Shown: positions 1 to 64,000 of the stretch, piece by piece | Layout of the letters: each line of letters opens with the position of its first letter | Numbering within the stretch: position 1 is the first letter of the stretch | Source of the DNA: a bacterium | GTDB taxonomy: Bacteria > Vulcanimicrobiota > Xenobia > Xenobiales > Xenobiaceae | DNA: 64,000 bases | Direction: 5' to 3' | Assembly (NCBI GenBank): GCA_030535355.1 | Contig: JAUNIO010000002.1 | Coordinates: 8,781-72,780 of the forward strand | Notes under the pieces: generated by a model | The model's input: only the letters and a program-made list of their open reading frames with translations | Databases searched by the model: none | Told to the model about the DNA's origin: nothing | Position numbers and translations under genes: made by a program

Positions 1-9712: not shown

Positions 9713-10015
9713 ATGTCTATCTCGATTTTATACGATATTGCGGCAGTCTTCATTTGGTCTTTAGCTGGTTCCGCAGCTATGGGTATTTCTCTGGGCCTTC
9801 TGCTCAAGATTTACGACTTGATGACCCCGGGAATCGAAGAATTTGAAGAGCTTAAAAAAGGCAACATCGCTGTAGCCATCGTCATGGCCGCAATTATTAT
9901 CGCCTTCGCTCTGATCATTTGCGTAATTCTTTGGCCCGGTTCCGGCATGTCAGGAATGAGCAGCAGTGCAAGTATACCTCCTGCCCATCCTATTCCGCCA
10001 GTTCCCCAGCCCTAA
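9713..10015 (+). CDS. Small DUF350-like membrane protein of 100 aa.
   Basis: It has two hydrophobic helices and a conserved-looking core (LGLLLKIYDLMTPGIEEFEELKKGNIAVAI). An AT-rich promoter region precedes it. Confidence 0.55.
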   Translation: MSISILYDIAAVFIWSLAGSAAMGISLGLLLKIYDLMTPGIEEFEELKKGNIAVAIVMAAIIIAFALIICVILWPGSGMSGMSSSASIPPAHPIPPVPQP

Positions 10016-10060
10016 TAAACAACAATTAGCTTTCTTCCCCGCCAACCTTAGCTTCTTTAT

Positions 10061-10088
10061 CCCGGCCATCTGCGGCCGGGATTTTTTA
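10061..10088 (+). terminator. Rho-independent terminator.
   Basis: A perfect hairpin (cccggccatctgcggccggg) is followed by ATTTTTTAT. Confidence 0.7.
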
Positions 10089-10184
10089 TCCGCACCAGCG
10101 ATTATTTAATAGCAAACGAAAAGCAGGGAGAATCTGCCATTACAAGAACACTTGACCGATTCTTTTAGAAAGCTGTTTTGACAA

Positions 10185-11531
10185 ATGAGAGTTGCTGCTA
10201 AAACAAACCTCAACAAAGACCAGGTTATCAAAATGGTCAAAGACGGTGGAGTAACCATGCTGCGCCTGCAATTCACCGATATTCTCGGCGGAGTCAAAAA
10301 CGTCGGCATTCCCGGGCATCACATTGAGCAAATTCTCGAGGAAGGCGTAATCTTCGATGGTTCCTCCATTGAAGGTTTTGTGCGCATCGAAGAATCTGAC
10401 ATGCGCCTCATGCCCGATCCTTCCACTTTTACTGTCCTGCCCTGGAAACCGGAAGCCCACAAAGAAGCGCGCCTAATCTGCGACGTCGTCTATCCCGATG
10501 GCACTCCCTTTCCCGGCGACCCGCGCACCTTCCTTAAACGCATGATTGCTAAGGCCAGCGAACAGGGGCTGGAAATGATGGCCGGTCCCGAAGCGGAATT
10601 TTTCCTCTTCGAACAGGACGCTCAGGGACAGCCCACCGTCAATACCCACGACACCGGCAGTTATTTCGACCTCACCCCTATTGATATTGGCGAAGAAACC
10701 CGCCGCGACATTATCGACAATTTAGAAAAAATGGGCTTTGAAGTGGAAGCCTCCCACCACGAATGCGGTCAGGCCCAGCACGAAATCGATTTCCGCTATG
10801 CCGATGCCCTGCACACCGCAGATAATGTAGTTACATTCAAGACCGTGGTTAAAACCATTGCCACCCAGCACGGTATGCACGCCACTTTCATGCCCAAGCC
10901 GCGTTTTGGTATCGCCGGTTCAGGTATGCACCTCAACCAGTCTCTCTTCTTTGACGACGAAAATATATTCTACGATCCCGACGATCCCCAGCAGCTCTCC
11001 GAATCCTGCCGTTTTTACATGGGTGGCCTAATCAAGCATGCCCGCGCTTTTACCGCGTTCACTAATCCCCTGGTCAACTCCTATAAGCGCCTTGTTCCCG
11101 GCTATGAAGCGCCGCTCTACGTGACCTGGGCGGAAAAGAACCGCAGCCCGATGATCCGCATCCCCGCCCAGCGCGGCAAAGGCACCCGCGTCGAAGTGCG
11201 CTCCCCGGACCCTTCCTGCAATCCCTATCTGGCCATCGGGCTCATGCTCTGCGCCGGTTTAGACGGTATAGATAACAATATCGACCCCGGCGATCCCGTC
11301 AACATTAATTTATACACCCTGACTCCCGAACAGCTGCGCGAGCACAGCATCGCGACTCTGCCAGGCAACCTCAAAGAAGCCCTGGAAGCTTTTGAACAGG
11401 ACGAAATGATGATGGAAGCCATAGGCCCGCACATCTGGACTCAGTTTAAAGCGGCTAAACTGCACGAATGGGAGGAGTACACCACCCAAGTACACCAGTG
11501 GGAGCTGGATCGCTATTTAGCCATGTACTAA
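10185..11531 (+). CDS. glnA: Glutamine synthetase, type I.
   Basis: 448 aa with GS beta-grasp and catalytic-domain motifs (DGSSIEGF, PKPRFGIAGSGMHLNQS, NPLVNSYKRLVPGYEAP, RSPDPSCNPYLA). Confidence 0.9.
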   Translation: MRVAAKTNLNKDQVIKMVKDGGVTMLRLQFTDILGGVKNVGIPGHHIEQILEEGVIFDGSSIEGFVRIEESDMRLMPDPSTFTVLPWKPEAHKEARLICDVVYPDGTPFPGDPRTFLKRMIAKASEQGLEMMAGPEAEFFLFEQDAQGQPTVNTHDTGSYFDLTPIDIGEETRRDIIDNLEKMGFEVEASHHECGQAQHEIDFRYADALHTADNVVTFKTVVKTIATQHGMHATFMPKPRFGIAGSGMHLNQSLFFDDENIFYDPDDPQQLSESCRFYMGGLIKHARAFTAFTNPLVNSYKRLVPGYEAPLYVTWAEKNRSPMIRIPAQRGKGTRVEVRSPDPSCNPYLAIGLMLCAGLDGIDNNIDPGDPVNINLYTLTPEQLREHSIATLPGNLKEALEAFEQDEMMMEAIGPHIWTQFKAAKLHEWEEYTTQVHQWELDRYLAMY

Positions 11532-11697
11532 AAGTTAGCCTCGGCAATATTGGCTATGCTTCTAGATAACGTAGAAATCGTTTTGTGGCGCTGTCTAGTT
11601 TCGCTTATGACAATACGCTTATTTCAGAACTGCCGCTGAGCTCGTTAATTCATTTAAGCGTCGTGCCACAGAATCTCGCCAAAGCAAAGAGCACAGT

Positions 11698-11880
11698 CCC
11701 GTTAAGTTAGCAATTAGCTAACTTAACGGGACTGTATGACTCCCCCTAAAGGATGTAATATCATTTAGTTAGCGATCAGCTAACTTGCGAAACTATCTGA
11801 CTCCCCCTAAAGGATGGGAGGGGGAGAAGTCGCGACTGCGACAGAGGGGGTGCCCACGACTGTTGGGAAATCGAGGTCTA
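11698..11880. repeat. Family-A palindromic MITE-like intergenic repeat. It includes a perfect 33-nt palindrome at 11698-11730 and a partial internal duplication.
   Basis: The core gactccccctaaaggatgggagggggagaagtcgcgactgcgacagaggg recurs in either orientation at 21383, 25606, 49108, 53706, 56709 and 56943. Confidence 0.8.
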
Positions 11881-11904
11881 GTGTGTGTCATGCTTCAGCT
11901 TATA

Positions 11905-11995
11905 AGCAGGCATAAACGTAACGATAATTGTATATGAGTCAACATTTCCAATGTCGTTGAGCCTTAAGTTAACGACATTGGCGAAGAGCGAAAAT
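11905..11995. repeat. Family-B palindromic repeat, the reverse complement of the copies at 56837 and 57188.
   Basis: ggcataaacgtaacgataattgtatatgagtcaacatttccaatgtcgttgagccttaa matches the reverse complement of 56841-56910 with few mismatches. Confidence 0.7.
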
Positions 11996-12149
11996 ACTCA
12001 TAACGCACGTGATATTAATTGCGCACCATTCTGCAGCCCAGCTTCGCTGGGCTTAATACTGCTAACTATGGTTAGCTTAGTTATTATGTGATAAAATACC
12101 CTTCGGTACAGAAAGCCCTAAACGATAGCTCTCAAAGGAAGAAACAAAA

Positions 12150-13055
12150 TTGGCTGAGCAGGATTTTCAGAACGATAACTTTATTATTGTCACCGGCATG
12201 TCAGGAGCGGGAAAAACTCTAGTCACCAAATGCTTGGAAGACCAGGGTTATTATTGCGTTGACAATATCCCGCCGGCGCTGCTGCTGAAATTCGCTCAGC
12301 TATGCAATTCCTCCAGCATTACCAAATTAGCTATCGCCATAGATGTGCGCAGCCACAATTTTTTCGCCGACATCGACCAGGCCATTGAAGAGCTGACCTT
12401 GGCGGGGTTTTCCCCCCAGATATGGTTTGTCGAAGCTAACCCAGAAGTTTTAGTGCGCCGCTTTGCCGCCAACCGCCGCCAGCACCCTCTGGCCAGCGAC
12501 GGCCGCGTAGTCAACGGCATAGAAGAAGAACAAAAACTGCTGACTGCCCTGCGCAGCCGGGCCAGTTACATTATCGACACCAGCAAACTAACTCCCCACC
12601 AGCTGCGCGGCACTATCGTCGAGCATTTCAATCAGGCTAGCTCCCAAAACAGTTTAGGCCAAGTTCACGTGCTCAGTTTTGGTTTTAAATATGGAGTGCC
12701 CCTAGACGCCGATCTGATTTTCGACTGCCGCTTCCTGCCCAATCCCTACTATATTCCCGAGCTAAAACCGCTCACCGGTGCTCATCCCCTGGTTTCTGAA
12801 TACGTTTTCAGTTTCGATGCTACCCAAAAGTTCGTAGACAAAATTATAGAGTTTTTGAGTTTCGTCATGCCTCTGTATCAGCATGAGGGTAAGAATCACG
12901 TCGTAGTTGGGTTTGGCTGCACAGGAGGACGCCACCGCTCCGCCGCTATTGCCGCAGAAAGCAGCCGCCGCCTCAGCGACGCCGGTTTTAAAGTCAGTTT
13001 AGAACATCGCGATATTACTAAAGATGACCGCGAAAACGACGACAAACACGCCTAA
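12150..13055 (+). CDS. rapZ: RNase adapter / nucleotide-binding protein RapZ (YvcJ family).
   Basis: It has a TTG start with an AAAGGAAG RBS, a P-loop (IVTGMSGAGKT) and YCVDNIPP. 301 aa. Confidence 0.85.
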   Translation: MAEQDFQNDNFIIVTGMSGAGKTLVTKCLEDQGYYCVDNIPPALLLKFAQLCNSSSITKLAIAIDVRSHNFFADIDQAIEELTLAGFSPQIWFVEANPEVLVRRFAANRRQHPLASDGRVVNGIEEEQKLLTALRSRASYIIDTSKLTPHQLRGTIVEHFNQASSQNSLGQVHVLSFGFKYGVPLDADLIFDCRFLPNPYYIPELKPLTGAHPLVSEYVFSFDATQKFVDKIIEFLSFVMPLYQHEGKNHVVVGFGCTGGRHRSAAIAAESSRRLSDAGFKVSLEHRDITKDDRENDDKHA

Positions 13056-14406
13056 AAAGAAAAAATCTCTCCCTCCCTCCAAGGCCAGTATTTGGCGGCC
13101 CGGTTTAGGCATTAAGCGCTGTTTTTTCGCTCTGGCTGCCGGGTTTATTTTCTTATGCTGCGGCATCATTCTGCTTTTCAGCACCACCTGGGCACTATGC
13201 GTGGAAGAAAGCTTGACAAACGCCAGCTTAAATTGGCTGGGGTGGCACATTTCCAGCTTTAGCGTCGATATTTTTCTACTGGTTTTAGGGCTTGTATGTC
13301 TGGGTTGGGGACTGTGGCGAGCGGCTTCGTTCCTTTATAACGCGTCTCAGGCCCACCCCAGCTCTAGCATGATGGATGCCCTGGCCTTAGGGCGGCGGCG
13401 CAATTACGGTCTGAAGATCGTGGCCTTAGGCGGCGGTACTGGCTTATCTACACTGCTGCGCGGCCTCAAAAAATACACCTCCAATATTACCGCCGTAGTT
13501 TCCGTTTCCGACAACGGCGGCAGTTCGGGACGGCTTTCCAAGGAACTGGCGATGCTGCCCCCCGGCGACATCCGCAACTGCCTGACCGCCCTGGCCGACG
13601 ACGAAGACCTGCTGACCGAGCTGTTCCGCTTCCGCTTCGATAAAGGGGAAAGCCAAAGTTTAGGAGGCCACGCTTTCGGAAACCTTTTTATAGCCGCCCT
13701 GAACCAGATTTACGGCGACTTTGAAGTAGCTTTAAAAAAAGGCAGCGCCCTGCTGGCCATCCGCGGCCGGGTTCTTCCCGCCACATTAACAGCTACGGTG
13801 CTGTGCGCGAAGATGCGCGATGGGCGGATTATTAAAGGAGAAAGCGAGATTCCCAGCGCTCAGGGAGAGATCACCGATGTATTTTTAGAACCTGGCAGCT
13901 GCCAGGCACCCCCCGAGGTGATTAAAGCTATCGAAGAAGCCGACGCCATCATTTTGGGGCCGGGAAGCTTATACACCAGTGTCATGCCCAACCTGCTGAT
14001 CAAAAATATCGTCAAAGCGCTGGAGCGCACCGAAGCCCCCATTATTTATGTCTGCAACGTGATGACTCAAAACGGGGAGACCGACGGCTATACGGCAGCC
14101 GACCATTTGCAGGCCATCTATCACCATCTCAAAAAGCCCCTGGTCGATTACGTAATCGCCAATGCCAGCGCCCCCAACAAAAAACTGCTGGAAAAATACG
14201 CTAAAGAAGGTTCAAAGCCGGTGGTTCTGGATTACGAGCGCCTGCAAAGCATGGGAGTGCATCCAGTTTATGCCAAATTATCCAAAGATGAGCAGCTGGT
14301 GCGCCACGATCCCGACTATTTAGCTGAAGCGATTATGGATCTGCTGGGAGAGGTCAAATACCGCGACGGCTCAGAAGGCGCGGACAGCATGAGATCGCCG
14401 AATTAA
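13024..14406 (+). CDS. YvcK / CofD-like (UPF0052, gluconeogenesis-factor family) protein with an unusual ~130-aa N-terminal extension carrying two predicted TM helices.
   Basis: The core starts KIVALGGGTGLSTLLRGLK. It overlaps rapZ by 32 nt, the conserved rapZ-yvcK arrangement. The N-terminus has hydrophobic segments (FFALAAGFIFLCCGIILLF, IFLLVLGLVCLGWGLW). Confidence 0.8.
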   Translation: MTAKTTTNTPKKKKSLPPSKASIWRPGLGIKRCFFALAAGFIFLCCGIILLFSTTWALCVEESLTNASLNWLGWHISSFSVDIFLLVLGLVCLGWGLWRAASFLYNASQAHPSSSMMDALALGRRRNYGLKIVALGGGTGLSTLLRGLKKYTSNITAVVSVSDNGGSSGRLSKELAMLPPGDIRNCLTALADDEDLLTELFRFRFDKGESQSLGGHAFGNLFIAALNQIYGDFEVALKKGSALLAIRGRVLPATLTATVLCAKMRDGRIIKGESEIPSAQGEITDVFLEPGSCQAPPEVIKAIEEADAIILGPGSLYTSVMPNLLIKNIVKALERTEAPIIYVCNVMTQNGETDGYTAADHLQAIYHHLKKPLVDYVIANASAPNKKLLEKYAKEGSKPVVLDYERLQSMGVHPVYAKLSKDEQLVRHDPDYLAEAIMDLLGEVKYRDGSEGADSMRSPN

Positions 14407-14771
14407 TTTATTTCTTTTACAAATGGTTTACAAAATGTTAAAAATCAACTCAACCTACAGGTTGACTAATTGTTCATTCAGAGATATTATTAAACCGCAG
14501 TCAACAGTCAATGCAGTTAGTCTACTCTAGATTGCAGAACGCTATTCTGGCTGCCCTGAATGGAATAATCTGCAAAGATTAAACATAGAAGGTCTTAAAA
14601 AAAATTAAACGCATTCAAAACTGTTGGTAGCAGTAAAAAATGCGTTCAATATCTCAGAAGTGCTATCACTCCTAAAGCTTACAACTGGTATGATAGCACC
14701 TCTGAGAGGCTATGTCAAGCGTTAATGAGACGTATGGCTAGCTTACATATACTCTCAGAGGAGGCAATAAT

Positions 14772-15446
14772 ATGTCCAAAATACGGGCAACAATCGCAGA
14801 TGGCTGCGATTCAAGTATTATTCCTGGTCTTCAGTACGATGGATTATTAGGTATCCCGCTTATCAAAAGGCCAGACAAAATCATCATTCCGAAAAACATC
14901 GTACCATTTTCCAAACGCAATTACACAGCCGATCTCGACGTAGCCATCGGATTCTACGAGATGGACGAAAAATTTGCTGATTTGCTCTGCCATCCGGAAG
15001 CATATGTCGAAGATTTAAGTCGCTTTTCAGCGATAATCTCTCCCGACTGTTCTCTATACCTGCCCAACTCACTGGGCAGCCACATTACTAACATATATAG
15101 AAGCCGGCTTATCGGCTGCTTCTTTCAGGCCAAACGCCTGTACGTCATACCTCAAATCCGCTGGGGCAAAGAAACTACTTATACGGCAGGGGCATTGCAA
15201 GAAAAAGCTGCTTTCCTCGGCGTTGAAAAACACAGCATTGTAGCGATCGGCACTTACGGCTGCTGTCAGCACAGAGAAGAAAAGCGCCATCTCAAAGCTG
15301 GGTTAAGTGCTATGCTAGATACGGTACAGCCAGATACCGTGTTGGTGTATGGGCCTATGCCTCCGGCAATTTTCGGCGAGTTCCTCCAAAGAACAAACTT
15401 TGTTCCTTACGACAACTGGTTAAAACGCGTAAAGGGAGGACAATAG
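14772..15446 (+). CDS. Uncharacterised protein of 224 aa, paralog A of the island pair.
   Basis: It is homologous over its whole length to the 16545..17210 product (IPxxxRPxKIxIP, VIPxxRW, YTAxxL, FVxYxxW). An RBS (AGAGGAGG) is present and it lies in a low-GC context. Confidence 0.6.
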   Translation: MSKIRATIADGCDSSIIPGLQYDGLLGIPLIKRPDKIIIPKNIVPFSKRNYTADLDVAIGFYEMDEKFADLLCHPEAYVEDLSRFSAIISPDCSLYLPNSLGSHITNIYRSRLIGCFFQAKRLYVIPQIRWGKETTYTAGALQEKAAFLGVEKHSIVAIGTYGCCQHREEKRHLKAGLSAMLDTVQPDTVLVYGPMPPAIFGEFLQRTNFVPYDNWLKRVKGGQ

Positions 15447-15447
15447 T

Positions 15448-15957
15448 ATGGGTAGCGGCAGCAGTTATTCCTATTCTGGAACCAGCGGCGGGTCGCAGCC
15501 CTACGCTGAAACCTACGGGGTAGTTCCCGAAGCGCTCAACAAAGACAAGAAAGACCCCGACATTTACGATAAAGCAGAAGGGTATTTCAAGAATCCGACA
15601 GCAGTATCTCTAGCTTCCGCTATAGATGGTAACAGAGTGACTTTTAATAATCTCAGCGCCCATGGAAAATACACTTATGTTATGGATAAGAACGGCAATA
15701 TTATCTTTGGTAAACGTTGCAATCCTAATGACATAAGCAAACGTTCTCCTCATCCTACGCTCATTGGAGGTAAAAATCCACAAGTGCAATGCGCAGGTAT
15801 TATCGCGATGAGCAAAGGGAAAATCACCAATATAGATAATATGAGCGGACATTTTAAGCCGCATCATAGATCTTTAAATAAGGTTTATGACGCTCTTCAT
15901 AAACTGCATGAAAGCAATCCTAACATCTTCTCTACACGTTTTCAATGGAGGGAATAG
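15448..15957 (+). CDS. Candidate toxin of 169 aa with a Gly/Ser-rich N-terminus and a C-terminal HNH/EndoVII-like motif (sGH-x3-HH-x3-N-x7-H).
   Basis: It starts 1 nt after paralog A with a GGGAGGA RBS. The motif is MSGHFKPHHRSLNKVYDALHKLH. It is immediately followed by a small acidic ORF. Confidence 0.5.
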   Translation: MGSGSSYSYSGTSGGSQPYAETYGVVPEALNKDKKDPDIYDKAEGYFKNPTAVSLASAIDGNRVTFNNLSAHGKYTYVMDKNGNIIFGKRCNPNDISKRSPHPTLIGGKNPQVQCAGIIAMSKGKITNIDNMSGHFKPHHRSLNKVYDALHKLHESNPNIFSTRFQWRE

Positions 15958-15959
15958 GT

Positions 15960-16418
15960 ATGGAAGAAGAGATATTAAGTTATGAAACCGCTTCTTTATT
16001 TAATCGTTCTTTCGAAGAAGAGATCACAGATGCTGAAGAGACAGCATTACTAGATCGCGCAAACGCTTTAATTAATACGTTTGGCTGGAAAAAGGTGTTT
16101 AACTCTTGGAATAACTACCTTCACCACCAATGCCTAACTCCAGAATCTGCGATCAATTTCGCCAATTGGTTCTGGTTCTATGGAGGTCATGAGCACCCAA
16201 TCCCCAATCCTTATCATTTTATAGCGTATTTCTATTATCGTATTGACTATGCAATTCAGAAATATGACATTTCGGATATCTTGGATAGTCTCGCTACCAG
16301 CATCTTGCCCAAAGCAGGCCATCGCGAAGCGGATTTATATCTAAATCCCTACTACATGCCGGAAAGTGACCCCCAAATACGGGCAGAAGTTGAAAAGCTC
16401 AAAAAACAAAACAGCTAA
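15960..16418 (+). CDS. Candidate immunity or partner protein (~153 aa, acidic, Trp/Tyr-rich).
   Basis: The ATG lies 2 nt after the preceding stop, with a GGAGGGAAT RBS. It has no recognisable domain. The ORF track gives an in-frame upstream start at 15945 that would overlap the toxin stop. Confidence 0.45.
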   Translation: MEEEILSYETASLFNRSFEEEITDAEETALLDRANALINTFGWKKVFNSWNNYLHHQCLTPESAINFANWFWFYGGHEHPIPNPYHFIAYFYYRIDYAIQKYDISDILDSLATSILPKAGHREADLYLNPYYMPESDPQIRAEVEKLKKQNS

Positions 16419-16544
16419 CCACACCAGACTACGCCAGAAGAATTCTCACTGCTAAAGCTTCAAAGCATCTCAATGAGTACTTCTGGCTTCATTTTCACTG
16501 CACAGCACTTGTTTGATAATAGCTATTGTCAGGAGAGAAAACTC

Positions 16545-17210
16545 ATGCCGAAACAACAATACCGCGACGACGGCTGTAACCCAGAAATACTTGCTGGGGC
16601 AAAATTTGCAGGCACTCTAGAAATACCAGTCGTAGAACGGCCTAGCAAAATCGTTATACCAGATACGCCAGTTCCTTTTTCACAGCACGCACAATGCCAA
16701 AATCAAAACGCTTTCTTAGTCATCTCCGAACCTGATGTCAATTTCTCTGATATTCTGCGCAATCCAGAACCTTATTGCCAAATCGCTAACAATTACGCAG
16801 GCATAATAACTTTAGAACCCGCTCTATTCACTGGAGCTAAGCTAGCTGAACAAATCGCTGTAACCCAGCGCAACCGCACTTTGGCACATTGTTTTCAAAG
16901 GCACTGCGTTGAAGTTATCCCACATCTGCGCTGGAAAGACAAAAATAGCTATACAGCGACCGTTTTGCCAGATAAAATCGCCTTAATAGGTCTGCCCCTA
17001 AACAGCATTGTGGCCTTGGAAACTAATTCATGTCTTAATAGCGACATGGACAAACTGCGTTTACAGTTAGGCCTACAAGCCGTTCTGGAAGAACTGCAGC
17101 CGCAAATTATTTTAATATTCGGAGCTATGCCTGACGAAGTATTCTCCAATTTTCAGCATGATACCGTATTTGTCAATTATAATCCATGGCCACCAACAAC
17201 ATCTTTATAA
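16545..17210 (+). CDS. Uncharacterised protein, paralog B of 14772..15446.
   Basis: It is homologous to paralog A. The start at 16545 is preferred (RBS AGGAGAG). The upstream region is homologous to the region upstream of paralog A. Confidence 0.6.
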   Translation: MPKQQYRDDGCNPEILAGAKFAGTLEIPVVERPSKIVIPDTPVPFSQHAQCQNQNAFLVISEPDVNFSDILRNPEPYCQIANNYAGIITLEPALFTGAKLAEQIAVTQRNRTLAHCFQRHCVEVIPHLRWKDKNSYTATVLPDKIALIGLPLNSIVALETNSCLNSDMDKLRLQLGLQAVLEELQPQIILIFGAMPDEVFSNFQHDTVFVNYNPWPPTTSL

Positions 17211-17324
17211 ATCGGCAGCAAACTACCAGCGGCTTACATCAACCTTCTGGTTGATAATATTCGTTACTTGGTGTAAACTACTTCACGTTAGCGGATGGTA
17301 AAACAACAATGGGGAGGTGAGCAC

Positions 17325-17699
17325 ATGCTGACAAGTTTAGGCAAGTTTTTGAGAAAACTGCGCATAGACAGAGGAGAGATACTACGCGACATGGCGGACA
17401 AACTTGGCGTTACAGTATCATTTCTCTCTGCTGTTGAAAATGGCAAAAAAAGAATGCCCTCATTATGGAATAACAGAATCTGTGAGCTATATAGCCTGGA
17501 TATACATCAGCAAGAATCTTTTACAAAAGCGATAGCTGAAACAGAAGATACCATTGAAATGAATTTAACTTCAGCCAGCGCCAACAGACGGGAATTAGCT
17601 ATTGCTTTCGCGCGCTCTTTTCACAATATCGATACTGAGCAGATAACTGCCATTCATAAAATACTACAGAAAAGGAAGCAAAGCAATGACCAGCATTAA
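17325..17699 (+). CDS. XRE-family helix-turn-helix transcriptional regulator.
   Basis: The N-terminal HTH (LRKLRIDRGEILRDMADKLGVTVSFLSAVENGKK) and a GGAGGTGA RBS support the 17325 start. Confidence 0.7.
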   Translation: MLTSLGKFLRKLRIDRGEILRDMADKLGVTVSFLSAVENGKKRMPSLWNNRICELYSLDIHQQESFTKAIAETEDTIEMNLTSASANRRELAIAFARSFHNIDTEQITAIHKILQKRKQSNDQH

Positions 17700-18213
17700 A
17701 GCTAACCCTATATCTCGGATAGAAATTAGAAAAATAGCCTATATTATACGTGCCATAGCCGATACGCTCAACAGTCCTTATTTTCCAATAATATATTTTA
17801 TTGAGCATACTTTACCAAGAGATATGCCAGAATTCAATTACGAAATTGTTAATCTACAAGATATGCCTCACAATCATGCTGAAACACATCCTGACCAAAA
17901 CCTAATACAAATTAGGGAAGATGTATATCTTAGGGCTATAAAGGGCTGTGGTAGGGATCGCTTTACCCTTGCTCATGAACTAGGCCATTTATTATTACAT
18001 AGAGCCAACTGCATTTCATTATGCAGATTAGCTCCTAATAAAAGATTAAAACCATACGAAAACCCGGAATGGCAAGCCAATGCTTTTGCAGGGGAGCTAC
18101 TTATGCCGATAGATATAATCAAAGATATGAGTATCTATCAAATCTGTCATCAATGCGGCGTTTCTGCAGATGCCGCCCGGTGTCAGCTCAGCTTACTTAA
18201 AAATGCCAGATGA
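17686..18213 (+). CDS. ImmA/IrrE-family (COG2856) zinc metallopeptidase.
   Basis: It has the HEXXH motif (LAHELGHLLLH) in the typical context and overlaps the XRE gene by 14 nt, the classic XRE-ImmA pair. Confidence 0.75.
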   Translation: MTSIKANPISRIEIRKIAYIIRAIADTLNSPYFPIIYFIEHTLPRDMPEFNYEIVNLQDMPHNHAETHPDQNLIQIREDVYLRAIKGCGRDRFTLAHELGHLLLHRANCISLCRLAPNKRLKPYENPEWQANAFAGELLMPIDIIKDMSIYQICHQCGVSADAARCQLSLLKNAR

Positions 18214-18268
18214 CCATTGAGCACTCTGCACTTCGTCCCCCCCCCTTGTTTAGCAAACACTAAATCCG

Positions 18269-19624
18269 CTAGACCTCAGAATCTCCCAGCTCCCCATACA
18301 TGCGCTCCAGCATCTCCTCAGCCCGGGCACTGCCCTTCTCCGCCGCCTGACTCAGCAAATGCAGCGCCGCTTCAGGATCTGCGGGAATGCCCAAGCCGCC
18401 CTGATAAAACTCTGCCAGAGAAATCATAGCCTCAGTATGGCCTGCCGCCACCGCCCGTTTCAGGAAACCTACACAGCGCTTGACATTTTGCTCCACGCCC
18501 TCTCCGCGGAAATACATAAACGCCAAAATATACATAGCCGCCGGATGGCCTTCGTCAGCGGCACAGCGCAGATAGTGCACCGCTTTGGGCAAATCCTGCT
18601 CTGTATTATGCCCTAAACGATACATCTGCCCCACAGCGAACTGAGCGTCCACATGGTCGCGATCTGCAGCCATCTGCGCATAACGCCAGGCTTCTTGAGG
18701 ATCGCGGGGGATACCATCACCAGAATCGTACAATTTGCTCAGCATGTACATGGCCTGGGGCCAGCCCATATCGGCGTCATCCTGCAGAAGCTGCACAGCC
18801 TGCGCCACATCTTTGGGCACAATTCCCCCCTGCAGATATAAAGACGCCAAAAAAGTCGATGCTCCCACCACGCCCTGAGAAGCCGCGTCGCAGATTCTGG
18901 AAATATTATTGTATAGATCTTCTGGCGGACAGTTATTCATCAGCGCACAGGCGGCATCTATGAATTTGCGTTTTACCGGTGAAGCTACCATATTGCCAAT
19001 AGCTTTCCCTAAATGCTGCAGCTGCGCCACAGTAGGTATATCTTGCCATTCCGCCGTTTCCGCAAATTCCTGCAGCGATTCATTCGGGCTGCGGCGCAGA
19101 GATTCTATAAGCTCGCGGCGCAGCTGAGGCTCCACAGGCCAGCCGTATTTATCTATGCCGTTCATCAGCACCGAATCGGAAACATCGCAGCCATGCCCGG
19201 CAGCTAAACACAGATACTCGCCGCCTTTCACCGCATCTTTGGGCACACCTATGCCGTAAGAATACATCTGCCCTAAACAGCCGTAAGCGTAGGGATTGCC
19301 CAGTTCCGCAGAGCGGTGCATTAGGCGCAAAGCTTCGGGACATTCCCCCATGAAGAGATTGTCTGCCAGCAGCAGCAGAGCGTACAGGACCATAGCGTCG
19401 GCATGGCCGCTTTCCGCAGCCTGCTTCACATAGCGCCGGCACAGCTCTAAATTCACTTCACAGCCCACTCCGCTCAGGCACATTTTCGCTACGCAATAAG
19501 CCGCATCGGCATGCCCATTATCGGCGGCGCGCCTAAAAGATTTAAACGCCAAAGCCTCATCTTCAGCCAGAGCGCCGGAAACGTCCTCTGAACCAGTATT
19601 GTTCGAAGTATCTGCCGCCATCAT
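18269..19624 (-). CDS. Sel1-repeat (TPR-like) protein.
   Basis: 451 aa with ~36-aa repeats recurring more than 8 times, each with G-x-G-V/I-x-x-D and A-x-x-W/Y-x-x-A-A-x-x-G. Confidence 0.8.
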   Translation of the reverse strand: MMAADTSNNTGSEDVSGALAEDEALAFKSFRRAADNGHADAAYCVAKMCLSGVGCEVNLELCRRYVKQAAESGHADAMVLYALLLLADNLFMGECPEALRLMHRSAELGNPYAYGCLGQMYSYGIGVPKDAVKGGEYLCLAAGHGCDVSDSVLMNGIDKYGWPVEPQLRRELIESLRRSPNESLQEFAETAEWQDIPTVAQLQHLGKAIGNMVASPVKRKFIDAACALMNNCPPEDLYNNISRICDAASQGVVGASTFLASLYLQGGIVPKDVAQAVQLLQDDADMGWPQAMYMLSKLYDSGDGIPRDPQEAWRYAQMAADRDHVDAQFAVGQMYRLGHNTEQDLPKAVHYLRCAADEGHPAAMYILAFMYFRGEGVEQNVKRCVGFLKRAVAAGHTEAMISLAEFYQGGLGIPADPEAALHLLSQAAEKGSARAEEMLERMYGELGDSEV

Positions 19625-19828
19625 CGCTGACCATGTCCAAGAAATTTTATGTTTGTTTCTCTGTCGGCGATTTACTACCTTTGCAGCATATTTTACCGCA
19701 AACGCTTACACGCGGATATCCAAAGAGGCCAATGCCATCTCTATCTAAACTAAATGACAATAAGCCAACAAGGATTTAAATATTCAACATTGAACCAAAG
19801 CTAACCACATTTTTAGAGGTTTTTTGTA

Positions 19829-21283
19829 ATGCTAATCGACCTTACCGTTAAACCCGAAGCCCTGCAGCGCACCATCAAGCGCGCCAAAGAAAAAAACATC
19901 CGCATCCCTACCTTCAAAATGATGCGCGATCCTAAGCTCATCCCCGCTAAAGTCAAGGAAGAGCTGAAAAATGTAGGCCTTTGGGATGTCAACCCCGTCA
20001 ACCTATACCGCATCAACTGGCACAACGAGCCCGTGGAAAAAGGCGGAACTTATGGCGGCGTCAATTTCATCGAATTCCCCAGCGAATTAACCGGCGTACC
20101 CTGCAAAATCGTAGGCTTAGCGGGCAAATGGTTCCCCACCGGAGCCCACAAAGTAGGAGCCGCTTTCGGCTGCTTAGTCCCTCGCCTGGTCACCGGCCAA
20201 TTCGACCCCACCTGCCAGAAAGCCGTCTGGCCTTCCACCGGCAACTACTGCCGCGGCGGTGCCTACGACTCTGCCCTGCTGGGCTGCCAGTCCATCGCTA
20301 TTCTCCCCGAGGAGATGAGCGCCGAACGCTTCAACTGGCTTAAGACCGTAGCTGGCGAGATCATCGCCACCCCCGGCTGCGAGAGCAACGTCAAAGAAAT
20401 CTTCGATAAGTGCTGGGAACTGCGCAAATCCGGTCAGAATTTGGTTATCTTCAACCAGTTCGAAGAGTTCGGCAACTACCTGTGGCACTACAACGTCACC
20501 GGCCCTGCCATGGAAGAAGCCGTTAAAGCCGTAGGCGGCACTTACCGCGGTATGGTCTCCGCCACAGGCTCTGCCGGCACCATAGCCGCCGGCGACTACA
20601 TGAAGATGCTGCATCCCACCTCCAAGATCGCCGCTTCCGAAGCGGTGCAGTGCCCCACTCTGCTGATGAACGGTTTCGGCGGCCACCGCATTGAAGGCAT
20701 TGGCGACAAGCATGTGCCCTGGGTGCACAACGTTAAAAACACCGATATGGTCATCGCCATCGACGACGAAGCGCCCATGACTCTGCTGCGCCTGCTCAAC
20801 GAGCCCGCCGGCAAAGAATTCCTAGCTTCCCTGGGACTCAAAAAAGAATTGGTCGAGAAACTCGATTGGCTGGGTATAAGCTCGATCTCCAACCTGCTTT
20901 CCGCTATCAAGATGGCCAAATACTACGAGCTGCGCTCCGATGACGTCATTGTCACCATGCTCACCGACTCCGCCGCCATGTACCAGAGCCGTCTGGCCGA
21001 ACAGACCGCCGCTAAAGGCGCTTTTGGAGCTACCGAAGCTGCGGTGGCCTATGCCCGCTACTTCGCCGGCTGCACCACCGATACCATGGCCGAGCTCACC
21101 TATGCCGACCGCAAACGGGTCCACAACCTCAAGTATTACACTTGGGTTGAGCAGCAGGGCAAGACCTACGACGAGATTCAGCGCCAGTGGTACGATCCCG
21201 AGTATTGGGAAGAGCTGCATCAGGGTACTGACGCTATCGACAAGCTCATCGACGAGTTCAACGCGGCTGTCGAGAATGCATAA
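19829..21283 (+). CDS. PLP-dependent enzyme of the tryptophan-synthase-beta / cysteine-synthase (fold type II) superfamily, with a C-terminal extension.
   Basis: 484 aa with a candidate PLP lysine (PTGAHKVGAAFG) and a Gly-rich loop (SATGSAGTIAAG). The specific reaction is not assignable from sequence. Confidence 0.65.
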   Translation: MLIDLTVKPEALQRTIKRAKEKNIRIPTFKMMRDPKLIPAKVKEELKNVGLWDVNPVNLYRINWHNEPVEKGGTYGGVNFIEFPSELTGVPCKIVGLAGKWFPTGAHKVGAAFGCLVPRLVTGQFDPTCQKAVWPSTGNYCRGGAYDSALLGCQSIAILPEEMSAERFNWLKTVAGEIIATPGCESNVKEIFDKCWELRKSGQNLVIFNQFEEFGNYLWHYNVTGPAMEEAVKAVGGTYRGMVSATGSAGTIAAGDYMKMLHPTSKIAASEAVQCPTLLMNGFGGHRIEGIGDKHVPWVHNVKNTDMVIAIDDEAPMTLLRLLNEPAGKEFLASLGLKKELVEKLDWLGISSISNLLSAIKMAKYYELRSDDVIVTMLTDSAAMYQSRLAEQTAAKGAFGATEAAVAYARYFAGCTTDTMAELTYADRKRVHNLKYYTWVEQQGKTYDEIQRQWYDPEYWEELHQGTDAIDKLIDEFNAAVENA

Positions 21284-21382
21284 AGCCTAAGGAAGCGCTG
21301 ATTAATAGCATTACGCTTAATTACCAATATTAGCGCTTCCTTCTAAACTGTTAAGCGTGCATTGACATTGGCACATTACAAC

Positions 21383-21450
21383 TCCCCCTAGACGGAGCAG
21401 GGGGAGAAGTCGCGAATGCGACAGAGGGAGTCCGTTAAACTGATGGAAAA
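21383..21450. repeat. Partial family-A repeat copy.
   Basis: ctccccctagacggagcagggggagaagtcgcgaatgcgacagaggg matches the family-A core. Confidence 0.7.
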
Positions 21451-21528
21451 ATCTAACAGTTACTTGACAACTAAATGAGCTTAATTGCATGTGCTAACGT
21501 ATTGCTAAATGCTTCCAAGAGGATCGCT

Positions 21529-21559
21529 ATGGAAACGCTGAATTAATCAGCGTTTCCAT
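21529..21559 (+). other. Perfect 12-bp-stem hairpin (atggaaacgctg-aattaat-cagcgtttccat) in an intergenic region.
   Basis: Seen directly in the sequence. It lies 36 nt upstream of a terminator-like hairpin. Confidence 0.5.
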
Positions 21560-21594
21560 CACTGACCGGGTTCTCCGAACCTATATGAACCGAT

Positions 21595-21627
21595 AAGCCC
21601 TTTCTCAGCGAAAGGGCTTATTTAATT
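21595..21627 (+). terminator. Rho-independent terminator-like hairpin (aagccctttctcagcgaaagggctt followed by ATTTAATT), then a 20-nt tandem direct repeat (ttaattcggg[g/a]aacacagct, twice).
   Basis: A perfect 9-bp stem with a T-rich tail. It is 310 nt downstream of the PLP-enzyme gene, so it may terminate a small transcript. Confidence 0.5.
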
Positions 21628-21713
21628 CGGGGAACACAGCTTTAATTCGGGAAACACAGCTGACTTACATTGCTGTTCTTTTCATAATAAGCCAAAATAT
21701 AGTATAATAAAAA

Positions 21714-23204
21714 ATGTTGCTAACCCAGCTACATTTTATCGAGGAGCCCACTAGGTTGGAAAACAGCGCCGCAATTGATCTAACCAAGCAAGAAAGCGAA
21801 AACCTTGAGCCGCATCTGGTCCCTTTTAAAAATCAGCGTCTAAAGCTCGGCGATTCTCTGCGCAAATGCCATCAGCTCTTCCCGCTCACCTGGAGCGGCC
21901 TGCTCACGCTGGCTGCCGGCGTAATAGGATGGTGCACCTTAGGCAGCCGCCACCGCGACTTGGTTATTTCAGCGGCATCTTTCATTTTAGGCTTGCTGGT
22001 GATCGTGCTTATGGTCTGCGTGCTGATCAATGCCCTGCGCCTGCACCTGCGCCTGCGCCGTGAAGAGCAGGATATAGGAACCTTAAAGCTGGAAACAGGC
22101 TATCCCCGCACCACCGACTATCAGCTGGAAATAGGTTACTTTCCCTTTACCGAAATTACCTGGAGCTGGACCTATCCAGTCCAAACCGACGTAGTGACTA
22201 CAAGTACATTCAAAACAATAACTGAAACCGTCACCGCTCAGCAGCGCTGCCAAGCCGATCACATCACCCGTCATTTTGTAGTTAAAGATATTATCGGCCT
22301 GGCGCGCATGGAATGGGAACGCACATTTCCCACCGCAGTAACCGTAATACCCAACCAAGAAAATTTCAGCGCTAACCAGGTTCTGCCCAGCGTCTCCGAT
22401 GGAGACGAAGATTCCAATCCTTACGGCGCTCCCAAAGGCGACCGCATAGAAATGCGCAAATACTCCAACGGAGATTCCTCGCGGGACATTATTTGGAAAA
22501 TCTATGCCCGCACCCGAAAACTCATGGTACGCATTCCCGAACGCGCTATCACCGCCCAGCCGCGTTCCTGCGCGTATCTAATCGGCGCGCACGGCGACAG
22601 CTCCAGCGCCAGTTTAGCCCGCACTATTTTGGAACGCCACATGCTGGGCGACAACTGGGGCTTTGGCGCAGACGGTACCCCCGGAGTGATTACCAATTTG
22701 GGACAGGCCATTCAGGCTATCGCTCAATCGGGCAATTACGCTTTAATGTCTGCCCACGAAGCCAAAATTACCAATCTCTCCGCCTTTCTCCGCGAAGCCG
22801 AAGCTATAGGATACAATAATTGCCTTATCTTTATTCCCTCACGGCTGGCCCCTCCCCCTCCGCCTATATTATCGCGCTGGCAGCGCTTATTTAATTCTCA
22901 AGAAGGCACCTGGCCTGACTGGGCCAAACCGGCCCGTCAAGCCCTCAATAGCTGCCACATGACAATCACCTGGCTCATGGGCGTAGAAAAAGACCCGCGC
23001 AAGCTGGCCTCAGCTACAGAGAAAGCGCCGCTTCCGCCCTGGCAGGAAAAACTCCAGCGATACGCTTTAGCGCCCAAAGACGCTGAAAGCGATACCTCTG
23101 TGGAAGTCGTTAAAGCTATAATAGGCGAAAGCACGCCCGTTTGGCTCTACGCCAGCGACAGCTGCCGCTTCCTAGTCTATAACAATATCTCCGAAGCACA
23201 ATAG
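21714..23204 (+). CDS. DUF58-family protein, the MoxR-partner class.
   Basis: It has N-terminal TM helices and the DUF58 signature (EMRKYSNGDSSRDIIWKIYARTRKLMVRIPE). Confidence 0.7.
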   Translation: MLLTQLHFIEEPTRLENSAAIDLTKQESENLEPHLVPFKNQRLKLGDSLRKCHQLFPLTWSGLLTLAAGVIGWCTLGSRHRDLVISAASFILGLLVIVLMVCVLINALRLHLRLRREEQDIGTLKLETGYPRTTDYQLEIGYFPFTEITWSWTYPVQTDVVTTSTFKTITETVTAQQRCQADHITRHFVVKDIIGLARMEWERTFPTAVTVIPNQENFSANQVLPSVSDGDEDSNPYGAPKGDRIEMRKYSNGDSSRDIIWKIYARTRKLMVRIPERAITAQPRSCAYLIGAHGDSSSASLARTILERHMLGDNWGFGADGTPGVITNLGQAIQAIAQSGNYALMSAHEAKITNLSAFLREAEAIGYNNCLIFIPSRLAPPPPPILSRWQRLFNSQEGTWPDWAKPARQALNSCHMTITWLMGVEKDPRKLASATEKAPLPPWQEKLQRYALAPKDAESDTSVEVVKAIIGESTPVWLYASDSCRFLVYNNISEAQ

Positions 23205-23214
23205 AGGTAAGCCC

Positions 23215-25590
23215 GTGAAGCAAGAAACCGCCAAAAATAAATATATAGCTTTAGGACGAGAAATATTAACCGCTTTGGTATGGGGCGCCGCCGTCGCCGT
23301 GGGTTCTCTGTCAACCCACACCAGCTGGGGCATTACCACTGCTTTTCTAGGCGGTTTAGCGGGAAGTTTATGCGGCTATTATCTCAAAAACAGCCGCTTG
23401 CGCAGCATCGCCTTAGCCGTGGGCGCCTTGCTGATCTACGGAGTTTGGTCTGTGCTCTGTTCCTGGCAGATCAACAGCGCTTTTTTGGCATCGCTCTTAG
23501 GTGTTGACAGCGCCTACCTCTGTTATGATGCCTGTCAGAGTTTTGGAACATGTTTTCTGGCAGTAACGGTTTTGCACACTTTGGCCTGGCGCTATCCGGC
23601 CTGCACCGCTATAGAGCTGATCGTCATCGCCATCGCCCTAGCCACACCTTTAGCTGGTCACCGCGACGGTTATATCTGCCGCCCCTACGGTTTTGTCGAC
23701 GCCATATGGTCACGCGGTTACGATCCCATTCCTTTCTTTAAAGCCTTTGGAGTCATGGTTGCCGCTCTATTTTTAATGGCAACTACTGGGCGCTACAACC
23801 GGCGCAGCACTATTATCGATTTAAGCATTTTGCTGCTCTTAGCGCTCATACTCAGCACCTTTACCCTGCCCAACGTGCTGACCCAGCCGCTGCCCGAACA
23901 GATCCAAATGGGACAGGAAAGCGACAGCGAACAGCAGAGTTCTCAGCAGAATCAAAAAGACGATAAGCAAAAAGACAAACAGGCCAAGAACAGCGATAAT
24001 AAAGATCAGCAGAATAGCCAAGATCAGAAAGACAAACAAAACCAGCAAGAAAATAAAGATAAAAACGATAAGGACCAGCAGCAAAAAAACAGCCAAAGGG
24101 ATGCCAATAAAGACAATCAGCAGCAAAACCAGAATCAGTCCCAAAACGACGACAAAGATAAGGAAAACGATAGCTCCTCACCGCCCCCTCCGCCTCATCC
24201 AGTAGCCGTAGTCGTCTTTTATCAAAGTTATGACCCCAGTGACGGCTATCTGTACTTCCGCCAAAGCGCTCAGAGTTTCTACAACGGCAAACGCTTGGTA
24301 GCAGAGACCGATTCGTCTTTCGACAAAGACATAGCCTGGCATTTTCCCCAGACGGACACCCAGGACAAACTCTTCACTCCCGTCCAGGTCGCCACAGAGC
24401 ACATGGACATGTTTAAGCCAATCAATACCAGGGTCTGCCTGATGACCGCTCACGATCAGCCCTTCGGCCTGCTGACTCCGCTCAAAATGACGGCCATCAG
24501 CAACCCCAATGCCAATCAGTTTATCCGCGCCTATCAGGTGCAGTCGCAATGCTTCACCGGAGACCTGAGCAAGTTTATCACTTGGAAAACTGGAAATCCC
24601 CATTGGGATAAAAAGACCTGGGATCACTACTTAGATGTTTCATCCGATAAACGCTACGCTGACTTAGCCCAAAAAATAACCGGGCATATGTCCGGCGGCT
24701 ACGCCAATTCACCTATAGCAAAAGTGCTGGCCTGCAAGCTATGGCTAGAGGACAACTGCACTTACGACATCGGAGTCACAATAACCGACAAGGACGATGT
24801 CGTAGGGAAATTCCTGTTCGGCAATCGCACAGGCTACTGTGTGCACTTAGCCCATTCGCTCACCTATTTAGCTAGAACCCTGCGCGTGCCAGCCCGCGTA
24901 GGCACGGGATATGCTGTGGAAGCGCGCAACAGATATGGCGGTTCTTCCCTGATGATCCGCAGCAACGAAGCACACGCCTGGTGCGAAATATATGTCGCCG
25001 GTATAGGCTGGATTCCCATCGATGTAACGCCTAAGAAACATAATGGCGGATGCTGCCAGCCGCCGCCTGATGCCGATTTGCAGAAAATGCTGGGAGAGCT
25101 GGCCCGCGAAGAATCCGGCAAAGTGTCCGAAGAGGGCAGTGCGCCGAAAAACTTTATGATCAGCGTTCAGGATGTCCTAATCGTCATCGGCAAAATTTTA
25201 GCTGTCTTGGCTGCACTCTTTACCATCGCCTGCTACATTATCAAAGCAGCCCGCCGCCTCAGCCCCAGCTTTACGGCCATGCCCAAGCGCATTGATACAG
25301 CCTACCGCACCGCTTTAGATTGCCTCTCCGATGTCGGCCTGCGCCGCTACTACGGCGAAGCCCGCGAAGATTTTGCCACGCGCTGTTACGATACTCTGCC
25401 CGCTCTGCGCGCCTTAACCGATCTGCACATGCGTAAGGCCTTAGGCGACAAGAGCTGGGAACCCAAGGCCAACAGTAAAGCTGTCAGCAAACTGTATGGA
25501 GAGTTCAAACATCAGTTCCGCCAACAGTTTCCCTTGTGGAAACGCGTTTTAGGAGCCCTCAATCCTTTCTCCTGGCTCTTGACTAAATAA
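23215..25590 (+). CDS. TgpA-like membrane transglutaminase. It has an N-terminal multi-TM domain, a ~100-aa Q/N/K/D-rich low-complexity linker ending in PPPPPHP, a transglutaminase core (Cys-His-Asp) and a C-terminal TM helix.
   Basis: The core has GYCVHLAHSLTYLARTLRVPARV (Cys), EAHAWCEIY (His) and IPIDVTP (Asp). 791 aa. Confidence 0.8.
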   Translation: MKQETAKNKYIALGREILTALVWGAAVAVGSLSTHTSWGITTAFLGGLAGSLCGYYLKNSRLRSIALAVGALLIYGVWSVLCSWQINSAFLASLLGVDSAYLCYDACQSFGTCFLAVTVLHTLAWRYPACTAIELIVIAIALATPLAGHRDGYICRPYGFVDAIWSRGYDPIPFFKAFGVMVAALFLMATTGRYNRRSTIIDLSILLLLALILSTFTLPNVLTQPLPEQIQMGQESDSEQQSSQQNQKDDKQKDKQAKNSDNKDQQNSQDQKDKQNQQENKDKNDKDQQQKNSQRDANKDNQQQNQNQSQNDDKDKENDSSSPPPPPHPVAVVVFYQSYDPSDGYLYFRQSAQSFYNGKRLVAETDSSFDKDIAWHFPQTDTQDKLFTPVQVATEHMDMFKPINTRVCLMTAHDQPFGLLTPLKMTAISNPNANQFIRAYQVQSQCFTGDLSKFITWKTGNPHWDKKTWDHYLDVSSDKRYADLAQKITGHMSGGYANSPIAKVLACKLWLEDNCTYDIGVTITDKDDVVGKFLFGNRTGYCVHLAHSLTYLARTLRVPARVGTGYAVEARNRYGGSSLMIRSNEAHAWCEIYVAGIGWIPIDVTPKKHNGGCCQPPPDADLQKMLGELAREESGKVSEEGSAPKNFMISVQDVLIVIGKILAVLAALFTIACYIIKAARRLSPSFTAMPKRIDTAYRTALDCLSDVGLRRYYGEAREDFATRCYDTLPALRALTDLHMRKALGDKSWEPKANSKAVSKLYGEFKHQFRQQFPLWKRVLGALNPFSWLLTK

Positions 25591-25605
25591 TATTAGCTAA
25601 AGGGT

Positions 25606-25728
25606 CAGTACCGTTAAGTCAGCAATTAGCTAACTTGCTAATATCATTTAGTTAGCGATCAGCTAACTTGCGAAACTATCTGACTCCCCCTAAAGAATGG
25701 GAGGGGGTTGCGTCTTAACCAAATGACA
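25606..25728. mobile_element. Family-A MITE-like element of 123 nt flanked by a 12-nt direct repeat (tagctaaagggt at 25594-25605 and 25729-25740).
   Basis: The ends are imperfectly inverted (cgttaagtc ... gacttaacc-like). The internal gttagc-gatc-agctaac and ctccccc/gggggag palindromes are shared with the other copies. Confidence 0.7.
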
Positions 25729-25738
25729 TAGCTAAAGG

Positions 25739-26812
25739 GTGATCGTGCCCAGGCATATAAATATGCGTTATGCAACGCAGACATTTAATGGAGGTTATAC
25801 CTTGGACGCCGCAGCGAATGCTCCCAACAGGGATCAATATTTAAACAATGCTTATGGTGTATTTCACACTTTGGAGCAACGCCTCAAACATGCGGTACGC
25901 GGCCGCGATAACGTTATCGATTTACTGCTCATCGCTTTAATGGCTGACGGCCACGTGCTTCTGGAAGATCACCCCGGCTCCGGTAAAACCACTTTGGCCA
26001 AAGCGCTGGGCGACTCCATTTACGATGACCGCAACAACCAAGAATTTGAGGCATTTCGGCGTATCCAATTCACGCCCGACCTCCTGCCCTCCGATATTAC
26101 AGGCATGACCATTTTCGAGCCTGAAAGCGCTACCTTCACATTCCGTCCTGGCCCGCTTTTCGCCTATATAGTCTTAGCCGACGAAATTAACCGCACCTCT
26201 CCGAAGGTACAGTCCGCCATGCTCGAAGCTATGGCGGAAAAGCAGGTAACCGTCGATAACGTTTCCCATAAACTGGGGGAGCTGTTCTTCGTCGTAGCCA
26301 CCCAAAACCCGCGCGACCAAGCGGGCACCTATCCTCTGCCTGTAGCCCAGCACGACCGCTTTTTATTTAAGATACGCATGACTTACATCGACCGCGACGC
26401 CGAGATCGACGTTTTGCGCAGCAGTCACGAGCGCAAAGCCCCCATTCCCAACAATCTGCCTCAGATCGCCGTCTCACAGATCATCGCTGCCCGGCGCACC
26501 ATAGATAGATTTGTCCGCGTGGATGAGCGCATCCAGGCCTGTCTGGTCGATATGGCCCGGGCCATCCGCCAATCCCCTAACGTCGCCCAGGGAGTCTCTA
26601 CCCGCAGTTTAGTGCTGATGGTACCAGCTCTGCAGGCCTGCGCCTTAAAACGGGCCCGCGATTTCGTCAGCGCCGAAGACGTCGCCTATCTGATACCTTA
26701 CGTTTTCGCCCATCGTCTGGAACTGGCTCCCGGCATAGACGATCCCATTAAAGTTATCCGCGACTGCTGCAAACCTTCTCTGGAGCAGCTGTGCCGCTCC
26801 ACGCTCAAATAG
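25739..26812 (+). CDS. MoxR-family AAA+ ATPase.
   Basis: It has Walker A (EDHPGSGKTTLAKALG) and Walker B (IVLADEINR), with the MoxR-typical length and context next to DUF58 and TgpA. Confidence 0.85.
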   Translation: MIVPRHINMRYATQTFNGGYTLDAAANAPNRDQYLNNAYGVFHTLEQRLKHAVRGRDNVIDLLLIALMADGHVLLEDHPGSGKTTLAKALGDSIYDDRNNQEFEAFRRIQFTPDLLPSDITGMTIFEPESATFTFRPGPLFAYIVLADEINRTSPKVQSAMLEAMAEKQVTVDNVSHKLGELFFVVATQNPRDQAGTYPLPVAQHDRFLFKIRMTYIDRDAEIDVLRSSHERKAPIPNNLPQIAVSQIIAARRTIDRFVRVDERIQACLVDMARAIRQSPNVAQGVSTRSLVLMVPALQACALKRARDFVSAEDVAYLIPYVFAHRLELAPGIDDPIKVIRDCCKPSLEQLCRSTLK

Positions 26813-26875
26813 CGCTCAACAACTATCAAGCTCTGCCAGGCATAGCTTCGCTAATGGCAGAGCGAAGTAATCATC

Positions 26876-28963
26876 ATGCAATTTCTAGGCGGAAACAGCG
26901 AAATGTTTGGATTTAAGACAAAACATACCAAGCGCGTTTTTATCGGCATAGCCTTAGCTTTGGCGCTAGGAGCTCCAGTCGAGTCGCGTCTTCCTCAGAC
27001 CGCCGAAACGACGGCTAAGCTAACGCTGTCCGTGGGCGAGATGCAAGAGCTGATGAAAAACGACAAGGACCTCATCGACCAGCGCACCCGGGCGGAAAAG
27101 ATGCTCAAAGCCAATGCCAAAGACTACAAAGCGCATCTGCTGCTCGGCTACGTCCTGCACCACGCCGAAGGCGATTTAGCCCGCGCCCGCTACCATTTGG
27201 ACAAATCGCATAAATATGTCTTAAAAGCTGTCGGCAACGATATGGAAGCCCGGCAGTTTTACGGTATTATCTGTTTCGAGCTGCTCATGGTGCTCACCGA
27301 AATGGACCAATACGAAGATAAAATCACTCTGCTGCGCGAGATGTCGTCCACAATGAGCAACAAAGAGCTGTGGATGTCAGAGATGGCCTGGCCGCTCATG
27401 AAACTGGATAAGGAAAAAGAAGCGCGCCAGATTATTCAGCAGATTCTCAGCAGCGGCAATCCCGGGGCCCGCATAAATGCCTGGAACACCCTAGGGGCCT
27501 TGGAATCCGATTTGGGCCACTATCAAGCCGCCTACGACGCCTTCGACGGTCTGCTCAAAGAGGCGGCCCGCTATAGCAAGCCCAACATAACTTTTTACCG
27601 CAACATGGGCGAAGCCTGCCTACCCTTAGGGCTTTATGAAGACGCCGAAAAATACTATTCCCAGGCGGCCAAACTGCCTTTCGAAGACGATTCCTTTTCC
27701 AATCCCTATCAAGATTTAACCAGCATCTACCTCTCCCAAGCCCGCTTCAGCGAAGCCATGAACGCTATGAAGAAAACGGTGGAATGGAGCAATGCCACCA
27801 AACCGTTCCTCTACCAGCAGTCCATGGCCGACAACACTCAGCTCAAAGGTATGCTGCTGCTGGAACTAGGGCTTCCCGCCGAAGCAGTCGATACCCTACA
27901 GCTGTTGGTACAGCGCCCCGATCGCCGCGGCGGCACTTCCCTGCGCATCGATCAGACAGAAGCCGGAAACCTGCTGTGCTGGCGCACCGCTCTGAAAACC
28001 AATTTGCAGCGCAACCAAGAGCGTTTGGCCGCCACGAGTTTTTTCAGCGGCGCTTTATCCCTAATCCGCTACGGCTGGCAGCGCTTAACCCAAGGCAAAA
28101 CCACGCTGAGCACCGATGCTATGTATGTCAATTTGGTCTGGGAAAATATTCAGATGCGCCGCCAAATCGACCAAGCGGAAAAGCGCATCGCCGCTCTTTC
28201 CGCCAACAGCCAGCGCATTCGCGCTTCCATGCTTCCCTATGATACCCAATCGGTCATCACCACGGAATGGATGCGCCCCAACCTCATGGGAATTTGGGGA
28301 ACTGGCCTAAGCCAAGCTGCTATCGACGATATTCGGCAAAAACCACCCGAAAGATACGCTGTGGCCGAACCCTTCCTGGCCGCGCTGCAGGGCGAAATCG
28401 CTTTTTTAAACGGCAGCTACCGCCGCAGTGCCGAACTGTTCAGCGTAGCTATGAAAACTCTGCCGCGTCAAGAAGCTTTGCTGCGCTATCGCACGGAAAC
28501 CCGTCTGGCCATGGCCTTGCTGAAATGCGGCAAAGAATCAGAAGCGCTGCAGCTGTTCCAGCACGTGATCAGCGGCGATGGAGCTATGCTGCGCGAAGCC
28601 GAGGCGCGTTTACCCATCATCGCCAAGGTAAATGCCTCCGAGCAGAGTTCAAGTTTTAATTCCGCAGTGCTCAAAGGCCTCAAGCGCTCTCCTCGTTTCA
28701 AAGTAGGTTCCCGGGGCCTGCAGCTGACGGTGGCATCAGCAGGCAAAGAAGATTTGCGCGTCGCCGTCAGCGACAGCAGCGGCAATTCCATTAAAGTTTT
28801 TCATGTATCCCTCAAAAAACCCAACGCACCGCTGGCCGAAGTAGCTTTGGCGGGAATCCACGATGGCCTGTGCGCTCCCAATATCAACCTGAGCGGGCTT
28901 GCCGACAGTCTCGACGGGACTATGAACAGCGCTAACGTGCGCGATCTAATTCAGTACTATTAA
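26876..28963 (+). CDS. Secreted TPR-like repeat protein (Bat-operon-like), paralog 1.
   Basis: It has a signal peptide (the true start may be M at 26906, MFGFKTKHTKRVFIGIALALALGAP) and is ~45% identical along its whole length to the 29828..31951 product. Confidence 0.7.
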   Translation: MQFLGGNSEMFGFKTKHTKRVFIGIALALALGAPVESRLPQTAETTAKLTLSVGEMQELMKNDKDLIDQRTRAEKMLKANAKDYKAHLLLGYVLHHAEGDLARARYHLDKSHKYVLKAVGNDMEARQFYGIICFELLMVLTEMDQYEDKITLLREMSSTMSNKELWMSEMAWPLMKLDKEKEARQIIQQILSSGNPGARINAWNTLGALESDLGHYQAAYDAFDGLLKEAARYSKPNITFYRNMGEACLPLGLYEDAEKYYSQAAKLPFEDDSFSNPYQDLTSIYLSQARFSEAMNAMKKTVEWSNATKPFLYQQSMADNTQLKGMLLLELGLPAEAVDTLQLLVQRPDRRGGTSLRIDQTEAGNLLCWRTALKTNLQRNQERLAATSFFSGALSLIRYGWQRLTQGKTTLSTDAMYVNLVWENIQMRRQIDQAEKRIAALSANSQRIRASMLPYDTQSVITTEWMRPNLMGIWGTGLSQAAIDDIRQKPPERYAVAEPFLAALQGEIAFLNGSYRRSAELFSVAMKTLPRQEALLRYRTETRLAMALLKCGKESEALQLFQHVISGDGAMLREAEARLPIIAKVNASEQSSSFNSAVLKGLKRSPRFKVGSRGLQLTVASAGKEDLRVAVSDSSGNSIKVFHVSLKKPNAPLAEVALAGIHDGLCAPNINLSGLADSLDGTMNSANVRDLIQYY

Positions 28964-29124
28964 ATTAAAATTTATTTTCATTTATCCAGCAACGCTTTGC
29001 CTAAGCTGCACCTGCCGTTCCTCGGCCTACCCTGCTGAAAGGAGACCAAGGCTCACTTATTCAGCCTTCACCGTGCCCAGCAGCCGATGGGTTAAAGCGC
29101 TGCTGGATTTAATTAGGAGTTCTC

Positions 29125-29787
29125 ATGGAATACATTCACCAGCTCATGTACTATTTTAGCGCCGAGGGCATCAAGGACATCATCACCTGGGGCGGACTAA
29201 TTATTCTGGTGGCTATCATATTTTCTGAAACCGGCCTCTTAATCGGTTTCTTTCTCCCCGGCGATTCTCTGCTGGTTATCTCGGGATTCGTAGCTTCGGC
29301 TTCCGACGGCACTCTGCACATAGGCAGTTTGCTCTTTTGGCTCTGCATCGCGGCCGTTTTAGGAGATACCACAGGTTATTATATCGGCAAAAAGGCCGGT
29401 GACGCCCTATATAACCGGCCGCAAACAAAATGGTTCCGGCGCGATCACCTGTTGAAAGCCAAGGCGTTTTACGAAAAATACGGAGGCATCACCATCGTAT
29501 TAGCGCGTTTCATGCCCTTTATACGCACGTTCGCTCCCACCGTGGCCGGAATCGCAAAAATGAACTACAGCAAATTCCTGTCCTTCAATATCTTCGGCGG
29601 CATCGGCTGGGTATGCTCGATGGTGCTGATCGGCTATTTCTTCGGTCAGATTCCCTTAGTGCAGCAGCATATCGAAAAAATACTGATTCTCATTATCGTG
29701 CTGTCGCTGCTGCCCATCGTCCTTCACGCCATTAAAGAGAAAAAAAAGGCCAACCTTCCCCCGGCAGCAGATGCTGACGCTAAATAA
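29125..29787 (+). CDS. DedA / SNARE-associated family membrane protein.
   Basis: 220 aa with multiple TM helices and DedA-like motifs (FLPGDSLLV, RFMPFIRTFAP). It has an AGGAG RBS. Confidence 0.8.
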   Translation: MEYIHQLMYYFSAEGIKDIITWGGLIILVAIIFSETGLLIGFFLPGDSLLVISGFVASASDGTLHIGSLLFWLCIAAVLGDTTGYYIGKKAGDALYNRPQTKWFRRDHLLKAKAFYEKYGGITIVLARFMPFIRTFAPTVAGIAKMNYSKFLSFNIFGGIGWVCSMVLIGYFFGQIPLVQQHIEKILILIIVLSLLPIVLHAIKEKKKANLPPAADADAK

Positions 29788-29827
29788 TTGGAGGCAGCGC
29801 AGATGGCGAAAATTGGAGGCAGCGCAG

Positions 29828-31951
29828 ATGGCGAAGTTTCTCAGGCAAAAGAAACAATTAGGCAGTTTGCTGGCAGGCACAGCGCTAGTCTTAGCATTGA
29901 GCGCTCCTTTAGCCGCTGCCCCACCTAAGCCTTCGCCTTCGCCTTCTGCCTCAGCTTCTGCGCGGCCCAAGGCCGCAGCCGCGGCCACAGTGGACACTTC
30001 TAAACCGCTGACCTTAAAATCTTTAATCGAAATAATCGACGGCGGCAAAAACTTAATCGATGAGCGCACCCACGCCGAACAGCTGCTCAAAGCCAATCCC
30101 AAAGATTATAAAGCCCACTTTTTGCTGGGTTACATCATGCACCGCGCTGAAGGAGATCTGCCCCGGGCCCGTTACCATCTGCAAAAAGCTAACAAGATTG
30201 CTCTGCGCTCTGCCAGAAAGGGCGACAAAGAAGCTCAGCAGCTTTATTTTGCCGTATCGGTCGAATTAGCCGAGGTTCTGGGCGAAATGGATCAGTACAG
30301 CGCTAAGATCAGAATGCTGCGCGAGATGTCCTCCTACACGCGCGATAATGCTGAGTTTACCGTGCAAATGGCCTGGCCGCTCATGAAACTGAATAAGGAA
30401 AAAGCCGCCCGCCAAGCCATCCAAAAGAGCCTCAGCAATGATGACGTATCAGTGCAGACCACAGCGTTAAACACTCTCGGTGCTCTAGAATCGTATTTGG
30501 GCCACCATCAGGCCGCTTACGACACTGGCAAAAAACTCCTGGAAAAAGCTAAAGGCAAAGACAAACCCAATCTGATAACCTATTATAGCAATATGGGATT
30601 AAACTGCCTGCCCCTGGGATACTACGAAGAAGCGGAAAAATACTTTTTACAAGCGGCCGACAGACCATTTAGCGACCACGCATATACCAACCCCCATACC
30701 CATCTTTGCTGGCTGTATCTAAGTCAAGCCCGCTTTAGTGAGACCATCAACTCTCTGCACAAAGCTGAACGGTGGAGCAGAGCCACCAAGCCCTTCCTCT
30801 ACCAGCAGTCGATCGCCGGTATAACTGAGCTTCAGGGAACCGTCTATTTGGAATTGGGTTTGCCGGAAAAAGCCGTGCAGACCTTAAGCTGGCTGGTCCA
30901 GCGCCCTGACCGCCGCGGCACTAATTCCACCCACGTCGATCAAACCGAAGCCGGCAACCTGCTGACCTGGCGCACGGCCTTATACGCCAATCTGCAGCGC
31001 AACCGCGAGCGCTTAGCCGCTACAGATTTTCGGAGCGGGGCGCTGACTTTAATAAGGTATGGCTGGCAGCGTCTGCGGCACGGGCAAGGCGAACTAAGCG
31101 CCGACGCCATCTACTTCAATTTAGTCTGGGACAATCTGCAAATGCGCCGCCAAATTGACCAGGCCGACAAGCGCATTGCCGCTCTAACCGCAGGCCATAA
31201 GCGCATCCGCGCCTCCATGCTCCCCTATTTCGATCAGTCCATAAACACTTCAGAATGGCTGCGCCCCAATCTGGTGGGAATATTGGGAACAGGTCTCAGC
31301 CAGGCGACCATAGATAAAATAAAGAAACGGCCTCCCGAACAATACGAAAAGCATAAGCCCTTCCTAGCCGTCCTGCAAGGGGAGGCCGCCTTTCTGAACG
31401 GCAGCTACCGGAAAAGTGCCGAACTGCTTAAGCAGGCGCTGCAGAGTTTACCGAAACAAGAGGCGCTCCTGCGCCTGCGCACCGAAACCCGCCTGGCCAT
31501 GGCCCTTTTAAAATGCGGCCAAGAAGCAGAAGCACTGCCCTTGCTAAAGCACGTCATCAGCCAAAACGGTGCCATGCTGCGCGAAGTAGGTGCCCGCCTG
31601 CCAGTTAAGCTGCAAATTGAGACGACCTTGCAAGGCAAGGATTTTAACGAAGAACTCATCCAAGGGATCCGCCGCTCCCCCCGCTTTCAAGTTGATTCTA
31701 GCGGTTTTGTGCTCTTAGTTACTTCAGCCAGCCCCAACTCGCTAAGGGTAACGGTCAGCGATGAAAGCGGCAATTCCTTTAAATCTTATAATGTCACCCT
31801 GCGCAGTTCCAGCACTCCTTTAGCGGAAATAGCGTTGGCGGGCATTCACGACGGCCTGTGCACTCCCAGCATCAGTCTCAGCGGCTTGGATGACAGCATC
31901 GACGGCTCCAACACCAGCATCGGTGTCCGAGAGCTAATTAAATACAAGTAA
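29828..31951 (+). CDS. Secreted TPR-like repeat protein, paralog 2.
   Basis: A signal peptide follows the ATG at 29828 (MAKFLRQKKQLGSLLAGTALVLALSAPLAAA). The ORF track extends upstream to 29771 across a tandemly duplicated RBS/start segment. Confidence 0.7.
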   Translation: MAKFLRQKKQLGSLLAGTALVLALSAPLAAAPPKPSPSPSASASARPKAAAAATVDTSKPLTLKSLIEIIDGGKNLIDERTHAEQLLKANPKDYKAHFLLGYIMHRAEGDLPRARYHLQKANKIALRSARKGDKEAQQLYFAVSVELAEVLGEMDQYSAKIRMLREMSSYTRDNAEFTVQMAWPLMKLNKEKAARQAIQKSLSNDDVSVQTTALNTLGALESYLGHHQAAYDTGKKLLEKAKGKDKPNLITYYSNMGLNCLPLGYYEEAEKYFLQAADRPFSDHAYTNPHTHLCWLYLSQARFSETINSLHKAERWSRATKPFLYQQSIAGITELQGTVYLELGLPEKAVQTLSWLVQRPDRRGTNSTHVDQTEAGNLLTWRTALYANLQRNRERLAATDFRSGALTLIRYGWQRLRHGQGELSADAIYFNLVWDNLQMRRQIDQADKRIAALTAGHKRIRASMLPYFDQSINTSEWLRPNLVGILGTGLSQATIDKIKKRPPEQYEKHKPFLAVLQGEAAFLNGSYRKSAELLKQALQSLPKQEALLRLRTETRLAMALLKCGQEAEALPLLKHVISQNGAMLREVGARLPVKLQIETTLQGKDFNEELIQGIRRSPRFQVDSSGFVLLVTSASPNSLRVTVSDESGNSFKSYNVTLRSSSTPLAEIALAGIHDGLCTPSISLSGLDDSIDGSNTSIGVRELIKYK

Positions 31952-32134
31952 GGTTTTATCTCTAGTCAGCTTAACACCATTTTCACGCCTATAGCGCAAT
32001 TAGAAAAAACGGCAGGAATTGCCGGCTTTTGAGTTTATGCTATAATATTCTGTAAAAAAATAAAGGATTAACATTGCCCAAGCCATTAGGCGCAGCCTGC
32101 GCAGGCGAAAAGCCCATGCGCCCAAGCCAGCCCA

Positions 32135-32887
32135 ATGGTCTTGCCTATTGCCTCAATAATTTCCATGCTACAAGAACCGATTATCCAAATGCACAACGTT
32201 AGCCTCATTTACCCCAACGGTACCCGAGGCCTTAATTCTATAGATATGACCATTAACCGCGGGGAGTTCGTCTTTCTCGTCGGCCACACCGGTTCCGGCA
32301 AATCCAGCCTGATGAAGCTTATTTATCGCGAACACGATCCAACCACAGGTGCCGTTTATGTAGAAGGCATAGAAATCAGCGATATGAAGCGCAGTCAGAT
32401 TCCCTTCCTGCGGCGGCGCATCGGGGTTATTTTCCAGGATTTCCGGCTCTTGGGACACAAAACAGTTTATGAAAATGTCGCTTACGCCTTACAGGTCACG
32501 GGAACGAGCCGCTACGTGATGCCCCGCAAAGTTACCAAAGCCCTAACCTTAGTCAATCTGCAGGACAAAGCCGACCGTTTTCCCAATCAGCTTTCCGGCG
32601 GCGAACAGCAGCGCGTGGCCATCGCCCGTGCCCTCATCAACGATCCCATTATCCTGCTGGCTGACGAGCCTACGGGAAACTTAGACCCCGATTCTTCCTG
32701 GGATATTATGCAGATTCTCTCTAAAGTCAACGTAAGCGGAACGACTGTAGTCGTGGCCACCCACAACCAGCAGCTGGTCGATGTCATGCAGAAGCGCGTT
32801 ATCGTCATGAACCGCGGTGAGATGGTACAGGACGTCGAACACGGCAAATACGCCATTTCCGCAGTTGGCCCACTGCCGTCGCTTTAA
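32135..32887 (+). CDS. ftsE: Cell-division ABC transporter ATP-binding protein FtsE. The true start is probably one of the internal Met codons at about 32165 or 32189.
   Basis: It has Walker A (GHTGSGKSS), the ABC signature ([15 protein letters not shown]) and Walker B ([12 protein letters not shown]). Confidence 0.9.
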
Positions 32888-32902
32888 TAAGGAGCATATT
32901 TC

Positions 32903-34234
32903 ATGGCTAAGAAAAACCTCCGAGAGGTCAAAGATAAGGCCAAAAACACAGCAGAATCCGCGGCCAATTCCCCAGCCGGACCTATGCAGACCGCCGCCGT
33001 CAGCGAAGCCGTAACCGCGGCAGCTCCTGCCCAAGCTGAAAGTGAAGAAATAACGGGGCAATCCGCCTCTGCTTCCGCAACCCAGCCGAATAACGACGGA
33101 CGTCAGGCCTCAAAACAGGCGGGCCTAAACAGCCAAACAGCGGATGGGGAAGCTCCGCCCCCCCCAGTGCTTAAGCCCTTGCCAGAGCAGCAGCCTAAGC
33201 TCACTATTACCAGCAAAGCCGTTTCCGTTCAAGAAAAGGGAGCGGCCTCCAGCAACAAGTTTCCCAGCATATCCGCAGCGGCAGCCCCAGCTGTTTCAGC
33301 TCCCGCGCCGTTAATTGGCGAAACAGAGCCTGCCGTCAAGCGCTATACTCCCTCTGGCGGTTATTACGTGGAATGTTTTCTGCGCGAAGTCGTAACCAAC
33401 ATCCGCCGCAACCCTATGATGAGCATCGCTTCTATTTCCACGGTCATGGTCTTAGCGCTCATTCTAGGTTTATTTACAATCGTGGTTGCCAATTTAGATC
33501 GCCTAGCTAACGAATTGGCCGGGGAGATGCAGATCAAAGTTTACATGGCCAGCACATTCCCAGCCGAGGAAGCCGAAGAATGTCAAAAGCGCATTCTCAA
33601 AATTGAGCACGTTACCGGAGCCAAATTCATTCCCAAAGATGAAGCCTTCGCCAGCCTGCGCGACCGCTTGGGAGGGCGCATCAGTTTGGAGGACCTGGAA
33701 CAAAATCCCCTGCCCGATGCTTACCAAGTTCCCGTCGATGATCCGCAATATTTAGAGCAGGTGGCTCAGCAGCTGCACGAGATCACTGCCGTCGATAAAG
33801 TCGATTACGGCCGGGAAGAAGCCAGCAAGCTGCTGGCCCTCAATAAAGCCGTGCGCACGGTGGGCTTTATCATCCTAATCCTGCTTTTAGCTTCGACAGT
33901 GCTAATCGTGAGCAATACCATCCGCCTCACCGTCTTTGCCCGGCGCAAAGAGATCGATATTATGCAGTTAGTTGGTGCCGCCGATTGGTTTATCCGCTGG
34001 CCTTTTATACTAGAAGGCGTCGCGCAGGGCTTTATAGGCGCGGGACTATCCGCTTTAGCCCTCGATTTAGGCTACCGCATGGTGGTGCCGCATTTCAGAC
34101 ATTCCATAGCTTTTATCCCCGTCATTGAGCCTAATGAGATTATGCCCTATCTCTGTCTCGGTTTAGCTTTAATGGGCTGCGCGGTTGGAGCGTTAGGAAG
34201 TCTCATATCGGTCAACCGCTATCTAAAGGCTTAA
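32903..34234 (+). CDS. ftsX: Cell-division permease FtsX with a ~150-aa low-complexity Ala/Pro/Ser-rich N-terminal extension.
   Basis: Its position after ftsE, a TM helix plus extracytoplasmic loop, and three C-terminal TM helices all fit FtsX. Confidence 0.8.
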   Translation: MAKKNLREVKDKAKNTAESAANSPAGPMQTAAVSEAVTAAAPAQAESEEITGQSASASATQPNNDGRQASKQAGLNSQTADGEAPPPPVLKPLPEQQPKLTITSKAVSVQEKGAASSNKFPSISAAAAPAVSAPAPLIGETEPAVKRYTPSGGYYVECFLREVVTNIRRNPMMSIASISTVMVLALILGLFTIVVANLDRLANELAGEMQIKVYMASTFPAEEAEECQKRILKIEHVTGAKFIPKDEAFASLRDRLGGRISLEDLEQNPLPDAYQVPVDDPQYLEQVAQQLHEITAVDKVDYGREEASKLLALNKAVRTVGFIILILLLASTVLIVSNTIRLTVFARRKEIDIMQLVGAADWFIRWPFILEGVAQGFIGAGLSALALDLGYRMVVPHFRHSIAFIPVIEPNEIMPYLCLGLALMGCAVGALGSLISVNRYLKA

Positions 34235-35403
34235 TGCGTATGAAAAGAAGTCCCGCTTCCGTTTGGCCCATTTTGCTCTGCCTTAGCCTCTGCCTTAGCG
34301 TTAGCTCTCCTATTTTCGCGCAGGACCCCGGCGAAGTGCGCGAAGACCTGCGCGAAAAGAAGGGAGAGCTGCGCTACCAGCAAAGCCGCTTAGACACGCT
34401 CAACGAGCGCGAACGCGATTTATCAAGACAGCTCAGCGATTCCCAATACGACCTTCAGGAAAGCCGCACCGCGTTAAACAACACCGTGGCCCGTTTGGAA
34501 AGTGCCCAGGCCCGCTATGAAGATATTCAGACCCGGCTCAGCGTGGCCACCAAAAAATACCGCAGCAGCCAAGCCCTGCTGGGGCAGCGCCTGCGCGATA
34601 TTTACATGCAGGGCGATATGGGCTATCTGTTGGTCCTTCTGGGATCGCAGAGCTTTACAGATTTTCTGGATTATGCTCACTACATCGCTATTATCGTTAA
34701 CCGCGACTACGAACTGCTAGATGAAGTGCGCCAGCTGAGAGCCGAGCTGCACAGCCAGGCCCAAGCCGCCCAGGAAGCGCTGATCGAGATGCGCCAGCTG
34801 CGCGACGATCAGGAAGCCCGCGTCAGCCGTCTGAGCAAAATTGAGCAGCGCCGCGCCGCTCTGCTCAGCGACGTGCAGAGCCAGCGCGCAAAAGTGGCTC
34901 AATACGTGACAGAACTGGAAGGCAGCACTCAAGAGTTAGAAAACAAGCTGCACAGAACGCTGGTCAAACGCCAGTCGCACGCCCGGCCGCATATCCCTCA
35001 AAAGAAGCGCACCTGGGGAACTGGCCGTTTTATAACCCCGGCAGAAGGTCCCATAACTTCTCCCTACGGGTACCGCGTGCACCCCATATTTGGGACTCTG
35101 CGCTTTCACTCGGGAATCGATATTGGAGCTTATTACGGTTCCAGCATTTTAGCCGCTGACAGCGGCATAGTAATCGAAGCCGGCTGGATAGGCGGTTACG
35201 GCAATACAGTCATGATCGATCACGGCGGAGGCTACAGCACGCTCTACGGCCACTGTTCCCAGCTTTACGTGCGCAACGGGCAAATGGTCCGTCAGGGAGA
35301 GCCTATCGCCGCTGTGGGCAGTACCGGCAATTCTACAGGGCCGCACCTGCATTTTGAGGTGCGCATCAACGGCGATCCCGTCGATCCCTTAGGGTTTATT
35401 TAG
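34234..35403 (+). CDS. Coiled-coil M23 (LytM) metallopeptidase, the EnvC/PcsB/RipC-like FtsEX partner. The catalytic residues are intact.
   Basis: It has a signal peptide, a long coiled coil and C-terminal HSGIDI...YGHCS...HLHFEV. Confidence 0.8.
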   Translation: MRMKRSPASVWPILLCLSLCLSVSSPIFAQDPGEVREDLREKKGELRYQQSRLDTLNERERDLSRQLSDSQYDLQESRTALNNTVARLESAQARYEDIQTRLSVATKKYRSSQALLGQRLRDIYMQGDMGYLLVLLGSQSFTDFLDYAHYIAIIVNRDYELLDEVRQLRAELHSQAQAAQEALIEMRQLRDDQEARVSRLSKIEQRRAALLSDVQSQRAKVAQYVTELEGSTQELENKLHRTLVKRQSHARPHIPQKKRTWGTGRFITPAEGPITSPYGYRVHPIFGTLRFHSGIDIGAYYGSSILAADSGIVIEAGWIGGYGNTVMIDHGGGYSTLYGHCSQLYVRNGQMVRQGEPIAAVGSTGNSTGPHLHFEVRINGDPVDPLGFI

Positions 35404-35497
35404 CCTTAACTAAATAACATTGCTCAAATCATCACTATAGGTTTATAATGCAAAGGTATCGGGGACCTAAGCATTCCCCGTGCAGTGAGGAGACAAC

Positions 35498-37124
35498 CAT
35501 GCAAAACAATTCCGTCAAGGCTTGGCTGGGCCAAGCGCGCCTGCTCGTTCTGGCGCTGATAATCGGGATGTCGCTGTGGCAGAGCGTCCCTGCTCTGGCA
35601 GCCCCTTCAGCGAAAGAACTCAGCGAAAGTTACCGTTTTATCGACCAAGCTTTCAATAAGCTGCAAAAAGAAGCCTTAGAGGAAAAAACGACTCTAGAAT
35701 TGGTCAACGCCAGCTTAGACGGCATGGTTCTCTATGTGGAAAGCCAGAAGTTAGACGCCAGCTTTATCAAACACGCCCCTGCCGGTTACAGCGATAAACA
35801 GGCCAAAGAATACCTGCGCAAAATGCTGGTCAAAACGGCCACCACCTATCCTAAGCTTTACGAAAAGCAGCGTCTGACCATGGAAGCGGTCAAAGGTGCC
35901 ATGAATTCCATCGACGCCTATACCGCCTATCTCGATCCGGAAGCCTACAAAACCCTGCAGGATACCATGGCAGGCGGCAATTTCGGCGGCATCGGGGTCG
36001 TCGTGCGCAAAGATCAGGATACCAAACAGCTGATTATCGTCGAACCCATGCCGGATACCCCAGCCATGCGCGCTGGAATCCGCGCCAAAGACCGTATCAT
36101 AAAAATCGGCGGCAAAGACGCGCAAGACCTCAGCGTCTCCGACGCTTCCAAATTAATGCGCGGCGAGCCTGGCACCTCGGTCACCCTCACCATCCAGCGC
36201 GGCGACGACAGCCATCCCTTTGACGTAACGCTAGTGCGCGAAAAGATTCACGTTTCCACAGCGACCGGAGAAGTTATCGAAGAGCAAGGCCACAAAATTG
36301 GCTATGTCAATTTATCAATTTTTGGCGAAACCACCAACCGCGAGTTAGAAGCCATTATGCGCGACTTTGACAAACAAAATGTTGAAGGCTATGTGCTCGA
36401 TGTCCGCAACAACGCGGGAGGTTATGTTACAGCTGCTATCGACGTCTGCTCTAAATTCTTGCCCCCCGGCCAGCGCGTCACTTCCATCAACCCGCGCGTA
36501 GGCAAAGAAAGCGTGCGCACTTCCCGGCCTACCGGCATCCGCCGCACCAAACCTTTAGTAGTCTGCGTCAACGGCTTATCAGCTAGTGCCTCAGAGATCA
36601 CTGCAGGGGCGATGAAAGACCTCAAGCGCGGCACCTTAGTAGGCGTTAAGACTTTCGGCAAAGGCAGTGTGCAGAACGTATTCCCTGTGCGTTTTCCCGG
36701 TAAAGAATCATCGGCGTTCAAGATCACTATTGCCCACTATCACACTCCCTCCGGGCATGACATCAACAAAATGGGCATCACCCCCGACGTTATCGTAGAA
36801 CTCCCCGAAAAGCCGATAGAAGGCGAAAAATACGATGCCCAAAAGAAGGCAGCTATCAATGAGCTGATCAAAAAACTGGGAGATACCAAGAAAGAAACTG
36901 CTGCCCAGGCCACTGCCTCGGCCAGCAGCGATACCGTAGCAGTCAGCGGCTTAATCGAAGAGCGCGCTTATATAGACAAACAGCTGAACGGCAAGGAATA
37001 CTCCATCGAAAAATGCCATATCGACCGCCGCGGCGATCAGCTTACAGAAACCGTCACCGTTAAAACCAAAGACGGCCAGATTCACCAGTATAAGTTCGAT
37101 ATCTCCTCAGTATTGAGCTTATAA
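35498..37124 (+). CDS. ctpA: Carboxyl-terminal-processing S41 peptidase (CtpA-like) with a PDZ domain.
   Basis: The start at 35498 has a GAGGAGAC RBS and a signal peptide. It has a PDZ domain (GDRIIKIGGKD) and S41 motifs (VLDVRNNAGG, GLSASASEITAGA, TFGKGSVQ). Confidence 0.8.
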
Positions 37125-37191
37125 ACACAGACGATAACTGCCTGCGGGCGGCTGCTAAGGCAGCGCTTGCAGGCTCAGCTTGGGTTAGAAT

Positions 37192-38892
37192 ATGAATTCC
37201 GACAGCACCAAACAGCCAACGCCTGCCTCTGAAACCGTTTCGGCTTCTGAAAAAACGAGCAAAAAATTTTCCTGGCCTTTGTTCTGCAAGCAAATGCTAA
37301 TAGCTTGCTTATTGGGAATGTTTCTCGGCCTCATACTCTCCCATCCCCTGCATTATGCTGCGGATAAAGTCGAAGAGCATCTGACAGATCGCCGCGAAAG
37401 GGAAACATACGGACGCGTCCTGCCCGAAGAAATGCGCACTATTGAGATCTCTTACCAATTACTGCGCAACAATTTCTATCGGGCCATTGACTCGCAGGAC
37501 CTGCTGAACGGCGCTCTAGTGAGCATTAATATCGCCTGTGAAAACGCCCAAGATAAAAAGGCGAAAAAGACCGAGAAGCCGAGCGATAAAAAGAACGGTA
37601 CTCAGACTAAATCTACTTTAAATCCCTCTCCCTCTCCCTCAGTTTCCCCTGCTTCCAGCGCGACTTCGTCTTCCAATATTTCTCCCAGTCCTTCTCCCAC
37701 CCCCTCCAGATCAGCCGTGCAAACCTATCAAGAATACGCCAAGCTGACAGCTGAAGCTCTGCGCACTGCCAAGACAAAAATAATCTATCCTTTGTTAGAC
37801 GCCCAAGACCTAAGCGAAGACGAACTGCTGAAACAGTTCACCCAAACCGTGCTCAAAGCGATGGATGATGGGATTATCAGCAAAGATAAAATATGCTATA
37901 GCGCTTTATGCGGCATGACTATCGCCACAGCCGATCCCTACAGCACGGCTTTAGATAAAGATGAGACCCGTGAACTCAACGAAGATTTAGGCAATGAAGA
38001 TTTCTGCGGTATTGGCGTTTATATTGAAGCCGATATGCGCAGCAACAAACAGCTGACCGTTATTGAGCCTATTGACGGCAGCCCAGCCGCCCAAGCCGGC
38101 CTGCAGACCGGCGATCGCATCACCAGTATAGACGGGCGGCCTACCAAAGACATGAGTTTAGAATTGGCCGCGAAAGCTATCCGCGGGCCCGAAGGCAGCA
38201 AAGTTAAGTTAACCATTGCCCGTTCCCAAAGCCAAGAATTCACCGTAGAAATCGAACGGAAAAAAGTCGGCAAGAAGAGCGTAACCTCAAAAATGCTTCC
38301 GCAGACAGTAGGCTATGTCCGTCTGCGCTATTTTGGCCGCGATACGGGCAAAGACTGCCGCGAAGCGCTGCTGGCGCTGCTCGAAAAGAAACCCAAAGCT
38401 ATCGTTCTCGATCTGCGCAATAACCCCGGCGGTTCTGTAGAGGAAGCGATAATAGTGGCCTCGCAGTTTTTGCCAAAAGACCAGCTGATAACCAGCGTAG
38501 AGACCCCGCGCACGGGACGCCATGACGTTTACAAAGCTATAGGAGAACCGATTCCCCCGCTGCCACTGGCAGTGCTGATCAACGAATATTCCGCCAGCGC
38601 TTCGGAAATTGTGGCAGGGGCTATCAAAGACCATCGCCGCGGGGTTTTAGTAGGCGAGACCACATTCGGTAAAGGCAGTGTGCAGCTGCTGCGCAAGGTA
38701 GGATGTGATATGTCCCTCAAATTCACCATCGCCCATTACCTCACCCCTAACCTCCGCGATATTCACATGAAGGGCATAGAACCCGACTTTATTTGCGAAG
38801 CTCCTTTTTCCAACCGCTTAGGAGACAGCGACGACCAACAGCTGCAGGCAGCGCTAAAACAGCTTGAGCAGCTGAAGCGCGATAAACAGTAA
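37192..38892 (+). CDS. Second S41 peptidase paralog (PDZ + S41) with an N-terminal TM helix and a Ser/Pro-rich linker.
   Basis: DLRNNPGGSVEEA, EYSASASEIVAGA and TFGKGSVQ support the S41 call. It is paralogous to the upstream gene. Confidence 0.75.
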   Translation: MNSDSTKQPTPASETVSASEKTSKKFSWPLFCKQMLIACLLGMFLGLILSHPLHYAADKVEEHLTDRRERETYGRVLPEEMRTIEISYQLLRNNFYRAIDSQDLLNGALVSINIACENAQDKKAKKTEKPSDKKNGTQTKSTLNPSPSPSVSPASSATSSSNISPSPSPTPSRSAVQTYQEYAKLTAEALRTAKTKIIYPLLDAQDLSEDELLKQFTQTVLKAMDDGIISKDKICYSALCGMTIATADPYSTALDKDETRELNEDLGNEDFCGIGVYIEADMRSNKQLTVIEPIDGSPAAQAGLQTGDRITSIDGRPTKDMSLELAAKAIRGPEGSKVKLTIARSQSQEFTVEIERKKVGKKSVTSKMLPQTVGYVRLRYFGRDTGKDCREALLALLEKKPKAIVLDLRNNPGGSVEEAIIVASQFLPKDQLITSVETPRTGRHDVYKAIGEPIPPLPLAVLINEYSASASEIVAGAIKDHRRGVLVGETTFGKGSVQLLRKVGCDMSLKFTIAHYLTPNLRDIHMKGIEPDFICEAPFSNRLGDSDDQQLQAALKQLEQLKRDKQ

Positions 38893-38900
38893 CCACAATC

Positions 38901-40862
38901 ATGGACACGCCAAATTCAGTAGAATATTCAGTTCAAGATTCAGCCCTGCTGGAAACGGCGGGATTGACTCACCCGGCTTTGGCGGAAAAACTGCGCGGCC
39001 TGCCCCATAAACCTGGCGTCTATCTGATGCTGGACCGCAAGCAGCGCATTATTTACGTGGGAAAATCATCCAATCTCAAGAACCGCGTCAGTTCCTATTT
39101 CCAAAGCGGTACGCAAATTTCACCGCGCATCCGCTGGATGGTCAGCTTAGTCGATAATTTTGAAACAATCGTCGTCGATTCCGAAATGGAAGCCTTGCTG
39201 CTAGAGAACAATTTAATTAAGCAGCACCGGCCTTTTTTCAATGTGCTCCTGCGGGATGACAAAAATTATCCCATGCTAGAGATGTCGCTAAGCGAGCCAT
39301 TCCCCAGACTGCGCTTGGTGCGCCGGGCCCGTCATCCCCGCAATCGCTATTTCGGCCCCTACACCAGCGCCAAAGCTTTGCACCACGTGCGCAAAGTCGT
39401 GCAAAAAGCCTTTCATCTGCGCACCTGTACCCACAAGCTGGATAAACCGCTCAAAGCCCCCTGCCTAAACTATCATATACATCTCTGCGACGCTCCCTGC
39501 ACAGCCAAAATCAGTCAGGAAGAATATCGCGAGCAGGTGCGCGGCGCTATTGATTTTTTAGAAGGCCGCACAGCTCACGTGATCAAACGCCTGCAGGAGG
39601 AGATGAATCGCGAAGCCGAATGCTGGAATTACGAACGCTGTGCGCAGCTGCGCGATCTCATCGCCTATTTAGAGCACATTTATTCCGAACAGAAGGTCAT
39701 GCTGCCTCAGGCAGTCGATGAAGATTATATAGCCGTCGCCGGAGACAATTTCCAAAGCTGTGCTATAGTGTGGCAGATTCGCCAAGGCAAACTCTTAGGC
39801 CAGCACAGCTTTGTGCTCAATTCCCAGCTCGATAGCGGCCTGCCCGACACCTACCGCGCCTTTATTCTGCAGTTTTACGATAAAGGACAGCGCCCCCCGC
39901 AGCGCATTATAGTGGGTACTCTGCCCAGCGAATCCGAGCAGATAGCTCAGTGGCTAAGCGACAGGCGCGGCCGCTCCGTACGCCTTACGTCGGAACAGCG
40001 CGGCCTGCGCCAGCGCATCCTGCACATGGCCTTAAACAATGCCCAAGAGCATCTGCGCCAGGAACTTAACTCGCCCTCCCAGCCTCTGGTGCGCAGACAG
40101 GCCCTCAGCGATCTGCGCGAAGCCTTGGGACTCACAGGCTATCCCTGGCGCATGGAATGCTACGACATTTCTAATACGCAGGGCAAACAGCCTGTAGCCT
40201 CAATGGTGGTATTTGAGCAAGGCCTTCCCCGCCGCGCTCATTATAGGCATTTTCGCATCCAAGGCCTGGATACGCCCAACGATTTTGCTATGATGAAGCA
40301 GACTTTGCAGCGCAGATTTGCGCATCTTTTTCCCGATGCCAAAGAAGAAATCCAGCCGCTGGGCACAGGCAAGCGCTGGCAGCGGCTGCGCGGCAAAGCC
40401 GCTGTCAGCAGCGAAAGCCTGGAGACCATCCCCGATCTGCTCATCATCGACGGCGGTAAGGGGCAATTGGGCGTAGCTGTTGAAGTTTTGGAGCAGTACG
40501 GCTTATTAGGTACGGTCGCCGTGGCTGGATTGGCCAAACAAAACGAAGAACTGTATCTGCCCGGTCAGTCTTTCCCGGTAACTCTGGACACCAATTCCCC
40601 AGCTTATCTTCTGGTCACGCATATTCGGGACGAAGCGCACCGTTTCGCGATCACTTTTCACCGCCAGCTGCGGCAAAAGACCATACGCTCTTCAGCCTTA
40701 AACGAGATCAAAGGGCTGAGCGAAACTAAAAAGATCGATCTGCTCAATGCTTTTCAAAGCCTTAAGAAACTTCAGGAAGCTTCGGTAGAAGAGCTGCGGC
40801 GCGTTCCTGGGATTGGCGCTATCCTGGCCCAACGTATATATTCATTATTGCATCATGATTAG
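38901..40862 (+). CDS. uvrC: Excinuclease ABC subunit C.
   Basis: It has an N-terminal GIY-YIG domain (GVYLMLDRKQRIIYVGKSSNLKNRVSSYF), UvrBC, RNaseH-like and HhH domains. 653 aa. Confidence 0.9.
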   Translation: MDTPNSVEYSVQDSALLETAGLTHPALAEKLRGLPHKPGVYLMLDRKQRIIYVGKSSNLKNRVSSYFQSGTQISPRIRWMVSLVDNFETIVVDSEMEALLLENNLIKQHRPFFNVLLRDDKNYPMLEMSLSEPFPRLRLVRRARHPRNRYFGPYTSAKALHHVRKVVQKAFHLRTCTHKLDKPLKAPCLNYHIHLCDAPCTAKISQEEYREQVRGAIDFLEGRTAHVIKRLQEEMNREAECWNYERCAQLRDLIAYLEHIYSEQKVMLPQAVDEDYIAVAGDNFQSCAIVWQIRQGKLLGQHSFVLNSQLDSGLPDTYRAFILQFYDKGQRPPQRIIVGTLPSESEQIAQWLSDRRGRSVRLTSEQRGLRQRILHMALNNAQEHLRQELNSPSQPLVRRQALSDLREALGLTGYPWRMECYDISNTQGKQPVASMVVFEQGLPRRAHYRHFRIQGLDTPNDFAMMKQTLQRRFAHLFPDAKEEIQPLGTGKRWQRLRGKAAVSSESLETIPDLLIIDGGKGQLGVAVEVLEQYGLLGTVAVAGLAKQNEELYLPGQSFPVTLDTNSPAYLLVTHIRDEAHRFAITFHRQLRQKTIRSSALNEIKGLSETKKIDLLNAFQSLKKLQEASVEELRRVPGIGAILAQRIYSLLHHD

Positions 40863-40886
40863 TTATTCAAGGGTACACTCATAACC

Positions 40887-43217
40887 ATGACAAAACAGAT
40901 ACCGATCTCCTTAAAAGAATTATTGCTGGCGGCTATTTTATGTATAATTAGTATTGTAATCATTTTCTATCCGGCTGTATTTCAAGGACATCTGATATAC
41001 CAAATTGCCGAAGCGGGTTCCGATTCACTCGATCTCAATATTACACGGAGGTATTTGGCTGCACAATCTATACTAAAATACGGTGAGATTCCTCTATGGG
41101 AACCTAGAATAGGCTGCGGGGTTCCGCTGCTCGCCGAAAGTGAAGCTGGCATATTTCATCCGACCTTTTTGCTTTTCTTTCTAAATAATCTTACTCTAGC
41201 AAACAATCTCACCATTTTTTCTGCCATTTTAATAGCCATGCTGGGAAGCTATTACTGGTGCAGATGCTTACAGCTAGATCCCCTTCCGTCAGCAGTATCA
41301 GCTTTCGCCTATGGATTAGGCGAAACATTTCTGCTGAGAACTTCAGCCTTAAATATCATACACGTTTTATGTTGGCTTCCCCTCAGTTTGGCTCTAATCT
41401 ACTTGGCAATACAAACCAGCAAGAAACGGTATTCTTTATTATTAACAATCGTTTGGACACTGCAGCTCTTAGCCAGTCACTTCAACATGGCAGCAATATG
41501 TTTGATTTGCTGCTGCATCTACACTGTTATTCTAATAGTGTATAATATGCTTCAGCACCATACTCATCCTTATAAAGTAACCGTCATCAGGCTACTCTTA
41601 GCCTTATTTTTCGCCTTTTCGCTGAGCCTAATTCAAATATTGCCGACACATGAATTTACACAGCATTCAATTCGCAGAGAGACAAAGACATATGAAGCTT
41701 ATAATAAAGTATGCAACTCCTCTCTAACCTGTAATATGTTAGCAATATTTATCAATCCTTTTTATCGGTCATGCCCAAGTACATTAACGAATTCCATGAC
41801 TAACGACAAAATGGGGTTATATGCACACGATACTTTTCAATATATAGGTTTACTGCCTTTTATTCTCTGCTTTAACACCTTTGCTAAAAAAAGACGCCCC
41901 ATAGCAATAAGCCTATGGATTTTAGTGTTCTTTTTCTTCATCACATCCCTCGGGCCGCGTTACGGAATTTACTATTTATTATTTAATTACTGCCCTTATT
42001 TTAGTTCTTTTAATAACCCTGGACGTTTCGCCGTTCCTATGATGTGTACCATGGCTATTTTAGCTGCTATAGGAGCGCAAAACTTATATGATTTAATTAA
42101 GCTGCGTTTTAACAATCGTCTATCTAAGGTATTGTTGTCAGCTATCATAATCATTACTCTATTTGATTTAGGCTATGTCAATTCTCAAATTCAAGGTTAT
42201 CTTCCCGCCAATTGGAGCCGCCGGCCTGAGTTCCTAAATGGTATCAACAATTATCAGCGCATATATTCCCCTTATAATTTTTTAGCTTGGCAAATCGATA
42301 TATTGTCTATAGACAAAAAGCATTATCTGCAAACAGCAGCTTTCCATCACCGCGACCTCTTAAGTCCTGGTATGGCTCCTTTATGGGATGTTTACGCTCC
42401 CGATGATTACTTATTGTACGGGCTTGGTATTGTCGCTGATGAAGCCGCAACACGGCAAATAGCCTTATACAGTCTTATGCACCACATTATCCCTCTAGAT
42501 ATTATCAACGGCATAACCCTAAGTTTGCCAGTCAACAGCAATACAATACGGCAGCTCAACGATTGGCTGCGCATATTAAGCATCACTCATATAATAACTC
42601 CAATGCCATTGTCAGAGAACTATTCTAAATCTCTGTTCAAAGACATTAAACGCATTGCCTTGTCTGATTCCCCTAATAACTATGTATTTATATACACTAT
42701 AGCTAACCCCATAAATAAAATTAGGCTGGTACCAAAACTTCAATCTAAGCTACCAGAAAATGCTTTAAATTTAGAAGAAATTATACAAAACGGCAGCAGC
42801 CATAACCGCGAAAGCCTTATCTCCATCTTTGACCAACGTTCTTATGAACCTGATTTTTCCTCTCCGGCCAATATAGGAAAAACTGATATAGTTCTTTGCA
42901 CAAACAACAAGATTAAAGTCAGCACATCTTGTGATATAAACGCACATTTAGTTATAAGCAATACCTACGACCCAAATTGGCAGGCATCTATAGACGGCCA
43001 CCCCACTAAAATTAGGCTTACAAACCTCTTTATGCAAAGCATAGATATACCGTCAGGCCGCCATACTGTTGAACTGCAATACATTTCGCCGGCATTTCAG
43101 CTGGGTTTGCGAATCAGCATGATTGCCCTTGTGCTTTTTTCTCTTTATGCTTTTGTGCCAAACTGCCGAATTAAGTATTCACGTTTATTACGCAGGAAAA
43201 CGCGTGCTGAACTCTAA
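40887..43217 (+). CDS. Large polytopic membrane protein, YfhO-like (GT-C-type glycosyltransferase-like), with a C-terminal extracytoplasmic domain. Low GC (~40%).
   Basis: 776 aa with at least 12 hydrophobic helices in the N-terminal 450 aa, then a soluble C-terminal region. Its composition is strongly AT-shifted relative to its neighbours. Confidence 0.55.
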   Translation: MTKQIPISLKELLLAAILCIISIVIIFYPAVFQGHLIYQIAEAGSDSLDLNITRRYLAAQSILKYGEIPLWEPRIGCGVPLLAESEAGIFHPTFLLFFLNNLTLANNLTIFSAILIAMLGSYYWCRCLQLDPLPSAVSAFAYGLGETFLLRTSALNIIHVLCWLPLSLALIYLAIQTSKKRYSLLLTIVWTLQLLASHFNMAAICLICCCIYTVILIVYNMLQHHTHPYKVTVIRLLLALFFAFSLSLIQILPTHEFTQHSIRRETKTYEAYNKVCNSSLTCNMLAIFINPFYRSCPSTLTNSMTNDKMGLYAHDTFQYIGLLPFILCFNTFAKKRRPIAISLWILVFFFFITSLGPRYGIYYLLFNYCPYFSSFNNPGRFAVPMMCTMAILAAIGAQNLYDLIKLRFNNRLSKVLLSAIIIITLFDLGYVNSQIQGYLPANWSRRPEFLNGINNYQRIYSPYNFLAWQIDILSIDKKHYLQTAAFHHRDLLSPGMAPLWDVYAPDDYLLYGLGIVADEAATRQIALYSLMHHIIPLDIINGITLSLPVNSNTIRQLNDWLRILSITHIITPMPLSENYSKSLFKDIKRIALSDSPNNYVFIYTIANPINKIRLVPKLQSKLPENALNLEEIIQNGSSHNRESLISIFDQRSYEPDFSSPANIGKTDIVLCTNNKIKVSTSCDINAHLVISNTYDPNWQASIDGHPTKIRLTNLFMQSIDIPSGRHTVELQYISPAFQLGLRISMIALVLFSLYAFVPNCRIKYSRLLRRKTRAEL

Positions 43218-43269
43218 CTAGAGGCCGAATCTAATCTTATTTTAGCATTTAATTTTTAGGAATAACAAT

Positions 43270-44658
43270 ATGTTTATTACTCCCAAACTATGCCGCAGCC
43301 TCACCCAAGAGACCTATCGTTTCAGAGGGGCGCGCAATATCCTCATCATAGGATCGCATCCTATGATAACCAGCCGTCTGCTCAAACATCTGCGCGATGA
43401 AGACACCCTGCTCATCTGCGAGCCGCACAATGATGCGTTCCTTAAAATGCGGCGCAAACTCGCCAAAAGACGCTTAAAAAAGAAAAAATGCCGCGTTAAG
43501 CTTTACAACATGCACCCCTGGGAACTGGAGCAAAAGCCTAGATTTAATTCCATTATTTTAACCCAGGACCTCTCCCCCCTGAGCGATGACGCCATAGTGC
43601 ACATTATGGAATCCTGTCAGGCCCTGCTTCTGCCCGGCGGCTGTCTGAGCTGCTGCGAACGGGCTTTTGCCCGGCGCATTCGACGCTTCAGCCTAGCTAA
43701 CGGCAAATTCATCCGCAGCCAGAAAAACATAGACGCTTTAGACCACTACGTGGATTCATTCCAGAATTATAAAGAGACCGTCTGGAATGCGGTTTTTCCC
43801 ATTTGGGTACACAACCTGCAGTTCACCCCTCAGCGCAGCTCTATGGCTAAAGACCTGCAGCCTTCAGAAGAGCGCTATTCTTTCTATATAAGCAAATTAA
43901 AGGTCTCCAAAGACGTACTCAAATTCATACCCTGGCTAGCCGCTTCTTCCGCGCTATTGAAAAAGCTCAAAGCTTCGTTCTGGTATTTGCCCCTGATTAT
44001 TATGAGCTTTATTATCGCCTTTTTCCGCGATCCTAAACGCTCAATTCAAGCCCAGCCAGACGAAGTTCTTTCGGCCTGCGACGGCGAAGTCATGGATGTT
44101 TCCACCGTTAGTGAGCCCTGTATGGGGCCTACCCCCTGGCTGCGCATTTCCGCTTTCCTCTCCATAACCAATGTTCACATCAACCGTTCTCCCGTAGCCG
44201 GAAAAGTTCTGGAGCAGTTCGAAGTCGAAGGGCGCCACGTCGTAGCCAACAAGTACCGCGCCGTGCATAACCATTCTTGTTACACCGTTATAGAAACGGA
44301 TTACGGCCAAGTTGTGGTCGCCCAAAGAGTCGGTTTGCTGGCCCGCCGTATCTTCAACTGGGTGGGCCGTGGCGAATTAGTGGCCCAAGGCGAACGTTAC
44401 GGTTTGATCCGCTTAGGTTCCCGCACCGATATTTATCTGCCCATGGAACGCTATTCCATTCTGGTAAAACCAGGGGACAAACTCGTAGCTGGACGCACGG
44501 TTGTCGCTAAACGCCTATATACTCCAGAGCAGTTAGCAGAAAATGCTCAGCAGCGCCAGGCCGAGATCAATGCCCTCTTGGAAACCGCTCCTCTCACAGC
44601 TGAGAGCGAAGACGGCGATCCCCACCACATGGTTATGCGAGAAACTGAAGAAGACTAG
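43270..44658 (+). CDS. Fusion protein. The N-terminal domain is a degenerate Rossmann / SAM-methyltransferase-like fold. The C-terminal domain is phosphatidylserine-decarboxylase-like (pyruvoyl-type; LGSRTD cleavage-site-like motif).
   Basis: The C-terminus has FFRDPKRS...SPVAGKV...GLIRLGSRTDIYLP, typical of the PSD family. The N-terminus has IIGSHPM and LLLPGG motif-I/III-like segments. Confidence 0.55.
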   Translation: MFITPKLCRSLTQETYRFRGARNILIIGSHPMITSRLLKHLRDEDTLLICEPHNDAFLKMRRKLAKRRLKKKKCRVKLYNMHPWELEQKPRFNSIILTQDLSPLSDDAIVHIMESCQALLLPGGCLSCCERAFARRIRRFSLANGKFIRSQKNIDALDHYVDSFQNYKETVWNAVFPIWVHNLQFTPQRSSMAKDLQPSEERYSFYISKLKVSKDVLKFIPWLAASSALLKKLKASFWYLPLIIMSFIIAFFRDPKRSIQAQPDEVLSACDGEVMDVSTVSEPCMGPTPWLRISAFLSITNVHINRSPVAGKVLEQFEVEGRHVVANKYRAVHNHSCYTVIETDYGQVVVAQRVGLLARRIFNWVGRGELVAQGERYGLIRLGSRTDIYLPMERYSILVKPGDKLVAGRTVVAKRLYTPEQLAENAQQRQAEINALLETAPLTAESEDGDPHHMVMRETEED

Positions 44659-44681
44659 AAGATTAGGAGAATAGTTAGATT

Positions 44682-45872
44682 ATGTCACTAGATGCCGCCG
44701 CGTGCTGCAGCGCTTTTAATTTGACTTTCCCGCAGCTCTGCGAAGTGCGCGATGCTCTGTGTGAACGCATCCAAGAGGGACTCAGCTGTGAAGGCGCTGA
44801 GATACAGGCATTGCCGGCCTATTTACCCCTGCCCCAAAAAAAGCTAAACGGCACAGCGCTGGTAATCGACATAGGCGGGACCAATATGCGCGCTGCTCTA
44901 GTTGAGTTACGCGACGGAACCCCTCGCATAAAGACAGGCCCTGTGCAGGGACAAGTTGCAACAGGCCGTGATTTTCCCGTCAGCGCTCAGGAATTCTTCC
45001 GTTCTCAGGCCGAGCTGGCGGCACAGCTGTCTCCGCCTGCAGGAATACCTGTAGGTTACTGTTTCTCTTATCCGGCCCATATTACTCCAGACGTAGATGC
45101 TAAACTCTTAGCCTGGACTAAAGGCATTAATATCCCAGATGTGGTGGGCACATCTGTGGGGGCCGGTTTGCGGCGGGCTTTAAAGGAACAGGGCATACAG
45201 CCAGGCCGTTTAATCGTGCTCAACGATACTGTAGCTACTCTTTTAGCCGGCACTGGAGCTTTTGCCGGCGACTATGACCGCTTTATCGGCCTCATTGCCG
45301 GCACGGGCATCAATATGGCTGGATTTCTGCCTTCCGCGCTCATCGGCAAACTGAACAAACAGGTATATCAAGCCCCAGAAATCGCCATTAACTTGGAGTC
45401 CGGTAATTTTAAGCCGCCTTTTGCGACCAAATGGGACGATATGCTAGACCAAGCCTCGGACAACCCCGGCAGACAGCGTTTCGAAAAAGCCTGTTCCGGC
45501 TATTACGTACCTTTCCTATATCAGACTGCCGCCCGCGATATCGGCCTGGACATCGGCAATTTTAATCCCATACAGGGAACCGGGCCTTTAGTGACATTGG
45601 CCTTGGAAGACCATGATGAATTGGCCCTGGCTTTGCTCAAGCGTTCCGGACGGCTAATTGCAGCGACAATTGCAGGTTTCATGAAAGCTATGGGAGCGGG
45701 CAATTTTGCAGTAGTCGCCGAAGGAAGCCGCTATTGGAAAGACCCCACACAGGCCCCGCTGGTTCACGAACTGCTGAGCCAGCTCATCCAGCCGGATCAA
45801 AAATTCACTATCAGCGCTGTAGAAAATGCCAACTTCATAGGATCGGCCTGCGCCGTCCTCGGTTTAGAGTAA
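44682..45872 (+). CDS. Hexokinase-family sugar kinase.
   Basis: It has the hexokinase-type phosphate-1 motif (LVIDIGGTNMRAALVEL) and lacks the ROK Cys cluster. 396 aa. Confidence 0.6.
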   Translation: MSLDAAACCSAFNLTFPQLCEVRDALCERIQEGLSCEGAEIQALPAYLPLPQKKLNGTALVIDIGGTNMRAALVELRDGTPRIKTGPVQGQVATGRDFPVSAQEFFRSQAELAAQLSPPAGIPVGYCFSYPAHITPDVDAKLLAWTKGINIPDVVGTSVGAGLRRALKEQGIQPGRLIVLNDTVATLLAGTGAFAGDYDRFIGLIAGTGINMAGFLPSALIGKLNKQVYQAPEIAINLESGNFKPPFATKWDDMLDQASDNPGRQRFEKACSGYYVPFLYQTAARDIGLDIGNFNPIQGTGPLVTLALEDHDELALALLKRSGRLIAATIAGFMKAMGAGNFAVVAEGSRYWKDPTQAPLVHELLSQLIQPDQKFTISAVENANFIGSACAVLGLE

Positions 45873-46054
45873 GCTCCATTTTCCCAGTGCGCCGTATTAA
45901 GTTTGCTACACTTCCAGCTTAACGCCTCATTTATGGGGCGTGCCGGACAGCGGTTACCGTTTTCTCGGATGCTGCGCCTTCCATAGCGCAGCACCAAGGG
46001 GGAATGGACGACTAGCTGCGATCTTCCTACATTAATATAGAGAGGAAATCGCCT

Positions 46055-47608
46055 ATGAATCGTCAGCAGCGTCGCCTATCTGAAGGCGCTCTTTACAATG
46101 ATATGTACCAGTTCACTATGGCCCAGCTCTATTTTAGAGCCGGCCTGCACGAACTGCCCTCGCACTTCGACCACTTCTTTCGGAAATATCCCAACTACGG
46201 AGAGCATCAGGCCGGTTACTGCATTAACGCTGGCATCGGCTGGCTGATGGACTGGATGAAAGATTTCCGCTTTGAAGACGAAGATATAGCCTGTCTGCGC
46301 AGTGAGCTCGGCCCTGACGGCAAACAGGTATTCGGAGAAGATTTTTTAGCTTGGCTGCAGCGCGAAGGCAACTTTGAAAGTTTAACGGTACAGTCCATGG
46401 GTGAAGGACGCGTCGTCCATCCCAACACCCCCATAACCAGCGTCGTAGGCCCTCTGGCTATGGCCCAAATATTAGAGACCCCCCTGCTCAATGCCCTAAA
46501 TTTTCAAACCTTAATCGCTACCAAAGCCGCCCGCGTGCGCCATAGCGTCAAGAGCAGCTTGCTCATGGAATTCGGCATGCGCCGCGCTCATGGCCTGGGA
46601 GCCAATCAAGGCTGCCGCGCCGCTTTAATCGGGGGATGCGATTTTACTTCTAATGTTGGCCTATCCTACGCCATGGGTTTGTCTCCCAAAGGCACTCACT
46701 CCCATGCTATGGTACAGACCTATTTAGCCCTGGGCAAAAGCGAAGAAGAAGCTTTCCAAGCTTATGCCGACATGTACCCCACCAACTGCCTTTTGTTAGT
46801 AGATACCATCGACACTCTAGGAAGCGGCATACCCAACGCAATTAAAGTGTTTGAAAGACTGCGGCAGCGCGGCTATAAACCGGTGGGCATCCGCATGGAC
46901 TCCGGCGATTTGGCCTATTTAGCTATTCAGGCTGCCCGCATGTTAGACGAAGCTGGGTTCCCAGATACCTGCATAACGCTATCCAACGATCTCGACGAAT
47001 TGACGATTTGGCAAATTCACGCGCAGATTATGGAAGAAGCTGCCCGCAGCGGTGTAAATCCCGAGAATCTGATCCGGCGTCTGACCTACGGAGTAGGCAC
47101 TCGCTTAATCACTTCCAGCGGCCAGTCTTCGTTAGGCGGAGTCTATAAGCTGGTGGCTGTCAAGCCGCAGCAGGAATGGGTTCCAGCCATTAAACTCTCC
47201 AACTCGATAGCCAAAGTTCCCAATCCTGGGCATAAATTAGCTTGGAGAATTTATGACAAGCGCGAACGCGCCACCGCCGATTTAATAGGTTTAGCCGACG
47301 AAAAACTGGACGAGCCCTGTCTCATTCTGCACCATCCCACGGAAAAAGGCCTATGCCGCCGCATTCCTCAGAGCAACATCAGCCGTATTGAACCTCTGCT
47401 AAAAACCGTATGGGATCAGGGCACAATTAAGTACAGCCCCAGTTTAGAAGAGATCCGCGCCCAGCGCGTATCCGATCTTGAAGCTCTGGACACCGGCGTT
47501 CTGCGCCTGCGCAACCCCCATATTTATCACGTGTCTTTGACCACCAAACTGCTTAAGCTAAAGCAAGAGCTCATCGCCAAATTTACCGGCGAACGCCAAG
47601 AGCAGTAG
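46055..47608 (+). CDS. pncB: Nicotinate phosphoribosyltransferase.
   Basis: It has NAPRTase family motifs (YQFTMAQLYF, GMRRAHG, GTHSHAMVQ). 517 aa. Confidence 0.8.
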   Translation: MNRQQRRLSEGALYNDMYQFTMAQLYFRAGLHELPSHFDHFFRKYPNYGEHQAGYCINAGIGWLMDWMKDFRFEDEDIACLRSELGPDGKQVFGEDFLAWLQREGNFESLTVQSMGEGRVVHPNTPITSVVGPLAMAQILETPLLNALNFQTLIATKAARVRHSVKSSLLMEFGMRRAHGLGANQGCRAALIGGCDFTSNVGLSYAMGLSPKGTHSHAMVQTYLALGKSEEEAFQAYADMYPTNCLLLVDTIDTLGSGIPNAIKVFERLRQRGYKPVGIRMDSGDLAYLAIQAARMLDEAGFPDTCITLSNDLDELTIWQIHAQIMEEAARSGVNPENLIRRLTYGVGTRLITSSGQSSLGGVYKLVAVKPQQEWVPAIKLSNSIAKVPNPGHKLAWRIYDKRERATADLIGLADEKLDEPCLILHHPTEKGLCRRIPQSNISRIEPLLKTVWDQGTIKYSPSLEEIRAQRVSDLEALDTGVLRLRNPHIYHVSLTTKLLKLKQELIAKFTGERQEQ

Positions 47609-47756
47609 CTTAGAGCACTTTAGTATTATTCAGAGCTTCCCTAGTTTTGGCGCACATGTTTGCGCCTGCGTCGGCTTCTGCGGCAGGAACATGCGGATCG
47701 TTTCGGTCTCATACTCACTCCCGCAGAAGCGGCAATACACAAAAAAGGTGGTATAT

Positions 47757-48542
47757 ATGTTCCGCAAACATCTGATCTGCGCATCACTGCTAATTTCCGG
47801 GCTGTTCCTGCCGGTTCAGCATCCTCTCTGCGCCCAGCCCTCAGGTGCCTCCCCTGCTGCGCCCTCGCTCATGGCTAGCGCGTCTGCAGAACGCTGCCCC
47901 ATCGTCGTCGATTTCAGCAATTTCTACCGCGATACTTACAAACAGACAGAAAAAGATTATATAAGATTTAATCCCAACGAGACCCGGCCTTCCGCCGATT
48001 CCCTGGAAGCTTGGACTAAAGAGGCCATGCCCACCGCGCTTAGCTACTCCCGCGATGGCGGCCCCTGGTCCCAGGATATTTACTCAGCCAAGCAGCAGTT
48101 TATTATCCCCGATCAGCCTGCAGGCCAGCACGGCTACAGCCTGCGCCTGACTTTCATGTCTGGAAAAGGGCCTTCTTATGCCTATACTTATTTTAAACCC
48201 ATCCTGGGAGCAGACAAAAAAACGGTCTTAGCCTTAGACGGACAGGCAGTCAAAGGCATGAAGCGCAGCAAAGAGATTACCGTTCAGCTTTCCCAAAAGC
48301 TCATGCAAGGCAATCCCCATTTGCTTTCCGGCCAAACCGTAGCCGTATATGAAGAAAAAGAATATCCCGTGAATACCCAGGGCTCATTCCGCCTAACCGT
48401 TCCCTTTGAGCCGCCGCAGACCCTGGAGATTCACTACAAATCTCCGCAGAATTATACGCTTAATATTTACAAGCGCGATTTTGCTGTCACTCCACAGAGC
48501 AGCAGCACAGTCGTCGTGGATATGATGGATGTAGCCGACTGA
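47757..48542 (+). CDS. Secreted hypothetical protein. The signal peptide follows the ATG at 47757.
   Basis: It has an AAGGTGG RBS and MFRKHLICASLLISGLFLPVQHPLCAQ. I recognise no domain. The ORF track starts earlier, at 47691. Confidence 0.55.
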   Translation: MFRKHLICASLLISGLFLPVQHPLCAQPSGASPAAPSLMASASAERCPIVVDFSNFYRDTYKQTEKDYIRFNPNETRPSADSLEAWTKEAMPTALSYSRDGGPWSQDIYSAKQQFIIPDQPAGQHGYSLRLTFMSGKGPSYAYTYFKPILGADKKTVLALDGQAVKGMKRSKEITVQLSQKLMQGNPHLLSGQTVAVYEEKEYPVNTQGSFRLTVPFEPPQTLEIHYKSPQNYTLNIYKRDFAVTPQSSSTVVVDMMDVAD

Positions 48543-48573
48543 TGAGACGGTAGCTTAGGGGATAGAAACCAGC

Positions 48574-49110
48574 ATGGAGATGACCACCGATAGGCTCATT
48601 CTGCGGCATTGGCAAGAATCCGACGCCGCAGATTTATTCAAATATGCCCAAGACCCGCGAATCGGGTATATGGCGGGATTTCCCGCGCACACTTGCGTAG
48701 AGGAAAGTTTGGATATTATACGCAGAATTCTGTCAAACCCCGGTCTCTACGCAGTTTGTCTGAAAACAGACAAGCTGCCTATAGGCTGTATAGGCATGCA
48801 CCCCACTAAGCAAAAGCTCTGCAAGATAGGGAAAGAAATTGAGATAGCTTTTTGGCTGGGAGTCCCGTTTTGGGGGCAGGCCATCATCCCAGAAGCTATA
48901 CGCCGTTTCCAAAAGCACATCTTTGAAGATTTGGGATTTGAGGCTATATGGTGCTCCTACTGCGAGGGCAACGAGAATTCCAAAAGATGTATGGAAAAGT
49001 GCGGTTTCGTATACCATCACACCGAAGAGAATACGCCATACATTTTTTTGCACGAAAACCGCACAGAGCATTTTACCAGACTGACAAAAGATGAGTGGCT
49101 AAAGCTTTAA
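48574..49110 (+). CDS. GNAT-family N-acetyltransferase.
   Basis: 178 aa with an acetyl-CoA binding region (IAFWLGVPFWGQAIIPEA). Confidence 0.7.
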   Translation: MEMTTDRLILRHWQESDAADLFKYAQDPRIGYMAGFPAHTCVEESLDIIRRILSNPGLYAVCLKTDKLPIGCIGMHPTKQKLCKIGKEIEIAFWLGVPFWGQAIIPEAIRRFQKHIFEDLGFEAIWCSYCEGNENSKRCMEKCGFVYHHTEENTPYIFLHENRTEHFTRLTKDEWLKL

Positions 49111-49160
49111 TATCATTGAGTTAGCGATCAGCTAACTTGCGAACTATCTGACTCCCCCTA
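49108..49160. repeat. Truncated family-A repeat copy between convergent genes. The adjacent hairpin at 49168-49189 overlaps the GT2 stop codon.
   Basis: taatatcattgagttagcgatcagctaacttgcgaactatctgactccccctaaa matches family A. Confidence 0.7.
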
Positions 49161-49180
49161 AAAAACGGTTAAATAAGCGG

Positions 49181-50359
49181 TTATTTAACTTCTTTCATTT
49201 TGCCGTCTTTGCCAACTTTGTAGCGTTTCTCTCCCCAAACCACTTTAGAGCTAAAAAACGACAGCAGCCACAAAACTGCATAGAAAATATCTTTTATCCC
49301 GGCCAAAAATCCATATCTGGCCAGACGCTCTCCGCCCAAGCGCTTCCATACCGAGATACACCAGCAAGCGCGAATCAGCATCCAGCCCAATAATATCGCC
49401 CAAGACCACCAGGCAAATTGCGAAGCCGGCAGGAGCAGCAATGCCCAAAACATCCCTTGCGTTACGATATAGGCAAAAAATCCCCCCGGACGGCTGACGC
49501 GATAGGTGCGCATCCAGCGCAGCTGATGGCGGAAATACTCCGCAAACGTAGCGCCTTCAGCGACATCCTCAATTACCGTATCGGCCAGCACGATTTTGTA
49601 GCCGCGCTGATATATCTGATGGCCAAGCTGATAATCGTCGGCTAAATAGTCTTTGAACGCCGCAAAACCGCCTAATTCTTCGACAATCTGACGCCGCATG
49701 GCCATTACAGCTCCCAAGCCAAACGTTATGCCCTCAACCTGCCGGGCCACCAAAACTGACGCGGAAAAATCGGCGACGTTGATGCCCTCCCAAATATCCC
49801 CCCAACTTTTCGCACGGCGCACTATATATAGGCAAGTGACCATGCCCACTTTGTCATCGGCAAAAGGCTGAATAACCCGCCGCAGCAAATCGGGAGACGC
49901 ATACATATCAGCATCAGAGAGCACGATGTAATCACCCTCGATTCTCTCCGCAGCACGCGCCACCGCCGCTATTTTACGGTTAGCCCCTTCCAGGCTTTCC
50001 TGGGACCAGACAACAGGAACAGATGTGCCTAATCCGATATGCTCTGGATTGATGCCCTCGACCGGACCTGACGAAGCGAGAACTATCCGCTGTTTTCCCG
50101 GATAATCCTGACAAACAAAAGACCGCAACTGAGCGGCCAAGGAATCGCTGGCTTTATGAATGGGCTTAAGCTGCGTTACGCTCGGCCACAGCGAATTATA
50201 GCATTCCTGCACGGCTTGGCTCGTTTCCGCGATGTCCTCGCCACTGCTGCCCACCTTAGCGCACCCTTTTTGAAAGCGCCAAACTGTAATCCAGCCTAGG
50301 GCCAGGTAGGCGCATGCGGCAGCCACCATAAGTACCAGAGCTGCGCACAGATACGTCAA
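49181..50359 (-). CDS. Family-2 glycosyltransferase with C-terminal TM helices. It resembles hopanoid-associated HpnB/HpnI or ceramide-glucosyltransferase-like enzymes.
   Basis: It has a GT-A fold (DxD-like VLSDADM, QxxRW-like HQLRWMR), C-terminal hydrophobic helices, and hpnA-like and hpnG-like neighbours. Confidence 0.65.
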   Translation of the reverse strand: MTYLCAALVLMVAAACAYLALGWITVWRFQKGCAKVGSSGEDIAETSQAVQECYNSLWPSVTQLKPIHKASDSLAAQLRSFVCQDYPGKQRIVLASSGPVEGINPEHIGLGTSVPVVWSQESLEGANRKIAAVARAAERIEGDYIVLSDADMYASPDLLRRVIQPFADDKVGMVTCLYIVRRAKSWGDIWEGINVADFSASVLVARQVEGITFGLGAVMAMRRQIVEELGGFAAFKDYLADDYQLGHQIYQRGYKIVLADTVIEDVAEGATFAEYFRHQLRWMRTYRVSRPGGFFAYIVTQGMFWALLLLPASQFAWWSWAILLGWMLIRACWCISVWKRLGGERLARYGFLAGIKDIFYAVLWLLSFFSSKVVWGEKRYKVGKDGKMKEVK

Positions 50360-50360
50360 A

Positions 50361-51215
50361 TCAGAGACTCCCTGAGCCTGTCAGATCATTAAGCAAATAC
50401 TGCAAATACAATCTCAGACTATCGCTAGCTTTTTGGGCATTGAGAAACAGACGCAACAAGCCCGGTATCGCTGCGGGCTGACGCAGCGCTTCTTTAACGA
50501 TAGCCATATAGTCTGAGCCGCCAGCACTGTTTTTAAAGCGGTTCAAATCTATAGGCATGGCGAAATCTACATCGTCGGAGACAGACCTGACCGCGAGCCA
50601 GGGAATATCCGCGGCATTCATTATTTCCGCTATGGCAGCGCCTTCCATATCTACTGATGCGGCCCCACTTTCCTTTCCCAGCAGCTTTTTATCTTTGGAG
50701 TTATTAACTATCCTATTGGTGGTTAAGGTAATCTCTTCCCAGCAGCTGCGCATATTGCTGGTAAAACGCTTTTGATCGATCTGCATATTTTTATAAGAAA
50801 AACCTGCATGCTTAGCTACTTCTAAGGCGTTTTTCGGCGGTTCCCAAGAACGCACTTTTTCTAAAGTAGTCTCGCCTCTCCCCTGGGCTTCCAAAATATC
50901 GCTTTGTCGGTAAATGCGGCGCGAAACTACTATATCGCCCACTTTTACACCTTTTTGCAGAGCGCCGCAAAAACCCGCAGACAGCAAAAAACGAGGCTGA
51001 AAATGGCGAATCATCAGCCGGCAGGCTGCACGGGCTTTGTCTTCACCCTGCCCGCTAACCATAACTGCGACAGGCTGAGAATACCAGTAAGCTACACCGC
51101 AGCGGATTCCCGAAACTATATCTGTAGTCCAATCGCTGAGCAAGGCCTTGAAAATTTTTTCTTCTTCATGTTCAGCGACAATCACACCTATGTGCTTAAC
51201 TTTTTTGTCATCCAT
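50361..51215 (-). CDS. PNP/UDP-type nucleoside phosphorylase / nucleosidase family protein (HpnG-, MTAN- or futalosine-hydrolase-like).
   Basis: It has N-terminal KHIGVIVAEHEE and a C-terminal SVDMEGAAIAE motif typical of the PNP_UDP_1 fold. Confidence 0.55.
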   Translation of the reverse strand: MDDKKVKHIGVIVAEHEEEKIFKALLSDWTTDIVSGIRCGVAYWYSQPVAVMVSGQGEDKARAACRLMIRHFQPRFLLSAGFCGALQKGVKVGDIVVSRRIYRQSDILEAQGRGETTLEKVRSWEPPKNALEVAKHAGFSYKNMQIDQKRFTSNMRSCWEEITLTTNRIVNNSKDKKLLGKESGAASVDMEGAAIAEIMNAADIPWLAVRSVSDDVDFAMPIDLNRFKNSAGGSDYMAIVKEALRQPAAIPGLLRLFLNAQKASDSLRLYLQYLLNDLTGSGSL

Positions 51216-51226
51216 TGAGCCTCACC

Positions 51227-52267
51227 TCAACTCTTCTCAAGACAGCTATGCTTATGGACCTGCGCTAGCTTGGGAGTGATAGGAGCATAACCGTTGTCCA
51301 TGAACCACTGCACCGCCCGCTTCAGAGCTTCCTGAGCCGAGCCGGGCTGATAGCCCAGTTCTTCCCGTGCCCGCGTCCAATCAAAAAACATGTACTTACG
51401 AGCCATTTTTACCCCTTCTAAGGGAATGTGCGGCGCACAGCGCAGGATTTTCTCGCACAGGAATGTATCGGCTCCGGCGGCGGCATAGGCGACCCAGAGA
51501 GGCATCTGCCAATTGACCCGAGGCAGCCCGCTGATTTCTGCCAGACTGTCCAAAATTTGCTTAAGGGTCATATCTTCGCCGCCCAAGATGTAGCGCCGCC
51601 CAATTTGGCCGCGTTCTGCGGCTAAAATATGTCCTTTAGCTACATCGCGCACATCGACAAGATTGAGCCCTGTCTGCACATAAGCCGGCATTTTGCCGTT
51701 GAGAAAATCGGTAATTATTTTTCCCGTCGCCGTCGGCTTGCTGTCAAAATCGCCAATGGGAGTGGACGGGTTGACAACGACAGCGGGAATGCCAGCCTGA
51801 GCCGCTTCCATAGCCACTTTTTCCGCCAAAAATTTTGAGCGTTTATAATGGCCAACCATATCGTTTAGACTTACCGGCGTCTCTTCGTTGCCGGGCTGAC
51901 GAGGACCGGGAATTCCCACAGCTGCCACAGACGAAGTTACCACCACTCGCTGCGTTCCCGCCTGCCTGCAGGCTTCAAGCAGGCTGCGCGTTCCCTGCAC
52001 ATTGGAATCGTATATCTCTTGGGGATTTGCAGCCCAAAGACGATAATCGGCTGCGCAGTGAAATACCCACTGACACCCTTTAACAGCTTCTAGCAACGTT
52101 TCGGAAGAGCGCAAATCTCCCTCAATATATTCCACAGAACAGCCACATAAATTGCGGCGATCCGTGGAAGAACGCACTAAAACGCAAACTTCATCTCCGC
52201 GTTCCGCCAATTGTTTAACTAAATGGGAACCTACAAATCCAGCTCCACCGGTAACTAAAATTCTCAA
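51227..52267 (-). CDS. NAD-dependent epimerase/dehydratase (SDR, extended), HpnA-like.
   Basis: It has the Rossmann motif (ILVTGGAGFVGSHLV) and the YxxxK catalytic motif (YKRSK). Confidence 0.7.
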   Translation of the reverse strand: MRILVTGGAGFVGSHLVKQLAERGDEVCVLVRSSTDRRNLCGCSVEYIEGDLRSSETLLEAVKGCQWVFHCAADYRLWAANPQEIYDSNVQGTRSLLEACRQAGTQRVVVTSSVAAVGIPGPRQPGNEETPVSLNDMVGHYKRSKFLAEKVAMEAAQAGIPAVVVNPSTPIGDFDSKPTATGKIITDFLNGKMPAYVQTGLNLVDVRDVAKGHILAAERGQIGRRYILGGEDMTLKQILDSLAEISGLPRVNWQMPLWVAYAAAGADTFLCEKILRCAPHIPLEGVKMARKYMFFDWTRAREELGYQPGSAQEALKRAVQWFMDNGYAPITPKLAQVHKHSCLEKS

Positions 52268-52429
52268 AACAGCCTCTAAGTAATTTTAATGAAACGGCAT
52301 TACCTTTTGCAAAAATTTAAATTTTTATCTTCATGACCTTTTAAGCGAATCCTTTATATTCTACATTTTCTTTAGGCTATTTCTCAATAACTGAGCAGGA
52401 ACCGAAGCAGTGCAAACGAAGCGCGTATT

Positions 52430-53509
52430 ATGTTGAGCTTATCGAATTTATTGCAAACAGCCATTTCCAATAACGCTTCCGATTTACACTTAGCCGTAGG
52501 TATTCCCCCTAGTTTACGCATACATGGTTCTATTGTATTTCTAGACACACCACCCCTTAACAACGAAGAAATTGAAGCAATAATTAAAAGCATAACCACA
52601 CCTAGCCAGTGGAAAAAGCTACAGGAACAGCGCGAGTTAGAATACTCATATACCCACGCTTCGTTAGGCCGCTTTCGCGCCGCTATTTTTTATGAGCGCC
52701 GCAATTTAAGCGCCGCTTTTCGTTTGGTGCCCATGCAGGTACGCTCTGTTTATGAGCTCCACCTTCCCCGCGTCGTTTTGGACATAGCACGCCTTACCCA
52801 TGGTTTAGTGTTAATTGCTGGTGCCACAGGCCAAGGCAAAACCACTACCATGAATTCCATAATTGACCTGATTAATACCGAACGCCGCGTACGCATAGTC
52901 ACCGTAGAAGACCCTATTGAATTCGTGCACGAGCATCGCCGCAGTATCATTTTGCAGCGCGAAGTAGATGACGACACACATTCTTTCAATAAAGCGCTAG
53001 TCGCCTCGCTTCGGCAGGACCCCAATATCATCTGCGTTGGTGAAATGCGCGACTTAGAAACCATCAGCACTGCGCTCACCGCCGCCGAAACAGGCCACTT
53101 GGTGTTCAGTACCCTGCACACGCAGAGCAGTGCCCAAACCGTAAACCGCATCATTGACGTATTTCCCGCCTCACAGCAAAATCAAATACGGCTCCAGTTA
53201 GCCAACACACTGCAGGCAGTTATCTGTCAGCATCTGCTGCCTAACGCCACCGGAGATGGGCGCGTCTTAGCTTTTGAAATTTTGCTGGTCACCCCGGCAG
53301 TGCGTCACTTAATCAGAGAAGGACGCATTGAGCAGATACCCAACGTCATGTTAACCAGCCGCAACGAAGGTATGATGCCCTTGGATTATTGTTTAAGAGC
53401 TCTTTATGAATCTGGGCAGATAAGCTATGACACAGCAATGAGCAGCGCTCTGTTCCCCGCATCGTTTGAGGGCATACGCAACGCGGGAATAGATCTGTCT
53501 CTGCTGTAG
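52430..53509 (+). CDS. pilT: Type IV pilus retraction ATPase PilT family.
   Basis: It has Walker A (GATGQGKTT), Asp/His boxes, and the PilT-like length and C-terminus. Confidence 0.8.
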   Translation: MLSLSNLLQTAISNNASDLHLAVGIPPSLRIHGSIVFLDTPPLNNEEIEAIIKSITTPSQWKKLQEQRELEYSYTHASLGRFRAAIFYERRNLSAAFRLVPMQVRSVYELHLPRVVLDIARLTHGLVLIAGATGQGKTTTMNSIIDLINTERRVRIVTVEDPIEFVHEHRRSIILQREVDDDTHSFNKALVASLRQDPNIICVGEMRDLETISTALTAAETGHLVFSTLHTQSSAQTVNRIIDVFPASQQNQIRLQLANTLQAVICQHLLPNATGDGRVLAFEILLVTPAVRHLIREGRIEQIPNVMLTSRNEGMMPLDYCLRALYESGQISYDTAMSSALFPASFEGIRNAGIDLSLL

Positions 53510-53705
53510 GAAACCGCAATATCATTATTCCAATAAGCTATACAAGCACGCCATACGATAGCTAGCCATAGGTTTCAGGTTTGCGCCGCCAAGCGCGATC
53601 AGTGAGCGATTAAACTATACAGCTTATAAGCTCTGCATATTAAATATTAAGCAGCCCCAGCGTCATTGCACAATTACCGCACGGCGTTGGGGCTGTTTAA
53701 TTGCA

Positions 53706-53795
53706 AACTCCCCCAGCAGTCTTGCCCCCTCTGTCGCAGCCGCAACTTCTCCCCCTCCCATCCTTTAGGGGGAGTCAGATAGTTTCACAGGTTAG
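53706..53795. repeat. Family-A repeat copy, reverse orientation.
   Basis: ccctctgtcgcagccgcaacttctccccctcccatcctttagggggagtcagatagtttc matches family A. Confidence 0.75.
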
Positions 53796-53957
53796 ATAGA
53801 TAATTAACAATTAAACAATATTCACATCCAGCAATATAAAATGAATATTCTACACAGGAGCATTCCTGGCTAATGCTGAGCATATTAAATTTAATTCAAT
53901 ATTAAATAATACAAACAGTTCTTCATTTTTTATCATTTATCATTGTATAAGCAAATG

Positions 53958-53985
53958 TTGACAAAATGGACGATAAGAATATAAT
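53958..53985 (+). promoter_or_regulatory. Near-consensus sigma-70 promoter (TTGACA, 16-nt spacer, TATAAT) about 115 nt upstream of the 54101 gene.
   Basis: The -35 box lies at 53958-53963 and the -10 box at 53980-53985, in a very AT-rich 300-nt region. Confidence 0.55.
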
Positions 53986-54100
53986 TCACCTCGTTGGGAA
54001 ATAACGGCATCAAGTTGTGAATATACAATAGACATTCACCCCGATTTATTGCATATATCATAGATTTTAGATACCGTTTTTACGACGAGGAGTTCAGATA

Positions 54101-54454
54101 ATGTCCGTTACTAAGAAGTTCACCAAAGGCAGCAAAAAAGAGCCAGGCAGTGAAAAATGCCGCGTGACCTTTCGCCTGTCTAAGGAGTTGGCGAGCAACC
54201 ACCAAGCCCAAAAGGCTAGATTAGCGGGCACTTTTAATGACTGGGATAAAGAGCATGATAACAAATACGCTATGAAAGTCCTCAAAGACGGTTCATTTAG
54301 CGTCACTATCACTTTACCCGCACACCAGGATTACCTGTTCAAATATGTCATCGAAAATACCAACGGAGAAATATGGGTAGTCGATGACGATGAAAGCGTA
54401 GAAAAACGTTTTACAGATTTTGAGAATTCGTATCTTTCTACAGCTATAGAATAA
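54101..54454 (+). CDS. Small CBM48 / AMPK-beta glycogen-binding-domain-like protein of 117 aa.
   Basis: LAGTFNDWD...SFSVTITLP...YLFKYVI resembles the CBM48/CBM20 beta-sandwich signature. An RBS (GAGGAG) is present. Confidence 0.55.
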   Translation: MSVTKKFTKGSKKEPGSEKCRVTFRLSKELASNHQAQKARLAGTFNDWDKEHDNKYAMKVLKDGSFSVTITLPAHQDYLFKYVIENTNGEIWVVDDDESVEKRFTDFENSYLSTAIE

Positions 54455-54581
54455 ATTTATCCTGCGGATTCGAGCTCCGCAGAATACAACGAGAGCGCAA
54501 GGGTACACAGCACGCACTTAAGCGTTCTTAATGCCAAATGGCATAAAACACAACAAAAGTCGTTCAACACCACACTCCATG

Positions 54582-54630
54582 AAAAGGCAGCCGCCGCCCT
54601 TACTGTTAAGAGCGGCGGCTGTCTTTTAAG
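54582..54630. terminator. Bidirectional rho-independent terminator between convergent genes.
   Basis: A 10-bp GC stem (cagccgccgc / gcggcggctg) is flanked by AAAAGG on the 5' side and TCTTTTAAG on the 3' side. Confidence 0.65.
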
Positions 54631-54649
54631 ATTTAGGAAGCGCTTTCTA

Positions 54650-55909
54650 TCAAGAAAGAGTTGCCAGCTCATCCTGTAAGTTTTTGATCTGCTCTTCAAC
54701 CGCCTCCAACTCTTTGCGCGGCAAACCGCCAGCGTCGTACAGCTTGCGATATTCTCCGAGCTTGGCCTGCAAAACTTTTAATTCTCGCTTTATCTGCACC
54801 TTTCGCTCCACAGAATGATCTGTTCTGTCTTTCTTATAATCTTGAACGGTTTGGGCTAGCTTTTTGTCATGAGCCACTTCCTGATTGACCAGCCTACTAA
54901 CTTCATTCCAAGAAATTCCCGCTTTAACCGCCTCGGCTTTAGCACTATCCAAGCGTTTTTTGGCTTTACTCAGCTGATTATTAACAGAAGATATCTGATC
55001 GGGAACTTCTTTCTGCACCGCTTTCGCTTTAAGCAAATTAGTGCGCACTGCCGCCAAATCACGGCGCACTTTTTCCACTTCTACGCGGGCCACTAGGCCG
55101 TCAGCCAGGAATTTTTCCATTTGTACTTCCTGTCGGTGCAAAGTTGCATAGCGCTCTTCCAAACGATCACGGCTGATATTGGCGGCTTTCTGCTCGCGCT
55201 GGCGCATTTCCAGTTCGATCTCTAATGTATCTACCGCATTTTGAGCGACCAGCCAGCCAACCATCAGCGATTCTCTACTATTCACGGGAATGGCAGAAAG
55301 ACGCTGTGCCCCCCCAGGGGCCTGCTGGCCGGATTCGCCAAAGGGCACGTAATTGCCATTCGCATCGCGCATCTTTACATCGACGTGATCTAATGACACC
55401 GTACCCACGACAGCCCCTGTATCCAGGACATCTCCTACGCGCACCGATGGCACGATATGCCCATAGGTAACCTCTGTGCCATTGCTTGATGCCACCGTGA
55501 CTCCCCACTGATTGGTGTACCAGGGAGCAATAGACACCACCTTACCAGGCCAGCCCACCCGCACCGCTGCACCGGCTGGCATAGCGATATCATAGCCTAA
55601 ATGAAGGCCAGCATGGCGGCGGTATATCGACACAGAACGCGGATCGTAAAATGTACTGCTCACCCAAGCTTCTGGGAAAGCAATGCGCTGCAGATCCACC
55701 AGCTGGTTTAATGTAGATACAGGTGCCATTGAAGACACAGGCAAAGGCGATGGTACAGCTTTCGGCGTACCGTATTTTTCTTTCAGAGCCTGAACGACCT
55801 GAGGTACCTGCGTCGATGACGGCGTTTTGCGATCGGCCTGAGCAAACTGAGCCGCTCCAGCCACCCAAACTGCAGTCATCCCTGTAATTGCAAGTATTTT
55901 TTTAAACAT
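54650..55909 (-). CDS. Secreted M23 metallopeptidase with a C-terminal coiled-coil region.
   Basis: It has a signal peptide, HAGLHLGYDI...YGH M23 motifs and a heptad-rich C-terminus. Confidence 0.75.
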   Translation of the reverse strand: MFKKILAITGMTAVWVAGAAQFAQADRKTPSSTQVPQVVQALKEKYGTPKAVPSPLPVSSMAPVSTLNQLVDLQRIAFPEAWVSSTFYDPRSVSIYRRHAGLHLGYDIAMPAGAAVRVGWPGKVVSIAPWYTNQWGVTVASSNGTEVTYGHIVPSVRVGDVLDTGAVVGTVSLDHVDVKMRDANGNYVPFGESGQQAPGGAQRLSAIPVNSRESLMVGWLVAQNAVDTLEIELEMRQREQKAANISRDRLEERYATLHRQEVQMEKFLADGLVARVEVEKVRRDLAAVRTNLLKAKAVQKEVPDQISSVNNQLSKAKKRLDSAKAEAVKAGISWNEVSRLVNQEVAHDKKLAQTVQDYKKDRTDHSVERKVQIKRELKVLQAKLGEYRKLYDAGGLPRKELEAVEEQIKNLQDELATLS

Positions 55910-55920
55910 AATTGTTTAAT

Positions 55921-56637
55921 TTATTGTGTAATCAATGCTTTGCCAAGCTGAAATACTTTGGCTTTGTCGAGAGGGAACTGTGTTTCGCGCTGGGCCTGCT
56001 TAACTTTAGGATCAAAAATATCCCAATTGAATCGGCTGTAATCTTTCACCTGCAGTGTATTCCCGCAGACAAATACTTCAGTTGGGCCTATAGCACTGTC
56101 CAACGTAGTCTTATAGCGAACAATTGTCTGGGCGTAACCGTATTTAGCGTAATCTTCCTGAGGCATATTGCTGGTCATGATGAAGAGTACGGGAATTTTA
56201 GCCGCCGGATAAAAAGCGGGATTTTTGCAATAAGTAAGGCCTTGAAAAATCAGCCTCTCATAAAAAGCGCGGCAGGCTGCGCTGACATCGCCTAAATAAT
56301 TAGGAGTGCCGATAATCAATGCATCAGCCTGACGGATAGAATCGAGCACTGGGGTCAGTCCGTCTTTGCACACGCATTTACCCTGATTTTTAGGCAATTT
56401 ACAGCCAAAACAGGATATGCAGCCGGAGAATTTATCCAGACGGTACAGATTGAACTTTTCCACGGCAGCCCCAGCTTCTTCCGCGCCTTTAGCAGCTTCC
56501 TGAACTAAAATATCGGTATTCCAATTTAATCTGGGACTAGCGTTAATCGCCACCACTTTTTTTAGCTTATTCTCCACTACCATAGACCTCCAATAGACCT
56601 GCAAGATCGAGAGATATTCTTTTTTCGTAACCGTCAA
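55921..56637 (-). CDS. Iron-sulfur flavoprotein / NADPH-dependent FMN reductase family (flavodoxin-like fold).
   Basis: It has an N-terminal VVAINASPR flavodoxin-like motif and a compact Cys cluster (CISCFGCKLPKNQGKCVC). Confidence 0.7.
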   Translation of the reverse strand: MTVTKKEYLSILQVYWRSMVVENKLKKVVAINASPRLNWNTDILVQEAAKGAEEAGAAVEKFNLYRLDKFSGCISCFGCKLPKNQGKCVCKDGLTPVLDSIRQADALIIGTPNYLGDVSAACRAFYERLIFQGLTYCKNPAFYPAAKIPVLFIMTSNMPQEDYAKYGYAQTIVRYKTTLDSAIGPTEVFVCGNTLQVKDYSRFNWDIFDPKVKQAQRETQFPLDKAKVFQLGKALITQ

Positions 56638-56699
56638 ATATGCTTGTTGCTACGTTTTGCAACACGTTATTGTTTGCGTTATAGCTAATTGAATGGTTA

Positions 56700-57275
56700 A
56701 GTTAAAATCCAATTCCCCAACAGTCTTGGGCACCCCCCTCTGTCGCATTCGCGACTTCTCCCCCTCCCATCCTTTAGGGGGAGTCAGATAGTTTCGCAGG
56801 TTAGCTGAGCCTTAACTAAATGATATTACCTTTAGGGGCAATGTCATTTAGTTAAGGCTCAATGACATTGGGAATGTTGACTCATATACAACTATCGCCA
56901 CGTTTATGCCCGGGTACAAGCTAGCCTATAACATAAGCTAAACCTCGATTCCCCAACAGTCTTGGGCACCCCCTCTGTCGCATTCGCGACTTCTCCCCCT
57001 CCCATCCTTTAGGGGGAGTCAGACAGTTTCGCAGGTTAGCTGATCGCTAACTAAATGATATTACCTTTAGGGGGGAGTCATAATGTACCAATGTTAAAGC
57101 ATATTTATCAGTTAATAGTAAGCGCCAAAACTACGTTTGACGCTTACCTTTTTCCCTGGAATGTTTACAACTTCCTTTATAGAATTAGCAATGCCGTTAA
57201 CTTAAGGATCAACGGCATTGCTAATGTTAACTTATATAATACAACTATCGCCACGTATATACAAGAGTGTTAAAT
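56700..57275. repeat. Dense array of intergenic repeats: two family-A copies (about 56709-56838 and 56943-57076) interleaved with two family-B copies (56837-56910 and 57188-57263).
   Basis: The 747-nt gap between divergent genes has no convincing ORF. The copies match the 11.7 kb locus in reverse orientation. Confidence 0.8.
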
Positions 57276-57384
57276 AGTTAACTAGCAGCCGCTCACTGCA
57301 AAATATAATCAACTACTTCAGCACCTGGCTTGCTTACGTCAGCTACGCTGCTAAATTATTGATATTGCCACACAGGAGGCAGCC

Positions 57385-64000: not shown

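Follow-up and report, generated by a model that had tools for sequence, protein, structure and literature searches.

The 618-nt gap between glnA and rapZ carries a 287-nt copy of a short repeated element, and nine loci within the window (the whole 64-kb stretch of DNA that was analysed) carry this element or a remnant of it. The initial annotation had described palindromic, MITE-like intergenic repeats of two families, A at 11698/11756, 21383, 25606, 49108, 53706, 56709 and 56943, and B at 11905, 56837 and 57188. These coordinates hold, as does the occurrence of the repeats in both orientations, whereas the division into two families does not. The gap upstream of rapZ, moreover, is not almost entirely repeat as had been thought, since about 330 of its 618 nt are unique. 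The copies and their flanks are listed below, with positions in the nhmmer model of the element where these define a copy.

11684-11693: left copy of a putative 10-bp target-site duplication, GCAAAGAGCA, matching GCGAAGAGCG at 8/10 positions
11694-11980, + strand: long variant of 287 nt (nhmmer model positions 8-62 and 1-230)
11756-11980 and 57063-56839: full canonical copies, 225 nt each
11981-11990: right copy of the putative 10-bp target-site duplication, GCGAAGAGCG
21354-21511, + strand: old, diverged internal fragment (model positions ~39-176)
25606-25731, + strand: internally deleted copy, flanked by (G)CTAAAGGGT at 25596-25605 and 25731/25732-25740
35395-35422, - strand: solo remnant of a right-end terminal repeat, CAATGTTATTTAGTTAAGGCTAAA
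49108-49167, + strand: left-end fragment (model positions 2-62), preceded by GGCTAAAGCTT
53710-53829, - strand: fragment lying downstream of pilT, its left end degenerate and its core running to model position ~115
56660-56828, - strand: inner part of an older long-variant copy, O (model positions 1-169)
56839-57063, - strand: full-length canonical copy (225 nt) inserted within the CCCCTAAAGG loop of copy O
57064-57115, - strand: degenerate outer left part of copy O, including the left copy of the duplicated CCCCTAAAGG
57188-57268, - strand: right-end-only fragment (model positions 150-227) with terminus CAATGCCGTTAACTTAAGGATCAAC

Anatomy of a composite element

Families A and B together make up one non-coding composite element of ~225 nt, in which they adjoin: A is the left end plus the core and B is the right end. 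The segments 11755-11980 and 56839-57064 are 88% complementary across 226 nt (pair I1), and because this match makes A and B contiguous they are not separate families; the two are joined likewise in the full-length alignments A1 and A3 and in the nhmmer census of copies. There is thus one composite element with deletion derivatives, and not two families. The unit begins with the left terminal repeat TAATATCATTTAGTTA and a small hairpin, H1, which are followed by a highly conserved, G+C-rich core consisting of H2 (CTCCCCC-TAAAGGATGGGA-GGGGGAG), H3 (GTCGC-GAMT-GCGAC) and the G-rich hairpin H4. After the core come a variable hairpin of ~35 nt, a conserved box (CATAAACGT..CGATAATTGYATATGAGTCAACATT) and, last in the unit, the right terminal repeat, folded on an internal complement (CAATGTCGTT...AACGACATTG).

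In the long variant upstream of rapZ, an outer left end of variant sequence (11694-11755) precedes the canonical 225-nt element; the termini of the variant are CAGTCCCGTTAAGTTA and, as the reverse complement, CAATGTCGTTAACTTA. Inside the outer left end lies the palindrome 11694-11734, previously reported as a perfect palindrome of 33 nt; its two arms, each of 18 nt (11694-11711 and 11717-11734), form an inverted repeat interrupted by a 5-nt spacer. The suggestion that two element ends are fused here is loosely correct, but the palindrome is the outer left terminus of the 287-nt variant, folded on its own complement. This self-folded architecture is common to the right end of every copy and to the ends of E. 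coli IS4.

The fragment at 21354-21511 retains the H2 stem with a different loop and an intact H3, while that at 57188-57268 has a compensated T-A to C-G change in its hairpin. The copy at 25606-25731 is composed of the outer left end (33 nt), the inner left end to model position 70 and the final ~25 nt of the right end. Across 69 nt, starting at 25639, it shares 99% identity with 11756-11824, which points to recent activity. Copy O is interrupted by the nested copy 56839-57063, whose terminal repeats, TAATATCATTTAGTTA and CAATGTCATTTAGTTA, match at 14/16 positions. The solo end remnant at 35395-35422 is absent from the earlier list of copies.

Six-frame translation of the element yields no ORF of more than 50 aa, with stops in most frames. 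The database 'homologues' of its ORFs are just spurious short ORFs called across other copies, and twelve clusters of such 'proteins' derived from the elements are found in public catalogues. The earlier statement that all copies are intergenic is essentially right, with one departure: the first three bases of the fragment at 49108 are the TAA stop codon of the ORF 48574-49110.

Termini, flanking duplications and the link to IS4

MITEs are typically shorter than 500 bp, with terminal inverted repeats of ~4-30 bp and, in younger copies, flanking direct repeats (PMC10969869). The canonical and long forms, at 225 and 287 nt, lie within this size range, and the imperfect terminal inverted repeats, exemplified by a metagenome copy, L009, whose termini match at 13/17 positions, lie within the range of repeat lengths. 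The terminal motif YAATRYCRTTWASTTA occurs nine times in the window at no more than one mismatch, against 0.06 expected, and in none of 100 shuffles were nine matches reached.

The termini also resemble those of a known insertion sequence. The ends of IS4 of E. coli K-12, read from NC_000913, are TAATGCCGATCAGTTAAGGATCAGT and TAATGCCAGTCAGTTAAGCAACTGA, and that copy is flanked by a 12-bp duplication. The best match is between the terminus CAATGCCGTTAACTTAAGGATCAAC and the IS4 left end TAATGCCGATCAGTTAAGGATCAGT, at 19/25 positions. In an unbiased comparison of the IS4 left end with every 25-mer of the window (128,000 in all), just eight reached at least 17/25 (17-19/25), and all eight are element termini, all outward-facing. 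When the interiors of the elements were compared by BLASTN with that of E. coli IS4, they proved unrelated, and only the termini matched. The IS4 subgroup has the end consensus -AATR--------WTW----, with a relaxed first nucleotide, and target duplications of 10-13 bp (PMC2266710, Table 1). This consensus is fitted by TAATATCATTTAGTTA, CAATGTCGTTAACTTA, CAATGCCGTTAACTTA and CAATACCGTTAACTTA, and the outer variant end CAGTCCCGTTAAGTTA departs from it at positions 3 and 5. In sequence the element termini are homologous to the inverted repeat of E. coli IS4. An IS231-type origin, at first considered, was dropped for the IS4 subgroup on the strength of the same table.

Direct repeats of 9-10 bp flank four of the five complete copies, at fixed positions beside the ends. 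The flanks of the nested 57-kb copy are identical (CCCCTAAAGG at 57064-57073 and 56829-56838, 10/10), and those of the 25.6-kb copy agree at 9-10/10 positions. The flanks of the 11.7-kb copy and of L009 (ACCTGTACGC and ACCTTTACAC) each agree at 8/10, so that two of the four duplications are imperfect; by calculation, agreement at 8/10 positions or more with the offset fixed would arise by chance with a probability of ~4e-4 per pair. The fifth, a full metagenome copy (L003), has no flanking duplication and adjoins another partial copy. The length of 9-10 bp was accepted as fitting the 10-13 bp of the IS4 subgroup. The putative preferred target, CTAAAGG, occurs in the H2 hairpin of the element itself, within the loop.

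The initial description of the repeats as MITE-like, with some copies truncated or nested, is thus borne out by the terminal inverted repeats, the duplications, the nested insertion and the homology to IS4 ends. On account of the terminal inverted repeats, 10-bp duplications and IS4 end homology, readings as an IS200/IS605-type element (PATE), an IS110 bridge-RNA-like element and an integron attC site were rejected.

Structure, dispersal and alternative readings

In light of these features, an IS4-type MITE family, most likely mobilised in trans, is very probably the best explanation overall. The element also folds, as the initial annotation had proposed checking, into a chain of hairpins that, on either strand, is stabler than its shuffled controls (z = -3.2 to -4.2). 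A multi-copy structured RNA gene or cis-regulatory RNA module (a small RNA, attenuator, or mRNA stabiliser or terminator), kept for its RNA function, would account for such stability. It would also suit the 90% conservation between organisms of a 76-column core, the invariance of H2 with its 12-nt loop in five independent full copies, and some compensated changes in H1, H3, H4 and H6. Copy orientation agrees with that of the neighbouring gene in ~10 cases versus 2, a weak trend in the same direction. Against this, DNA or protein recognition predicts hairpin compensation equally, the copies lie in both orientations with arbitrary truncation points, and terminal repeats, target duplications and nesting are signatures of DNA transposition. 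Rfam 15, run on the whole window, gave nothing at the gathering threshold and, in E-value mode, miRNA and snoRNA noise alone (17-19 bits). In a scan of the rapZ gap, no promoter or terminator signal rose above shuffled controls, apart from the terminal palindrome itself. Function as RNA is accordingly an improbable reason for the existence of the family.

The conservation of the core nonetheless sets the element somewhat apart. The terminal repeats are conserved at 67-78%, and a core better conserved than the ends is unusual for a MITE and is not predicted by simple selfish transposition. It is conceivable, though rather unlikely, that the MITE goes beyond selfish DNA and carries with it a structured module under selection, the ~75-nt core H2-H3-H4. 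Such a module may act as a small RNA, bind a protein or, as a hairpin, present the transposase's CTAAAGG target. If so, it would have been spread beside housekeeping genes in a deep-branching uncultured lineage, probably of the ruminant gut.

More doubtful still are REP/REPIN- or BIME-like palindromes, that is, short hairpin units moved as single-stranded DNA by RAYT and assembled into mosaics. RAYT is an IS200/IS605-like tyrosine transposase, and single-strand Y1 transposition of the IS200/IS605 or RAYT kind is not known to make flanking direct repeats. Intergenic, hairpin-rich, modular-looking repeats in both orientations are what that process would give, and the terminal hairpin has compensatory changes in 4/10 pairs, with a covariation score reached by 0/500 shuffles. 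The unit here, however, is 225 nt long, has inverted termini homologous to IS4 and is flanked by direct repeats of 9-10 bp. No RAYT or Y1 transposase domain was found among the scanned window ORFs, and no conserved GTAG-type tetranucleotide was noticed at the hairpin foot on reading the copies.

The family extends beyond the window, which runs against confinement to this region, the outcome that the initial annotation had named as fatal to its proposal. Two more copies lie beyond the window, at about -5.9 kb and at +64.14-64.30 kb (the rightward extension was made via PcrA), giving eleven loci within ~70 kb, and contigs from short reads of the same strain end at these outside copies. With such elements in its genome, short-read assemblies of the organism therefore fragment every 6-10 kb. 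Homologous copies with unrelated flanks occur at six or more other metagenome loci; the flanks of L003 have no similarity to the window, and L004, L007, L009 and L010 likewise lie in unrelated contexts. Debris of local segmental duplication or recombination, with no dispersed mobile family, is therefore the least credible reading: every copy examined in the host genome does fall within the ~70-kb stretch, but flanking genes differ at each window locus, terminal repeats and short duplications mark the boundaries of the copies, homologues stand in those unrelated metagenome contexts, and the strain's short-read contigs break inside copies.

Related organisms differ at the rapZ locus. In a relative with 87% RapZ identity, two tandem partial copies occupy the glnA-rapZ spacer instead, and in one with 76% RapZ identity glnA and rapZ are 143 nt apart and the element is absent. 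Of the L014 spacer, only the initial 12 nt and ~105 nt next to the promoter align, and this 'empty' spacer is so diverged that absence of the element is claimed and not a clean pre-insertion site. Further afield, the exact core 26-mer had no match in 185,579 species-representative genomes and a RapZ-based locus search of the same collection returned no relative, from which it follows that the lineage is absent from it; the host lineage's RapZ is only ~55% identical to that of any named relative. The core 26-mer had no match in viral contigs, nor did the element have any, by BLASTN, among plasmids and phages, and the one match to the stem-loop pattern in JGI metagenomes was an unrelated perfect hairpin.

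Proposed mobilisation and comparison with known systems

The mover is most likely an IS4-family transposase acting in trans; no transposase domain was found in the scanned window ORFs (most ORFs of at least 100 aa; NCBIfam and/or Pfam), nor was an autonomous partner IS seen in the sequence available. An IS4-family DDE transposase, characterised by the Y(2)R(3)E(6)K motif and encoded elsewhere in the genome, would bind the terminal repeats and excise the element by cut-and-paste. Re-insertion would then proceed across a staggered 10-bp cut, preferably at CTAAAGG-like sites. Because such a site lies in the element's own H2 loop, insertion into older copies is proposed as well, and self-insertion would build up the arrays seen upstream of rapZ and at 56.6-57.3 kb, in which copies are nested, in tandem or mosaic. 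The 'A-only' and 'B-only' fragments would be the remnants of subsequent deletions.

The repeats, whose full, truncated and nested copies are scattered among housekeeping genes, are a new MITE family, ordinary in kind: a new example of a well-known type of selfish DNA, which reveals no new type of mechanism. The family attests to an IS4-type transposition system that is active, or recently was, in an uncultured lineage, and could be a strain-typing marker. It is also a compact case of a MITE bearing its own putative preferred target and, as a consequence, nesting in itself. The elements account for inflated intergenic spacers such as that between glnA and rapZ, they are the origin of the spurious short 'proteins' in public catalogues, and one of them supplies the stop codon of an ORF.

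The REP/BIME sequences of enterobacteria and the REPINs of Pseudomonas resemble the present repeats in forming mosaic-looking intergenic palindromic arrays. Unlike the present repeats, they are built of 20-40-nt units linked to RAYT transposases, and are not known to have terminal inverted repeats or target duplications. The MIC231 cassettes of the Bacillus cereus group retain only the ends of their IS4-family parent. Like the element, these and other IS231-derived cassettes are non-autonomous IS4-family derivatives (MIC231 is cited in PMC2266710). The IS231 subgroup differs in having CAT ends, 10-12-bp duplications and cassettes with passenger genes, whereas the element has ends of IS4-subgroup type and no coding cargo.

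Closer in form are the prokaryotic MITEs, among them QMITE of Coxiella, the Correia elements of Neisseria and MITEAba12 (PMC10969869). These are likewise short and intergenic, with terminal inverted repeats, stable stem-loops, no ORF and direct repeats around younger copies, and a related IS is presumed to mobilise them in trans. They are AT-rich, in contrast to the G+C-rich core described here. Unlike MITEs in general, the element has a core better conserved than its termini and a hairpin loop that holds its own target, leading to self-nesting.

The nearest relative by its ends is IS4 of E. coli, of the IS4 subgroup of the IS4 family (De Palmenaer, Siguier & Mahillon 2008; PMC2266710). IS4 is a 1426-bp element with a transposase gene, resident in a proteobacterium, whereas the element is 225-287 nt long, lacks a transposase gene and inhabits an uncultured deep-branching bacterium. 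The two are alike in terminal sequence (19/25), including the subgroup consensus with its variable first base, and in a duplication of about one helical turn (10 bp for the element, 10-13 bp for the subgroup and 12 bp for the K-12 copy). Every end, in IS4 as in the element, is folded on an internal complement next to it, and both have a marked target preference.

A single element of about 225 nt

Self-comparison of the window, together with reading of the sequences, confirmed the repeat positions of the initial annotation, which had assigned the palindromic repeats to two families, A and B. The family A core occurs at 11731/11792, 21399, 25639 and 49108 (without a minus-strand mark) and at 53725, 56734 and 56969 (minus strand), and the family B hairpin at 11931 (likewise unmarked) and at 56839 and 57189 (minus strand). 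The division into two families did not survive: the longest self-match, 11755-11980 against 56839-57064, is 88% complementary over 226 nt and spans both, which makes A and B adjoining stretches of one unit. The identical A-spacer-B layout recurs in a third full copy on the unrelated metagenome contig L003; no similarity to the window was found in the flanks of this copy. The full copies were used to build a profile, which located the following in the window.

Copies of the element in the window, with profile positions
11700-11755, profile 8-62
11755-11984, profile 1-230
21374-21511, profile 39-176
25639-25707, profile 2-70
49108-49167, profile 2-62
53806-53710, profile 12-115
56829-56660, profile 1-169
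57064-56836, profile 1-229
57268-57188, profile 150-227

The cluster at 56.6-57.3 kb resolves as a canonical copy (56839-57063) inserted at the CCCCTAAAGG loop into an older copy of the long variant, now in two parts (57064-57115 and 56660-56828), beside which lies a separate right-end fragment (57188-57268). The 25.6-kb copy is an internal-deletion derivative that retains both ends. The glnA-rapZ gap had been described as almost entirely repeat, but the element accounts for 287 of its 618 nt, and the palindrome there, reported as perfect and 33 nt long, is a palindrome of 18-nt arms around a 5-nt spacer (11694-11734). Copies are intergenic, as had been stated of all of them, with the exception of that at 49108: the first three bases of its left terminus, TAA (49108-49110), are the stop codon of a GNAT-like ORF (48574-49110), and this insertion thus sets the C-terminus of the protein.

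The canonical unit is about 225 nt long in the alignment of full copies (A3), and its parts are, in order:

Left terminus, TAATATCATTTAGTTA
Hairpin H1, AGTTAGC/GCTAACT
Core hairpin H2, CTCCCCC, a 12-nt loop TAAAGGATGGGA, GGGGGAG
Core hairpin H3, GTCGC-GAMT-GCGAC
Core hairpin H4, G-rich
Variable hairpin of about 35 nt, then a conserved box
Right terminus, folded on its internal complement, CAATGTCGTT ... AACGACATTG

Folding, a check raised with the initial annotation, gives a chain of hairpins on both strands, as RNA or DNA, that is more stable than shuffled controls (z = -3.2, -3.4 and -4.2). A structured RNA family is a much less likely account of the repeats than a mobile element, given copies that are truncated and lie in both orientations, and that lack an Rfam match and any promoter or terminator signal. 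No open reading frame of more than 50 codons was found inside the element in any frame. Its two termini are imperfect inverted repeats, and the terminal motif YAATRYCRTTWASTTA has nine sites in the window at no more than one mismatch, against 0.06 expected, every one of them an element end or a solo remnant (35407-35422). The remnant belongs to a solo right-end terminal repeat (35395-35422, CAATGTTATTTAGTTAAGG...), unlisted in the initial annotation, where 44 nt separate the genes of an M23 peptidase and an S41 peptidase.

The window holds repeats of other kinds. Tandem paralogue pairs lie at 26876-31951 and 35448-38892, one of two TPR-rich genes (about 73-76% nucleotide identity, spacing about 2985 nt) and one of two S41 C-terminal processing peptidases. 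Where ORFs 29125-29787 and 29771-31951 meet, a 25-nt sequence is perfectly duplicated in tandem (AATTGGAGGCAGCGCAGATGGCGAA, twice; 29786-29835), which may shift the reading frame and thereby split or join them. A tandem repeat of a 231-nt unit (7411-7895; 91% identity, 254-nt spacing) straddles the start of an adhesin-like ORF (7537-9465), its first copy beginning upstream of the first start codon. Upstream of ORF 21714-23204, a terminator-like hairpin is closely followed by a direct repeat of some 21 nt (AATTCGGGGAACACAGCTTT / AATTCGGGAAACACAGCT; 21622-21663).

Target duplications and target preference

Direct repeats immediately adjoin the termini of complete copies; by our calculation, 8/10 or more matches at a fixed offset would arise by chance with a probability of about 4e-4 per pair.

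57063-56839, CCCCTAAAGG on both sides, 10/10
25606-25731, (G)CTAAAGGGT on both sides, 9-10 bp
11694-11980, GCAAAGAGCA / GCGAAGAGCG, 8/10
Copy on metagenome contig L009, ACCTGTACGC / ACCTTTACAC, 8/10

These duplications and the terminal repeats contradict a REP/RAYT system, which is much less likely. The motif CTAAAGG adjoins most element junctions, the flanks preceding left ends being CCCCCTAAAGGATG, CCCCTAAAGG (twice), GCTAAAGGGT and GGCTAAAGCTT, and those following right ends CCCCTAAAGG, CTAAAGGATGG (L013), GGCTAAAGGT (L017), CTAAAGGGT and AAGGATGGGA (L003). CTAAAGG also forms the loop of H2 in the element itself, and a target motif so placed would account for the piling of copies into one another and for the mosaic look of the arrays.

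Dispersal and conservation

Contigs assembled from short reads of the same strain match the window at 100% identity and terminate within copies. One (L001, window 11953-21315) has its left end inside the 11.9-kb copy, and its right end stops roughly 40-60 nt upstream of the fragment at 21.4 kb. Two others reach beyond the window, L011 by 5982 nt past the left edge, with a further copy at L011:1-59, and L017 by 299 nt past the right edge, with a further copy at L017:1-163 (64137-64299); contigs break inside these two outside copies in Logan SRR24915812 and SRR24915802. There are thus eleven element loci in about 70 kb. Comparison of the translated repeat with protein catalogues brought up twelve short, spurious ORFs of other metagenome assemblies, as twelve clusters of 51-96-aa "proteins" (P0001-P0014, ENA metagenome gene calls) that are translations of the element. 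On the contigs from which they come, full copies (L003, L004-6, L009) or copies of the right part (L007/8, L010) adjoin unrelated genes; the contig names STEW19-1, SHIW14-1 and XIEF21-1 may point to ruminant gut studies. This evidence for dispersal, from contigs and other metagenomes, is indirect and consistent. A local duplication, with flanks that are unrelated and copies found elsewhere, is much less likely.

RapZ homologues form a tight clade at 87%, 80% and 76% identity and then fall to about 55%, so that the host lineage is deep-branching. The 76% relative has glnA next to rapZ, with 143 nt between them and no element, and in the 87% relative (L012) the spacer holds two tandem right-part copies in an arrangement unlike that of the window. 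Because the rapZ-proximal 105 nt or so, including a TGnTAAAAT-like -10 box, is alignable across relatives, the insertions probably lie upstream of a likely promoter. The 11756 and 25639 copies are 99% identical over 69 nt, which suggests recent activity.

L012 also lacks a low-GC island at 14400-18250 (41-44% versus about 52%) with two DUF4417 genes and an HTH_XRE and Peptidase_M78 pair, having instead a GT8 glycosyltransferase between yvcK and a Sel1 gene; it has the look of a mobile or defence island that varies among strains. The window further contains a hopanoid gene set (HpnA, HpnG-like, HpnI, HpnN) and the rapZ-yvcK pair, and GC skew is negative in all 2-kb bins (1-64000), though most genes are on the plus strand.

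Five full copies of different origin share 90% identity in the core (A3 columns 43-118, window 11797-11872), where 58 of 76 columns do not vary, those of the H2 hairpin and its 12-nt loop included; in the termini identity is only 67-78%. Over 12 copies, 92% of cells in the right-end hairpin are paired, with 4/10 pairs changed on both sides and a covariation score reached by 0/500 shuffles; isolated compensated changes occur in H1, H3 and H4 also. A purely selfish MITE would be expected to show the reverse of this, a core less conserved than its ends. Possible reasons are selection for a function of the interior, a recent horizontal spread combined with mutational hot spots in the termini, and a role of the target that the hairpin presents. 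This pattern and the position of the preferred target, in a hairpin loop of the element itself, are the two curiosities of the family.

Relation to IS4

The IS4 family was considered because of the duplication of about 10 bp and termini beginning NAAT. The IS4 subgroup has the end consensus -AATR--------WTW----, its first base relaxed, and duplications of 10-13 bp (De Palmenaer et al., Table 1, PMC2266710), and the element's termini agree with this consensus at every specified position. Reference IS4 of E. coli K-12, read directly, has ends TAATGCCGATCAGTTAAGGATCAGT and TAATGCCAGTCAGTTAAGCAACTGA and a 12-bp flanking duplication. In an unbiased scan of all 25-mers of the window on both strands, only eight matched the IS4 left end at 17/25 or better, all eight being outward-facing element termini, and the top match was CAATGCCGTTAACTTAAGGATCAAC at 57189 (19/25). 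No transposase domain was found in the window ORFs scanned (NCBIfam and/or Pfam), which comprised most, not all, of those of at least 100 aa. From its structure and the comparison of ends, the element therefore has the structure by which prokaryotic MITEs are defined (PMC10969869), with IS4-subgroup-type ends, in keeping with the initial description as MITE-like. The repeats are a real, well-defined, previously uncatalogued IS4-type MITE family of an uncultured lineage, ordinary in kind. The element has IS4-homologous termini and 9-10-bp duplications, is nested in one case, has deletion derivatives, occupies many loci and is absent from an orthologous spacer. It would probably be mobilised in trans by an IS4-family DDE transposase encoded elsewhere, through cut-and-paste transposition in which the two strands are cut about one helical turn apart. 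The interiors of IS4 and the element are unrelated, but the right end of IS4 (IRR; 'IS4_a', GCCAGTCAGTT/AACTGACTGGC) folds on an adjacent internal complement, as does that of the element, and marked target specificity has been described for some IS4-subgroup members (PMC2266710).

Follow-up and report, generated by a model that had tools for sequence, protein, structure and literature searches.

Gene content and composition of the island

The window analyzed was a 64-kb stretch of bacterial DNA, in which gene calls made on the identical contig (L001) placed six co-directional genes at positions 14407-18268. The genes and the predicted regulatory features of this island were as follows.

14450..14465, no strand assigned: operator-like palindrome O1, TCAACC-TACA-GGTTGA, with its right arm overlapping the -35 box of the cassette promoter
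14462..14490, + strand: predicted sigma-70 promoter of the A1-B-C(-A2) operon, TTGACT-17 nt-TATTAT (consensus scan, 10/12 matches)
14652..14707, + strand: stable hairpin (inverted repeat) in the long A1 5′ leader, holding the first copy of a 26-nt element
14772-15446, + strand: A1, DUF4417 protein of 224 aa, the constant partner in the cassette, with a predicted TIM-barrel-like fold
15448-15957, + strand: B, leader-tagged putative toxin of 169 aa, with a Gly/Ser-rich leader (residues 1 to about 20) and a toxin domain (about 45-165)
15960-16418, + strand: C, putative cognate immunity protein of 152 aa, acidic (pI 4.85), positioned after B
16433..16487, + strand: hairpin between C and A2, GCCAGAAG ... 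CTTCTGGC followed by a T-rich run, holding the second copy of the 26-nt element (from reading of the sequence)
16545-17210, + strand: A2, divergent DUF4417 paralog of 221 aa (PF14386, E = 5e-22), with no toxin gene after it
17239..17254, no strand assigned: operator-like palindrome O2, TCAACC-TTCT-GGTTGA, overlapping the -35 box of the XRE-ImmA promoter
17251-17279: predicted XRE-ImmA promoter, TTGATA-17 nt-TAAACT (consensus scan)
17325-17699, + strand: CapH-like XRE-family HTH repressor of 124 aa (HTH_31, HTH_19 and HTH_3; PADLOC capH, E = 8e-8 over the full profile)
17686-18213, + strand: ImmA/IrrE-type M78 zinc metallopeptidase of 175 aa with a HELGH motif (Peptidase_M78, E = 3.5e-13), a putative anti-repressor protease

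The GC content of the island was 41.7%, compared with 50.5% for the whole window, and was the minimum among 1203 sliding stretches of equal length, confirming the low-GC island noted in the preliminary description as the lowest-GC stretch of the 64 kb. GC3 was 30-48% in the island genes and 57-73% in rapZ, yvcK, the Sel1 gene and the PALP gene. The reported lack of mobility genes also held, in that no tRNA was found in the window and no integrase or phage structural gene inside the island; a repeat search of 14000-18600 returned no flanking direct repeats. The foreign composition of the island is thus supported.

The close spacing described earlier was reproduced in the gene calls, with gaps of 1 nt (A1-B) and 2 nt (B-C) and an overlap of 14 nt between the XRE and peptidase genes. 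All six open reading frames were intact and tightly coupled, and A1, B and C were intact at every family-invariant residue. The island lay at the same site, with the order A1-B-C-A2 preserved, in a relative only 87-88% identical. This gene order was kept in the relative L164, and in the relative L078 a deletion joined the N-terminus of A2 to the C-terminus of ImmA, with loss of XRE.

The DUF4417 proteins A1 and A2

A1 and A2 were full-length paralogs with the common motifs IPxxxRPxKIxIP, RW..YTA and FVxYxxW, as first described, but the statement that they could not be placed in a family did not stand. Both matched Pfam DUF4417 (PF14386), a named albeit uncharacterized domain, with scores of 139.6 bits (A1) and 78.7 bits (A2) above the gathering score of 28.9 bits; both also matched phrog_8680 and the C-terminal half of phrog_940. 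The two proteins were 35% identical over 207 aa in an ungapped alignment (E = 9e-49). A2 has diverged at near-invariant positions of DUF4417, carrying TLEPALF and ETNSC in place of the family sequences SPDCSLY and GTYGC, and only 4 homologs of A2 were found. The proposed arrangement of two homologous cassettes was incomplete: the conserved unit (DUF4417-toxin-immunity) is the first cassette only, A2 having no toxin of its own. An A2-like gene was also found after another triad in L077. A2 is proposed to be a spare copy of DUF4417 that has diverged, either the remains of a tandem cassette or a second partner.

The structural model of DUF4417 was TIM-barrel-like, and the near-invariant polar residues of the alignment (E63, D65, D92, C93, S94, Y96, R130, W131, T161, Y162 and C164) are located just after predicted beta-strands, the catalytic face of a TIM barrel. 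Because of this placement DUF4417 was counted as enzyme-like. A kinship with tRNA/DNA transglycosylases is suggested tentatively by the model. The zinc site of TGT (CxCxxC...H) was absent from the DUF4417 alignment, which contained only two isolated near-invariant cysteines (C93 and C164); the acidic candidates are E63, D65 and D92, which could not be equated in the alignment with the three invariant active-site aspartates of TGT.

The putative toxin B and the putative immunity protein C

The N-terminus of B is rich in Gly and Ser, and the protein as a whole is basic (pI 9.4). It had 430 homologs, and among the 120 listed identities were 56-69%, save for one at 88%. Alignment of the homologs gave R90, N92, H102, S133-G134-H135, P138 and S142 as invariant. 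The earlier assignment of B as an HNH/EndoVII-like nuclease was rejected: the motif string is present in this copy, but its His/Asn/His residues are not conserved across homologs, only S133-G134-H135 and P138 being invariant while the 'HH' and the later N/H vary. No Pfam model for the core domain and no fold relative in the PDB were found. The B profile matched 1082 cluster representatives, in which the core domain was found at the C-terminus of proteins of up to 7535 aa, including proteins with DUF6531 and RHS, RHS and PT-HINT, VgrG-like or eCIS_core regions; long proteins ending in the B core were present at Bacteroidota loci L065 and L068-L070. This placement at the end of Rhs, PT-HINT, VgrG and eCIS-type proteins argues strongly that the B core is a toxin domain.

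C, which had no Pfam match, comes after B in nearly all complete related loci, and its profile recovered 127 family members among the loci collected. Tandem extra copies of C were present in L025, L027, L029 and L064, modules of an orphan B fragment with C in L071, L072 and L074, and orphan copies of C elsewhere too; no orphan cassettes were found within the 64-kb window. C is likely the cognate immunity partner of B, and the behavior of the two supports the toxin/immunity-like pair first proposed.

Distribution of the cassette and alternative toxins

Of 68 species-level loci, about 50 had the order DUF4417-B-C, with unrelated flanks. They belonged to Bacillota, Actinomycetota, Chloroflexota, Synergistota, Bacteroidota, Fibrobacterota, Planctomycetota and Pseudomonadota, and the cassette is present in monoderm as well as diderm phyla; this strongly supports A1-B-C as a conserved mobile unit. 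B was the next gene after DUF4417 in 107 of 153 sampled DUF4417 genes, a sample that favors B because 68 of the loci were located through B itself. Other genes following DUF4417 encoded EndoU_bacteria (E = 6e-10 and 3e-15), Ntox50 (E = 1e-27), DUF6883 (E = 1e-12), ADPrib_exo_Tox (E = 7e-19) and unknown domains. Several of these alternative toxins are RNases.

All alternative toxins downstream of DUF4417 carried the leader of B, M-G-[ST]-G-x-S-G-x-Y-x-[GN]-T-x-G, and leaderless B-domain proteins had no DUF4417 nearby. These genes strongly support an arrangement in which small toxins of unrelated classes, all with the same 15-residue N-terminal leader, stand behind DUF4417, and a small variable gene takes the immunity-gene position after each toxin.

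Related sets were present in phages. One viral contig had the order TerS-TerL-DUF4417-ART toxin, and in Mycobacterium phage ArcherNM gp1 is DUF4417, gp2 an ART toxin with an MG/Gly-rich start related to the leader, and gp3 a small protein. DUF4417 matches were obtained in 385 Mycobacterium phage records, ArcherNM among them. B itself was found in none of 2.9 million viral contigs and none of 50,697 phage records.

A gene for the RNA 2′-phosphotransferase KptA/Tpt1 adjoined B-C in 29 of the 68 species-level loci, directly after C in 11-13 of the 29; the window has no KptA gene. This neighborhood, together with the RNases among the alternative toxins, suggests that B may act on an RNA target. 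Further neighbors in other genomes were type I R-M systems, ABC-3C, STAND NTPases and an MmeI-like enzyme. A1, B and C showed neither a secretion signal nor a transmembrane segment, and no domain known from trafficking.

The XRE-ImmA pair and the regulatory sequences

The HTH and M78 domains and the HELGH motif bear out the earlier reading of the pair as a protease-controlled repressor module, which would act by derepression. The match of the peptidase to PADLOC capP (E = 1.4e-17) was confined to the catalytic core. Against the PADLOC-DB 2.0 defense-system profiles, A1, B, C and A2 had no match at E ≤ 0.1, and only the regulators matched. Of 52 cassette loci, 6 had an XRE plus ImmA pair upstream, 3 a fused XRE-ImmA and 10 some other XRE, which strongly supports XRE/ImmA pairs as recurrent upstream companions of such cassettes. 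A close homolog of the window XRE lay upstream of DUF4417 cassettes in L013. The window pair is downstream of its cassette; in L013 and L018 the pair is upstream. The best reading of these arrangements is that XRE-ImmA regulates the whole island and is not the cargo of a second cassette, and the pair is probably the switch of the cassette. The CapH/CapP precedent is an XRE repressor bound at the operon promoter and cleaved on DNA damage (bioRxiv 10.1101/2022.04.27.489752).

The exact palindrome TCAACC-N4-GGTTGA had only two occurrences in the whole 64 kb, and tolerating one mismatch added no others (0.11 expected). Each overlaps a predicted -35 box, in one case that of the cassette promoter and in the other that of the promoter ahead of the XRE gene. 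In L164 the arms were conserved and the spacer altered, and the XRE homolog in L013 was flanked by the same half-site.

The hairpin in the A1 leader is formed by a 17-nt inverted repeat (94% complementary), and the fold of 14640-14780 had a z of -4.07 relative to shuffles. Its stem was preserved in L164, where one C-to-U change retained pairing. In the hairpin between C and A2 the arms were preserved and the loops differed in L078 and L164; it is possibly a leaky terminator or a processing site. The homologous DNA reported upstream of each paralog is real but limited to the short 26-nt element, present at 14655-14680 and 16435-16460 (81% identical), about 117 and 110 nt before the start codons of A1 and A2. 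No further site in the window matched its degenerate pattern, 100 shuffles gave no match, and the element was not conserved in other genomes.

Proposed mechanism and alternative explanations

We read the island as a polymorphic toxin cassette of three components, acquired horizontally and inducible, together with its regulator, an interpretation to which we assign roughly even probability. In the proposed mechanism, the XRE repressor would bind TCAACC-N4-GGTTGA and silence its own operon along with the cassette; the ImmA-type peptidase, activated by DNA damage or phage infection, would cleave XRE, and upon derepression DUF4417, toxin B and immunity protein C would be made. C would neutralize B in the producer cell, and DUF4417 may recognize or process the shared leader, by which the toxin would be loaded, activated or handed over. 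B would most likely damage RNA as a metal-independent nuclease. We lean toward a toxin that is directed at invading elements or other cells and does not serve producer suicide alone. Counting against this reading are the lack of a secretion signal, transmembrane segment or trafficking domain in A1, B and C, the absence of B from the viral contigs and phage records, the downstream place of XRE-ImmA and the missing KptA gene. Regulators of the CapH/CapP type and defense-gene neighbors fit an intracellular abortive-infection role equally well.

Such a role, as intracellular anti-phage defense of the abortive-infection or toxin-antitoxin type, is a possible but less probable explanation. DUF4417 would then sense or modify phage nucleic acid, the leader would mediate release or activation of B, C would be an antitoxin, and XRE/ImmA would raise expression on damage or infection. 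The defense-island neighbors are in its favor, as are the CapH/CapP-like regulators known on defense operons (bioRxiv 10.1101/2022.04.27.489752) and a cassette that is compact, self-contained, free of export machinery or signal and chromosomal in phyla with differing envelopes; phage-encoded DUF4417 could be a counter-measure. However, PADLOC places none of A1, B, C and A2 in a defense family, and the B domain also occurs in Rhs, VgrG and eCIS toxins, which are delivered. Surplus and orphan immunity genes, like orphan toxin fragments, characterize toxins that come from outside, not suicide modules, and phages hold full sets of DUF4417, toxin and small gene beside their packaging genes.

We consider it unlikely that the island is a decaying mobile-element or prophage accessory remnant with no current function in its host. 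The intact, tightly coupled reading frames, the family-invariant residues kept in A1, B and C, the same site and gene order in the 87-88% identical relative, and the conservation of operator arms while the spacer drifts all argue against decay, despite the foreign composition, the divergence of a toxinless A2, the L078 deletion, the absence of an integrase and flanking repeats and the unusual downstream place of the regulators. Slightly less probable still is a Dpd-like modification/restriction system, in which DUF4417 would be a DpdA/TGT-type transglycosylase marking self by exchange of a base in DNA or tRNA, B would attack unmarked nucleic acid and C would restrain B. In comparison with the DpdA/DpdB system of 7-deazaguanine DNA modification (PMC10164549), DUF4417 is about half as large as DpdA, neither sequence nor Foldseek comparison gave significant similarity, and both a zinc site and genes of the preQ0 pathway were absent.

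Comparison with known systems

In polymorphic toxin systems, as defined in PMC3482391, the toxin domain also forms the C-terminal end of toxins that have several domains and are secreted or injected, as holds for the B core. A constant N-terminal part is joined to unrelated toxin domains, the counterpart here being the leader, which precedes the B, EndoU, Ntox50, DUF6883, ART and unknown domains and always comes after a DUF4417 gene. An immunity gene lies directly downstream, with orphan cassettes elsewhere, an arrangement matched by C as the putative immunity gene. A trafficking element (signal peptide, T5-T7SS, PVC, PrsW or MuF) was absent from the Pfam matches of A1, B and C, and none of the eight trafficking modes listed there involves DUF4417.

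The S8-PTS (Li, Tan and Zhang 2022, PMC9424270) is also a triad of constant accessory enzyme, polymorphic toxin and immunity gene, found in Gram-positive bacteria, and its toxins have a constant N-terminal part with swappable domains, many of them BECR RNases. There the accessory enzyme is a subtilase, and a signal peptide and BetaH domain form part of the toxins, whereas the island has a cytoplasmic TIM-barrel-like DUF4417, a leader of about 15 residues and no signal peptide, and its cassette spans many phyla and phages. MuF toxins likewise combine variable toxin domains (RNases, ADP-ribosyltransferases) with immunity genes, are encoded in phages beside terminase/packaging genes and are thought to be packaged and injected (Zhang et al. 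2012, PMC3482391; Jamet et al. 2017, PMC5576092). MuF systems make the toxin as a fusion with the MuF head protein, whereas the toxin of the cassette is small and free-standing, begins with a short leader and is encoded beside DUF4417; the window copy is not inside a prophage.

Type VI secretion triads with DUF4123, DUF1795 or DUF2169 adaptors comprise a constant helper, a variable effector and an immunity protein, the helper recognizing a portion of the effector that does not vary. The T6SS for which these adaptors work is encoded in their own genome, whereas the island has no linked apparatus and DUF4417 is enzyme-like, not chaperone-like. Colicin operons are damage-inducible and encode a nuclease toxin with receptor-binding and translocation domains, an acidic immunity protein in tight linkage and, as the third and helper component, a lysis lipoprotein, a plan that the island would share in outline. 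Unlike colicins, B has neither receptor-binding nor translocation domain, and DUF4417 has no signal peptide.

The regulators resemble CapH/CapP, ImmR/ImmA and DdrO/IrrE, overlapping pairs of XRE HTH repressor and M78 HEXXH peptidase (Lau et al., bioRxiv 10.1101/2022.04.27.489752); the window peptidase is short (175 aa), matches capP in its core only, and its pair lies downstream of the operon it would control. The preliminary description had suggested a conflict module without a described counterpart; the whole island is indeed read as one, and the literature search found no published description of this cassette type, in which leader-tagged, interchangeable toxins stand behind a constant DUF4417 in a wide range of genomes.

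Composition of the island

The island at 14407-18268 reads as an inducible three-component toxin cassette, made up of a DUF4417 gene, a leader-tagged toxin gene and an immunity gene, together with an XRE/ImmA switch, and its anatomy is secure. Six co-directional ORFs span 14772-18213: A1 (224 aa), the toxin gene B (169 aa), the putative immunity gene C (152 aa), A2 (221 aa), the repressor gene XRE and the peptidase gene ImmA. The coordinates and features of the preliminary description were right, and the ORFs were the same in the gene calls of L001, a contig identical to that of the window. The short spacers claimed measured 1 nt (A1/B) and 2 nt (B/C), and the overlap of XRE and ImmA was 14 nt, as had been stated. 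The low GC content attributed to the island was borne out: at 41.7% versus 50.5% for the window, it stood at the bottom of 1203 sliding stretches of equal length, with GC3 of 30-48% versus 57-73% in the flanking rapZ, yvcK, Sel1 and PALP genes. The absence of tRNA genes claimed for the island held for the whole window, and no flanking direct repeats were found around the island.

A1 and A2 were indeed paralogous (35% identity over 207 residues without gaps, E = 9e-49), and the motifs claimed for them were common to both. They had been considered impossible to place in a family; both matched Pfam DUF4417 (A1, E = 1e-40; A2, E = 5e-22). The regulator and the HEXXH peptidase were recognized by Pfam as proposed, through HTH_3/19/31 domains and through Peptidase_M78 (ImmA/IrrE) with HELGH, respectively. 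PADLOC assigned XRE to capH (E = 8e-8, full profile) and ImmA to capP (E = 1.4e-17, peptidase core); PADLOC and NCBIfam gave no match for A1, B, C or A2. Searches of B and C against Pfam, NCBIfam, PADLOC, PHROGs and PDB sequences yielded zero matches, as did PDB sequence searches with A1, B and the DUF4417 profile.

DUF4417 and the toxin leader

In the searchable literature DUF4417 is functionally uncharacterised, the only remark being its frequent fusion to a ParB-CTPase fold in phages. A DUF4417 alignment was scanned against metagenomes and viral contigs, and the ORF beginning at the DUF4417 stop codon was inspected. B was the next gene for 107 of 153 DUF4417 genes, a sample skewed towards B, 68 of the loci having come from searching with B itself. 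The remaining successors in this sample were small proteins with unrelated domains.

Toxins encoded after DUF4417 genes, other than B
EndoU_bacteria toxin (E = 6e-10 and 3e-15)
Ntox50 toxin (E = 1e-27)
DUF6883 toxin (E = 1e-12)
ADP-ribosyltransferase, and several unrecognised domains

All of these toxins had a common N-terminal leader, M-G-[ST]-G-x-S-G-x-Y-x-[GN]-T-x-G-[GS], which in B reads MGSGSSYSYSGTSGG, and their Pfam domains began only downstream of it. DUF4417 was not found in the vicinity of leaderless B-domain proteins. As judged from gene neighborhoods, DUF4417 is the constant partner of the predicted leader-tagged toxins, and this is the main new point of the analysis. Co-occurrence by itself suggests that DUF4417 and the leader interact. 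If this reading is right, it provides the first functional context for DUF4417, a family that hundreds of phage genomes and many gut and rumen bacteria encode, and the short common leader becomes a handle for mining genomes for more toxins. A colicin-like lysis role for DUF4417 was set aside; the protein has no signal peptide, and in phages it is ParB-fused and lies by packaging rather than lysis genes.

A2 carries changes at positions that hardly vary in the family (TLEPALF versus SPDCSLY, ETNSC versus GTYGC). It had only four detectable homologs, and its next gene is not a toxin gene. An A2-like gene also followed another DUF4417-toxin-immunity set, in the compared locus L077. A2 itself could be what is left of a tandem cassette, or it could serve as a second partner.

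Spread of the cassette

The order DUF4417-B-C recurred in Holdemanella and Mobilibacterium in unrelated chromosomal contexts. Scanning one genome per species for B identified 68 loci, mostly of gut or rumen origin, in Bacillota, Bifidobacterium, Anaerolineaceae, Synergistaceae, Bacteroidaceae, Fibrobacter, Planctomycetales, Succinivibrionaceae and a deltaproteobacterial MAG. About 50 of the 68 had the order DUF4417-B-C and a few B-C-DUF4417, and some carried two tandem cassettes; A1 itself had 448 homologs at E <= 1e-3. In L164, a relative with proteins 87-88% identical, the island likewise lay after yvcK, at the unchanged site, and kept the gene order A1-B-C-A2. By this comparison, the A1-B-C type of cassette is conserved and mobile. 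B was found in none of 2.9 million viral contigs and none of 50,697 phage records, and in only two plasmids, there as a domain only. Exact look-ups of A1, A2 and YvcK, made to find relatives with an empty site, returned the window's own contig as sole match and gave no such relative.

The toxin and its immunity proteins

B had 430 homologs of about 170 aa each, and among the 120 listed, identity was 56-69% save one at 88%. A B profile retrieved 1082 cluster representatives among 1.84 billion searched, in which the core (profile positions ~43-155) formed the C-terminal end of proteins 200 to 7535 aa long. Sampled carriers included DUF6531 plus RHS-repeat proteins, an RHS plus PT-HINT protein, a VgrG-like protein and eCIS_core (DUF4157) proteins; at Bacteroidota loci the domain closed ORFs of 1150-1340 aa. 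Related loci contained tandem additional C genes and orphan modules of a B fragment with C. B is thus predicted to be a polymorphic-toxin domain. Its proposed identity as an HNH/EndoVII-like nuclease was ruled out by the Pfam search, by residue conservation in the homolog alignment and by a PDB fold search.

Divergent Bacteroidota B domains were followed by a distinct conserved family of 130 aa with the motif DDFFWHHKDQKYYY, and a C-family profile did not pick up what is encoded downstream of these long Bacteroidota toxins.

Members of the ~130-aa family, each after a long Bacteroidota toxin with a divergent B end
L065, 6273-6668
L066, 614-1024
L068, 8438-8848
L069, 8319-8738
L070, 8406-8792

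These proteins probably make up a second family that confers immunity to the B toxin domain. If the reading is right, B and C are additions to the polymorphic toxin repertoire, B as a toxin domain and C as an immunity family.

Association with KptA

In 29 of the 68 species loci, the surroundings of B-C included a gene for the RNA 2'-phosphotransferase KptA/Tpt1 (PF01885, E = 5e-41), which in 11-13 of them came directly after C (L014, L027, L028, L029, L038, L040, L046, L050, L055, L062, L064). An XRE-ImmA-KptA operon was divergent from the cassette in three loci (L017, L019, L043), and KptA also occurred beside B-C remnants that had no DUF4417. The window has no KptA. KptA takes off 2'-phosphates remaining after repair of cleaved RNA (PMC9503650). 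Because of this linkage, of the metal-independent RNases among several of the alternative toxins after DUF4417, and of invariant His, Arg and Ser residues in B, we infer that B damages RNA. The KptA-B-C linkage could indicate a natural substrate of bacterial Tpt1. The natural substrates of bacterial KptA/Tpt1 are unclear; if the reading is right, the enzyme is tied to a specific toxin, and the question therefore becomes testable.

Regulation of the island

The exact palindrome TCAACC-N4-GGTTGA occurred twice in 64 kb, even with one mismatch tolerated (0.11 expected).

Palindromes in the island
14450-14465, over the -35 box of a predicted promoter (14462-14490) upstream of A1
17239-17254, over the -35 box of a predicted promoter (17251-17279) upstream of XRE

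In L164 the palindrome arms were identical and the spacer was changed. The XRE homolog of L013, an Anaerolineaceae contig, was preceded by an inverted repeat with the same half-site. That contig carried two XRE-ImmA-DUF4417-toxin-immunity sets (518-3143 and 6161-8956), one with EndoU and one with B-C; between them lies a 939-aa ORF, by its sequence a candidate DNA-methylase/type IIG enzyme. Of 52 cassette loci, 6 had an XRE plus ImmA pair upstream, 3 had a fused XRE-ImmA and 10 had another XRE. On the model of CapH/CapP, ImmR/ImmA and DdrO/IrrE, XRE probably represses both predicted promoters until it is cleaved by ImmA.

The long 5' leader of A1 contains a stable hairpin (z = -4.07) that is kept in L164. 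No Rfam family matched 13800-18800 at E <= 1, and the hairpin is therefore not a known RNA family. A 26-nt element and the leader hairpin were absent from other genomes beyond close relatives. A riboswitch-like ON/OFF model was dropped because the RBS-hiding second stem (14699-14761) was not kept in L164. The best promoter-like match of the island (14690-14718, minus strand; TTGACA, 17 nt, TATCAT, with an upstream TG, 11/12) lies inside the A1 leader hairpin and may represent an antisense transcript or chance.

Phage-borne sets

Phage records with DUF4417 numbered 503, among them 385 from Mycobacterium, 57 from Streptococcus and 39 from Gordonia. The IMG/VR viral contig L161 (1-6500) carried two DUF4417-toxin sets: TerS-TerL-DUF4417-ART-like toxin, directly after the terminase genes, and a Fic gene followed by DUF4417, an EndoU toxin and a 127-aa ORF. 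In Mycobacterium phage ArcherNM (L166, 391-2296), gp1 is a DUF4417 protein annotated as 'nuclease'. The next product, gp2, matches ADPrib_exo_Tox (E = 7e-19) and begins MGKRGGSGGGGG, with MGKRGG at its N-terminus and then a long linker rich in Gly. A small protein, gp3, follows, and gp4, an HNH endonuclease, is encoded at the end of the genome. The gp1-gp3 set resembles the cassette of the window.

The human-gut 'Bacteriophage sp.' scaffold L168 (MT835627.1) had, at 2861-6666, an ImmA-like gene, DUF4417 (45% identity to A1), a toxin of unassigned type opening MGGGKGGLYIGT, a 198-aa ORF and a serine recombinase, a neighborhood that hints at a possible way in which cassettes move. In Streptococcus phage MM1 (L165, 4066-4812), ORF29 (248 aa, no Pfam match) follows a ParB-DUF4417 fusion and has an internal Gly-rich GGGRGANFEKGKDGKYPGFRGAGGARDSGSS; this protein may be related cargo whose leader is internal instead of N-terminal.

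Direction of action

The evidence leans slightly towards a toxin delivered to other cells or elements, as suggested by immunity genes that are orphaned or surplus, by the occurrence of the B domain in Rhs, VgrG and eCIS toxins, and by complete sets on phages next to packaging genes. An intracellular role in abortive infection, slightly less favored, would be consistent with the absence of an export element from the cassette, with CapH/CapP-type control and with defence-island neighbors in other genomes, in which known or candidate defence systems recur directly upstream of the cassette.

Defence genes upstream of the cassette
ABC-3C genes: L024, L042, L052, L053, L062
nSTAND NTPase: L031, L041, L050, L055, L056
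Type I R-M: L002, L018, L022, L025, L059

A Dpd-like modification/restriction function is less likely, and so is a dead remnant. A tblastn search for phage DpdA with E. coli TGT as bait recovered bacterial-type TGT genes only, and an hhalign comparison of the DUF4417 profile with E. coli TGT was not significant, a weak ISPDCSLY/IFDECTPY pairing being left unused. At 144-956 of the relative L078, XRE was deleted, and a 270-aa ORF consisted of about the first 60% of A2, at 86% identity, fused to the C-terminal portion of ImmA; it adjoined an opposite-strand 454-aa gene at the place the Sel1 gene holds in the window; this fusion shows that the right half of the island is still decaying.

One speculative and rather improbable proposal is that DUF4417 provides a hitherto unrecognised route of toxin loading or activation. 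DUF4417 would be a TIM-barrel enzyme of the TGT-like kind, directed at nucleic acids and in phages often fused to ParB, that recognises the 15-residue N-terminal leader. It would link the toxin with DNA, or with particles of phages or of a phage-like kind, and the toxin would thereby be carried along when DNA is injected. Upon induction, this route would serve chromosomal cassettes such as that of the window, and genes 1-3 of cluster A mycobacteriophages would be the same system.

If the reading is right, this compact, regulated six-gene locus with predicted operators opens the partner-enzyme role and the toxin route to experimental dissection. The catalogue of polymorphic-toxin trafficking modes has no entry of the DUF4417/leader kind; the closest published analogue by layout is the three-component S8-PTS.

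Follow-up and report, generated by a model that had tools for sequence, protein, structure and literature searches.

Two closely spaced genes at positions 15448–16418 of the window, by which we mean the whole 64-kb stretch of DNA that was analysed, had been read in an earlier note as a stand-alone nuclease toxin and its immunity protein. The locus poses three questions: whether the pair is indeed a toxin with a protective partner, whether it stands alone, and what the toxin acts on. Taken as a whole, the data are best explained, with good though not full confidence, by a toxin and cognate immunity protein that form the variable cargo of a three-gene cassette led by DUF4417, the toxin being presumably RNA-targeting.

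Organization of the cassette

The predicted features of the cassette are the following.

14772..15446, + strand: DUF4417 protein, conserved partner gene of the cassette (224 aa, compact TIM-barrel-like)
15448..15957, + strand: putative toxin gene (169 aa, ATG start)
15448..15501, + strand: N-terminal Gly/Ser/Tyr leader of the toxin, residues 1–18, MGSGSSYSYSGTSGGSQP
15514–15942, + strand: toxin core domain (residues ~23–165), assigned to an unnamed family of polymorphic-toxin C-terminal domains
15960..16418, + strand: putative cognate immunity (antitoxin) gene (152 aa, pI 4.85; new family, no Pfam match)

The toxin ORF is preceded by a GGGAGG ribosome-binding site, and its ATG lies 1 nt past the stop codon of the DUF4417 gene. 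The immunity ATG (15960), with a GGAGGG site upstream, follows 2 nt after the toxin stop codon (TAG, 15955–15957), as had been described previously; an identical public protein (P0121) is not annotated as beginning at the alternative ATG at 15945. Also in agreement with the earlier description, G, S, Y or T occupy 15 of the first 18 toxin residues, the C-terminal string MSGHFKPHHRSLNKVYDALHKLH is present (residues 132–154), and the downstream partner is both acidic (net charge –11) and rich in aromatic residues (F/W/Y, 16.4%). The partner gene itself is real, while its product is 152 rather than 153 residues long, the latter figure counting the stop among 153 codons. The toxin, for its part, is basic (pI 9.37). 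Homologues of the ~170-aa toxin fall into at least 430 clusters (identity 56–88%) and those of the immunity protein into 73; judged from sequence, both ORFs are real, conserved genes. The label ‘stand-alone’ had to be given up: toxin and immunity gene are the second and third genes of a DUF4417–toxin–immunity cassette.

The candidate immunity gene

Copies of the 169-aa toxin gene are present in 59 species-level loci, and in 52 of these the immunity gene directly follows. Across the families, the median pI is 4.5 for immunity proteins and 9.3 for toxins, and the immunity proteins are the most divergent members of the cassette (mean pairwise identity 36%, vs. 57% for the toxin and 54% for DUF4417). 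Pairwise distances of toxin and immunity protein correlate at 0.64, those of toxin and DUF4417 at 0.34. We also asked whether the immunity protein co-varies with the C-terminal third of the toxin in particular, an idea that was discarded (r 0.47–0.53, not above the 0.59 obtained for residues 23–110).

Arrays were found in the form of DUF4417–toxin–immunity–immunity, of toxin-fragment–immunity–immunity–immunity, and of a toxin C-terminal fragment next to an intact immunity gene, the tandem immunity copies being 33–55% identical to one another. Orphan modules of toxin tip and immunity gene, or immunity arrays, occur in loci L022, L024, L026, L061, L068, L069, L071 and L073; the window itself contains neither orphan modules nor immunity arrays. 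Long toxins bearing the same terminal domain are followed by a different, DUF6960-like family (seven of seven cases), and a proposed homology between that family and the 152-aa proteins was rejected (hhalign probability 0.4).

With regard to classification, the locus departs from type II toxin–antitoxin systems in being a three-gene operon with the protective gene last and in the 152-aa protein having no DNA-binding match; Pfam searches with this protein returned no HTH, RHH, AbrB or other family. The earlier reading as toxin and immunity protein, by contrast, is sustained by a core homologous to Rhs, CdiA-like and eCIS C-termini, by an acidic, fast-evolving downstream partner, and by the orphan arrays. 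Positions 15448–15957 and 15960–16418 thus very probably encode a toxin and its protective partner, with the immunity protein presumably binding and blocking the basic toxin.

A widespread putative toxin domain with invariant histidines

A profile search of the toxin domain covering 1.84 billion cluster representatives yielded 1046 matches. Among the 69 proteins above 250 aa in length, the domain ends at most 20 residues from the C-terminus in 52, and thus occupies the C-terminal position on varied trafficking or repeat N-terminal regions (RHS+DUF6531, RHS+PT-HINT, eCIS_core, TPS+Fil_haemagg) that is expected of polymorphic toxin systems; for a further, VgrG-like carrier, the Phage_GPD match is weak and falls below threshold. 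A CdiA locus of Cronobacter has the domain in an orphan ORF that overlaps the preceding VENN pre-toxin ORF. Gut and rumen bacteria commonly carry the free-standing form, which spans at least eight phyla. Its family is patchily distributed, with 50–64% identity across phyla, a pattern that we take to reflect horizontal transfer. Searches by tblastn gave no match in 50,697 phage genomes and two matches in plasmids, both to long-toxin forms.

Among 111 diverse domains, two histidines (H102 in the motif PHPTLxGG and H135 in SGH[FY][KR]P) are kept in all 111, followed by R90 (110), S133 (107) and T104 (100). No recognisable nucleotide-binding motif was seen in the 169-aa toxin. Several candidate functions were tried and rejected: a cysteine protease or deamidase acting via C115 (Cys in only 14 of the 111 domains), a double-glycine bacteriocin leader (GG at positions 14–15 is not conserved), and a 2H phosphoesterase, which needs two H-x-[ST]-x motifs where only H102-P-T104-L fits and the second invariant His lies in S-G-H-[FY]-[KR]-P.

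Toxin and immunity protein had no meaningful match in scans of Pfam, NCBIfam, PHROG and PADLOC; hmmscan of the toxin against Pfam-A at E ≤ 1 returned only dCache_1 (E = 0.074). Searched against PDB sequences, the single toxin and the toxin-family profile gave nothing or noise (e.g. cholera toxin B, E = 0.37). The AlphaFold model of the toxin is moderately confident (pLDDT 76.5; ~52 for the H102 loop) and consists of predicted helices followed by an antiparallel sheet; a PDB fold search found no solved structure resembling it. By its homologues, the toxin core is a member of an unnamed family of polymorphic-toxin C-terminal domains for which Pfam has no model.

A Met-Gly leader shared by interchangeable cargoes

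In 97 of 148 cases, the DUF4417 stop codon abuts the ATG of a downstream Met-Gly ORF. These 97 loci yield 85 distinct leader proteins in nine unrelated C-terminal domain clusters, with the consensus M-G-[STA]-G-x-S-G-x-Y-x-[GN]-T-[KR]-G across the 85. In every case this leader comes after a DUF4417 gene; it is missing in the Rhs, CdiA and eCIS forms, in which the match begins at about profile position 20–45. Four cargo clusters match Pfam families (EndoU_bacteria, Ntox50, DUF6883 and PBECR1), the PBECR1 match falling below its gathering cut-off. Of these, EndoU is an RNase family, PBECR1 bears the name of a BECR nuclease, and Ntox50 has been predicted to be a BECR RNase (PMC3482391). Toxin clusters and downstream-gene clusters correspond nearly one-to-one (e.g. 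39 cases of X170–Y150 and 16 of EndoU–I2), and the downstream partner families are all acidic. Because the 80 loci of the metagenome sample were ranked on their similarity to a single query, cargo frequencies are biased.

The DUF4417 protein has many invariant polar residues, and among solved folds its predicted structure comes closest to TGT/DpdA transglycosylases, which outscore generic TIM barrels by very little; searches of the family profile against PDB sequences gave nothing or noise and no similarity to TGT/DpdA. Some cassettes sit on phage-like contigs, and the same cassette and leader occur in Gram-positive and Gram-negative hosts. Phage proteins fusing ParB to DUF4417 were considered as a further setting for leader toxins and set aside, what follows in Streptococcus phage IPP53 being a gene for a protein of 248 aa that has the JAMM-like motif HNHPxxS..D.

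One N-terminal part with many toxin domains, a type-specific immunity gene downstream, and orphan modules and arrays are all features of polymorphic toxin systems, of which the cassette is, by this gene content, a new variant. The task of DUF4417 in it, as an enzyme-like protein with a TIM barrel, is probably to recognise or process the leader.

Linkage to KptA/Tpt1 and a possible RNA target

Of 74 loci with this toxin domain, 31 include a gene for KptA/Tpt1, compared with none of 74 DUF4417 loci with other cargoes (Fisher p = 2e-11); the remaining 43 loci with the domain have no KptA nearby, and the 64-kb window contains no KptA gene. The linked genes belong to the KptA/Tpt1 family, the PF01885 (PTS_2-RNA) assignment on locus L005 being a precomputed annotation, and they represent two clades and several arrangements. 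Three toxin architectures are involved, namely DUF4417–toxin–immunity, DUF4417–toxin–DUF6960-like–KptA (in Fibrobacter), and Rhs–toxin–DUF6960–KptA. Across 27 linked copies, residues R15, H16, R73, R117 and R135 are each at least 95% conserved, and they are read as the R-H-R-R catalytic set of Tpt1 (PMC8120803).

KptA being specific to this domain and absent from loci with EndoU or other cargoes indicates a different end-product. The link need not mean a 2′-phosphate, since KptA also ADP-ribosylates 5′-phosphate ends in vitro (PMC8120803). No bacterial pathway is known to make RNA 2′-phosphates, though bacteria keep Tpt1/KptA (PMC6333775, PMC8120803), and our literature searches on KptA/Tpt1 with toxins found no earlier description.

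The toxin is probably RNA-targeting and may leave a 2′-phosphate. We envisage that it acts on RNA by metal-independent phosphoryl chemistry via H102, H135 and R90, together with T104 and S133. Its product would probably carry a 2′-phosphate, the toxin being either an RNase that leaves 2′-phosphate ends or an enzyme that 2′-phosphorylates RNA, and KptA/Tpt1, where linked, would undo this damage. The full version of this scheme, in which the toxin sets or leaves a 2′-phosphate on RNA (most plausibly tRNA), bacterial KptA/Tpt1 is its antidote and DUF4417 is a TGT-like enzyme acting on the leader, is a speculative one that we regard as unlikely in this complete form.

Genomic surroundings and the question of delivery

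Around the cassette, the following additional features were predicted.

14652..14761, no strand assigned: probable operator/promoter of the cassette, with a 17-nt inverted repeat and the motif TCTCAGA[AG]G in three copies (function deduced from these repeats)
16473..17210, + strand: second DUF4417 gene, a divergent paralogue (245 aa; 35% identity with the first)
17295..17699, + strand: XRE-type HTH regulator, CapH-like (134 aa; Pfam HTH_31/HTH_3; PADLOC capH, E = 8e-8)
17686..18213, + strand: M78 (ImmA/IrrE-type) metallopeptidase, CapP-like (175 aa; Pfam Peptidase_M78, E = 3.5e-13; PADLOC capP, E = 1.4e-17)

The arms of the inverted repeat (14652–14668 and 14691–14707) are 94% complementary, and three of the four TCTCAGA[AG]G motifs in the 64-kb window (0.75 expected) lie within 14652..14761. 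A 26-nt direct repeat (14655–14680 and 16435–16460) precedes both DUF4417 genes. The second of these has no toxin behind it and has lost the SPDCS motif, which is nearly invariant in the family; a metagenome scan with this copy gave no close relatives. HTH genes adjoin the cassette in ~16 loci, the M78 gene overlaps the HTH gene, and the order HTH–M78–DUF4417–toxin–immunity is seen in L010 and L082. The pair resembles CapH/CapP of CBASS and other defence operons as well as ImmR/ImmA, and it probably represses the operon until a stress or phage signal arrives; in the window, however, it lies downstream of the second DUF4417 gene, not upstream of the operon, and only the operator-like repeats point to its regulation of the cassette. 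The cassette island has a GC content of 0.37–0.49 (flanks, 0.52–0.57). Elsewhere, defence genes beside the cassette include type I and MmeI restriction–modification, ABC-3C and STAND genes.

These surroundings bear on whether the toxin is delivered to other cells at all. The same pair could belong to a purely intracellular, tripartite toxin–antitoxin or abortive-infection module, or an island-addiction module, in which DUF4417 would serve to sense or trigger and the HTH/M78 pair would switch in response to damage or phage, and we consider this a serious contender, if one short of even chances. Such a role would suit a toxin that has neither a signal peptide nor a known secretion domain and whose cassette and leader do not differ between Gram-positive and Gram-negative phyla, that neighbours restriction–modification, ABC-3C/Lamassu-like and STAND genes and adjoins CapH/CapP-like regulators, and that resides on a small low-GC island, with cassettes also on phage-like contigs. 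It accounts less well for the divergent orphan immunity arrays and toxin-fragment modules at loci without DUF4417 (L061, L068, L069, L071 and L073), which are a signature of protection from incoming toxins, and for the combination of one leader with swapped C-terminal domains, which is the design of polymorphic toxins that are trafficked. Defence against incoming damage would also be a fitting setting for a linked repair enzyme such as KptA. A further point against the intracellular reading is that the 2023 release of PADLOC holds no model for DUF4417, the toxin or the immunity protein.

A very unlikely reading is that the genes form a non-toxin pathway of RNA or tRNA modification or repair, with the 152-aa protein as a regulatory subunit and the Rhs/CdiA fusions as secondary recruitments. 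Two linked proteins do have affinities to RNA or tRNA enzymes (the TGT-like fold of DUF4417, and KptA), and H102-P-T104-L recalls the HxTx motif of 2H phosphoesterases, enzymes that process KptA’s product (PMC9503650). Yet there is one HxT motif rather than two. EndoU, Ntox50 and further toxin domains occupy the identical position after DUF4417, every one of them paired with an acidic partner of its own. Five classes of delivered toxins have the 169-aa protein's domain at their terminus, the distribution of this domain is patchy and horizontally transferred, and pseudogenised toxins are found beside intact partners.

Least credible of all is the original proposal of an HNH/EndoVII ββα-Me nuclease, i.e. 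an SHH/AHH/GHH-type DNase binding metal via H139-H140, N144 and H151. A motif of the HH...N...H kind does occur in the window protein, with the spacing HH-x3-N-x6-H in place of the x7 initially given; a basic protein with an acidic partner downstream would likewise fit, and the SGH tripeptide is superficially reminiscent of what we take to be the ‘sGHH’ signature. Among the 111 domains, however, H139 is kept in three, H140 is rarely His and N144 is kept in ten, while members of the close ~170-aa family mostly have Gln in place of H151 and the position after SGH is F or Y throughout the toxin family. In the AlphaFold model, all four residues are located on one helix (140–156) instead of a β-hairpin plus helix. 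The Pfam scan of the 169-aa protein contained no Tox-* or HNH family at E ≤ 1, NCBIfam nothing relevant to HNH, and the lack of a PDB fold match for the model counts in the same direction. The earlier note had tied the nuclease claim to the presence of a ββα-metal fold; the predicted structure displays none, and the claim therefore fails.

Comparison with known systems

The reading of the pair as variable cargo of a DUF4417-first cassette places it closest to Rhs, CdiA-CT and eCIS toxins, which share a homologous terminal domain, an immunity gene directly downstream, and orphan modules and arrays (Zhang et al. 2012, PMC3482391). In contrast to these, the present toxin is a free-standing protein of 169 aa with a 15–18-residue leader and no Rhs, haemagglutinin, VgrG or eCIS carrier, and its 152-aa immunity family is unrelated to the DUF6960-like family of the long toxins.

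LXG toxins with their helper proteins follow the same plan of a polymorphic toxin that depends on a small partner. MuF-fused prophage toxins (PMC5576092) likewise combine a conserved N-terminal module and a neighbouring gene with swappable toxins and matching immunity. Here, however, the module comprises only ~15 residues, the partner DUF4417 is enzyme-like rather than a capsid or secretion component, and there is no evident delivery route; unlike MuF prophage toxins, this toxin type lacks any match in the phage genomes searched.

BECR-fold, metal-independent RNase toxins (EndoU, colicin E5/D, Ntox50, RelE) invite comparison in that EndoU, Ntox50 and PBECR1-like domains are sister cargoes in the DUF4417 slot. 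The invariant His pair, Arg and Ser/Thr of the toxin fit the residue types of some BECR clades (two His, Arg, Ser/Thr; Zhang et al., PMC3482391), and the predicted topology, with helices preceding an antiparallel sheet, could be accommodated by this fold. No sequence or structure match to any member (Barnase/EndoU/colicin E5-D/RelE) was found, though, and the KptA linkage is peculiar to this domain.

For the proposed logic of a toxin as writer and KptA as eraser, archaeal tRNA 2′-phosphorylation provides a precedent, with ArkI writing and KptA erasing the mark (Ohira et al. 2022, PMC9095486). ArkI, however, is a housekeeping enzyme of the protein-kinase fold, to which the 169-aa toxin is unrelated in sequence, and writing is one of two activities considered for the toxin. 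DUF4417, finally, is much smaller (224 aa) than the DpdA/DpdB and TGT proteins with which it was compared.

Literature searches found no description of the toxin domain, the 152-aa immunity family or the arrangement of DUF4417 plus leader; DUF4417 was mentioned without a function and DUF6960 not at all. Consistent with the database searches, all three are without a counterpart in Pfam, NCBIfam, PHROG, PADLOC or PDB.

Implications

If this reading is right, it adds a widespread toxin family, with 1046 matches among cluster representatives. For DUF4417 it would supply a first functional setting, that of a constant companion to exchangeable toxins whose Pfam-matching members of known or predicted function are RNases. 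It would likewise provide a direct experimental handle on why bacteria keep KptA/Tpt1, as well as new RNA-targeting enzymes and matched inhibitors as tools. In the complete, less likely scheme, DUF4417 would load, process or even conjugate the toxin via the Met-Gly leader, which would amount to an unrecognised trafficking or activation route for polymorphic toxins in Gram-positive and Gram-negative bacteria. To our knowledge, the physiological substrate of bacterial KptA/Tpt1 has been unknown for decades. Should the 2′-phosphate scheme be true, KptA/Tpt1 would be an enzymatic antidote to the Rhs-, CdiA-, eCIS- and DUF4417-borne toxins of this family.

The probable toxin gene lies in a three-gene unit

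The ORF list and the sequence confirmed a coupled gene pair, the partner gene starting 2 nt past the TAG of the toxin gene. On the 5′ side, a spacing missed in the earlier note places the toxin start 1 nt from the stop of a gene whose 224-aa product is a DUF4417 protein (Pfam E=1e-40):

14772–15446, + strand, first DUF4417 gene (224 aa)
15448–15957, + strand, toxin gene (169 aa), ATG start, GGGAGG site upstream
15960–16418, + strand, partner gene (152 aa), ATG at 15960, GGAGGG site upstream

Further downstream come another DUF4417 gene and genes for an XRE-type HTH protein and an M78 peptidase. The toxin is basic (computed pI 9.37) and the partner, as first noted, acidic and aromatic-rich (pI 4.85; 16.4% aromatic residues); the latter is identical to a public 'hypothetical protein' (P0121) from an uncultured-bacterium MAG. 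An 85-aa antisense ORF within the toxin gene (15610–15867, − strand) had no support and was treated as spurious.

Judged by homology, both genes are real and conserved, with >430 toxin homologues of ~170 aa at cluster level (56–88% identity) and 73 partner homologues. In Holdemanella contigs the trio reappears beside a type I restriction-modification system as a DUF4417 gene and genes for 170 aa and 148 aa, with stops that overlap the next start. Scanning one genome per GTDB species yielded 68 loci, with hosts among Firmicutes, Bifidobacterium, Bacteroidaceae, Fibrobacter, Synergistaceae, Planctomycetales, Succinivibrionaceae, Anaerolineaceae and others. The order DUF4417–toxin–partner was near-universal among these loci, Bifidobacterium having toxin–partner–DUF4417, and cross-phylum identities of 50–64% point to horizontal spread.

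DUF4417 genes and interchangeable cargo

A metagenome scan with the DUF4417 alignment added 80 loci, bringing the DUF4417 genes to 148, of which 97 are followed by a Met-Gly ORF whose ATG abuts or overlaps the DUF4417 stop. A leader is common to 85 distinct proteins (M1 and G2 in 85/85, G4 in 77, S6 in 59, G7 in 72, Y9 in 79, T12 in 59 and G14 in 68), and downstream of it lie nine unrelated domains: EndoU_bacteria, DUF6883, Ntox50 (E=1e-27), a PBECR1-like domain, the window's toxin family and four without a Pfam match. Every toxin type is paired with an acidic downstream gene family of its own. DUF4417 followed by a leader-bearing toxin was found among metagenomic loci L084–L163 and at 1626–3143 of L010, 4998–6482 of L079 and 3998–5617 of L082, three further loci outside the window. 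The second cassette of L010 reads HTH–M78–DUF4417–EndoU toxin–small acidic protein, and this layout, with other cargo, recurs on one viral contig and on a phage-like scaffold. Among the cargo families, EndoU comprises RNases, Ntox50 has been predicted to be a BECR-fold RNase (PMC3482391) and PBECR1 carries the name of a BECR nuclease.

The window's toxin has G, S, Y or T at 15 of its first 18 residues, in agreement with the flexible Gly/Ser/Tyr N-terminus described earlier; given the common leader and the swapped domains, this segment is a conserved leader of DUF4417-linked toxins. The pair, first taken to stand alone, is, on comparative sequence evidence, one of the cargoes in a polymorphic toxin system that is anchored by DUF4417 and apparently undescribed.

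DUF4417 itself is modeled as a compact, TIM-barrel-like protein (pLDDT 85). Its many invariant polar residues (DDG, E-x-D, SPDCS, R110/R112, GTYGC and K171) suggest an enzyme rather than a passive adaptor. Phage DUF4417 is usually fused to a ParB-like domain. In Streptococcus phage IPP53 (L164, 1991–3812), the gene after ParB-DUF4417 encodes no leader toxin but a 248-aa protein containing a JAMM-like HNHPxxS..D motif as well as a Gly-rich segment, indicating a different partner for the ParB-fused clade.

The partner behaves as an immunity protein

The toxin–immunity reading proposed at the outset gained support from several sides. The partner consistently follows the toxin, with family median pIs of 4.5 vs. 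9.3. It is the fastest-evolving of the three (mean pairwise identity 36%; toxin 57%, DUF4417 54%), and in pairwise distance it correlates with the toxin more closely (r=0.64) than DUF4417 does (r=0.34). With DUF4417, toxin and partner as D, X and Y, several genomes have the layouts D-X-Y-Y, X-Y-X-Y-D or D-X-Y-(X fragment)-Y; other loci, without DUF4417, have an X fragment with three Y genes behind it, or an intact Y preceded by nothing of X but its last ~65 codons. Tandem Y copies are only 33–55% identical to one another. Together, these features support a partner that behaves as an immunity protein of a new family.

In long toxins with the same domain, the downstream gene was DUF6960-like in 7/7 loci rather than Y, and hhalign found Y and the DUF6960-like family unrelated. 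Fibrobacter loci join X to both DUF4417 and a DUF6960-like gene. In Fibrobacter succinogenes (L052, 7947–8882), a single 311-aa ORF contains both the toxin and the DUF6960-like immunity domain, and DUF4417 is split, reflecting either a fusion or assembly frameshifts.

A new polymorphic-toxin domain

When 1.84 billion representative proteins were searched with a profile, 1046 relatives came up; in most of the long ones the toxin domain forms the last ~140 residues. The N-terminal parts of the carriers comprised RHS repeats plus DUF6531, RHS plus PT-HINT, a VgrG-like region (recognised by a weak Phage_GPD match under the Pfam cut-off), an eCIS core domain, or a TPS domain with haemagglutinin repeats. 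One Rhs carrier adjoins FtsK/EssC-like and small WXG-sized genes. The Cronobacter condimenti plasmid pCCO1 (L083, 38573–50941) carries a CdiA-like locus with a long array of orphan modules; in one, downstream of the CdiA-like gene, a 'VENN pre-toxin' ORF is followed by an overlapping orphan ORF with the toxin domain and a DUF6960-like gene. This distribution among Rhs, VgrG-like, eCIS, haemagglutinin and CdiA-like contexts identifies the core of the 169-aa protein as a predicted polymorphic-toxin C-terminal domain (PMC3482391). As Cronobacter condimenti is a cultured, annotated organism, the domain is testable there.

The proposed HNH/EndoVII nuclease did not hold. The motif first given as HH-x3-N-x7-H lies within residues 132–154 (MSGHFKPHHRSLNKVYDALHKLH), with an N-to-H spacing of x6 rather than x7, and its residues vary in the family alignment. 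Of 111 diverse domains, 3 retain H139 and 10 retain N144, and H140 is rarely His. H102 and H135 are kept in 111/111 and R90 in 110; a near-invariant Cys of the close toxin family is Ala in most long toxins. In place of a beta-beta-alpha-metal fold, the AlphaFold model (pLDDT 76.5) comprises five strands and three helices, two of them short; the third, C-terminal one (140–156) carries every residue of the motif. Neither profile libraries (Pfam, NCBIfam, PHROG, PADLOC) nor PDB sequence searches returned a match; the domain lacks a Pfam model, is unnamed and is new.

A low-GC island, probably regulated

The six-gene block forms a low-GC island (14400–18250; GC 0.37–0.49 vs. 0.52–0.57 in the flanks), with neither an integrase nor a direct repeat at its flanks detected. 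Features of the island and its borders are:

12150–13055, rapZ-like gene, 5′ side
13024–14406, yvcK/CofD-like gene, paired with the former
14652–14761, 17-nt inverted repeat together with TCTCAGA[AG]G in three copies, shortly before the first DUF4417 gene
16435–16460, second copy of a 26-nt direct repeat common to the upstream regions of both DUF4417 genes
16473–17210, + strand, second DUF4417 gene, a paralogue with 35% identity to the first
17295–18213, overlapping XRE-HTH and M78 (ImmA/IrrE-type) peptidase genes, matching the PADLOC CapH and CapP models
18269–19624, − strand, Sel1-repeat gene, 3′ side

The motifs and repeats are probably operator sites. The second DUF4417 has lost the near-invariant SPDCS, keeps E63, D65, R112, C164 and K171, precedes no leader-toxin and had no close relative in a metagenome scan; it may be what is left of a second cassette, or may serve as a regulatory copy.

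Two roles fit these data. An inducible intracellular module of the abortive-infection type would accord with the CapH/CapP-like pair, which also lies upstream of DUF4417-toxin cassettes in L010 and L082, with the operator-like repeats, and with cassette neighbors in other genomes, often defence genes. Toxins reaching other cells would fit the leader with its swappable domains, the orphan immunity arrays and a linked repair enzyme, KptA.

A KptA link points to a possible RNA target

In 29/68 species loci, a gene for KptA/Tpt1, an RNA 2′-phosphotransferase, is found no more than a few kb from the toxin gene. The linked enzymes fall into two clades, conserve the likely catalytic residues R15, H16, R73, R117 and R135, and occur in several arrangements, one of them translationally coupled right behind the immunity gene; Fibrobacter has a coupled four-gene operon, DUF4417–toxin–DUF6960-like–KptA. 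The domain is also accompanied by KptA in an Rhs toxin (L005) and in a short form from Bacteroidetes (L064). As an internal control, loci with the toxin domain had KptA in 31/74 cases (among L005–L073, L097 and L137; e.g. at 3818–4357 in L059 and 8987–9535 in L011) and DUF4417 loci with different cargo in 0/74 (Fisher p=2e-11), which ties KptA to this toxin domain and not to DUF4417, the immunity family or RNase toxins generally.

Tpt1 removes RNA 2′-phosphates with NAD+, its bacterial role being unexplained (PMC6333775, PMC8120803), and archaeal Tpt1 erases a kinase-written tRNA 2′-phosphate (PMC9095486). From the KptA link in other loci, the window having no KptA gene, we infer that the toxin targets RNA and yields a product bearing a 2′-phosphate. 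Via H102, H135 and R90, it would act either as an RNase leaving 2′-phosphate ends or as a 2′-phosphorylating enzyme. The genomic tie between KptA and this toxin makes the long-standing question of the role of bacterial Tpt1 testable.

Follow-up and report, generated by a model that had tools for sequence, protein, structure and literature searches.

A short intergenic element flanked by a 9- to 12-nt direct repeat is probably an internally deleted non-autonomous transposon

How did a short repeat element come to lie between a TgpA-like gene and a moxR gene of an uncultivated bacterium, and is it a transposon or a palindromic repeat of another kind? The 64-kb stretch of DNA analyzed here (the window) encodes on its plus strand a TgpA-like transglutaminase-core membrane protein (23215 to 25590; Pfam Transglut_core, E = 4.8e-19), followed by a MoxR-type AAA_3 ATPase (25802 to 26812) that begins with TTG after GGAGG and whose 336-aa product exactly matches a called gene in contig L006 of a sister lineage. 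The initial annotation had described a 123-nt element (25606 to 25728) bounded by identical 12-mers in this spacer, and the matches are indeed exact. TAGCTAAAGGGT occurs twice on the plus strand, at 25594 to 25605, starting 3 nt past the TgpA stop codon, and at 25729 to 25740, 61 nt upstream of the probable MoxR start; allowing up to one mismatch, no third match was found on either strand of the window (0.42 expected under that search). We think it reasonably likely that the 123 to 126 nt from 25606 to 25728 or 25731 are a non-autonomous transposon (MITE) that has been internally deleted and is flanked by a target duplication of ∼10 bp.

The element is built of modules that recur elsewhere in the window. 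Its left end module (25606 to 25638, plus strand, termed H1 type) consists of the terminal repeat CAGTACCGTTAAGTCAGCAA followed by a loop and a truncated right palindrome arm. It is identical to 11694 to 11724 at 29 of 31 positions and scores 20.8 bits under a terminal-repeat matrix that finds 23 sites in the window versus 3.65 in shuffles. The adjoining plus-strand segment, 25639 to 25707, comprises a hairpin module with a TAATATCATTTAGTTAGCGA-type end (H2) and a second hairpin module (G, GACTCCCCCTAAAGAATGGGAGGGGG); it matches 11756 to 11824 at 68 of 69 positions and the reverse complement of 56995 to 57063 at 66 of 69. A 33-nt part of H2, lying between 11-nt repeats AGCTAACTTGC, is missing from L006. 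The right terminal repeat (25712 to 25731, minus strand, reading inward CTATGTCATTTGGTTAAGAC) scores 16.4 bits, matches 56839 to 56858 at 17 of 20 positions, is conserved in L006, and overlaps the right 12-mer by its last 3 nt. No ORF of at least 60 aa lies inside the 123 to 126 nt; MITEs are likewise small (under ∼600 bp) and noncoding.

Aligned to a 287-nt composite copy at 11694 to 11980, the element shows two internal deletions and keeps both end types. Judged by this alignment, it is a deletion derivative of the composite, which is its putative parent type. The two ends of the 25.6-kb copy each match a ∼20-nt terminal-repeat type of the family (CAGTNCCGTTAAGT... and CAATGTCRTTNAGTTAAG...), but these types differ, and the ends, read against each other, agree at just 9 of 20 positions in the family register. 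The imperfect inverted repeats previously described around GTTAAG do exist but are weak, with GTTAAG/CTTAAC present and little besides. Nor is this copy the clearest evidence for transposition, as had been proposed. It is doubly deleted, with mixed end types and poor inverted repeats, and the copies at 56839 to 57063 and at 6598 to 6817 of the related contig L003 are cleaner. The 14- to 19-nt repeats flanking H2 (GACTCCCCCTAAAGG...) were considered as a target duplication and rejected, as they can be followed over 25 nt if mismatches are allowed and resemble an internal duplication of 61 nt. A regulatory-hairpin explanation was also dropped: a promoter and terminator scan of 25400 to 25900 found no promoter-like site and nothing within the element, and its single-strand fold surpassed shuffles only moderately (z = −2.6). 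An Rfam search of the whole window returned nothing at gathering score and, when permissive, no more than sub-threshold miRNA-hairpin noise.

The flanking duplication called by the initial annotation stands, but its length of 12 nt is probably an overestimate. With the termini set by the family terminal repeats, the duplication measures 9 to 10 nt and is probably the 10 nt at 25596 to 25605 (GCTAAAGGGT; range, 9 to 12); 12 is an upper bound because the extra 2 to 3 identical bases fall in repeat-like sequence on both sides. The likeness of the two sides runs past the 12-mer, over ∼27 nt at ∼82% (CTTGACTAAATAATATTAGCTAAAGGGT versus CTTAACCAAATGACATAGCTAAAGGGT), because repeat-like sequence precedes the left copy. 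This terminal-repeat-like sequence (25576 to 25595, minus strand, reading inward TAATATTATTTAGTCAAGAG) overlaps the final codons of TgpA (LLTK*), reaches 5 nt past them, and ends exactly 10 nt from the left terminus of the element. It matches 56809 to 56828 at 16 of 20 positions and scores 16.7 bits, which shuffles reach with a frequency of ∼5e-7 per position; the corresponding place scores 2.5 bits in L002, −10.0 in L003, and −7.2 in L005. CTAAAGG-type 10-mers also adjoin family ends at other loci. The left 12-mer is not simply flanking host sequence, which leaves room for reading it as a linker or hairpin loop.

Related lineages were compared at the same spacer. The left junction recurs in the independent assembly of contig L001, which belongs to the same strain, was the only contig returned by exact-protein look-ups of TgpA and the upstream DUF58-like protein, and is broken inside the element. 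The MoxR look-up returned the sister-lineage contigs L006 and L009, a PilT-like protein was found in the same sample only, and GlnA gave no record. In L006, which is 95% identical, the element is present and the right 12-mer and its junction are kept; only this right junction is treated as firm, since the leftmost ∼48 nt may be a repeat-induced misjoin. On this comparison, the insertion is shown to be older than the split from the sister lineage. The 74%-identity ortholog L002 is free of any family sequence. It carries AAAGGGTGAT directly upstream of moxR, contiguous with the conserved region, where the homologous position of the right 12-mer reads CAAAAAGGGTGATTTCGCTCCGGCATATAAA; host DNA therefore makes up at least part of the right repeat copy, with at least AAAGGGT being ancestral. 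The right-hand target sequence is thus present in L002 without the family, and the rest of that spacer holds ∼120 nt of unrelated sequence. No ortholog had the 12-mer duplicated without the element, L002 having the single partial copy AAAGGGTGAT. No exact empty site was found among the orthologs compared, as L006 is occupied and the L002 spacer holds other DNA. Without the element and one repeat copy, the TgpA-moxR spacer measures 76 nt, versus 67 nt in L003; L005 (58% TgpA identity) is not syntenic downstream and was left out of this comparison. L003, from a distant and independent lineage whose TgpA is just 53% identical, has a 220-nt copy (6598 to 6817) in its moxR-TPR spacer, flanked by GCGTCATGAT and GCGTCCTGAT (9/10), a sequence unrelated to CTAAAGG. 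The equivalent spacer of the window is 63 nt long and empty, with flanks too diverged to align. Lineages whose TgpA proteins share just 53% identity have internal G-K modules that are 93% identical, as expected of a mobile element.

The family occupies at least eight loci in the 64 kb and is also found in L006 and in L003, L004, and L011, with members of 92 to 287 nt; multiple copies are a further property of MITEs. The plus-strand composite at 11694 to 11980 carries the H1 palindrome, a partial G, H2, G, K, L, and a last hairpin that bears the right terminal repeat. A canonical 225-nt copy on the minus strand (56839 to 57063) adjoins a second, truncated copy (56712 to 56828). Inverted terminal repeats, weak in the 25.6-kb copy, are evident at the family level, with matches at 15 of 20 positions in 56839/57063, 14 of 20 in L003 6598/6817, and 12 of 20 in 11694/11980. 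Fragments comprise H2 plus part of G (one-ended, 49108 to 49165, plus strand), part of H2 followed by G and K (53706 to 53797, minus strand), and a variant G hairpin plus K (21385 to 21446, plus strand). A solo terminal repeat, CAATGTTATTTAGTTAAGGC, lies at 35403 to 35422 on the minus strand, and a hairpin of two terminal-repeat arms (CAATGCCGTTAACTTAAGGA...) lies at 57189 to 57220 on the plus strand. At the place in L011 equivalent to the solo repeat, there is a full 167-nt element. L009 is chimeric: it follows the window at 95% identity as far as 35369 and then, inside a conserved M23 motif, changes to foreign DNA of 65% GC, and it therefore offers no comparison for this site. Element ends overlap host stop codons while preserving the protein C terminus in TgpA, the M23 peptidase, and a GNAT acetyltransferase: the solo repeat begins within the stop codon of the M23 peptidase gene, at its last base, and the three bases with which the fragment at 49108 opens, TAA, also end the GNAT gene (48574 to 49110) as its stop codon. 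Outward-facing ends are spaced exactly 10 nt apart at three places.

All properly oriented, element-sized terminal-repeat pairs in the window are flanked by a direct repeat in exact register. The 25.6-kb copy matches at 9 of 9 positions (12 of 12 with the boundary of the initial annotation). The 225-nt copy has a perfect 10-nt repeat, CCTTTAGGGG, at 56829 to 56838 and 57064 to 57073 (10/10, P ∼ 2.5e-5), and the composite has GCAAAGAGCA (11684 to 11693) and GCGAAGAGCG (11981 to 11990; 8/10, P ∼ 7.5e-4 for 8 or more matches under the same null). Short hairpin pairs in the window have no in-register flank repeats. Across the window, L003, and L011, four of six two-ended copies have such repeats, of constant length at both termini, as in MITEs, and of sequences that differ by locus; one case, the perfect 10-mer at 56829/57064, has a second explanation in a pair of adjacent copies with a 235-nt tandem period. 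The other two, both in L011, lack a flank repeat (1/10 and 2/10). Other copies thus do carry flanking duplications, and the earlier proposal that the family is a transposase-mobilized MITE rather than a REP-type sequence is largely supported, though the window encodes no transposase.

Taken singly, the 12-mer pair might be two sequences coinciding in AT-rich intergenic DNA. Exact 12-mer pairs at such spacing are not rare in themselves, the window holding 24 direct repeats 30 to 400 nt apart, of which ∼5 are unrelated pairs outside true repeats. What is rare is that the pair abuts both limits of a family block, the left limit (25606) being the exact point from which it aligns with the 11694 copy. 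Among random site pairs, just 0.02% have a 12-mer in common in their flanks (P ∼ 2e-4), even though true repeats inflate this null, and the same geometry recurs in three further copies; coincidence is extremely improbable. Local rearrangement is a less remote but still rather improbable account, in which family sequence already lay beside TgpA and the repeat arose by tandem duplication, unequal exchange, or gene conversion from a copy of the form end-10 nt-end. It fits the ∼27-nt extent and imperfection of the repeat, the 16.7-bit terminal-repeat score of the TgpA end that orthologs lack, the 33-nt H2 indel as an example of short-repeat-mediated change within the element, and the 235-nt tandem arrangement at 56.7 to 57.1 kb. 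An original insertion would nevertheless still be needed to bring the family to the site, and the in-register repeats around isolated copies (L003 and 11694 to 11980) would be left unexplained. The perfect 12/12 core against ∼70% identity outside it also fits a duplication beside two paralogous ends better than it fits one duplicated block.

The family might alternatively be a REP/BIME-like palindromic mosaic of hairpin modules joined by a conserved linker or loop that contains CTAAAGG, with a RAYT-type enzyme or recombination as the means of spread; the 12-mers would then be linker copies and no target duplication. REP units are imperfect palindromes of 20 to 40 nt, single or in inverted pairs, and palindromic modules of 32 to 41 nt do occur here (11694 to 11734, 11949 to 11980, 56839 to 56870, and 57189 to 57220), as the ends of 220- to 290-nt units that include unique sequence. 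At 25595/25606 and 56828/56839, as well as in L006, outward-facing arms have a CTAAAGG-type 10-mer between them and form long hairpins, such as that at 56806 to 56861 (10-nt loop, 25-nt arms, 92% complementary); flank 10-mers at several ends are alike (GCTAAAGGGT, CCCCTAAAGG, and GAAATAGGGT), also resemble the internal G hairpin loop, and could thus belong to the repeat instead of the host. The orientation of the motif is fixed relative to the element ends, H2 is flanked on both sides by GACTCCCCCTAAAGG in three copies, module content differs among copies as in BIMEs, and no transposase is nearby. We nonetheless regard this account as unlikely. AAAGGGTGAT stands at the homologous position in the family-free L002, and the flank repeats GCGTCMTGAT (L003 6598 to 6817) and GCRAAGAGCR (11694 to 11980) keep exact register although neither is like CTAAAGG. 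K and L contribute 120 to 150 nt of unique, nonpalindromic sequence per element, and the hairpin feet show no evident conserved tetranucleotide of the GTAG type. An empty-site allele contradicting the linker reading would read ...AATATTAGCTAAAGGGTGATCG....

If the element is a MITE, as we favor, a member of the family would have moved into the short spacer between TgpA and moxR through cut-and-paste transposition of the DDE type. Family members consist, in order, of a terminal repeat with hairpin, the G hairpin, K, a variable L, and a hairpin with terminal repeat, in all ∼220 to 290 nt. Staggered cuts ∼10 bp apart, once filled in, would have duplicated GCTAAAGGGT, of which 9 to 12 nt are perfectly identical today, and the predicted empty-site junction with a single copy of the 10- to 12-mer is ACTAAATAATATTAGCTAAAGGGTGATCGTGCCCAGG. 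Deletions mediated by short repeats have remodeled the copy later, as the 33-nt indel shows, and family copies tend to sit head to tail with one 10-nt junction in common. The transposase would have to act in trans from outside the window, as no transposase or RAYT was found among its ∼50 ORFs. Exact patterns of the family modules AGTTAGCGATCAGCTAACYTGCG and GACTCCCCCTAAAGRATGGGAGGGGG had 0 matches each in genome and metagenome contig collections (from which the source genome is absent), a hairpin-arm pattern had 0 matches in viral contigs, and BLAST found nothing among plasmids that matched the 307-nt composite.

Judged by its ends and by how long its duplications are, the family most likely has as its partner an enzyme of the IS4 family, whose DDE transposases have a YREK motif. 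The IS4 subgroup has ends of the form -AATR--------WTW---- and direct repeats of 10 to 13 bp, and the IS231 subgroup has ends of the form CAT-------AA--TAA--- and direct repeats of 10 to 12 bp (PMC2266710, Table 1); a target preference is reported for both. CAATG- and TAATA-type ends of the present family match 7 of 7 IS4-subgroup positions and 7 of 8 IS231 positions, signatures that are low in information and were chosen post hoc; CAGTCCC-type ends fit them more poorly. The best family arm, that of the hairpin at 57189, matches the end of Escherichia coli IS4 at 16 of 20 positions. Under the family matrix, the termini of the K-12 IS4 copy, which is flanked by the 12-bp repeat ATCTTGGTTCTG, rank 3rd and 7th of 23,964 positions, and the ends of IS231L rank just 22nd and 52nd of 69,964. 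The likeness of the ends to IS4/IS231, in a comparison chosen post hoc, is significant but modest, and given the IS231L ranks we make no claim of IS231 subgroup membership in particular.

A MITE with a target duplication is a well-known kind of element and calls for no new mechanism. What the analysis provides is a working definition of one repeat family from a lineage of uncultivated bacteria, with ∼20-nt ends, a ∼10-bp duplication, and a module order, and with an IS4-family transposase flagged as the likely partner. This definition explains assembly breaks at intergenic sites, both Logan contigs ending inside the repeat. Slightly beyond the routine are the 10-nt spacing of ends at three places, the stop-codon overlaps, and an internal module conserved far better than host genes. 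It is a speculative and rather doubtful idea that insertion is not random, with the transposase targeting the 10 bp just outside a resident or look-alike terminal repeat, and that G-K, given its 93% identity, is no mere filler but a cargo with a function, either as a structured RNA or as a site bound by a protein. Such targeting would account for head-to-tail arrays with one common 10-nt junction and for ends placed over the TgpA, M23 peptidase, and GNAT stop codons with the C termini unchanged.

Among known systems, REP, BIME, and REPIN sequences (RAYT, IS200/IS605-like Y1) are likewise intergenic mosaics, often just after stop codons, of palindromic modules, here 32 to 41 nt long. REPs insert 3' of a short specific motif without duplicating their target, and the foot of their hairpin carries a conserved tetranucleotide, whereas the present family has ∼10-nt in-register flank repeats at four of six two-ended copies and long nonpalindromic segments. 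BOX, Correia (NEMIS), and ERIC elements are also modular, hairpin-forming, dispersed intergenic sequences of 100 to 300 nt that are often cotranscribed with their neighbors. The target duplicated by Correia and RUP elements, which are IS630-like, is TA, and BOX is not known to have a clear duplication, whereas the 10-nt duplication and CAATG... ends found here point to another transposase family. The target consensus of IS231A is GGG(N)5CCC, which the present duplications do not fit. IS4-family MITEs and mobile insertion cassettes such as MIC231, moved in trans by the IS231 transposase, are likewise small and noncoding with ∼20-nt imperfect terminal inverted repeats. Their duplications span about one helical turn (10 to 12 nt for IS231 and 10 to 13 nt for IS4; PMC2266710), as do those of the present family (10, 10, 9 to 12, and 10 nt), and evidence of a target preference, as reported for both subgroups, is seen here too. 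Unlike IS4/IS231-derived MITEs, the present family has a highly conserved internal G-K module and subterminal hairpins, its copies form head-to-tail pairs with a common 10-nt junction, and its host lineage is uncultivated and has no relation to Bacillus or Enterobacteria.

The identical 12-mers claimed by the initial annotation (TAGCTAAAGGGT) were confirmed at 25594-25605 and 25729-25740, the only two occurrences in the window when both strands were searched with up to one mismatch. The 123 nt between them lie in the spacer between the gene for a TgpA-like transglutaminase-core membrane protein (23215-25590) and that for a MoxR AAA_3 ATPase, probably within a DUF58-TgpA-MoxR operon. The MoxR start is probably the TTG at 25802, after GGAGG; orthologs are 335 to 336 aa long, and the 336-aa product is a called gene elsewhere. 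Twelve-mers that recur within 400 nt are not rare per se (24 in the window, ∼5 of them outside true repeats); a shared 12-mer at both limits of a repeat-family block occurs in 0.02% of random site pairs. The left junction is also found in an independent Logan contig of the same strain (L001) that breaks off within the element, and the right junction is found in a sister lineage (L006), indicating that the window is not misassembled at 25.6 kb. The region 21596-21660, which lies upstream of the DUF58-like gene, holds a G+C-rich hairpin with trailing T's (AAGCCCTTTCTCAGCGAAAGGGCTTATTT) and then a direct tandem repeat (TTAATTCGGGGAACACAGC/TTAATTCGGGAAACACAGC).

The element belongs to a single mosaic repeat family with at least eight loci in the window. 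The largest clean copy (11694-11980, 287 nt), termed c11, contains from left to right modules H1, partial G, H2, G, K, and L and a terminal hairpin. H1 in c11 is a perfect 41-nt palindrome, G is a G+C-rich hairpin (GACTCCCCCTAAAGGATGGGAGGGGG), and K and L are ∼150 nt of nonpalindromic sequence. A 225-nt version, from H2 to the terminal hairpin, is found at 11756-11980 and again, in inverted orientation, at 56839-57063 (88% identity over 226 nt). Positions 25606-25636 are identical to 11694-11724 at 29 of 31 positions, 25639-25707 to 11756-11824 at 68 of 69, and the final 20 nt of the element match the terminal arm at 56839-56858 at 17 of 20. On these segment-wise matches, the element at 25.6 kb derives from the 287-nt type, having lost ∼29 nt and ∼150 nt internally while retaining both ends.

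Read inward, the family ends share a motif of ∼20 nt, as in CAATGTCGTTAACTTAAGGC, CAATGCCGTTAACTTAAGGA, CAATGTCATTTAGTTAAGGC, TAATATCATTTAGTTAGCGA, and CAGTCCCGTTAAGTTAGCAA. A matrix derived from ten arms detected 23 sites in the window versus 3.65 in shuffles. The core of this motif is GTTAAG, around which the element's termini had been described as imperfect inverted repeats; the two ends of this copy are themselves of different subtypes, with a mutual match of only 9/20.

Defining termini by this motif revealed the flanking repeats of other copies; a cruder test by homology limits alone had returned a strong repeat at 25.6 kb only. All properly oriented end pairs 30 to 700 nt apart were considered, and flanks were compared in exact register. 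The absence of flanking duplications at other copies had been named as grounds for rejecting a MITE, a small noncoding transposon moved in trans, but c11 (11694/11980, 287 nt) is flanked by GCAAAGAGCA and GCGAAGAGCG (8/10) and the 225-nt copy at 56839/57063 by CCTTTAGGGG (10/10). The pair at 25606/25731 (126 nt) is flanked by CTAAAGGGT (9/9, or 12/12 with the boundary initially placed at 25728). Random site pairs yield P(≥8/10) = 7.5e-4, P(≥9/10) = 8.5e-5, and P(10/10) = 2.5e-5, and the flanks of hairpin pairs of 32 to 41 nt match at only 2 to 5 of 10 positions. With two relatives included (L003 and L011), a ∼10-nt flanking duplication is present at four of six two-ended copies. The length of 12 nt proposed for the duplication at 25.6 kb needs revision. 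The end motif places the right terminus at 25731 (or 25730), leaving CTAAAGGGT or GCTAAAGGGT as duplicated host sequence. As for the leftover TA(G) of the 12-mer, it is part of the element end on the right (…GACATAG; canonical …GACATTG) and of repeat-like sequence on the left, so the duplication is 9 to 12 nt, most economically 10, the length at the other three copies.

No empty site was found in a close strain; the nearest TgpA relatives are 74% (L002) and 53% (L003/L004) identical, and synteny is absent in a 58% relative (L005). L002 contains no family sequence, and the region upstream of its moxR aligns with the window from AAAGGGTGAT on (CAAAAAGGGTGATTTCGCTCCGGCATATAAA versus GCTAAAGGGTGATCGTGCCCAGGCATATAAA). 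By this alignment, the right-hand 12-mer includes at least 7 nt of ancestral host sequence, which is predicted by a target duplication but not by a purely element-internal motif. L002 carries its own insert of ∼120 nt in the TgpA-moxR spacer (3522-3632), unrelated to the family and containing a 10-bp-stem hairpin (AGCGCAGCTG...CAGCTGCGCT), so this spacer has apparently received insertions more than once.

Over 9.7 kb, L006 shares 95% identity with the window; it contains the element with an identical right junction and right 12-mer, and the insertion therefore predates the split of these lineages. A 33-nt H2 piece, which in the window lies between copies of the 11-nt repeat AGCTAACTTGC, is absent from L006 (25628-25671 versus L006 78-90), indicating that the element changes through short-repeat deletion. 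Left of AGGGT/CAGTACC, L006 has not the TgpA end but the terminal hairpin of a different family copy; this part was not relied on, since a second sister-lineage contig, L009, is chimeric at a shared k-mer on the other side. In L009 (9795-11108), a Logan contig, sequence related to the window (51 to 57% GC) gives way at a conserved M23 peptidase motif to unrelated DNA of 65% GC, a caution for using Logan contigs across repeats or conserved motifs.

Unexpectedly, the family is present in the 53% relatives (L003, L004, and L011). A 220-nt copy between moxR and a TPR gene (L003 6598-6817) has the module order of the window, ends CAATGTCGGTAACTTAGCGT and CAATGCCAGTAACTTAAGAG, and flanks GCGTCATGAT and GCGTCCTGAT that match at 9/10 in exact register. 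The flank 10-mer has no relation to CTAAAGG, and the corresponding window spacer is empty (63 nt). The two-ended L011 copies (1442-1602 and 13325-13491) lack an intact flank repeat. The G-K module (L003 6635-6694 versus window 11798-11857, also 56734-56790 and 56969-57025) is ∼93% identical and better conserved than the terminal repeats, in lineages whose TgpA proteins are only 53% identical, which points to either recent horizontal spread or some sequence-specific function.

Scored as a terminal repeat, the final TgpA codons together with TATTA (25576-25595) reach 16.7 bits, a level expected by chance at ∼5e-7 per position; this repeat-like sequence stops exactly 10 nt short of the left terminus of the element. 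The same positions score 2.5, -10.0, and -7.2 bits in L002, L003, and L005, even though all four TgpA genes end in NPFSWLLTK and the stop. Such outward-facing ends 10 nt apart recur at 56828/56839 and in L006, with similar 10-mers between them (GCTAAAGGGT, CCCCTAAAGG, and GAAATAGGGT). This geometry could reflect a hairpin module whose loop is conserved, as in REP/BIME-like sequences, but the L002 comparison and the duplications at c11 and L003, which are not CTAAAGG, argue against this. We therefore favor either repeated insertion into one preferred 10-mer beside a resident end or head-to-tail duplication by unequal exchange between duplicated 10-mers. Under unequal exchange, a deletion in the window lineage would then have fused the gene end to the remnant end via the microhomology ACTAAAT.

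Family ends meet stop codons at other genes. Within 35390-35422, a solo terminal repeat begins at the last base of an M23-peptidase stop codon and pairs with the last codons of that gene; the equivalent place in the distant relative L011 (13300-13491) holds a complete 167-nt element directly after an identical DPLGFI stop. A family end, TAATATC..., provides with its first three bases the TAA stop of a GNAT acetyltransferase gene (48574-49110; site 49096-49110), and insertion may have reshaped the C terminus.

Other repeats in the window include ∼254-nt tandem repeats (7411-7895, 91% identical) within a gene for a BspA-type leucine-rich-repeat/Big_2 surface protein (7537-9465) and paralogous TPR protein genes at 26876-28963 and 29771-31951 (∼67 to 76% nucleotide identity, offset ∼2985 nt). 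A VTT-domain gene lies between the TPR genes, as in L009; L011 apparently has a single TPR gene. A cluster at 14772-18213 (two DUF4417 genes, two without a family match, an XRE-type HTH gene, and one for an IrrE-like M78 peptidase) resembles a mobile or defense-type islet, and no integrase or transposase was seen in it.

No promoter-like site or terminator was found inside the element at 25.6 kb, Rfam contained no matching families, and its single-strand fold has only moderate stability (z = -2.6). The element is tolerated in two lineages, and we take it to be a passenger rather than a regulator. A transposase-mobilized MITE with target duplication is the best-supported reading, and we hold it with moderate confidence. 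This copy had been put forward as the clearest evidence for a MITE; it is degraded rather than exemplary.

The 64-kb window encodes no transposase or RAYT gene. A ∼10-bp duplication is a hallmark of the IS4 family (PMC2266710, review), in which the IS4 subgroup has ends -AATR--------WTW---- and direct repeats of 10 to 13 bp, and the IS231 subgroup has ends CAT-------AA--TAA--- and direct repeats of 10 to 12 bp (PMC2266710, Table 1). The CAATG and TAATA-type ends agree with all seven IS4-subgroup positions and with 7/8 of those of IS231. IS4 of Escherichia coli K-12 has ends TAATGCCAGTCAGTTAAGCA and TAATGCCGATCAGTTAAGGA and a perfect 12-bp flanking repeat (ATCTTGGTTCTG); family arm CAATGCCGTTAACTTAAGGA matches an E. 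coli IS4 end at 16/20, and the family matrix ranks the IS4 termini 3rd and 7th of 23,964 positions. The termini of IS231L in pBT9727 (CATGCCCATCAACTTAAGAA and CATGCCCATCAAGCTAACCA) rank 22nd and 52nd of 69,964. This likeness is significant but modest, in a comparison picked for duplication length. Judged from these termini, an IS4-family enzyme as the mobilizer is a good lead rather than proof, and the element at 25.6 kb is a further case of an already known kind of element.

Follow-up and report, generated by a model that had tools for sequence, protein, structure and literature searches.

In the window, that is, the whole 64-kb stretch of DNA that was analysed, a gene for a DedA/VTT-domain membrane protein (dedA) lies between two paralogous genes, TPR1 and TPR2, and is directly followed by the latter (Table 1). 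The original prediction had labelled the downstream genes as DedA and a second TPR paralog, and both labels are confirmed by the Pfam TPR matches of the two paralogs, by their sequence identity and by the VTT/DedA domain of the product encoded between them. The end of dedA and the start of TPR2 meet at a 25-nt sequence that is present twice, so that a complete set of translation initiation signals is found in each copy.

Table 1. Coordinates of the two repeat copies and of the genes, start codons and open reading frame around them
Feature	Position	Strand	Description
TPR1 (upstream paralog)	26903-28963	+	58% amino acid identity to TPR2 over 705 aa; Pfam TPR
dedA (DedA/VTT-domain membrane protein)	29125-29787	+	220 aa; Pfam PF09335, E = 9e-19
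ATG within the end of dedA	29771-29773	+	In frame with TPR2 in the two-copy allele only
Copy 1 of the 25-nt unit	29786-29810	+	SD1 GGAGG 29790-29794; ATG1 29803-29805
Copy 2 of the 25-nt unit	29811-29835	+	SD2 GGAGG 29815-29819; ATG2 29828-29830
Decoy ORF	29803-29928	+	41 codons plus TAA (29926-29928); out of frame with TPR2
TPR2	29828-31951	+	707 aa; Pfam TPR matches; start at ATG2

The repeat and the gene starts around it

Direct reading of positions 29786-29835 of the forward strand revealed the unit AATTGGAGGCAGCGCAGATGGCGAA twice, head to tail, with zero mismatches between the copies. Tandem Repeats Finder delimited the same interval (period 25, 2.0 copies, 100% matches, 0 indels, score 100), which was the best short repeat of the window. 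Thus, the perfect 25-nt tandem duplication that had been predicted here was recovered at exactly the same coordinates. With up to three mismatches allowed, these two copies were the only ones within 64 kb, and none was expected on the basis of 100 shuffles. By our own arithmetic, the number of perfect 25-nt tandem repeats expected by chance is 64000 x 4^-25, or ~6e-11 per window.

The copies meet at ...GATGGCGAA/AATTGGAGG... (GCGAA/AATTGG, the slash marking the boundary), and an example of a 31-mer spanning this two-copy junction is GCAGCGCAGATGGCGAAAATTGGAGGCAGCG. The edges of a single-copy allele would read TAAAT/AATTGG...GCGAA/GTTTC. The repeat can be neither extended nor rotated (29785 is t and 29810 is a; 29836 is g and 29811 is a), and because these flanking bases differ, microhomology is absent from the junction. 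A mobile element or the footprint of an insertion was rejected, since the unit has only 25 nt and no further copies and is identical to the sequence adjacent to it.

Other tandem repeats were also observed in the window. A second short tandem duplication is located at 21621-21661 (20 nt, 2.0 copies, one mismatch: TTTAATTCGGG[G/A]AACACAGC); it is intergenic, closely preceded by a hairpin-plus-T-run and followed by a TATAAT-like box and an ORF starting near 21756. In addition, a tandem repeat with a 254-nt period at 7433-7919 (1.9 copies, 93% identical) probably corresponds to repeated domains in a large ORF.

Within each copy of the 25-nt unit, GGAGG is followed by an 8-nt spacer and an ATG, in agreement with the previous suggestion that both signals had been duplicated. 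SD-like motifs were found upstream of most long ORFs in the window by a crude test that is biased towards finding SDs; therefore, GGAGG-8-ATG appears to be a normal strong start in the window. The coding sequence of dedA is unaltered by the duplication. Its stop codon had been described as abutting the repeat, and the two are indeed adjacent, but they do not merely abut, as the last two bases of the TAA at 29785-29787 are the first two nucleotides of copy 1. Neither a forward-strand terminator-like site nor a convincing promoter-like site was found in the dedA-TPR2 interval, and the absence of the former fits a possible co-transcription of dedA and TPR2.

ATG2 opens the 707-aa protein MAKFLRQKKQLGSLLAGTALVLALSAPLAAAPPKPS..., which is the same with or without the duplication. 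Its N-terminus is signal-peptide-like and consists of MAKFLRQKKQ and a hydrophobic stretch, followed by a Pro/Ser/Ala-rich linker. This second ATG had been considered the real start of TPR2, and the evidence is in favour of it: the NCBI annotation starts at the same position, and the paralog TPR1 as well as the orthologs have the same short, basic N-terminus and then a hydrophobic stretch. The linker, which is located directly after the signal-peptide-like region, is missing in TPR1 (a 19-aa alignment gap). A GCCTTC hexamer repeat (3.7 copies, 29929-29951, within 29900-29990) encodes part of this linker, PPKPSPSPSASASARPKAAAAAT.

ATG1 and ATG2 are in different frames because they are 25 nt apart. 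The ORF opened by ATG1 (MAKIGGSADGEVSQAKETIRQFAGRHSASLSIERSFSRCPT) extends over SD2 and ATG2, and its end lies 98 nt into TPR2. An out-of-frame ORF starting at this first ATG had been anticipated with a length of 40 codons; the ORF is present, whereas its length is 41 sense codons. No Pfam match was obtained for the 41-aa peptide. This ORF lacks conservation and any family match and owes its existence entirely to the duplication; therefore, it is probably not a real gene.

The start of TPR2 has been annotated in two different ways. On a Logan contig of the same strain (described below), the gene call starts at 29771 and gives a 726-aa protein overlapping dedA, vs the start at 29828 and 707 aa in the NCBI record. 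An exact look-up of the 707-aa product yielded no recorded gene position. The two gene callers differ because the duplication brings the ATG at 29771 into frame. The sequence upstream of this ATG is CCTTCCCCCGGCAGCAG, which contains no SD; the extended 726-aa protein is doubted for this reason, and the start at 29771 is probably an annotation artefact. The start annotation of the TPR2 gene is where the duplication has its practical consequence.

Strain distribution and age of the duplication

The 90%-identity cluster of TPR2, drawn from about 15 billion proteins, contains three sequences that represent two strains. The window strain is also present as the Logan contig SRR24915802_41814 (hereafter L001; 23.5 kb), which has both copies and matches the window along 8122 nt with 100% identity. 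The sole other strain on record, L002 (Logan SRR33322319), has a TPR2 that is 97% identical and DNA that is 95.45% identical over 8529 nt, and it carries exactly one copy (...gctaaatAATTGGAGGCAGCGCAGATGGCGAAgcttctc...). Thus, the copy number across the two known strains is 1 vs 2.

Such a difference might result from an assembly or sequencing artefact, the true genome of the window strain being single-copy. The window is part of a metagenome-assembled genome (its protein record reads 'MAG: hypothetical protein Q4F00_00790 [bacterium]'), and this MAG and the Logan contig may share reads, which would make them independent assemblies but perhaps not independent data. On the other hand, the two assembly pipelines (MAG and Logan SRR24915802) yielded an identical 50 nt, and the Logan contig is recorded for 2 samples. 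It could also be reasoned from the sequence that the two 25-nt copies contain no repeated k-mer of at least 26 nt; therefore, they form a simple de Bruijn path with no loop, and k-mers across the GCGAA/AATTGG junction must exist in the reads. Moreover, the entire 50 nt is short enough for one short read. Judged at the assembly level, an assembler artefact is unlikely, and the chance that the true genome has a single copy appears close to negligible.

In the alignment with L002, copy 1 is placed as a 25-nt insertion, i.e. as the extra sequence relative to the single-copy allele. This insertion is the sole indel of more than 1 nt in 8.5 kb, and the flanks are otherwise collinear. It is contained in the longest mismatch-free tract between the window and L002 (29557-29836, 255 aligned nt excluding the duplication). 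In a 9.5-kb comparison of the two strains there were 394 mismatches with a mean spacing of about 24 nt, and a Poisson estimate puts the chance of finding a 255-nt mismatch-free tract at any place in the alignment at about 0.01. The tract takes in the final 76 codons of dedA, with their synonymous sites, and the TPR2 initiation region. It could be due to recent inter-strain recombination or to constraint, for example by an internal promoter or by an mRNA element that serves TPR2.

A more distant ortholog, L003 (67% amino acid identity), has an unrelated 56-nt spacer between dedA and TPR2, with one GAGG-ATG and no repeat. The upstream ORF that begins at ATG1 in the window is absent from both L002 and L003. 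When JGI metagenome contigs were searched with an exact 23-mer from the unit, no match was found.

Previously, the exactness of the repeat had been taken to mean that the duplication is either very recent or maintained. The first part of this proposal is supported and the second is not, in view of the single copy in L002 and the repeat-free ortholog in L003. Exactness over 25 nt is itself a weak sign of recency, because at a strain divergence of ~4.5% about 1.1 differences would be expected between the two copies, and the probability of observing none would be about 0.3 even if they had existed since the strain split. The argument for recency is carried by the single-copy state of L002 at 95.5% identity, the identity of the surrounding 255 nt and the fact that no other carrier is known.

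The same comparisons bear on the possibility that the duplication is a maintained regulatory element, in which a selected decoy start or upstream ORF tunes the translation of TPR2. This possibility is consistent with two copies that are both intact and identical, with a decoy whose SD and ATG are of full strength and for which accessibility is predicted, and with the observation that short start-site duplications can shift protein yield several-fold, as reported for argB (PMC6941894). However, the element is missing in the 95.5%-identical L002 and in the 67% ortholog L003, and no other carrier was found in the 90% cluster (about 15 billion proteins) or in JGI metagenome contigs. The stop of the decoy ORF, 98 nt past ATG2, implies no coupling into TPR2, the decoy peptide matches no family, and identity of the two 25-nt copies would be expected by chance in a young duplication. 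We regard a maintained element as extremely improbable.

With regard to polarity, we infer a gain in the window strain rather than a loss in L002, although the spacer of the outgroup is not alignable; on the sequences compared here, the two-copy state is not conserved, whichever polarity holds. The ancestral allele would have consisted of the dedA stop, GGAGG, 8 nt and ATG, and in the derived allele this initiation cassette would have been doubled, 25 nt apart. It is very probable that the repeat is a real, young and strain-specific 25-bp tandem duplication on the TPR2 initiation region, which arose by a spontaneous replication or repair error, and that it is no conserved regulatory device.

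Predicted effect on translation of TPR2

From -17 to +8, counted from each ATG, the two initiation sites have the same sequence. In its anatomy, the duplication adds a decoy start whose initiation context does not differ from that of ATG2. A ribosome that initiates translation covers about -20 to +15. An initiation complex on ATG1 would cover SD2 (29815-29819); therefore, ATG1 and ATG2 would be expected to compete. Two initiation complexes could not sit side by side, and ribosomes would be split between the decoy ATG1 and ATG2. Those that finish dedA, whose stop is 15 nt upstream of ATG1, would reach ATG1 first. Ribosomes starting at ATG1 would then read across SD2 and ATG2 out of frame, terminate 98 nt beyond ATG2, a distance too long for re-initiation there, and produce a 41-aa junk peptide. 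The most probable net result would be a modest fall in TPR2 synthesis, up to about two-fold, and the allele would be neutral to slightly hypomorphic. It would also be able to revert through loss of one copy.

In terms of predicted opening energy, ATG1 was 2.3-6 kcal/mol easier to open than ATG2, and across four context sizes ATG2 differed from the start of the single-copy allele by no more than about 3 kcal/mol. These energies offer weak support only, because the predictions vary with context length. Minimum free energy folds and unpaired probabilities for one vs two copies gave no clear structural switch. A reduced TPR2 output in the presence of two copies is slightly favoured, and an output without meaningful change seems somewhat unlikely. 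An increase, which the analogy with argB would suggest, is unlikely. A modulation of translation, as had been suggested for the decoy start and small ORF, is plausible as a mechanism, but the direction of the effect is uncertain, because the 38-bp argB duplication that serves as precedent raised expression.

Comparison with known systems and the TPR2 family

The closest known case that we found is E. coli argB, in which a duplication of 38 bp that begins 13 bp before the start codon appeared in laboratory evolution; mutations upstream of argB, this duplication among them, increased ArgB 2.6-8.2-fold (Morgenthaler et al., 2019, eLife, PMC6941894). Both the argB and the TPR2 duplications are tens of bp long, are arranged head to tail and span the ribosome-binding region and the start codon. 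In both cases the length is not a multiple of 3, which results in an out-of-frame upstream copy of the start, and both arose within a lineage and are not conserved. The differences are that the argB duplication was selected, that the argB upstream mutations acted by relieving mRNA structure and that argB has no canonical SD (PMC6941894), whereas TPR2 has a strong GGAGG SD and no selection is evident. In the literature, no exact precedent was found that combines a tandem duplication, a Shine-Dalgarno sequence, a start codon and a frame difference, and it was a broader search that gave argB. A paper on indels in pseudogenes (PMC6054270) provided no usable share of insertions that are tandem duplications.

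Contingency loci were considered as a second class of related systems. As in such loci, the copy number of a repeat near a start differs between close strains, the gene encodes a putatively exported protein and the bacterium looks host-associated. However, contingency loci are multi-unit arrays that switch a gene on or off via reading frame or promoter spacing, whereas here the two known strains have one or two 25-nt copies, and either allele preserves the complete gene in frame with an SD of its own. No on/off switching of the phase-variable type is therefore encoded, since GGAGG-8nt-ATG is in frame with the full TPR2 in either allele.

Another reading is a reversible switch in which cells of a population flip between one and two copies and thereby differ in the amount of a secreted or surface TPR protein. 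High rates of loss are known for tandem duplications, the one-copy and two-copy alleles are found in near-identical sequence backgrounds, and the TPR2 product looks exported. Against such a switch, just two copy-number states have been observed, in two strains; SD, ATG and ORF are intact and in frame in both alleles, which leaves no ON/OFF frame switch, and the multi-unit array that is typical of contingency loci is absent from the window. A reversible copy-number switch is very improbable. A more far-reaching idea is that the two-copy allele acts as an adaptive and readily reversible 'dimmer' of the secreted TPR protein, in an uncultured lineage of gut type that has been poorly sampled. Cells with one and with two copies would then live side by side, and the ribosome flow from dedA to TPR2 would depend on copy number; we consider this very unlikely.

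Leader ORFs and bicistronic coupling designs also resemble the locus, in that a short upstream ORF would be translated across the SD of the main gene. In coupling designs and leader peptides, which are conserved, the short ORF stops at the main start or close to it, or else a terminator or anti-SD structure is controlled. In contrast, the decoy ORF overlaps TPR2 out of frame by 98 nt, lacks conservation and merely resulted from the duplication; thus, neither a conserved upstream ORF nor a stop at or just before the main start is present. What is present, namely identical head-to-tail copies and a single-copy allele with collinear flanks in a close relative, is characteristic of short tandem duplications. 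The TPR2 duplication adds one more example to a well-known class of mutations, the spontaneous short tandem duplication polymorphism.

Only 16 detectable homologs of TPR2 were identified among 5.8 billion clustered proteins, and a pattern-based scan of GTDB species-representative genomes confirmed no TPR2 relative. Distant homologs with 33-34% identity are labelled Candidatus Bruticola (Xenobia, Vulcanimicrobiota), which gives no more than a hint at the lineage. A TPR2 gene between dedA and ftsE was restricted to the window strain, L002 and L003. Relatives beyond L003 carry just one TPR gene, which is located after MoxR, and lack the dedA-TPR2 junction; for example, dedA is directly followed by ftsE in L007 (6002-7405), whose sole TPR gene follows MoxR. 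The orthologs P0003, P0006 and P0008 are in the MoxR-adjacent position of the TPR1 type and are uninformative on the dedA-TPR2 junction. Because distant relatives have one TPR gene, TPR2 is a young, lineage-specific paralog of the MoxR-adjacent TPR1. The neighbourhood as a whole, consisting of a MoxR-type AAA+ ATPase, one or more secreted TPR proteins, DedA, FtsE, FtsX and a PcsB-like M23 peptidase, is conserved in the window (25763-35369) and in L002, L005, L007 and L008, and the lineage with this neighbourhood is very sparsely sampled.

The general importance of the duplication is little. It is a clean natural case in which a whole initiation cassette has been copied, and it could provide a small test case for start-site competition. 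Polymorphism of the allele within populations, if present, would turn it into a modest example of copy-number expression tuning in an uncultured lineage.

Follow-up and report, generated by a model that had tools for sequence, protein, structure and literature searches.

The phosphatidylserine decarboxylase (PSD) of E. coli cleaves itself at an LGST site, and its autoprocessing residues are D90/D142-H144 (PMC7952604). With a length of about 190-200 aa, the lipid head-group N-methyltransferases PmtA and OlsG are peripheral enzymes that stand alone. The structure of PmtA from A. tumefaciens (AtPmtA, PDB 9ko3) has defined the residues involved in SAM binding and in methylation of phosphatidylethanolamine (PE): the E/DxGxGxG motif occupies positions 58-64, the E84A and D106A variants are inactive, and Y161 forms part of the lining of the head-group groove, beside SAH (PMC12139422). 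Finally, YfhO, GtlB and PgfM are GT-C glycosyltransferases of Gram-positive bacteria, with roles in lipoteichoic acid (LTA), wall teichoic acid (WTA) and protein glycosylation (PMC5836110, PMC12041528).

Relatives of all of these proteins meet at the locus analysed here, which lies in a stretch of DNA of 64 kb (hereafter, the window). A gene for a 776-aa YfhO-type protein (40887-43217) is followed on the same, forward strand by a gene for a 462-aa fusion protein (43270-44658), and an ORF check reproduced the limits of both exactly. We consider it fairly probable that the locus encodes a predicted PSD carrying a pseudo-methyltransferase domain at its N-terminus and, separately, a YfhO-type GT-C glycosyltransferase.

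A predicted decarboxylase joined to a methyltransferase fold

The initial annotation of the fusion protein as ending in a pyruvoyl-type PSD with an LGSRTD motif holds well. The Pfam PS_Dcarbxylase model (PF02666) matches residues 246-412 with an E-value of 1.5e-33 and 116.5 bits, where the cut-off is 22, and the match runs over profile positions 3-197 of 198. Profiles and alignment place the catalytic domain at aa 251-415 (44020-44514), with LGSRTD at L382-D387 (44413-44430) and the predicted self-cleavage between G383 and S384. In an alignment of 31 sequences (A1), G383, S384, R385 and D387 are invariant, as are D271 and H303, which, by motif resemblance, may be the counterparts of E. coli D90/D142-H144. 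The cleavage-site serine, the residue to be checked across orthologues, is present in 119 of the top 120 homologues, and a [ND]VH[IV]NRxP motif in 115 of the same 120.

These features are shared with the small PSDs and archaetidylserine decarboxylases (PF02666, PRK05305 variants, TIGR00164), and the C-terminal 200 aa fit the whole profile; they include a Gly-Ser site for cleavage as well as a conserved Asp and a motif that contains His, with a membrane hairpin ahead of the domain. Like small PSDs, relatives of the fusion are also paired with pssA: in four more distant loci (L089, L090, L091, and L006), a pssA-type CDP-alcohol phosphatidyltransferase gene convergently adjoins the fusion gene. 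A tblastn search of the 64-kb window found no pssA-type gene. Unlike the small PSDs, the fusion carries about 190 additional N-terminal residues that form a methyltransferase-fold domain, has an Arg instead of a Thr after the Ser (GSR, not GST), and scores below the curated equivalog cut-offs of all twelve NCBIfam PSD/Asd models that match it, down to an E-value of 1e-50 (best 171.9 against 183). It also differs from the solved E. coli PSD in having no detectable sequence match to it. A profile search of PDB sequences recovered only methyltransferases and no solved PSD structure for the C-terminal domain, and the top 50 Foldseek matches of the fusion were all methyltransferase-fold proteins, with no PSD structure among them.

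As predicted from these motifs, 43270-44658 most likely encodes the PSD of this organism, though not necessarily its only or main one. A membrane-anchored proenzyme would cut itself between G383 and S384, and S384 would be converted into the pyruvoyl group that decarboxylates phosphatidylserine (PS) to PE.

The remainder of the protein was first described as resembling a degenerate SAM-methyltransferase Rossmann fold over about 250 aa. The fold was correctly recognized, and the N-terminal domain has that of a class I SAM-methyltransferase. The gene is a genuine fusion rather than a psd gene with a leader region. The methyltransferase core is however shorter, covering aa 1-190 or so (43270-43839), and is followed by about 60 residues that comprise a linker and a putative membrane hairpin (aa 191-250; 43840-44019), with helices at 220-232 and 240-251 in the AF2 model and a topology suggested by model and sequence. 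At the other end, an acidic tail (aa 416-462; 44515-44655) is poorly conserved and modelled with low confidence; it is 75% identical to that of the closest relative, against 99% for the PSD domain.

A conserved domain without its catalytic residues

The origin of the N-terminal domain is best seen in those fusion relatives in which it is intact. Their best NCBIfam matches are OlsG (E-value 4.7e-22) and PmtA (6.5e-22), and their best match among PDB sequences is AtPmtA 9ko3 (2e-10). Two of them, P0016 and P0046 (the latter from Roseiflexaceae), match the PmtA/OlsG HMMs with E-values between 1e-16 and 1e-22 but do not reach the equivalog cut-offs. The intact relatives share with PmtA and OlsG the fold, the xxPT head-group motif, an ExGxGTG loop, the Glu of β2, the catalytic Tyr, and a C-terminal N-x-PP-A/W strand, but the domain is here joined to a PSD through a membrane hairpin. 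The domain would thus descend from an enzyme like PmtA or OlsG, an N-methyltransferase of lipid head groups, which became joined to a PSD in an ancestor; in many fusion relatives it is still intact.

In contrast, the clade of the window protein has lost nearly all of the catalytic residues as well as the amphipathic N-terminal helix. AtPmtA positions E58-G64, E84, D106-A107, and Y161 correspond in the window to IIG-SHP, E, HP, and R. Motif I, E-x-G-x-G-x-G as defined for AtPmtA (PMC12139422), is aligned with the degenerate I26-I27-G28-S29-H30-P31 (43345-43362), and H82-P83 and R131 occupy the D106-A107 and Y161 positions, where [SDN][VAI] and Tyr, respectively, are found in the intact fusions. 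Only the E84 equivalent is retained, as E51 at the end of β2. The first residue of the reading frame aligns with AtPmtA V34, and an in-frame extension upstream is impossible; the domain has neither the N-terminal amphipathic membrane-binding helix nor the xxPT motif. In NCBIfam, it has no match to the PmtA/OlsG HMMs at an E-value below 1. Since the domain of this clade has neither the loop for SAM binding nor the adenine contact, and has lost the catalytic Tyr together with the N-terminal helix, it is, judging from the alignment, probably no methyltransferase any more.

Despite these losses, the domain is under strong purifying selection. Between the window and its closer relative, L087, pN is 0.054 and pS 0.705, giving a pN/pS of about 0.08 and a dN/dS of about 0.03, with synonymous sites near saturation. 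Moreover, 21 residues of the domain are invariant across the degenerate clade, which has 14 members. Because it is conserved in this way, the domain probably has a non-catalytic role, which might be structural, might involve membrane or ligand binding, or might be regulatory, although this is a guess.

Two other readings of the domain have to be weighed. According to the first, the window protein would be bifunctional, decarboxylating PS and N-methylating the resulting PE to MMPE, DMPE or PC with a divergent but active methyltransferase. The fold, the retained E51 and the purifying selection agree with this, and the likeness of intact relatives to PmtA and OlsG makes the chemistry plausible for the family. 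The reading is nevertheless unlikely, as it has to accommodate the absence of the ExGxGxG loop, of D106/A107 and Y161 (HP and R131 here), of the PT motif close to the head group and of the N-terminal helix, together with the missing HMM match; all 14 members of the clade have lost these same positions. A poor motif I is tolerated by some class I methyltransferases, and residual SAM binding by the domain is therefore possible. The proposal that the gene product could yield a methylated aminophospholipid head group is not supported for the window protein, which is devoid of the residues that AtPmtA needs for SAM binding and PE methylation; the idea fits the intact relatives. For annotation purposes, this gene should not be taken as evidence for methylated aminophospholipids.

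According to the second, the domain would be a decaying, functionless relic, and the protein in effect an ordinary PSD with a long leader. Its catalytic residues are indeed gone and it evolves faster than the PSD domain: its identity is 92% to L087 and 68% to L002, whereas the PSD domain reaches 99% and 84%, respectively. We nevertheless judge a relic improbable: the low pN/pS and dN/dS speak against it, as does the presence of a full-length domain in every member of two degenerate clades, one of which includes cultured Micromonosporaceae. Further evidence against decay comes from the clade-specific invariant residues W84 and C128, which lie at former pocket positions, and from the fold, which is predicted with confidence in the AF2 model. 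A conserved pseudo-methyltransferase domain remains the preferred reading.

A low-GC YfhO-type gene in a variable slot

The gene upstream of the fusion encodes a protein with a GT-C membrane fold and a match to the Pfam YfhO model (PF09586; 50.5 bits against a gathering score of 28.5), a model with precomputed matches in 74 of the 83 homologues listed for this protein. Asp46 is kept in at least 90% of 25 homologues, at identities down to 18%, and falls between H28-33 and H46-65, two helices predicted in the model. We infer that the stretch carrying Asp46 is the first extracytoplasmic loop and that this residue is catalytic. The protein would then move a sugar from a polyprenyl-phosphate-sugar donor, through Asp46, to an extracytoplasmic acceptor, either a glycopolymer or a protein. 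Besides the Pfam match, the fold and an Asp past the first transmembrane helix, it has in common with YfhO, GtlB and PgfM an extracytoplasmic β-rich domain and a last transmembrane helix. Unlike them, it fits the Pfam model only over the C-terminal 75 residues or so (residues 671-744), has very low identity to the characterised members, and has no CsbB-like or GtrA-like partner nearby: a Pfam scan of the window ORFs of at least 150 aa, a length below which a GtrA-size ORF would escape, found neither a CsbB-like GT2 nor a GtrA-like flippase. The host differs as well, being tentatively a relative of Eremiobacterota: the named UvrC proteins nearest to that of the locus come from Candidatus Eremiobacterota, at 50% identity.

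As first noted, this gene is low in GC; the measured values are 39% for the gene and 50-57% for its neighbours. Its GC is 0.390 and its GC3 0.385, whereas the 43 long ORFs of the window have a mean GC of 0.507 (sd 0.046) and a mean GC3 of 0.559 (sd 0.085), and the adjacent uvrC and fusion genes have GC/GC3 values of 0.534/0.604 and 0.510/0.581, respectively. The amino-acid composition of membrane proteins does not alone account for this dip, because HpnN, another polytopic protein of the window, has a higher GC12 (0.484 against 0.393) and GC3 (0.546 against 0.385). A comparable case is found in the wzy and wzx genes of O-antigen loci, which are low-GC, hypervariable surface-glycan genes. Like these, the YfhO-type gene is a polytopic glycan-processing gene with a GC far below that of the genome and a divergence far above that of the flanking genes, but it stands singly amid housekeeping genes, outside any glycan gene cluster. 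It is in this respect an unremarkable case of a variable surface-glycan gene.

The slot that the gene occupies, bounded by uvrC and the fusion gene, is variable, and the gene is a member of an expanded and fast-diverging paralogous family. Further copies of this family are found at unrelated loci, from the same sample as well as in tandem arrays. In L087, the YfhO-type protein in the slot is 56% identical to that of the window, and the flanks 83-93%, whereas in L002 uvrC is followed directly by the fusion gene, after a 107-bp gap and with no YfhO-type gene. Horizontal acquisition, as suggested in the initial annotation, is in part borne out by these comparisons: the variable presence of the gene in the slot agrees with acquisition or with rapid turnover.

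A third explanation, which we regard as tentative though quite possible, is that the gene has long been resident and that its low GC results from fast evolution specific to this locus, under relaxed or diversifying selection and AT-biased mutation, and not from a recent horizontal arrival. The copy in the window and that in L087 are closest to one another, at 56% where other paralogues give 44-48%, and both are low in GC (0.39 and 0.36), which indicates a shared resident orthologue. Other paralogues of the lineage also have a GC below that of their flanks (0.44-0.49), and the surroundings of the gene contain no flanking repeats, tRNA/RNA genes or mobile-element genes; a search for insertion scars gave only short repeats at chance level, and Rfam revealed no RNA genes in the window. 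Less easily reconciled with long residence are the empty slot of L002 and a GC3 lying 2 sd below the window mean, and a donor lineage was not identified, either way.

The YfhO-type and fusion genes were also proposed to form a single module for lipid or glycopolymer modification. They share a strand and are separated by 52 bp in which no terminator-like site rises above background, and their order is common to L001 and L087. The shared strand is weakly informative, because about 30 kb of genes are co-directional here, and a search of 38500-46200 for promoters and terminators yielded no excess over shuffled sequence and is uninformative on operon structure. Synteny lends the module no support, given the absence of the YfhO-type gene from L002, the other, unrelated neighbours of the fusion genes in L003-L007, the four pssA-paired loci, and the location of other YfhO paralogues at unrelated loci. 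We therefore consider a single functional module very unlikely; the two are neighbouring envelope genes with apparently separate functions. A functional link to the hopanoid genes 4.5 kb downstream was considered as well and dropped: those genes are on the opposite strand, and hexokinase, NAPRTase, unknown and GNAT genes intervene.

A widespread family of fused lipid enzymes

Far from being rare, the Pmt-Psd fusion belongs to a large family: hundreds of homologues of about 440 aa are found in Chloroflexota, Eremiobacterota, Actinomycetota and metagenomes, and every one of them carries the uninformative annotation of PSD. The N-terminal domain is intact in most of them; by a regular-expression count, ExGxGxG is present in about 75 of the top 120 homologues and absent from about 45. 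The tree of the family is a neighbour-joining tree without support values. Our literature searches found no paper on the fusion, and nothing informative on PC among the lipids of Roseiflexus.

More speculatively, and on balance doubtfully, the family may couple PS decarboxylation to head-group N-methylation in one polypeptide in Chloroflexota, Eremiobacterota and others, whereas in at least two lineages, the clade of the window and Actinomycetota of the Micromonosporaceae type, the methyltransferase would have become a conserved pseudoenzyme. Its remodelled pocket, with the invariant W84 and C128 in the clade of the window, might bind a lipid or metabolite and thereby control PSD maturation, activity or membrane placement. 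The syntheses of PE and PC are textbook pathways, and yet it seems that the two enzymes have not been remarked on as a natural fusion. Among the pseudo-methyltransferase versions is the PSD of cultured Micromonosporaceae, which makes the role of a dead domain on a pyruvoyl enzyme tractable. If the intact fusions are bifunctional, they would provide a natural coupling of successive steps in membrane-lipid synthesis, and methylated PE or PC would be predicted in phyla where these lipids are unexpected.

Gene context and the YfhO slot

The two open reading frames singled out by the initial annotation, and the drop in GC content of the first, are real. They correspond to a YfhO-like gene of 776 aa (40887..43217, +) and a fusion gene of 462 aa (43270..44658, +), both embedded in a co-directional run of about 30 kb with the order ftsE, ftsX, PcsB-like M23 peptidase, two S41 peptidases, uvrC, YfhO-like gene, fusion gene, hexokinase, NAPRTase, an unknown gene, and GNAT. 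The dip is restricted to the 776-aa gene (GC 0.390, GC3 0.385), against means of 0.507 ± 0.046 and 0.559 ± 0.085, respectively, over the window's 43 long ORFs. It is not due to membrane-protein composition, since the polytopic HpnN gene of the same window has much higher values (GC12 0.484 and GC3 0.546, against 0.393 and 0.385). A second low-GC island (14772-18213, +) carries five short ORFs (GC 0.38-0.47, GC3 0.30-0.48) that match nothing in NCBIfam except for a weak antitoxin/repressor-like hit (spr1629 family) at 17686-18213; possibly, this is an inserted mobile or defence-related element.

The S41 C-terminal processing peptidases (35448-38892, +) are tandem paralogues, 39% identical, the second with a CtpB-like N-domain; directly 3' of ftsE, ftsX, and the PcsB-like peptidase, they lie in a cell-division/wall-hydrolase cluster. 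The hexokinase-family gene (44682-45872, +) is of eukaryote type, with Pfam Hexokinase_1 and Hexokinase_2 matches and none in NCBIfam. It keeps synteny with the fusion gene at loci L001 and L087, and is close by in L002.

The interval between uvrC and the fusion gene is variable in content. In L087 (uvrC 84%, fusion 93%, and hexokinase 83% identical to the window), it holds a YfhO gene that is only 56% identical (GC 0.363), this copy and that of the window being each other's nearest relatives. In L002 (75%, 71%, and 66%), YfhO is absent, and 107 bp separate uvrC from the fusion gene. Around the more divergent fusion genes (45% identity; L003-L007, the last from a human-gut Hadza MAG), the neighbours are unrelated. 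Sample SRR24915802, which contains the exact sequence of the window, encodes three further YfhO paralogues at other loci (44-48% identical to the window copy, GC 0.455-0.464, one tandem pair), and one related contig carries four tandem YfhO genes. These paralogues, at L088 (155-9105), L093 (178-4745), and L092 (5956-8196), share 44-51% identity with one another, with GC somewhat below their flanks. The YfhO gene is therefore a member of an expanded, rapidly diverging family, in a variable slot. It could plausibly have arrived by insertion; a search of its surroundings found neither repeats nor RNA or mobile-element genes. Given the low GC of the L087 copy too, it could, tentatively, be a long-resident gene with fast AT-biased divergence instead, a reading against which stands the empty slot of L002. 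The proposal that this GT-C neighbour forms one module with the fusion gene did not survive the comparison with L002-L007, and nothing ties the two genes functionally.

As for the YfhO-type protein itself, predicted helices H28-33 and H46-65 flank Asp46, which sits in what we take to be the first extracytoplasmic loop and is kept in at least 90% of homologues, down to 18% identity. A GT-C catalytic site would call for an acidic residue in this putative loop. YfhO proteins that have been characterised take sugars from C55-P-sugar donors and attach them, outside the membrane, to lipoteichoic acid or proteins (PMC5836110, PMC12041528). By analogy, the 776-aa protein would carry out sugar transfer of the same kind; its gene is unremarkable. 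A DedA/VTT-domain membrane protein (29125-29787, +), flanked by two large TPR proteins, is encoded 11 kb away. Proteins of this family have been linked to the recycling of polyprenyl phosphate and to lipid flipping, activities that could supply a GT-C enzyme.

Lineage and other genes of the window

The YfhO and UvrC proteins of the window are identical to entries from a MAG contig. The closest named matches of UvrC are from Candidatus Eremiobacterota (50% identity), with those of Chloroflexota, Bacillota, and Armatimonadota next (42-44%), which gives a tentative placement. Hopanoid-associated genes (49181-52267 and 60838-63660, both -) encode an HpnI-like GT21 (TIGR03472, E 8e-73, under cut-off), an HpnG-like phosphorylase, HpnA (441 bits, over the cut-off of 368), and an HpnN-like RND transporter (E 6e-155, under cut-off). 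These genes make it probable that the organism produces functionalised hopanoids and exports them; a squalene-hopene cyclase was not seen within the window. Two overlapping ORFs (7223-9465, +) have Big_2 and BspA-type leucine-rich repeats (LRR_5, E 8.5e-62) of a sort characteristic of host-associated bacteria; they could represent a single gene, read as two through a frameshift or an alternative start. Two conserved ORFs, of 283 aa (47691-48542, +) and 496 aa (21714-23204, +), have no Pfam match, nor has the former any in NCBIfam; it has a 32% identical counterpart at the equivalent position in L002.

The PSD half of the fusion protein

That the C-terminal half is a PSD is well supported by its sequence. 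Residues 246-412 match Pfam PS_Dcarbxylase (E 1.5e-33), and twelve NCBIfam PSD/Asd models are matched, down to E 1e-50, all under their strict equivalog cut-offs. Across 31 aligned sequences, down to 29% identity, G383, S384, R385, D387, D271, and H303 do not vary. Among the best 120 of 391 homologues returned, the cleavage-site serine is present in 119 and the motif [ND]VH[IV]NRxP in 115. E. coli PSD is cleaved at LGST via a D-H-S triad (PMC7952604), and self-cleavage and a PSD substrate are predicted here.

Genomic context points the same way in four other lineages, where a CDP-alcohol phosphatidyltransferase gene of the pssA type convergently adjoins intact and degenerate fusion genes alike (L089, 2463-5959; L091, 5157-7167; L090, 5001-7278; and L006), the classic PS synthase/PSD pairing. 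In L089 (Roseiflexaceae), pssA is followed by a second, stand-alone class I methyltransferase that could perform later methylation steps, and cdsA and uppS are also nearby in L091. No pssA-type gene was found in the 64-kb window.

The methyltransferase-fold half

The fusion to a methyltransferase-fold domain is genuine. Most of the best 120 homologues have 390-480 aa and 85-100% query coverage, and about 75 of them retain ExGxGxG and Pfam methyltransferase domains; these intact fusions occur in Roseiflexaceae, Viridilinea, Eremiobacterota, and many metagenomes. For two of them, the best NCBIfam matches of the N-domain are OlsG (E 4.7e-22) and PmtA of the Agrobacterium type (E 6.5e-22), and the best match among PDB sequences is A. 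tumefaciens PmtA (9ko3, E 2e-10), in an alignment that takes in 'GAxxPTS' near the N-terminus and the 'NxPPA' strand at the C-terminal end.

In AtPmtA, the SAM loop is E/DxGxGxG (residues 58-64), Ala mutants of E84 and D106 lose nearly all activity, A107F strongly reduces it, and the head group lies in a groove lined by A128, I159, and Y161, and near A32-T36 (PMC12139422); a conserved Tyr of this groove is named there as involved in methylation. These columns were read from a family alignment to an AtPmtA fragment. At A32-T36, intact fusions have xxxPT, the window protein begins at the V34 column, and an actinobacterial clade lacks PT (e.g. SDRAV). The E58-G64 loop is E.G.GTG in intact fusions, I26-I27-G28-S29-H30-P31 in the window, and lost in the actinobacterial clade. 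E84 is E or D, E51 (kept), and Ala, respectively; D106-A107 is [SDN][VAI], H82-P83, and varied without Asp; Y161 is Y (F in one member), R131, and D, P, or A. The losses of the window protein are common to all 14 members of its clade. In the actinobacterial group (Micromonosporaceae, Cryptosporangium, Glycomyces, and other Actinomycetota), motif I is gone too, along with E84 and Y161. A neighbour-joining tree of the PSD domain, without support values, places the window clade beside intact P0014 and P0015, separate from the actinobacterial clade, which suggests at least two independent degenerations. The diagnostic phospholipid of Micromonosporaceae is generally given as PE rather than PC, which would fit an inactive domain in that group.

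The methylated aminophospholipid initially proposed is thus well founded for the family, because its methyltransferase half is PmtA/OlsG-like, but not for the window's copy, which lacks equivalents of the SAM loop, D106-A107, and Y161 and is probably no longer active as a methyltransferase. Its domain is nevertheless under clear purifying selection: against L087, pN is 0.054 and pS 0.705 (dN/dS ~0.03, a rough value, synonymous sites being near saturation), with pN 0.008 for the PSD domain. Twenty-one N-domain residues are invariant in the 14-member clade, including W84 (43519-43521, +) and C128 (43651-43653, +), which are not conserved in intact fusions and adjoin former adenine-contact and substrate-groove positions, hinting at a remodelled binding site. 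The N-domain thus looks maintained and remodelled, not decaying; our guess is a structural, membrane- or ligand-binding, or regulatory role.

Judging from sequence, the window's fusion gene most likely encodes an ordinary enzyme of PE formation that carries an unusual appendage. Fusions of this kind are common and already annotated, but our literature search found no paper describing them. The family joins a PSD to a PmtA-type methyltransferase, each part of a known kind, with a pseudoenzyme derivative, and is worth a bench test by a lipid biochemist.
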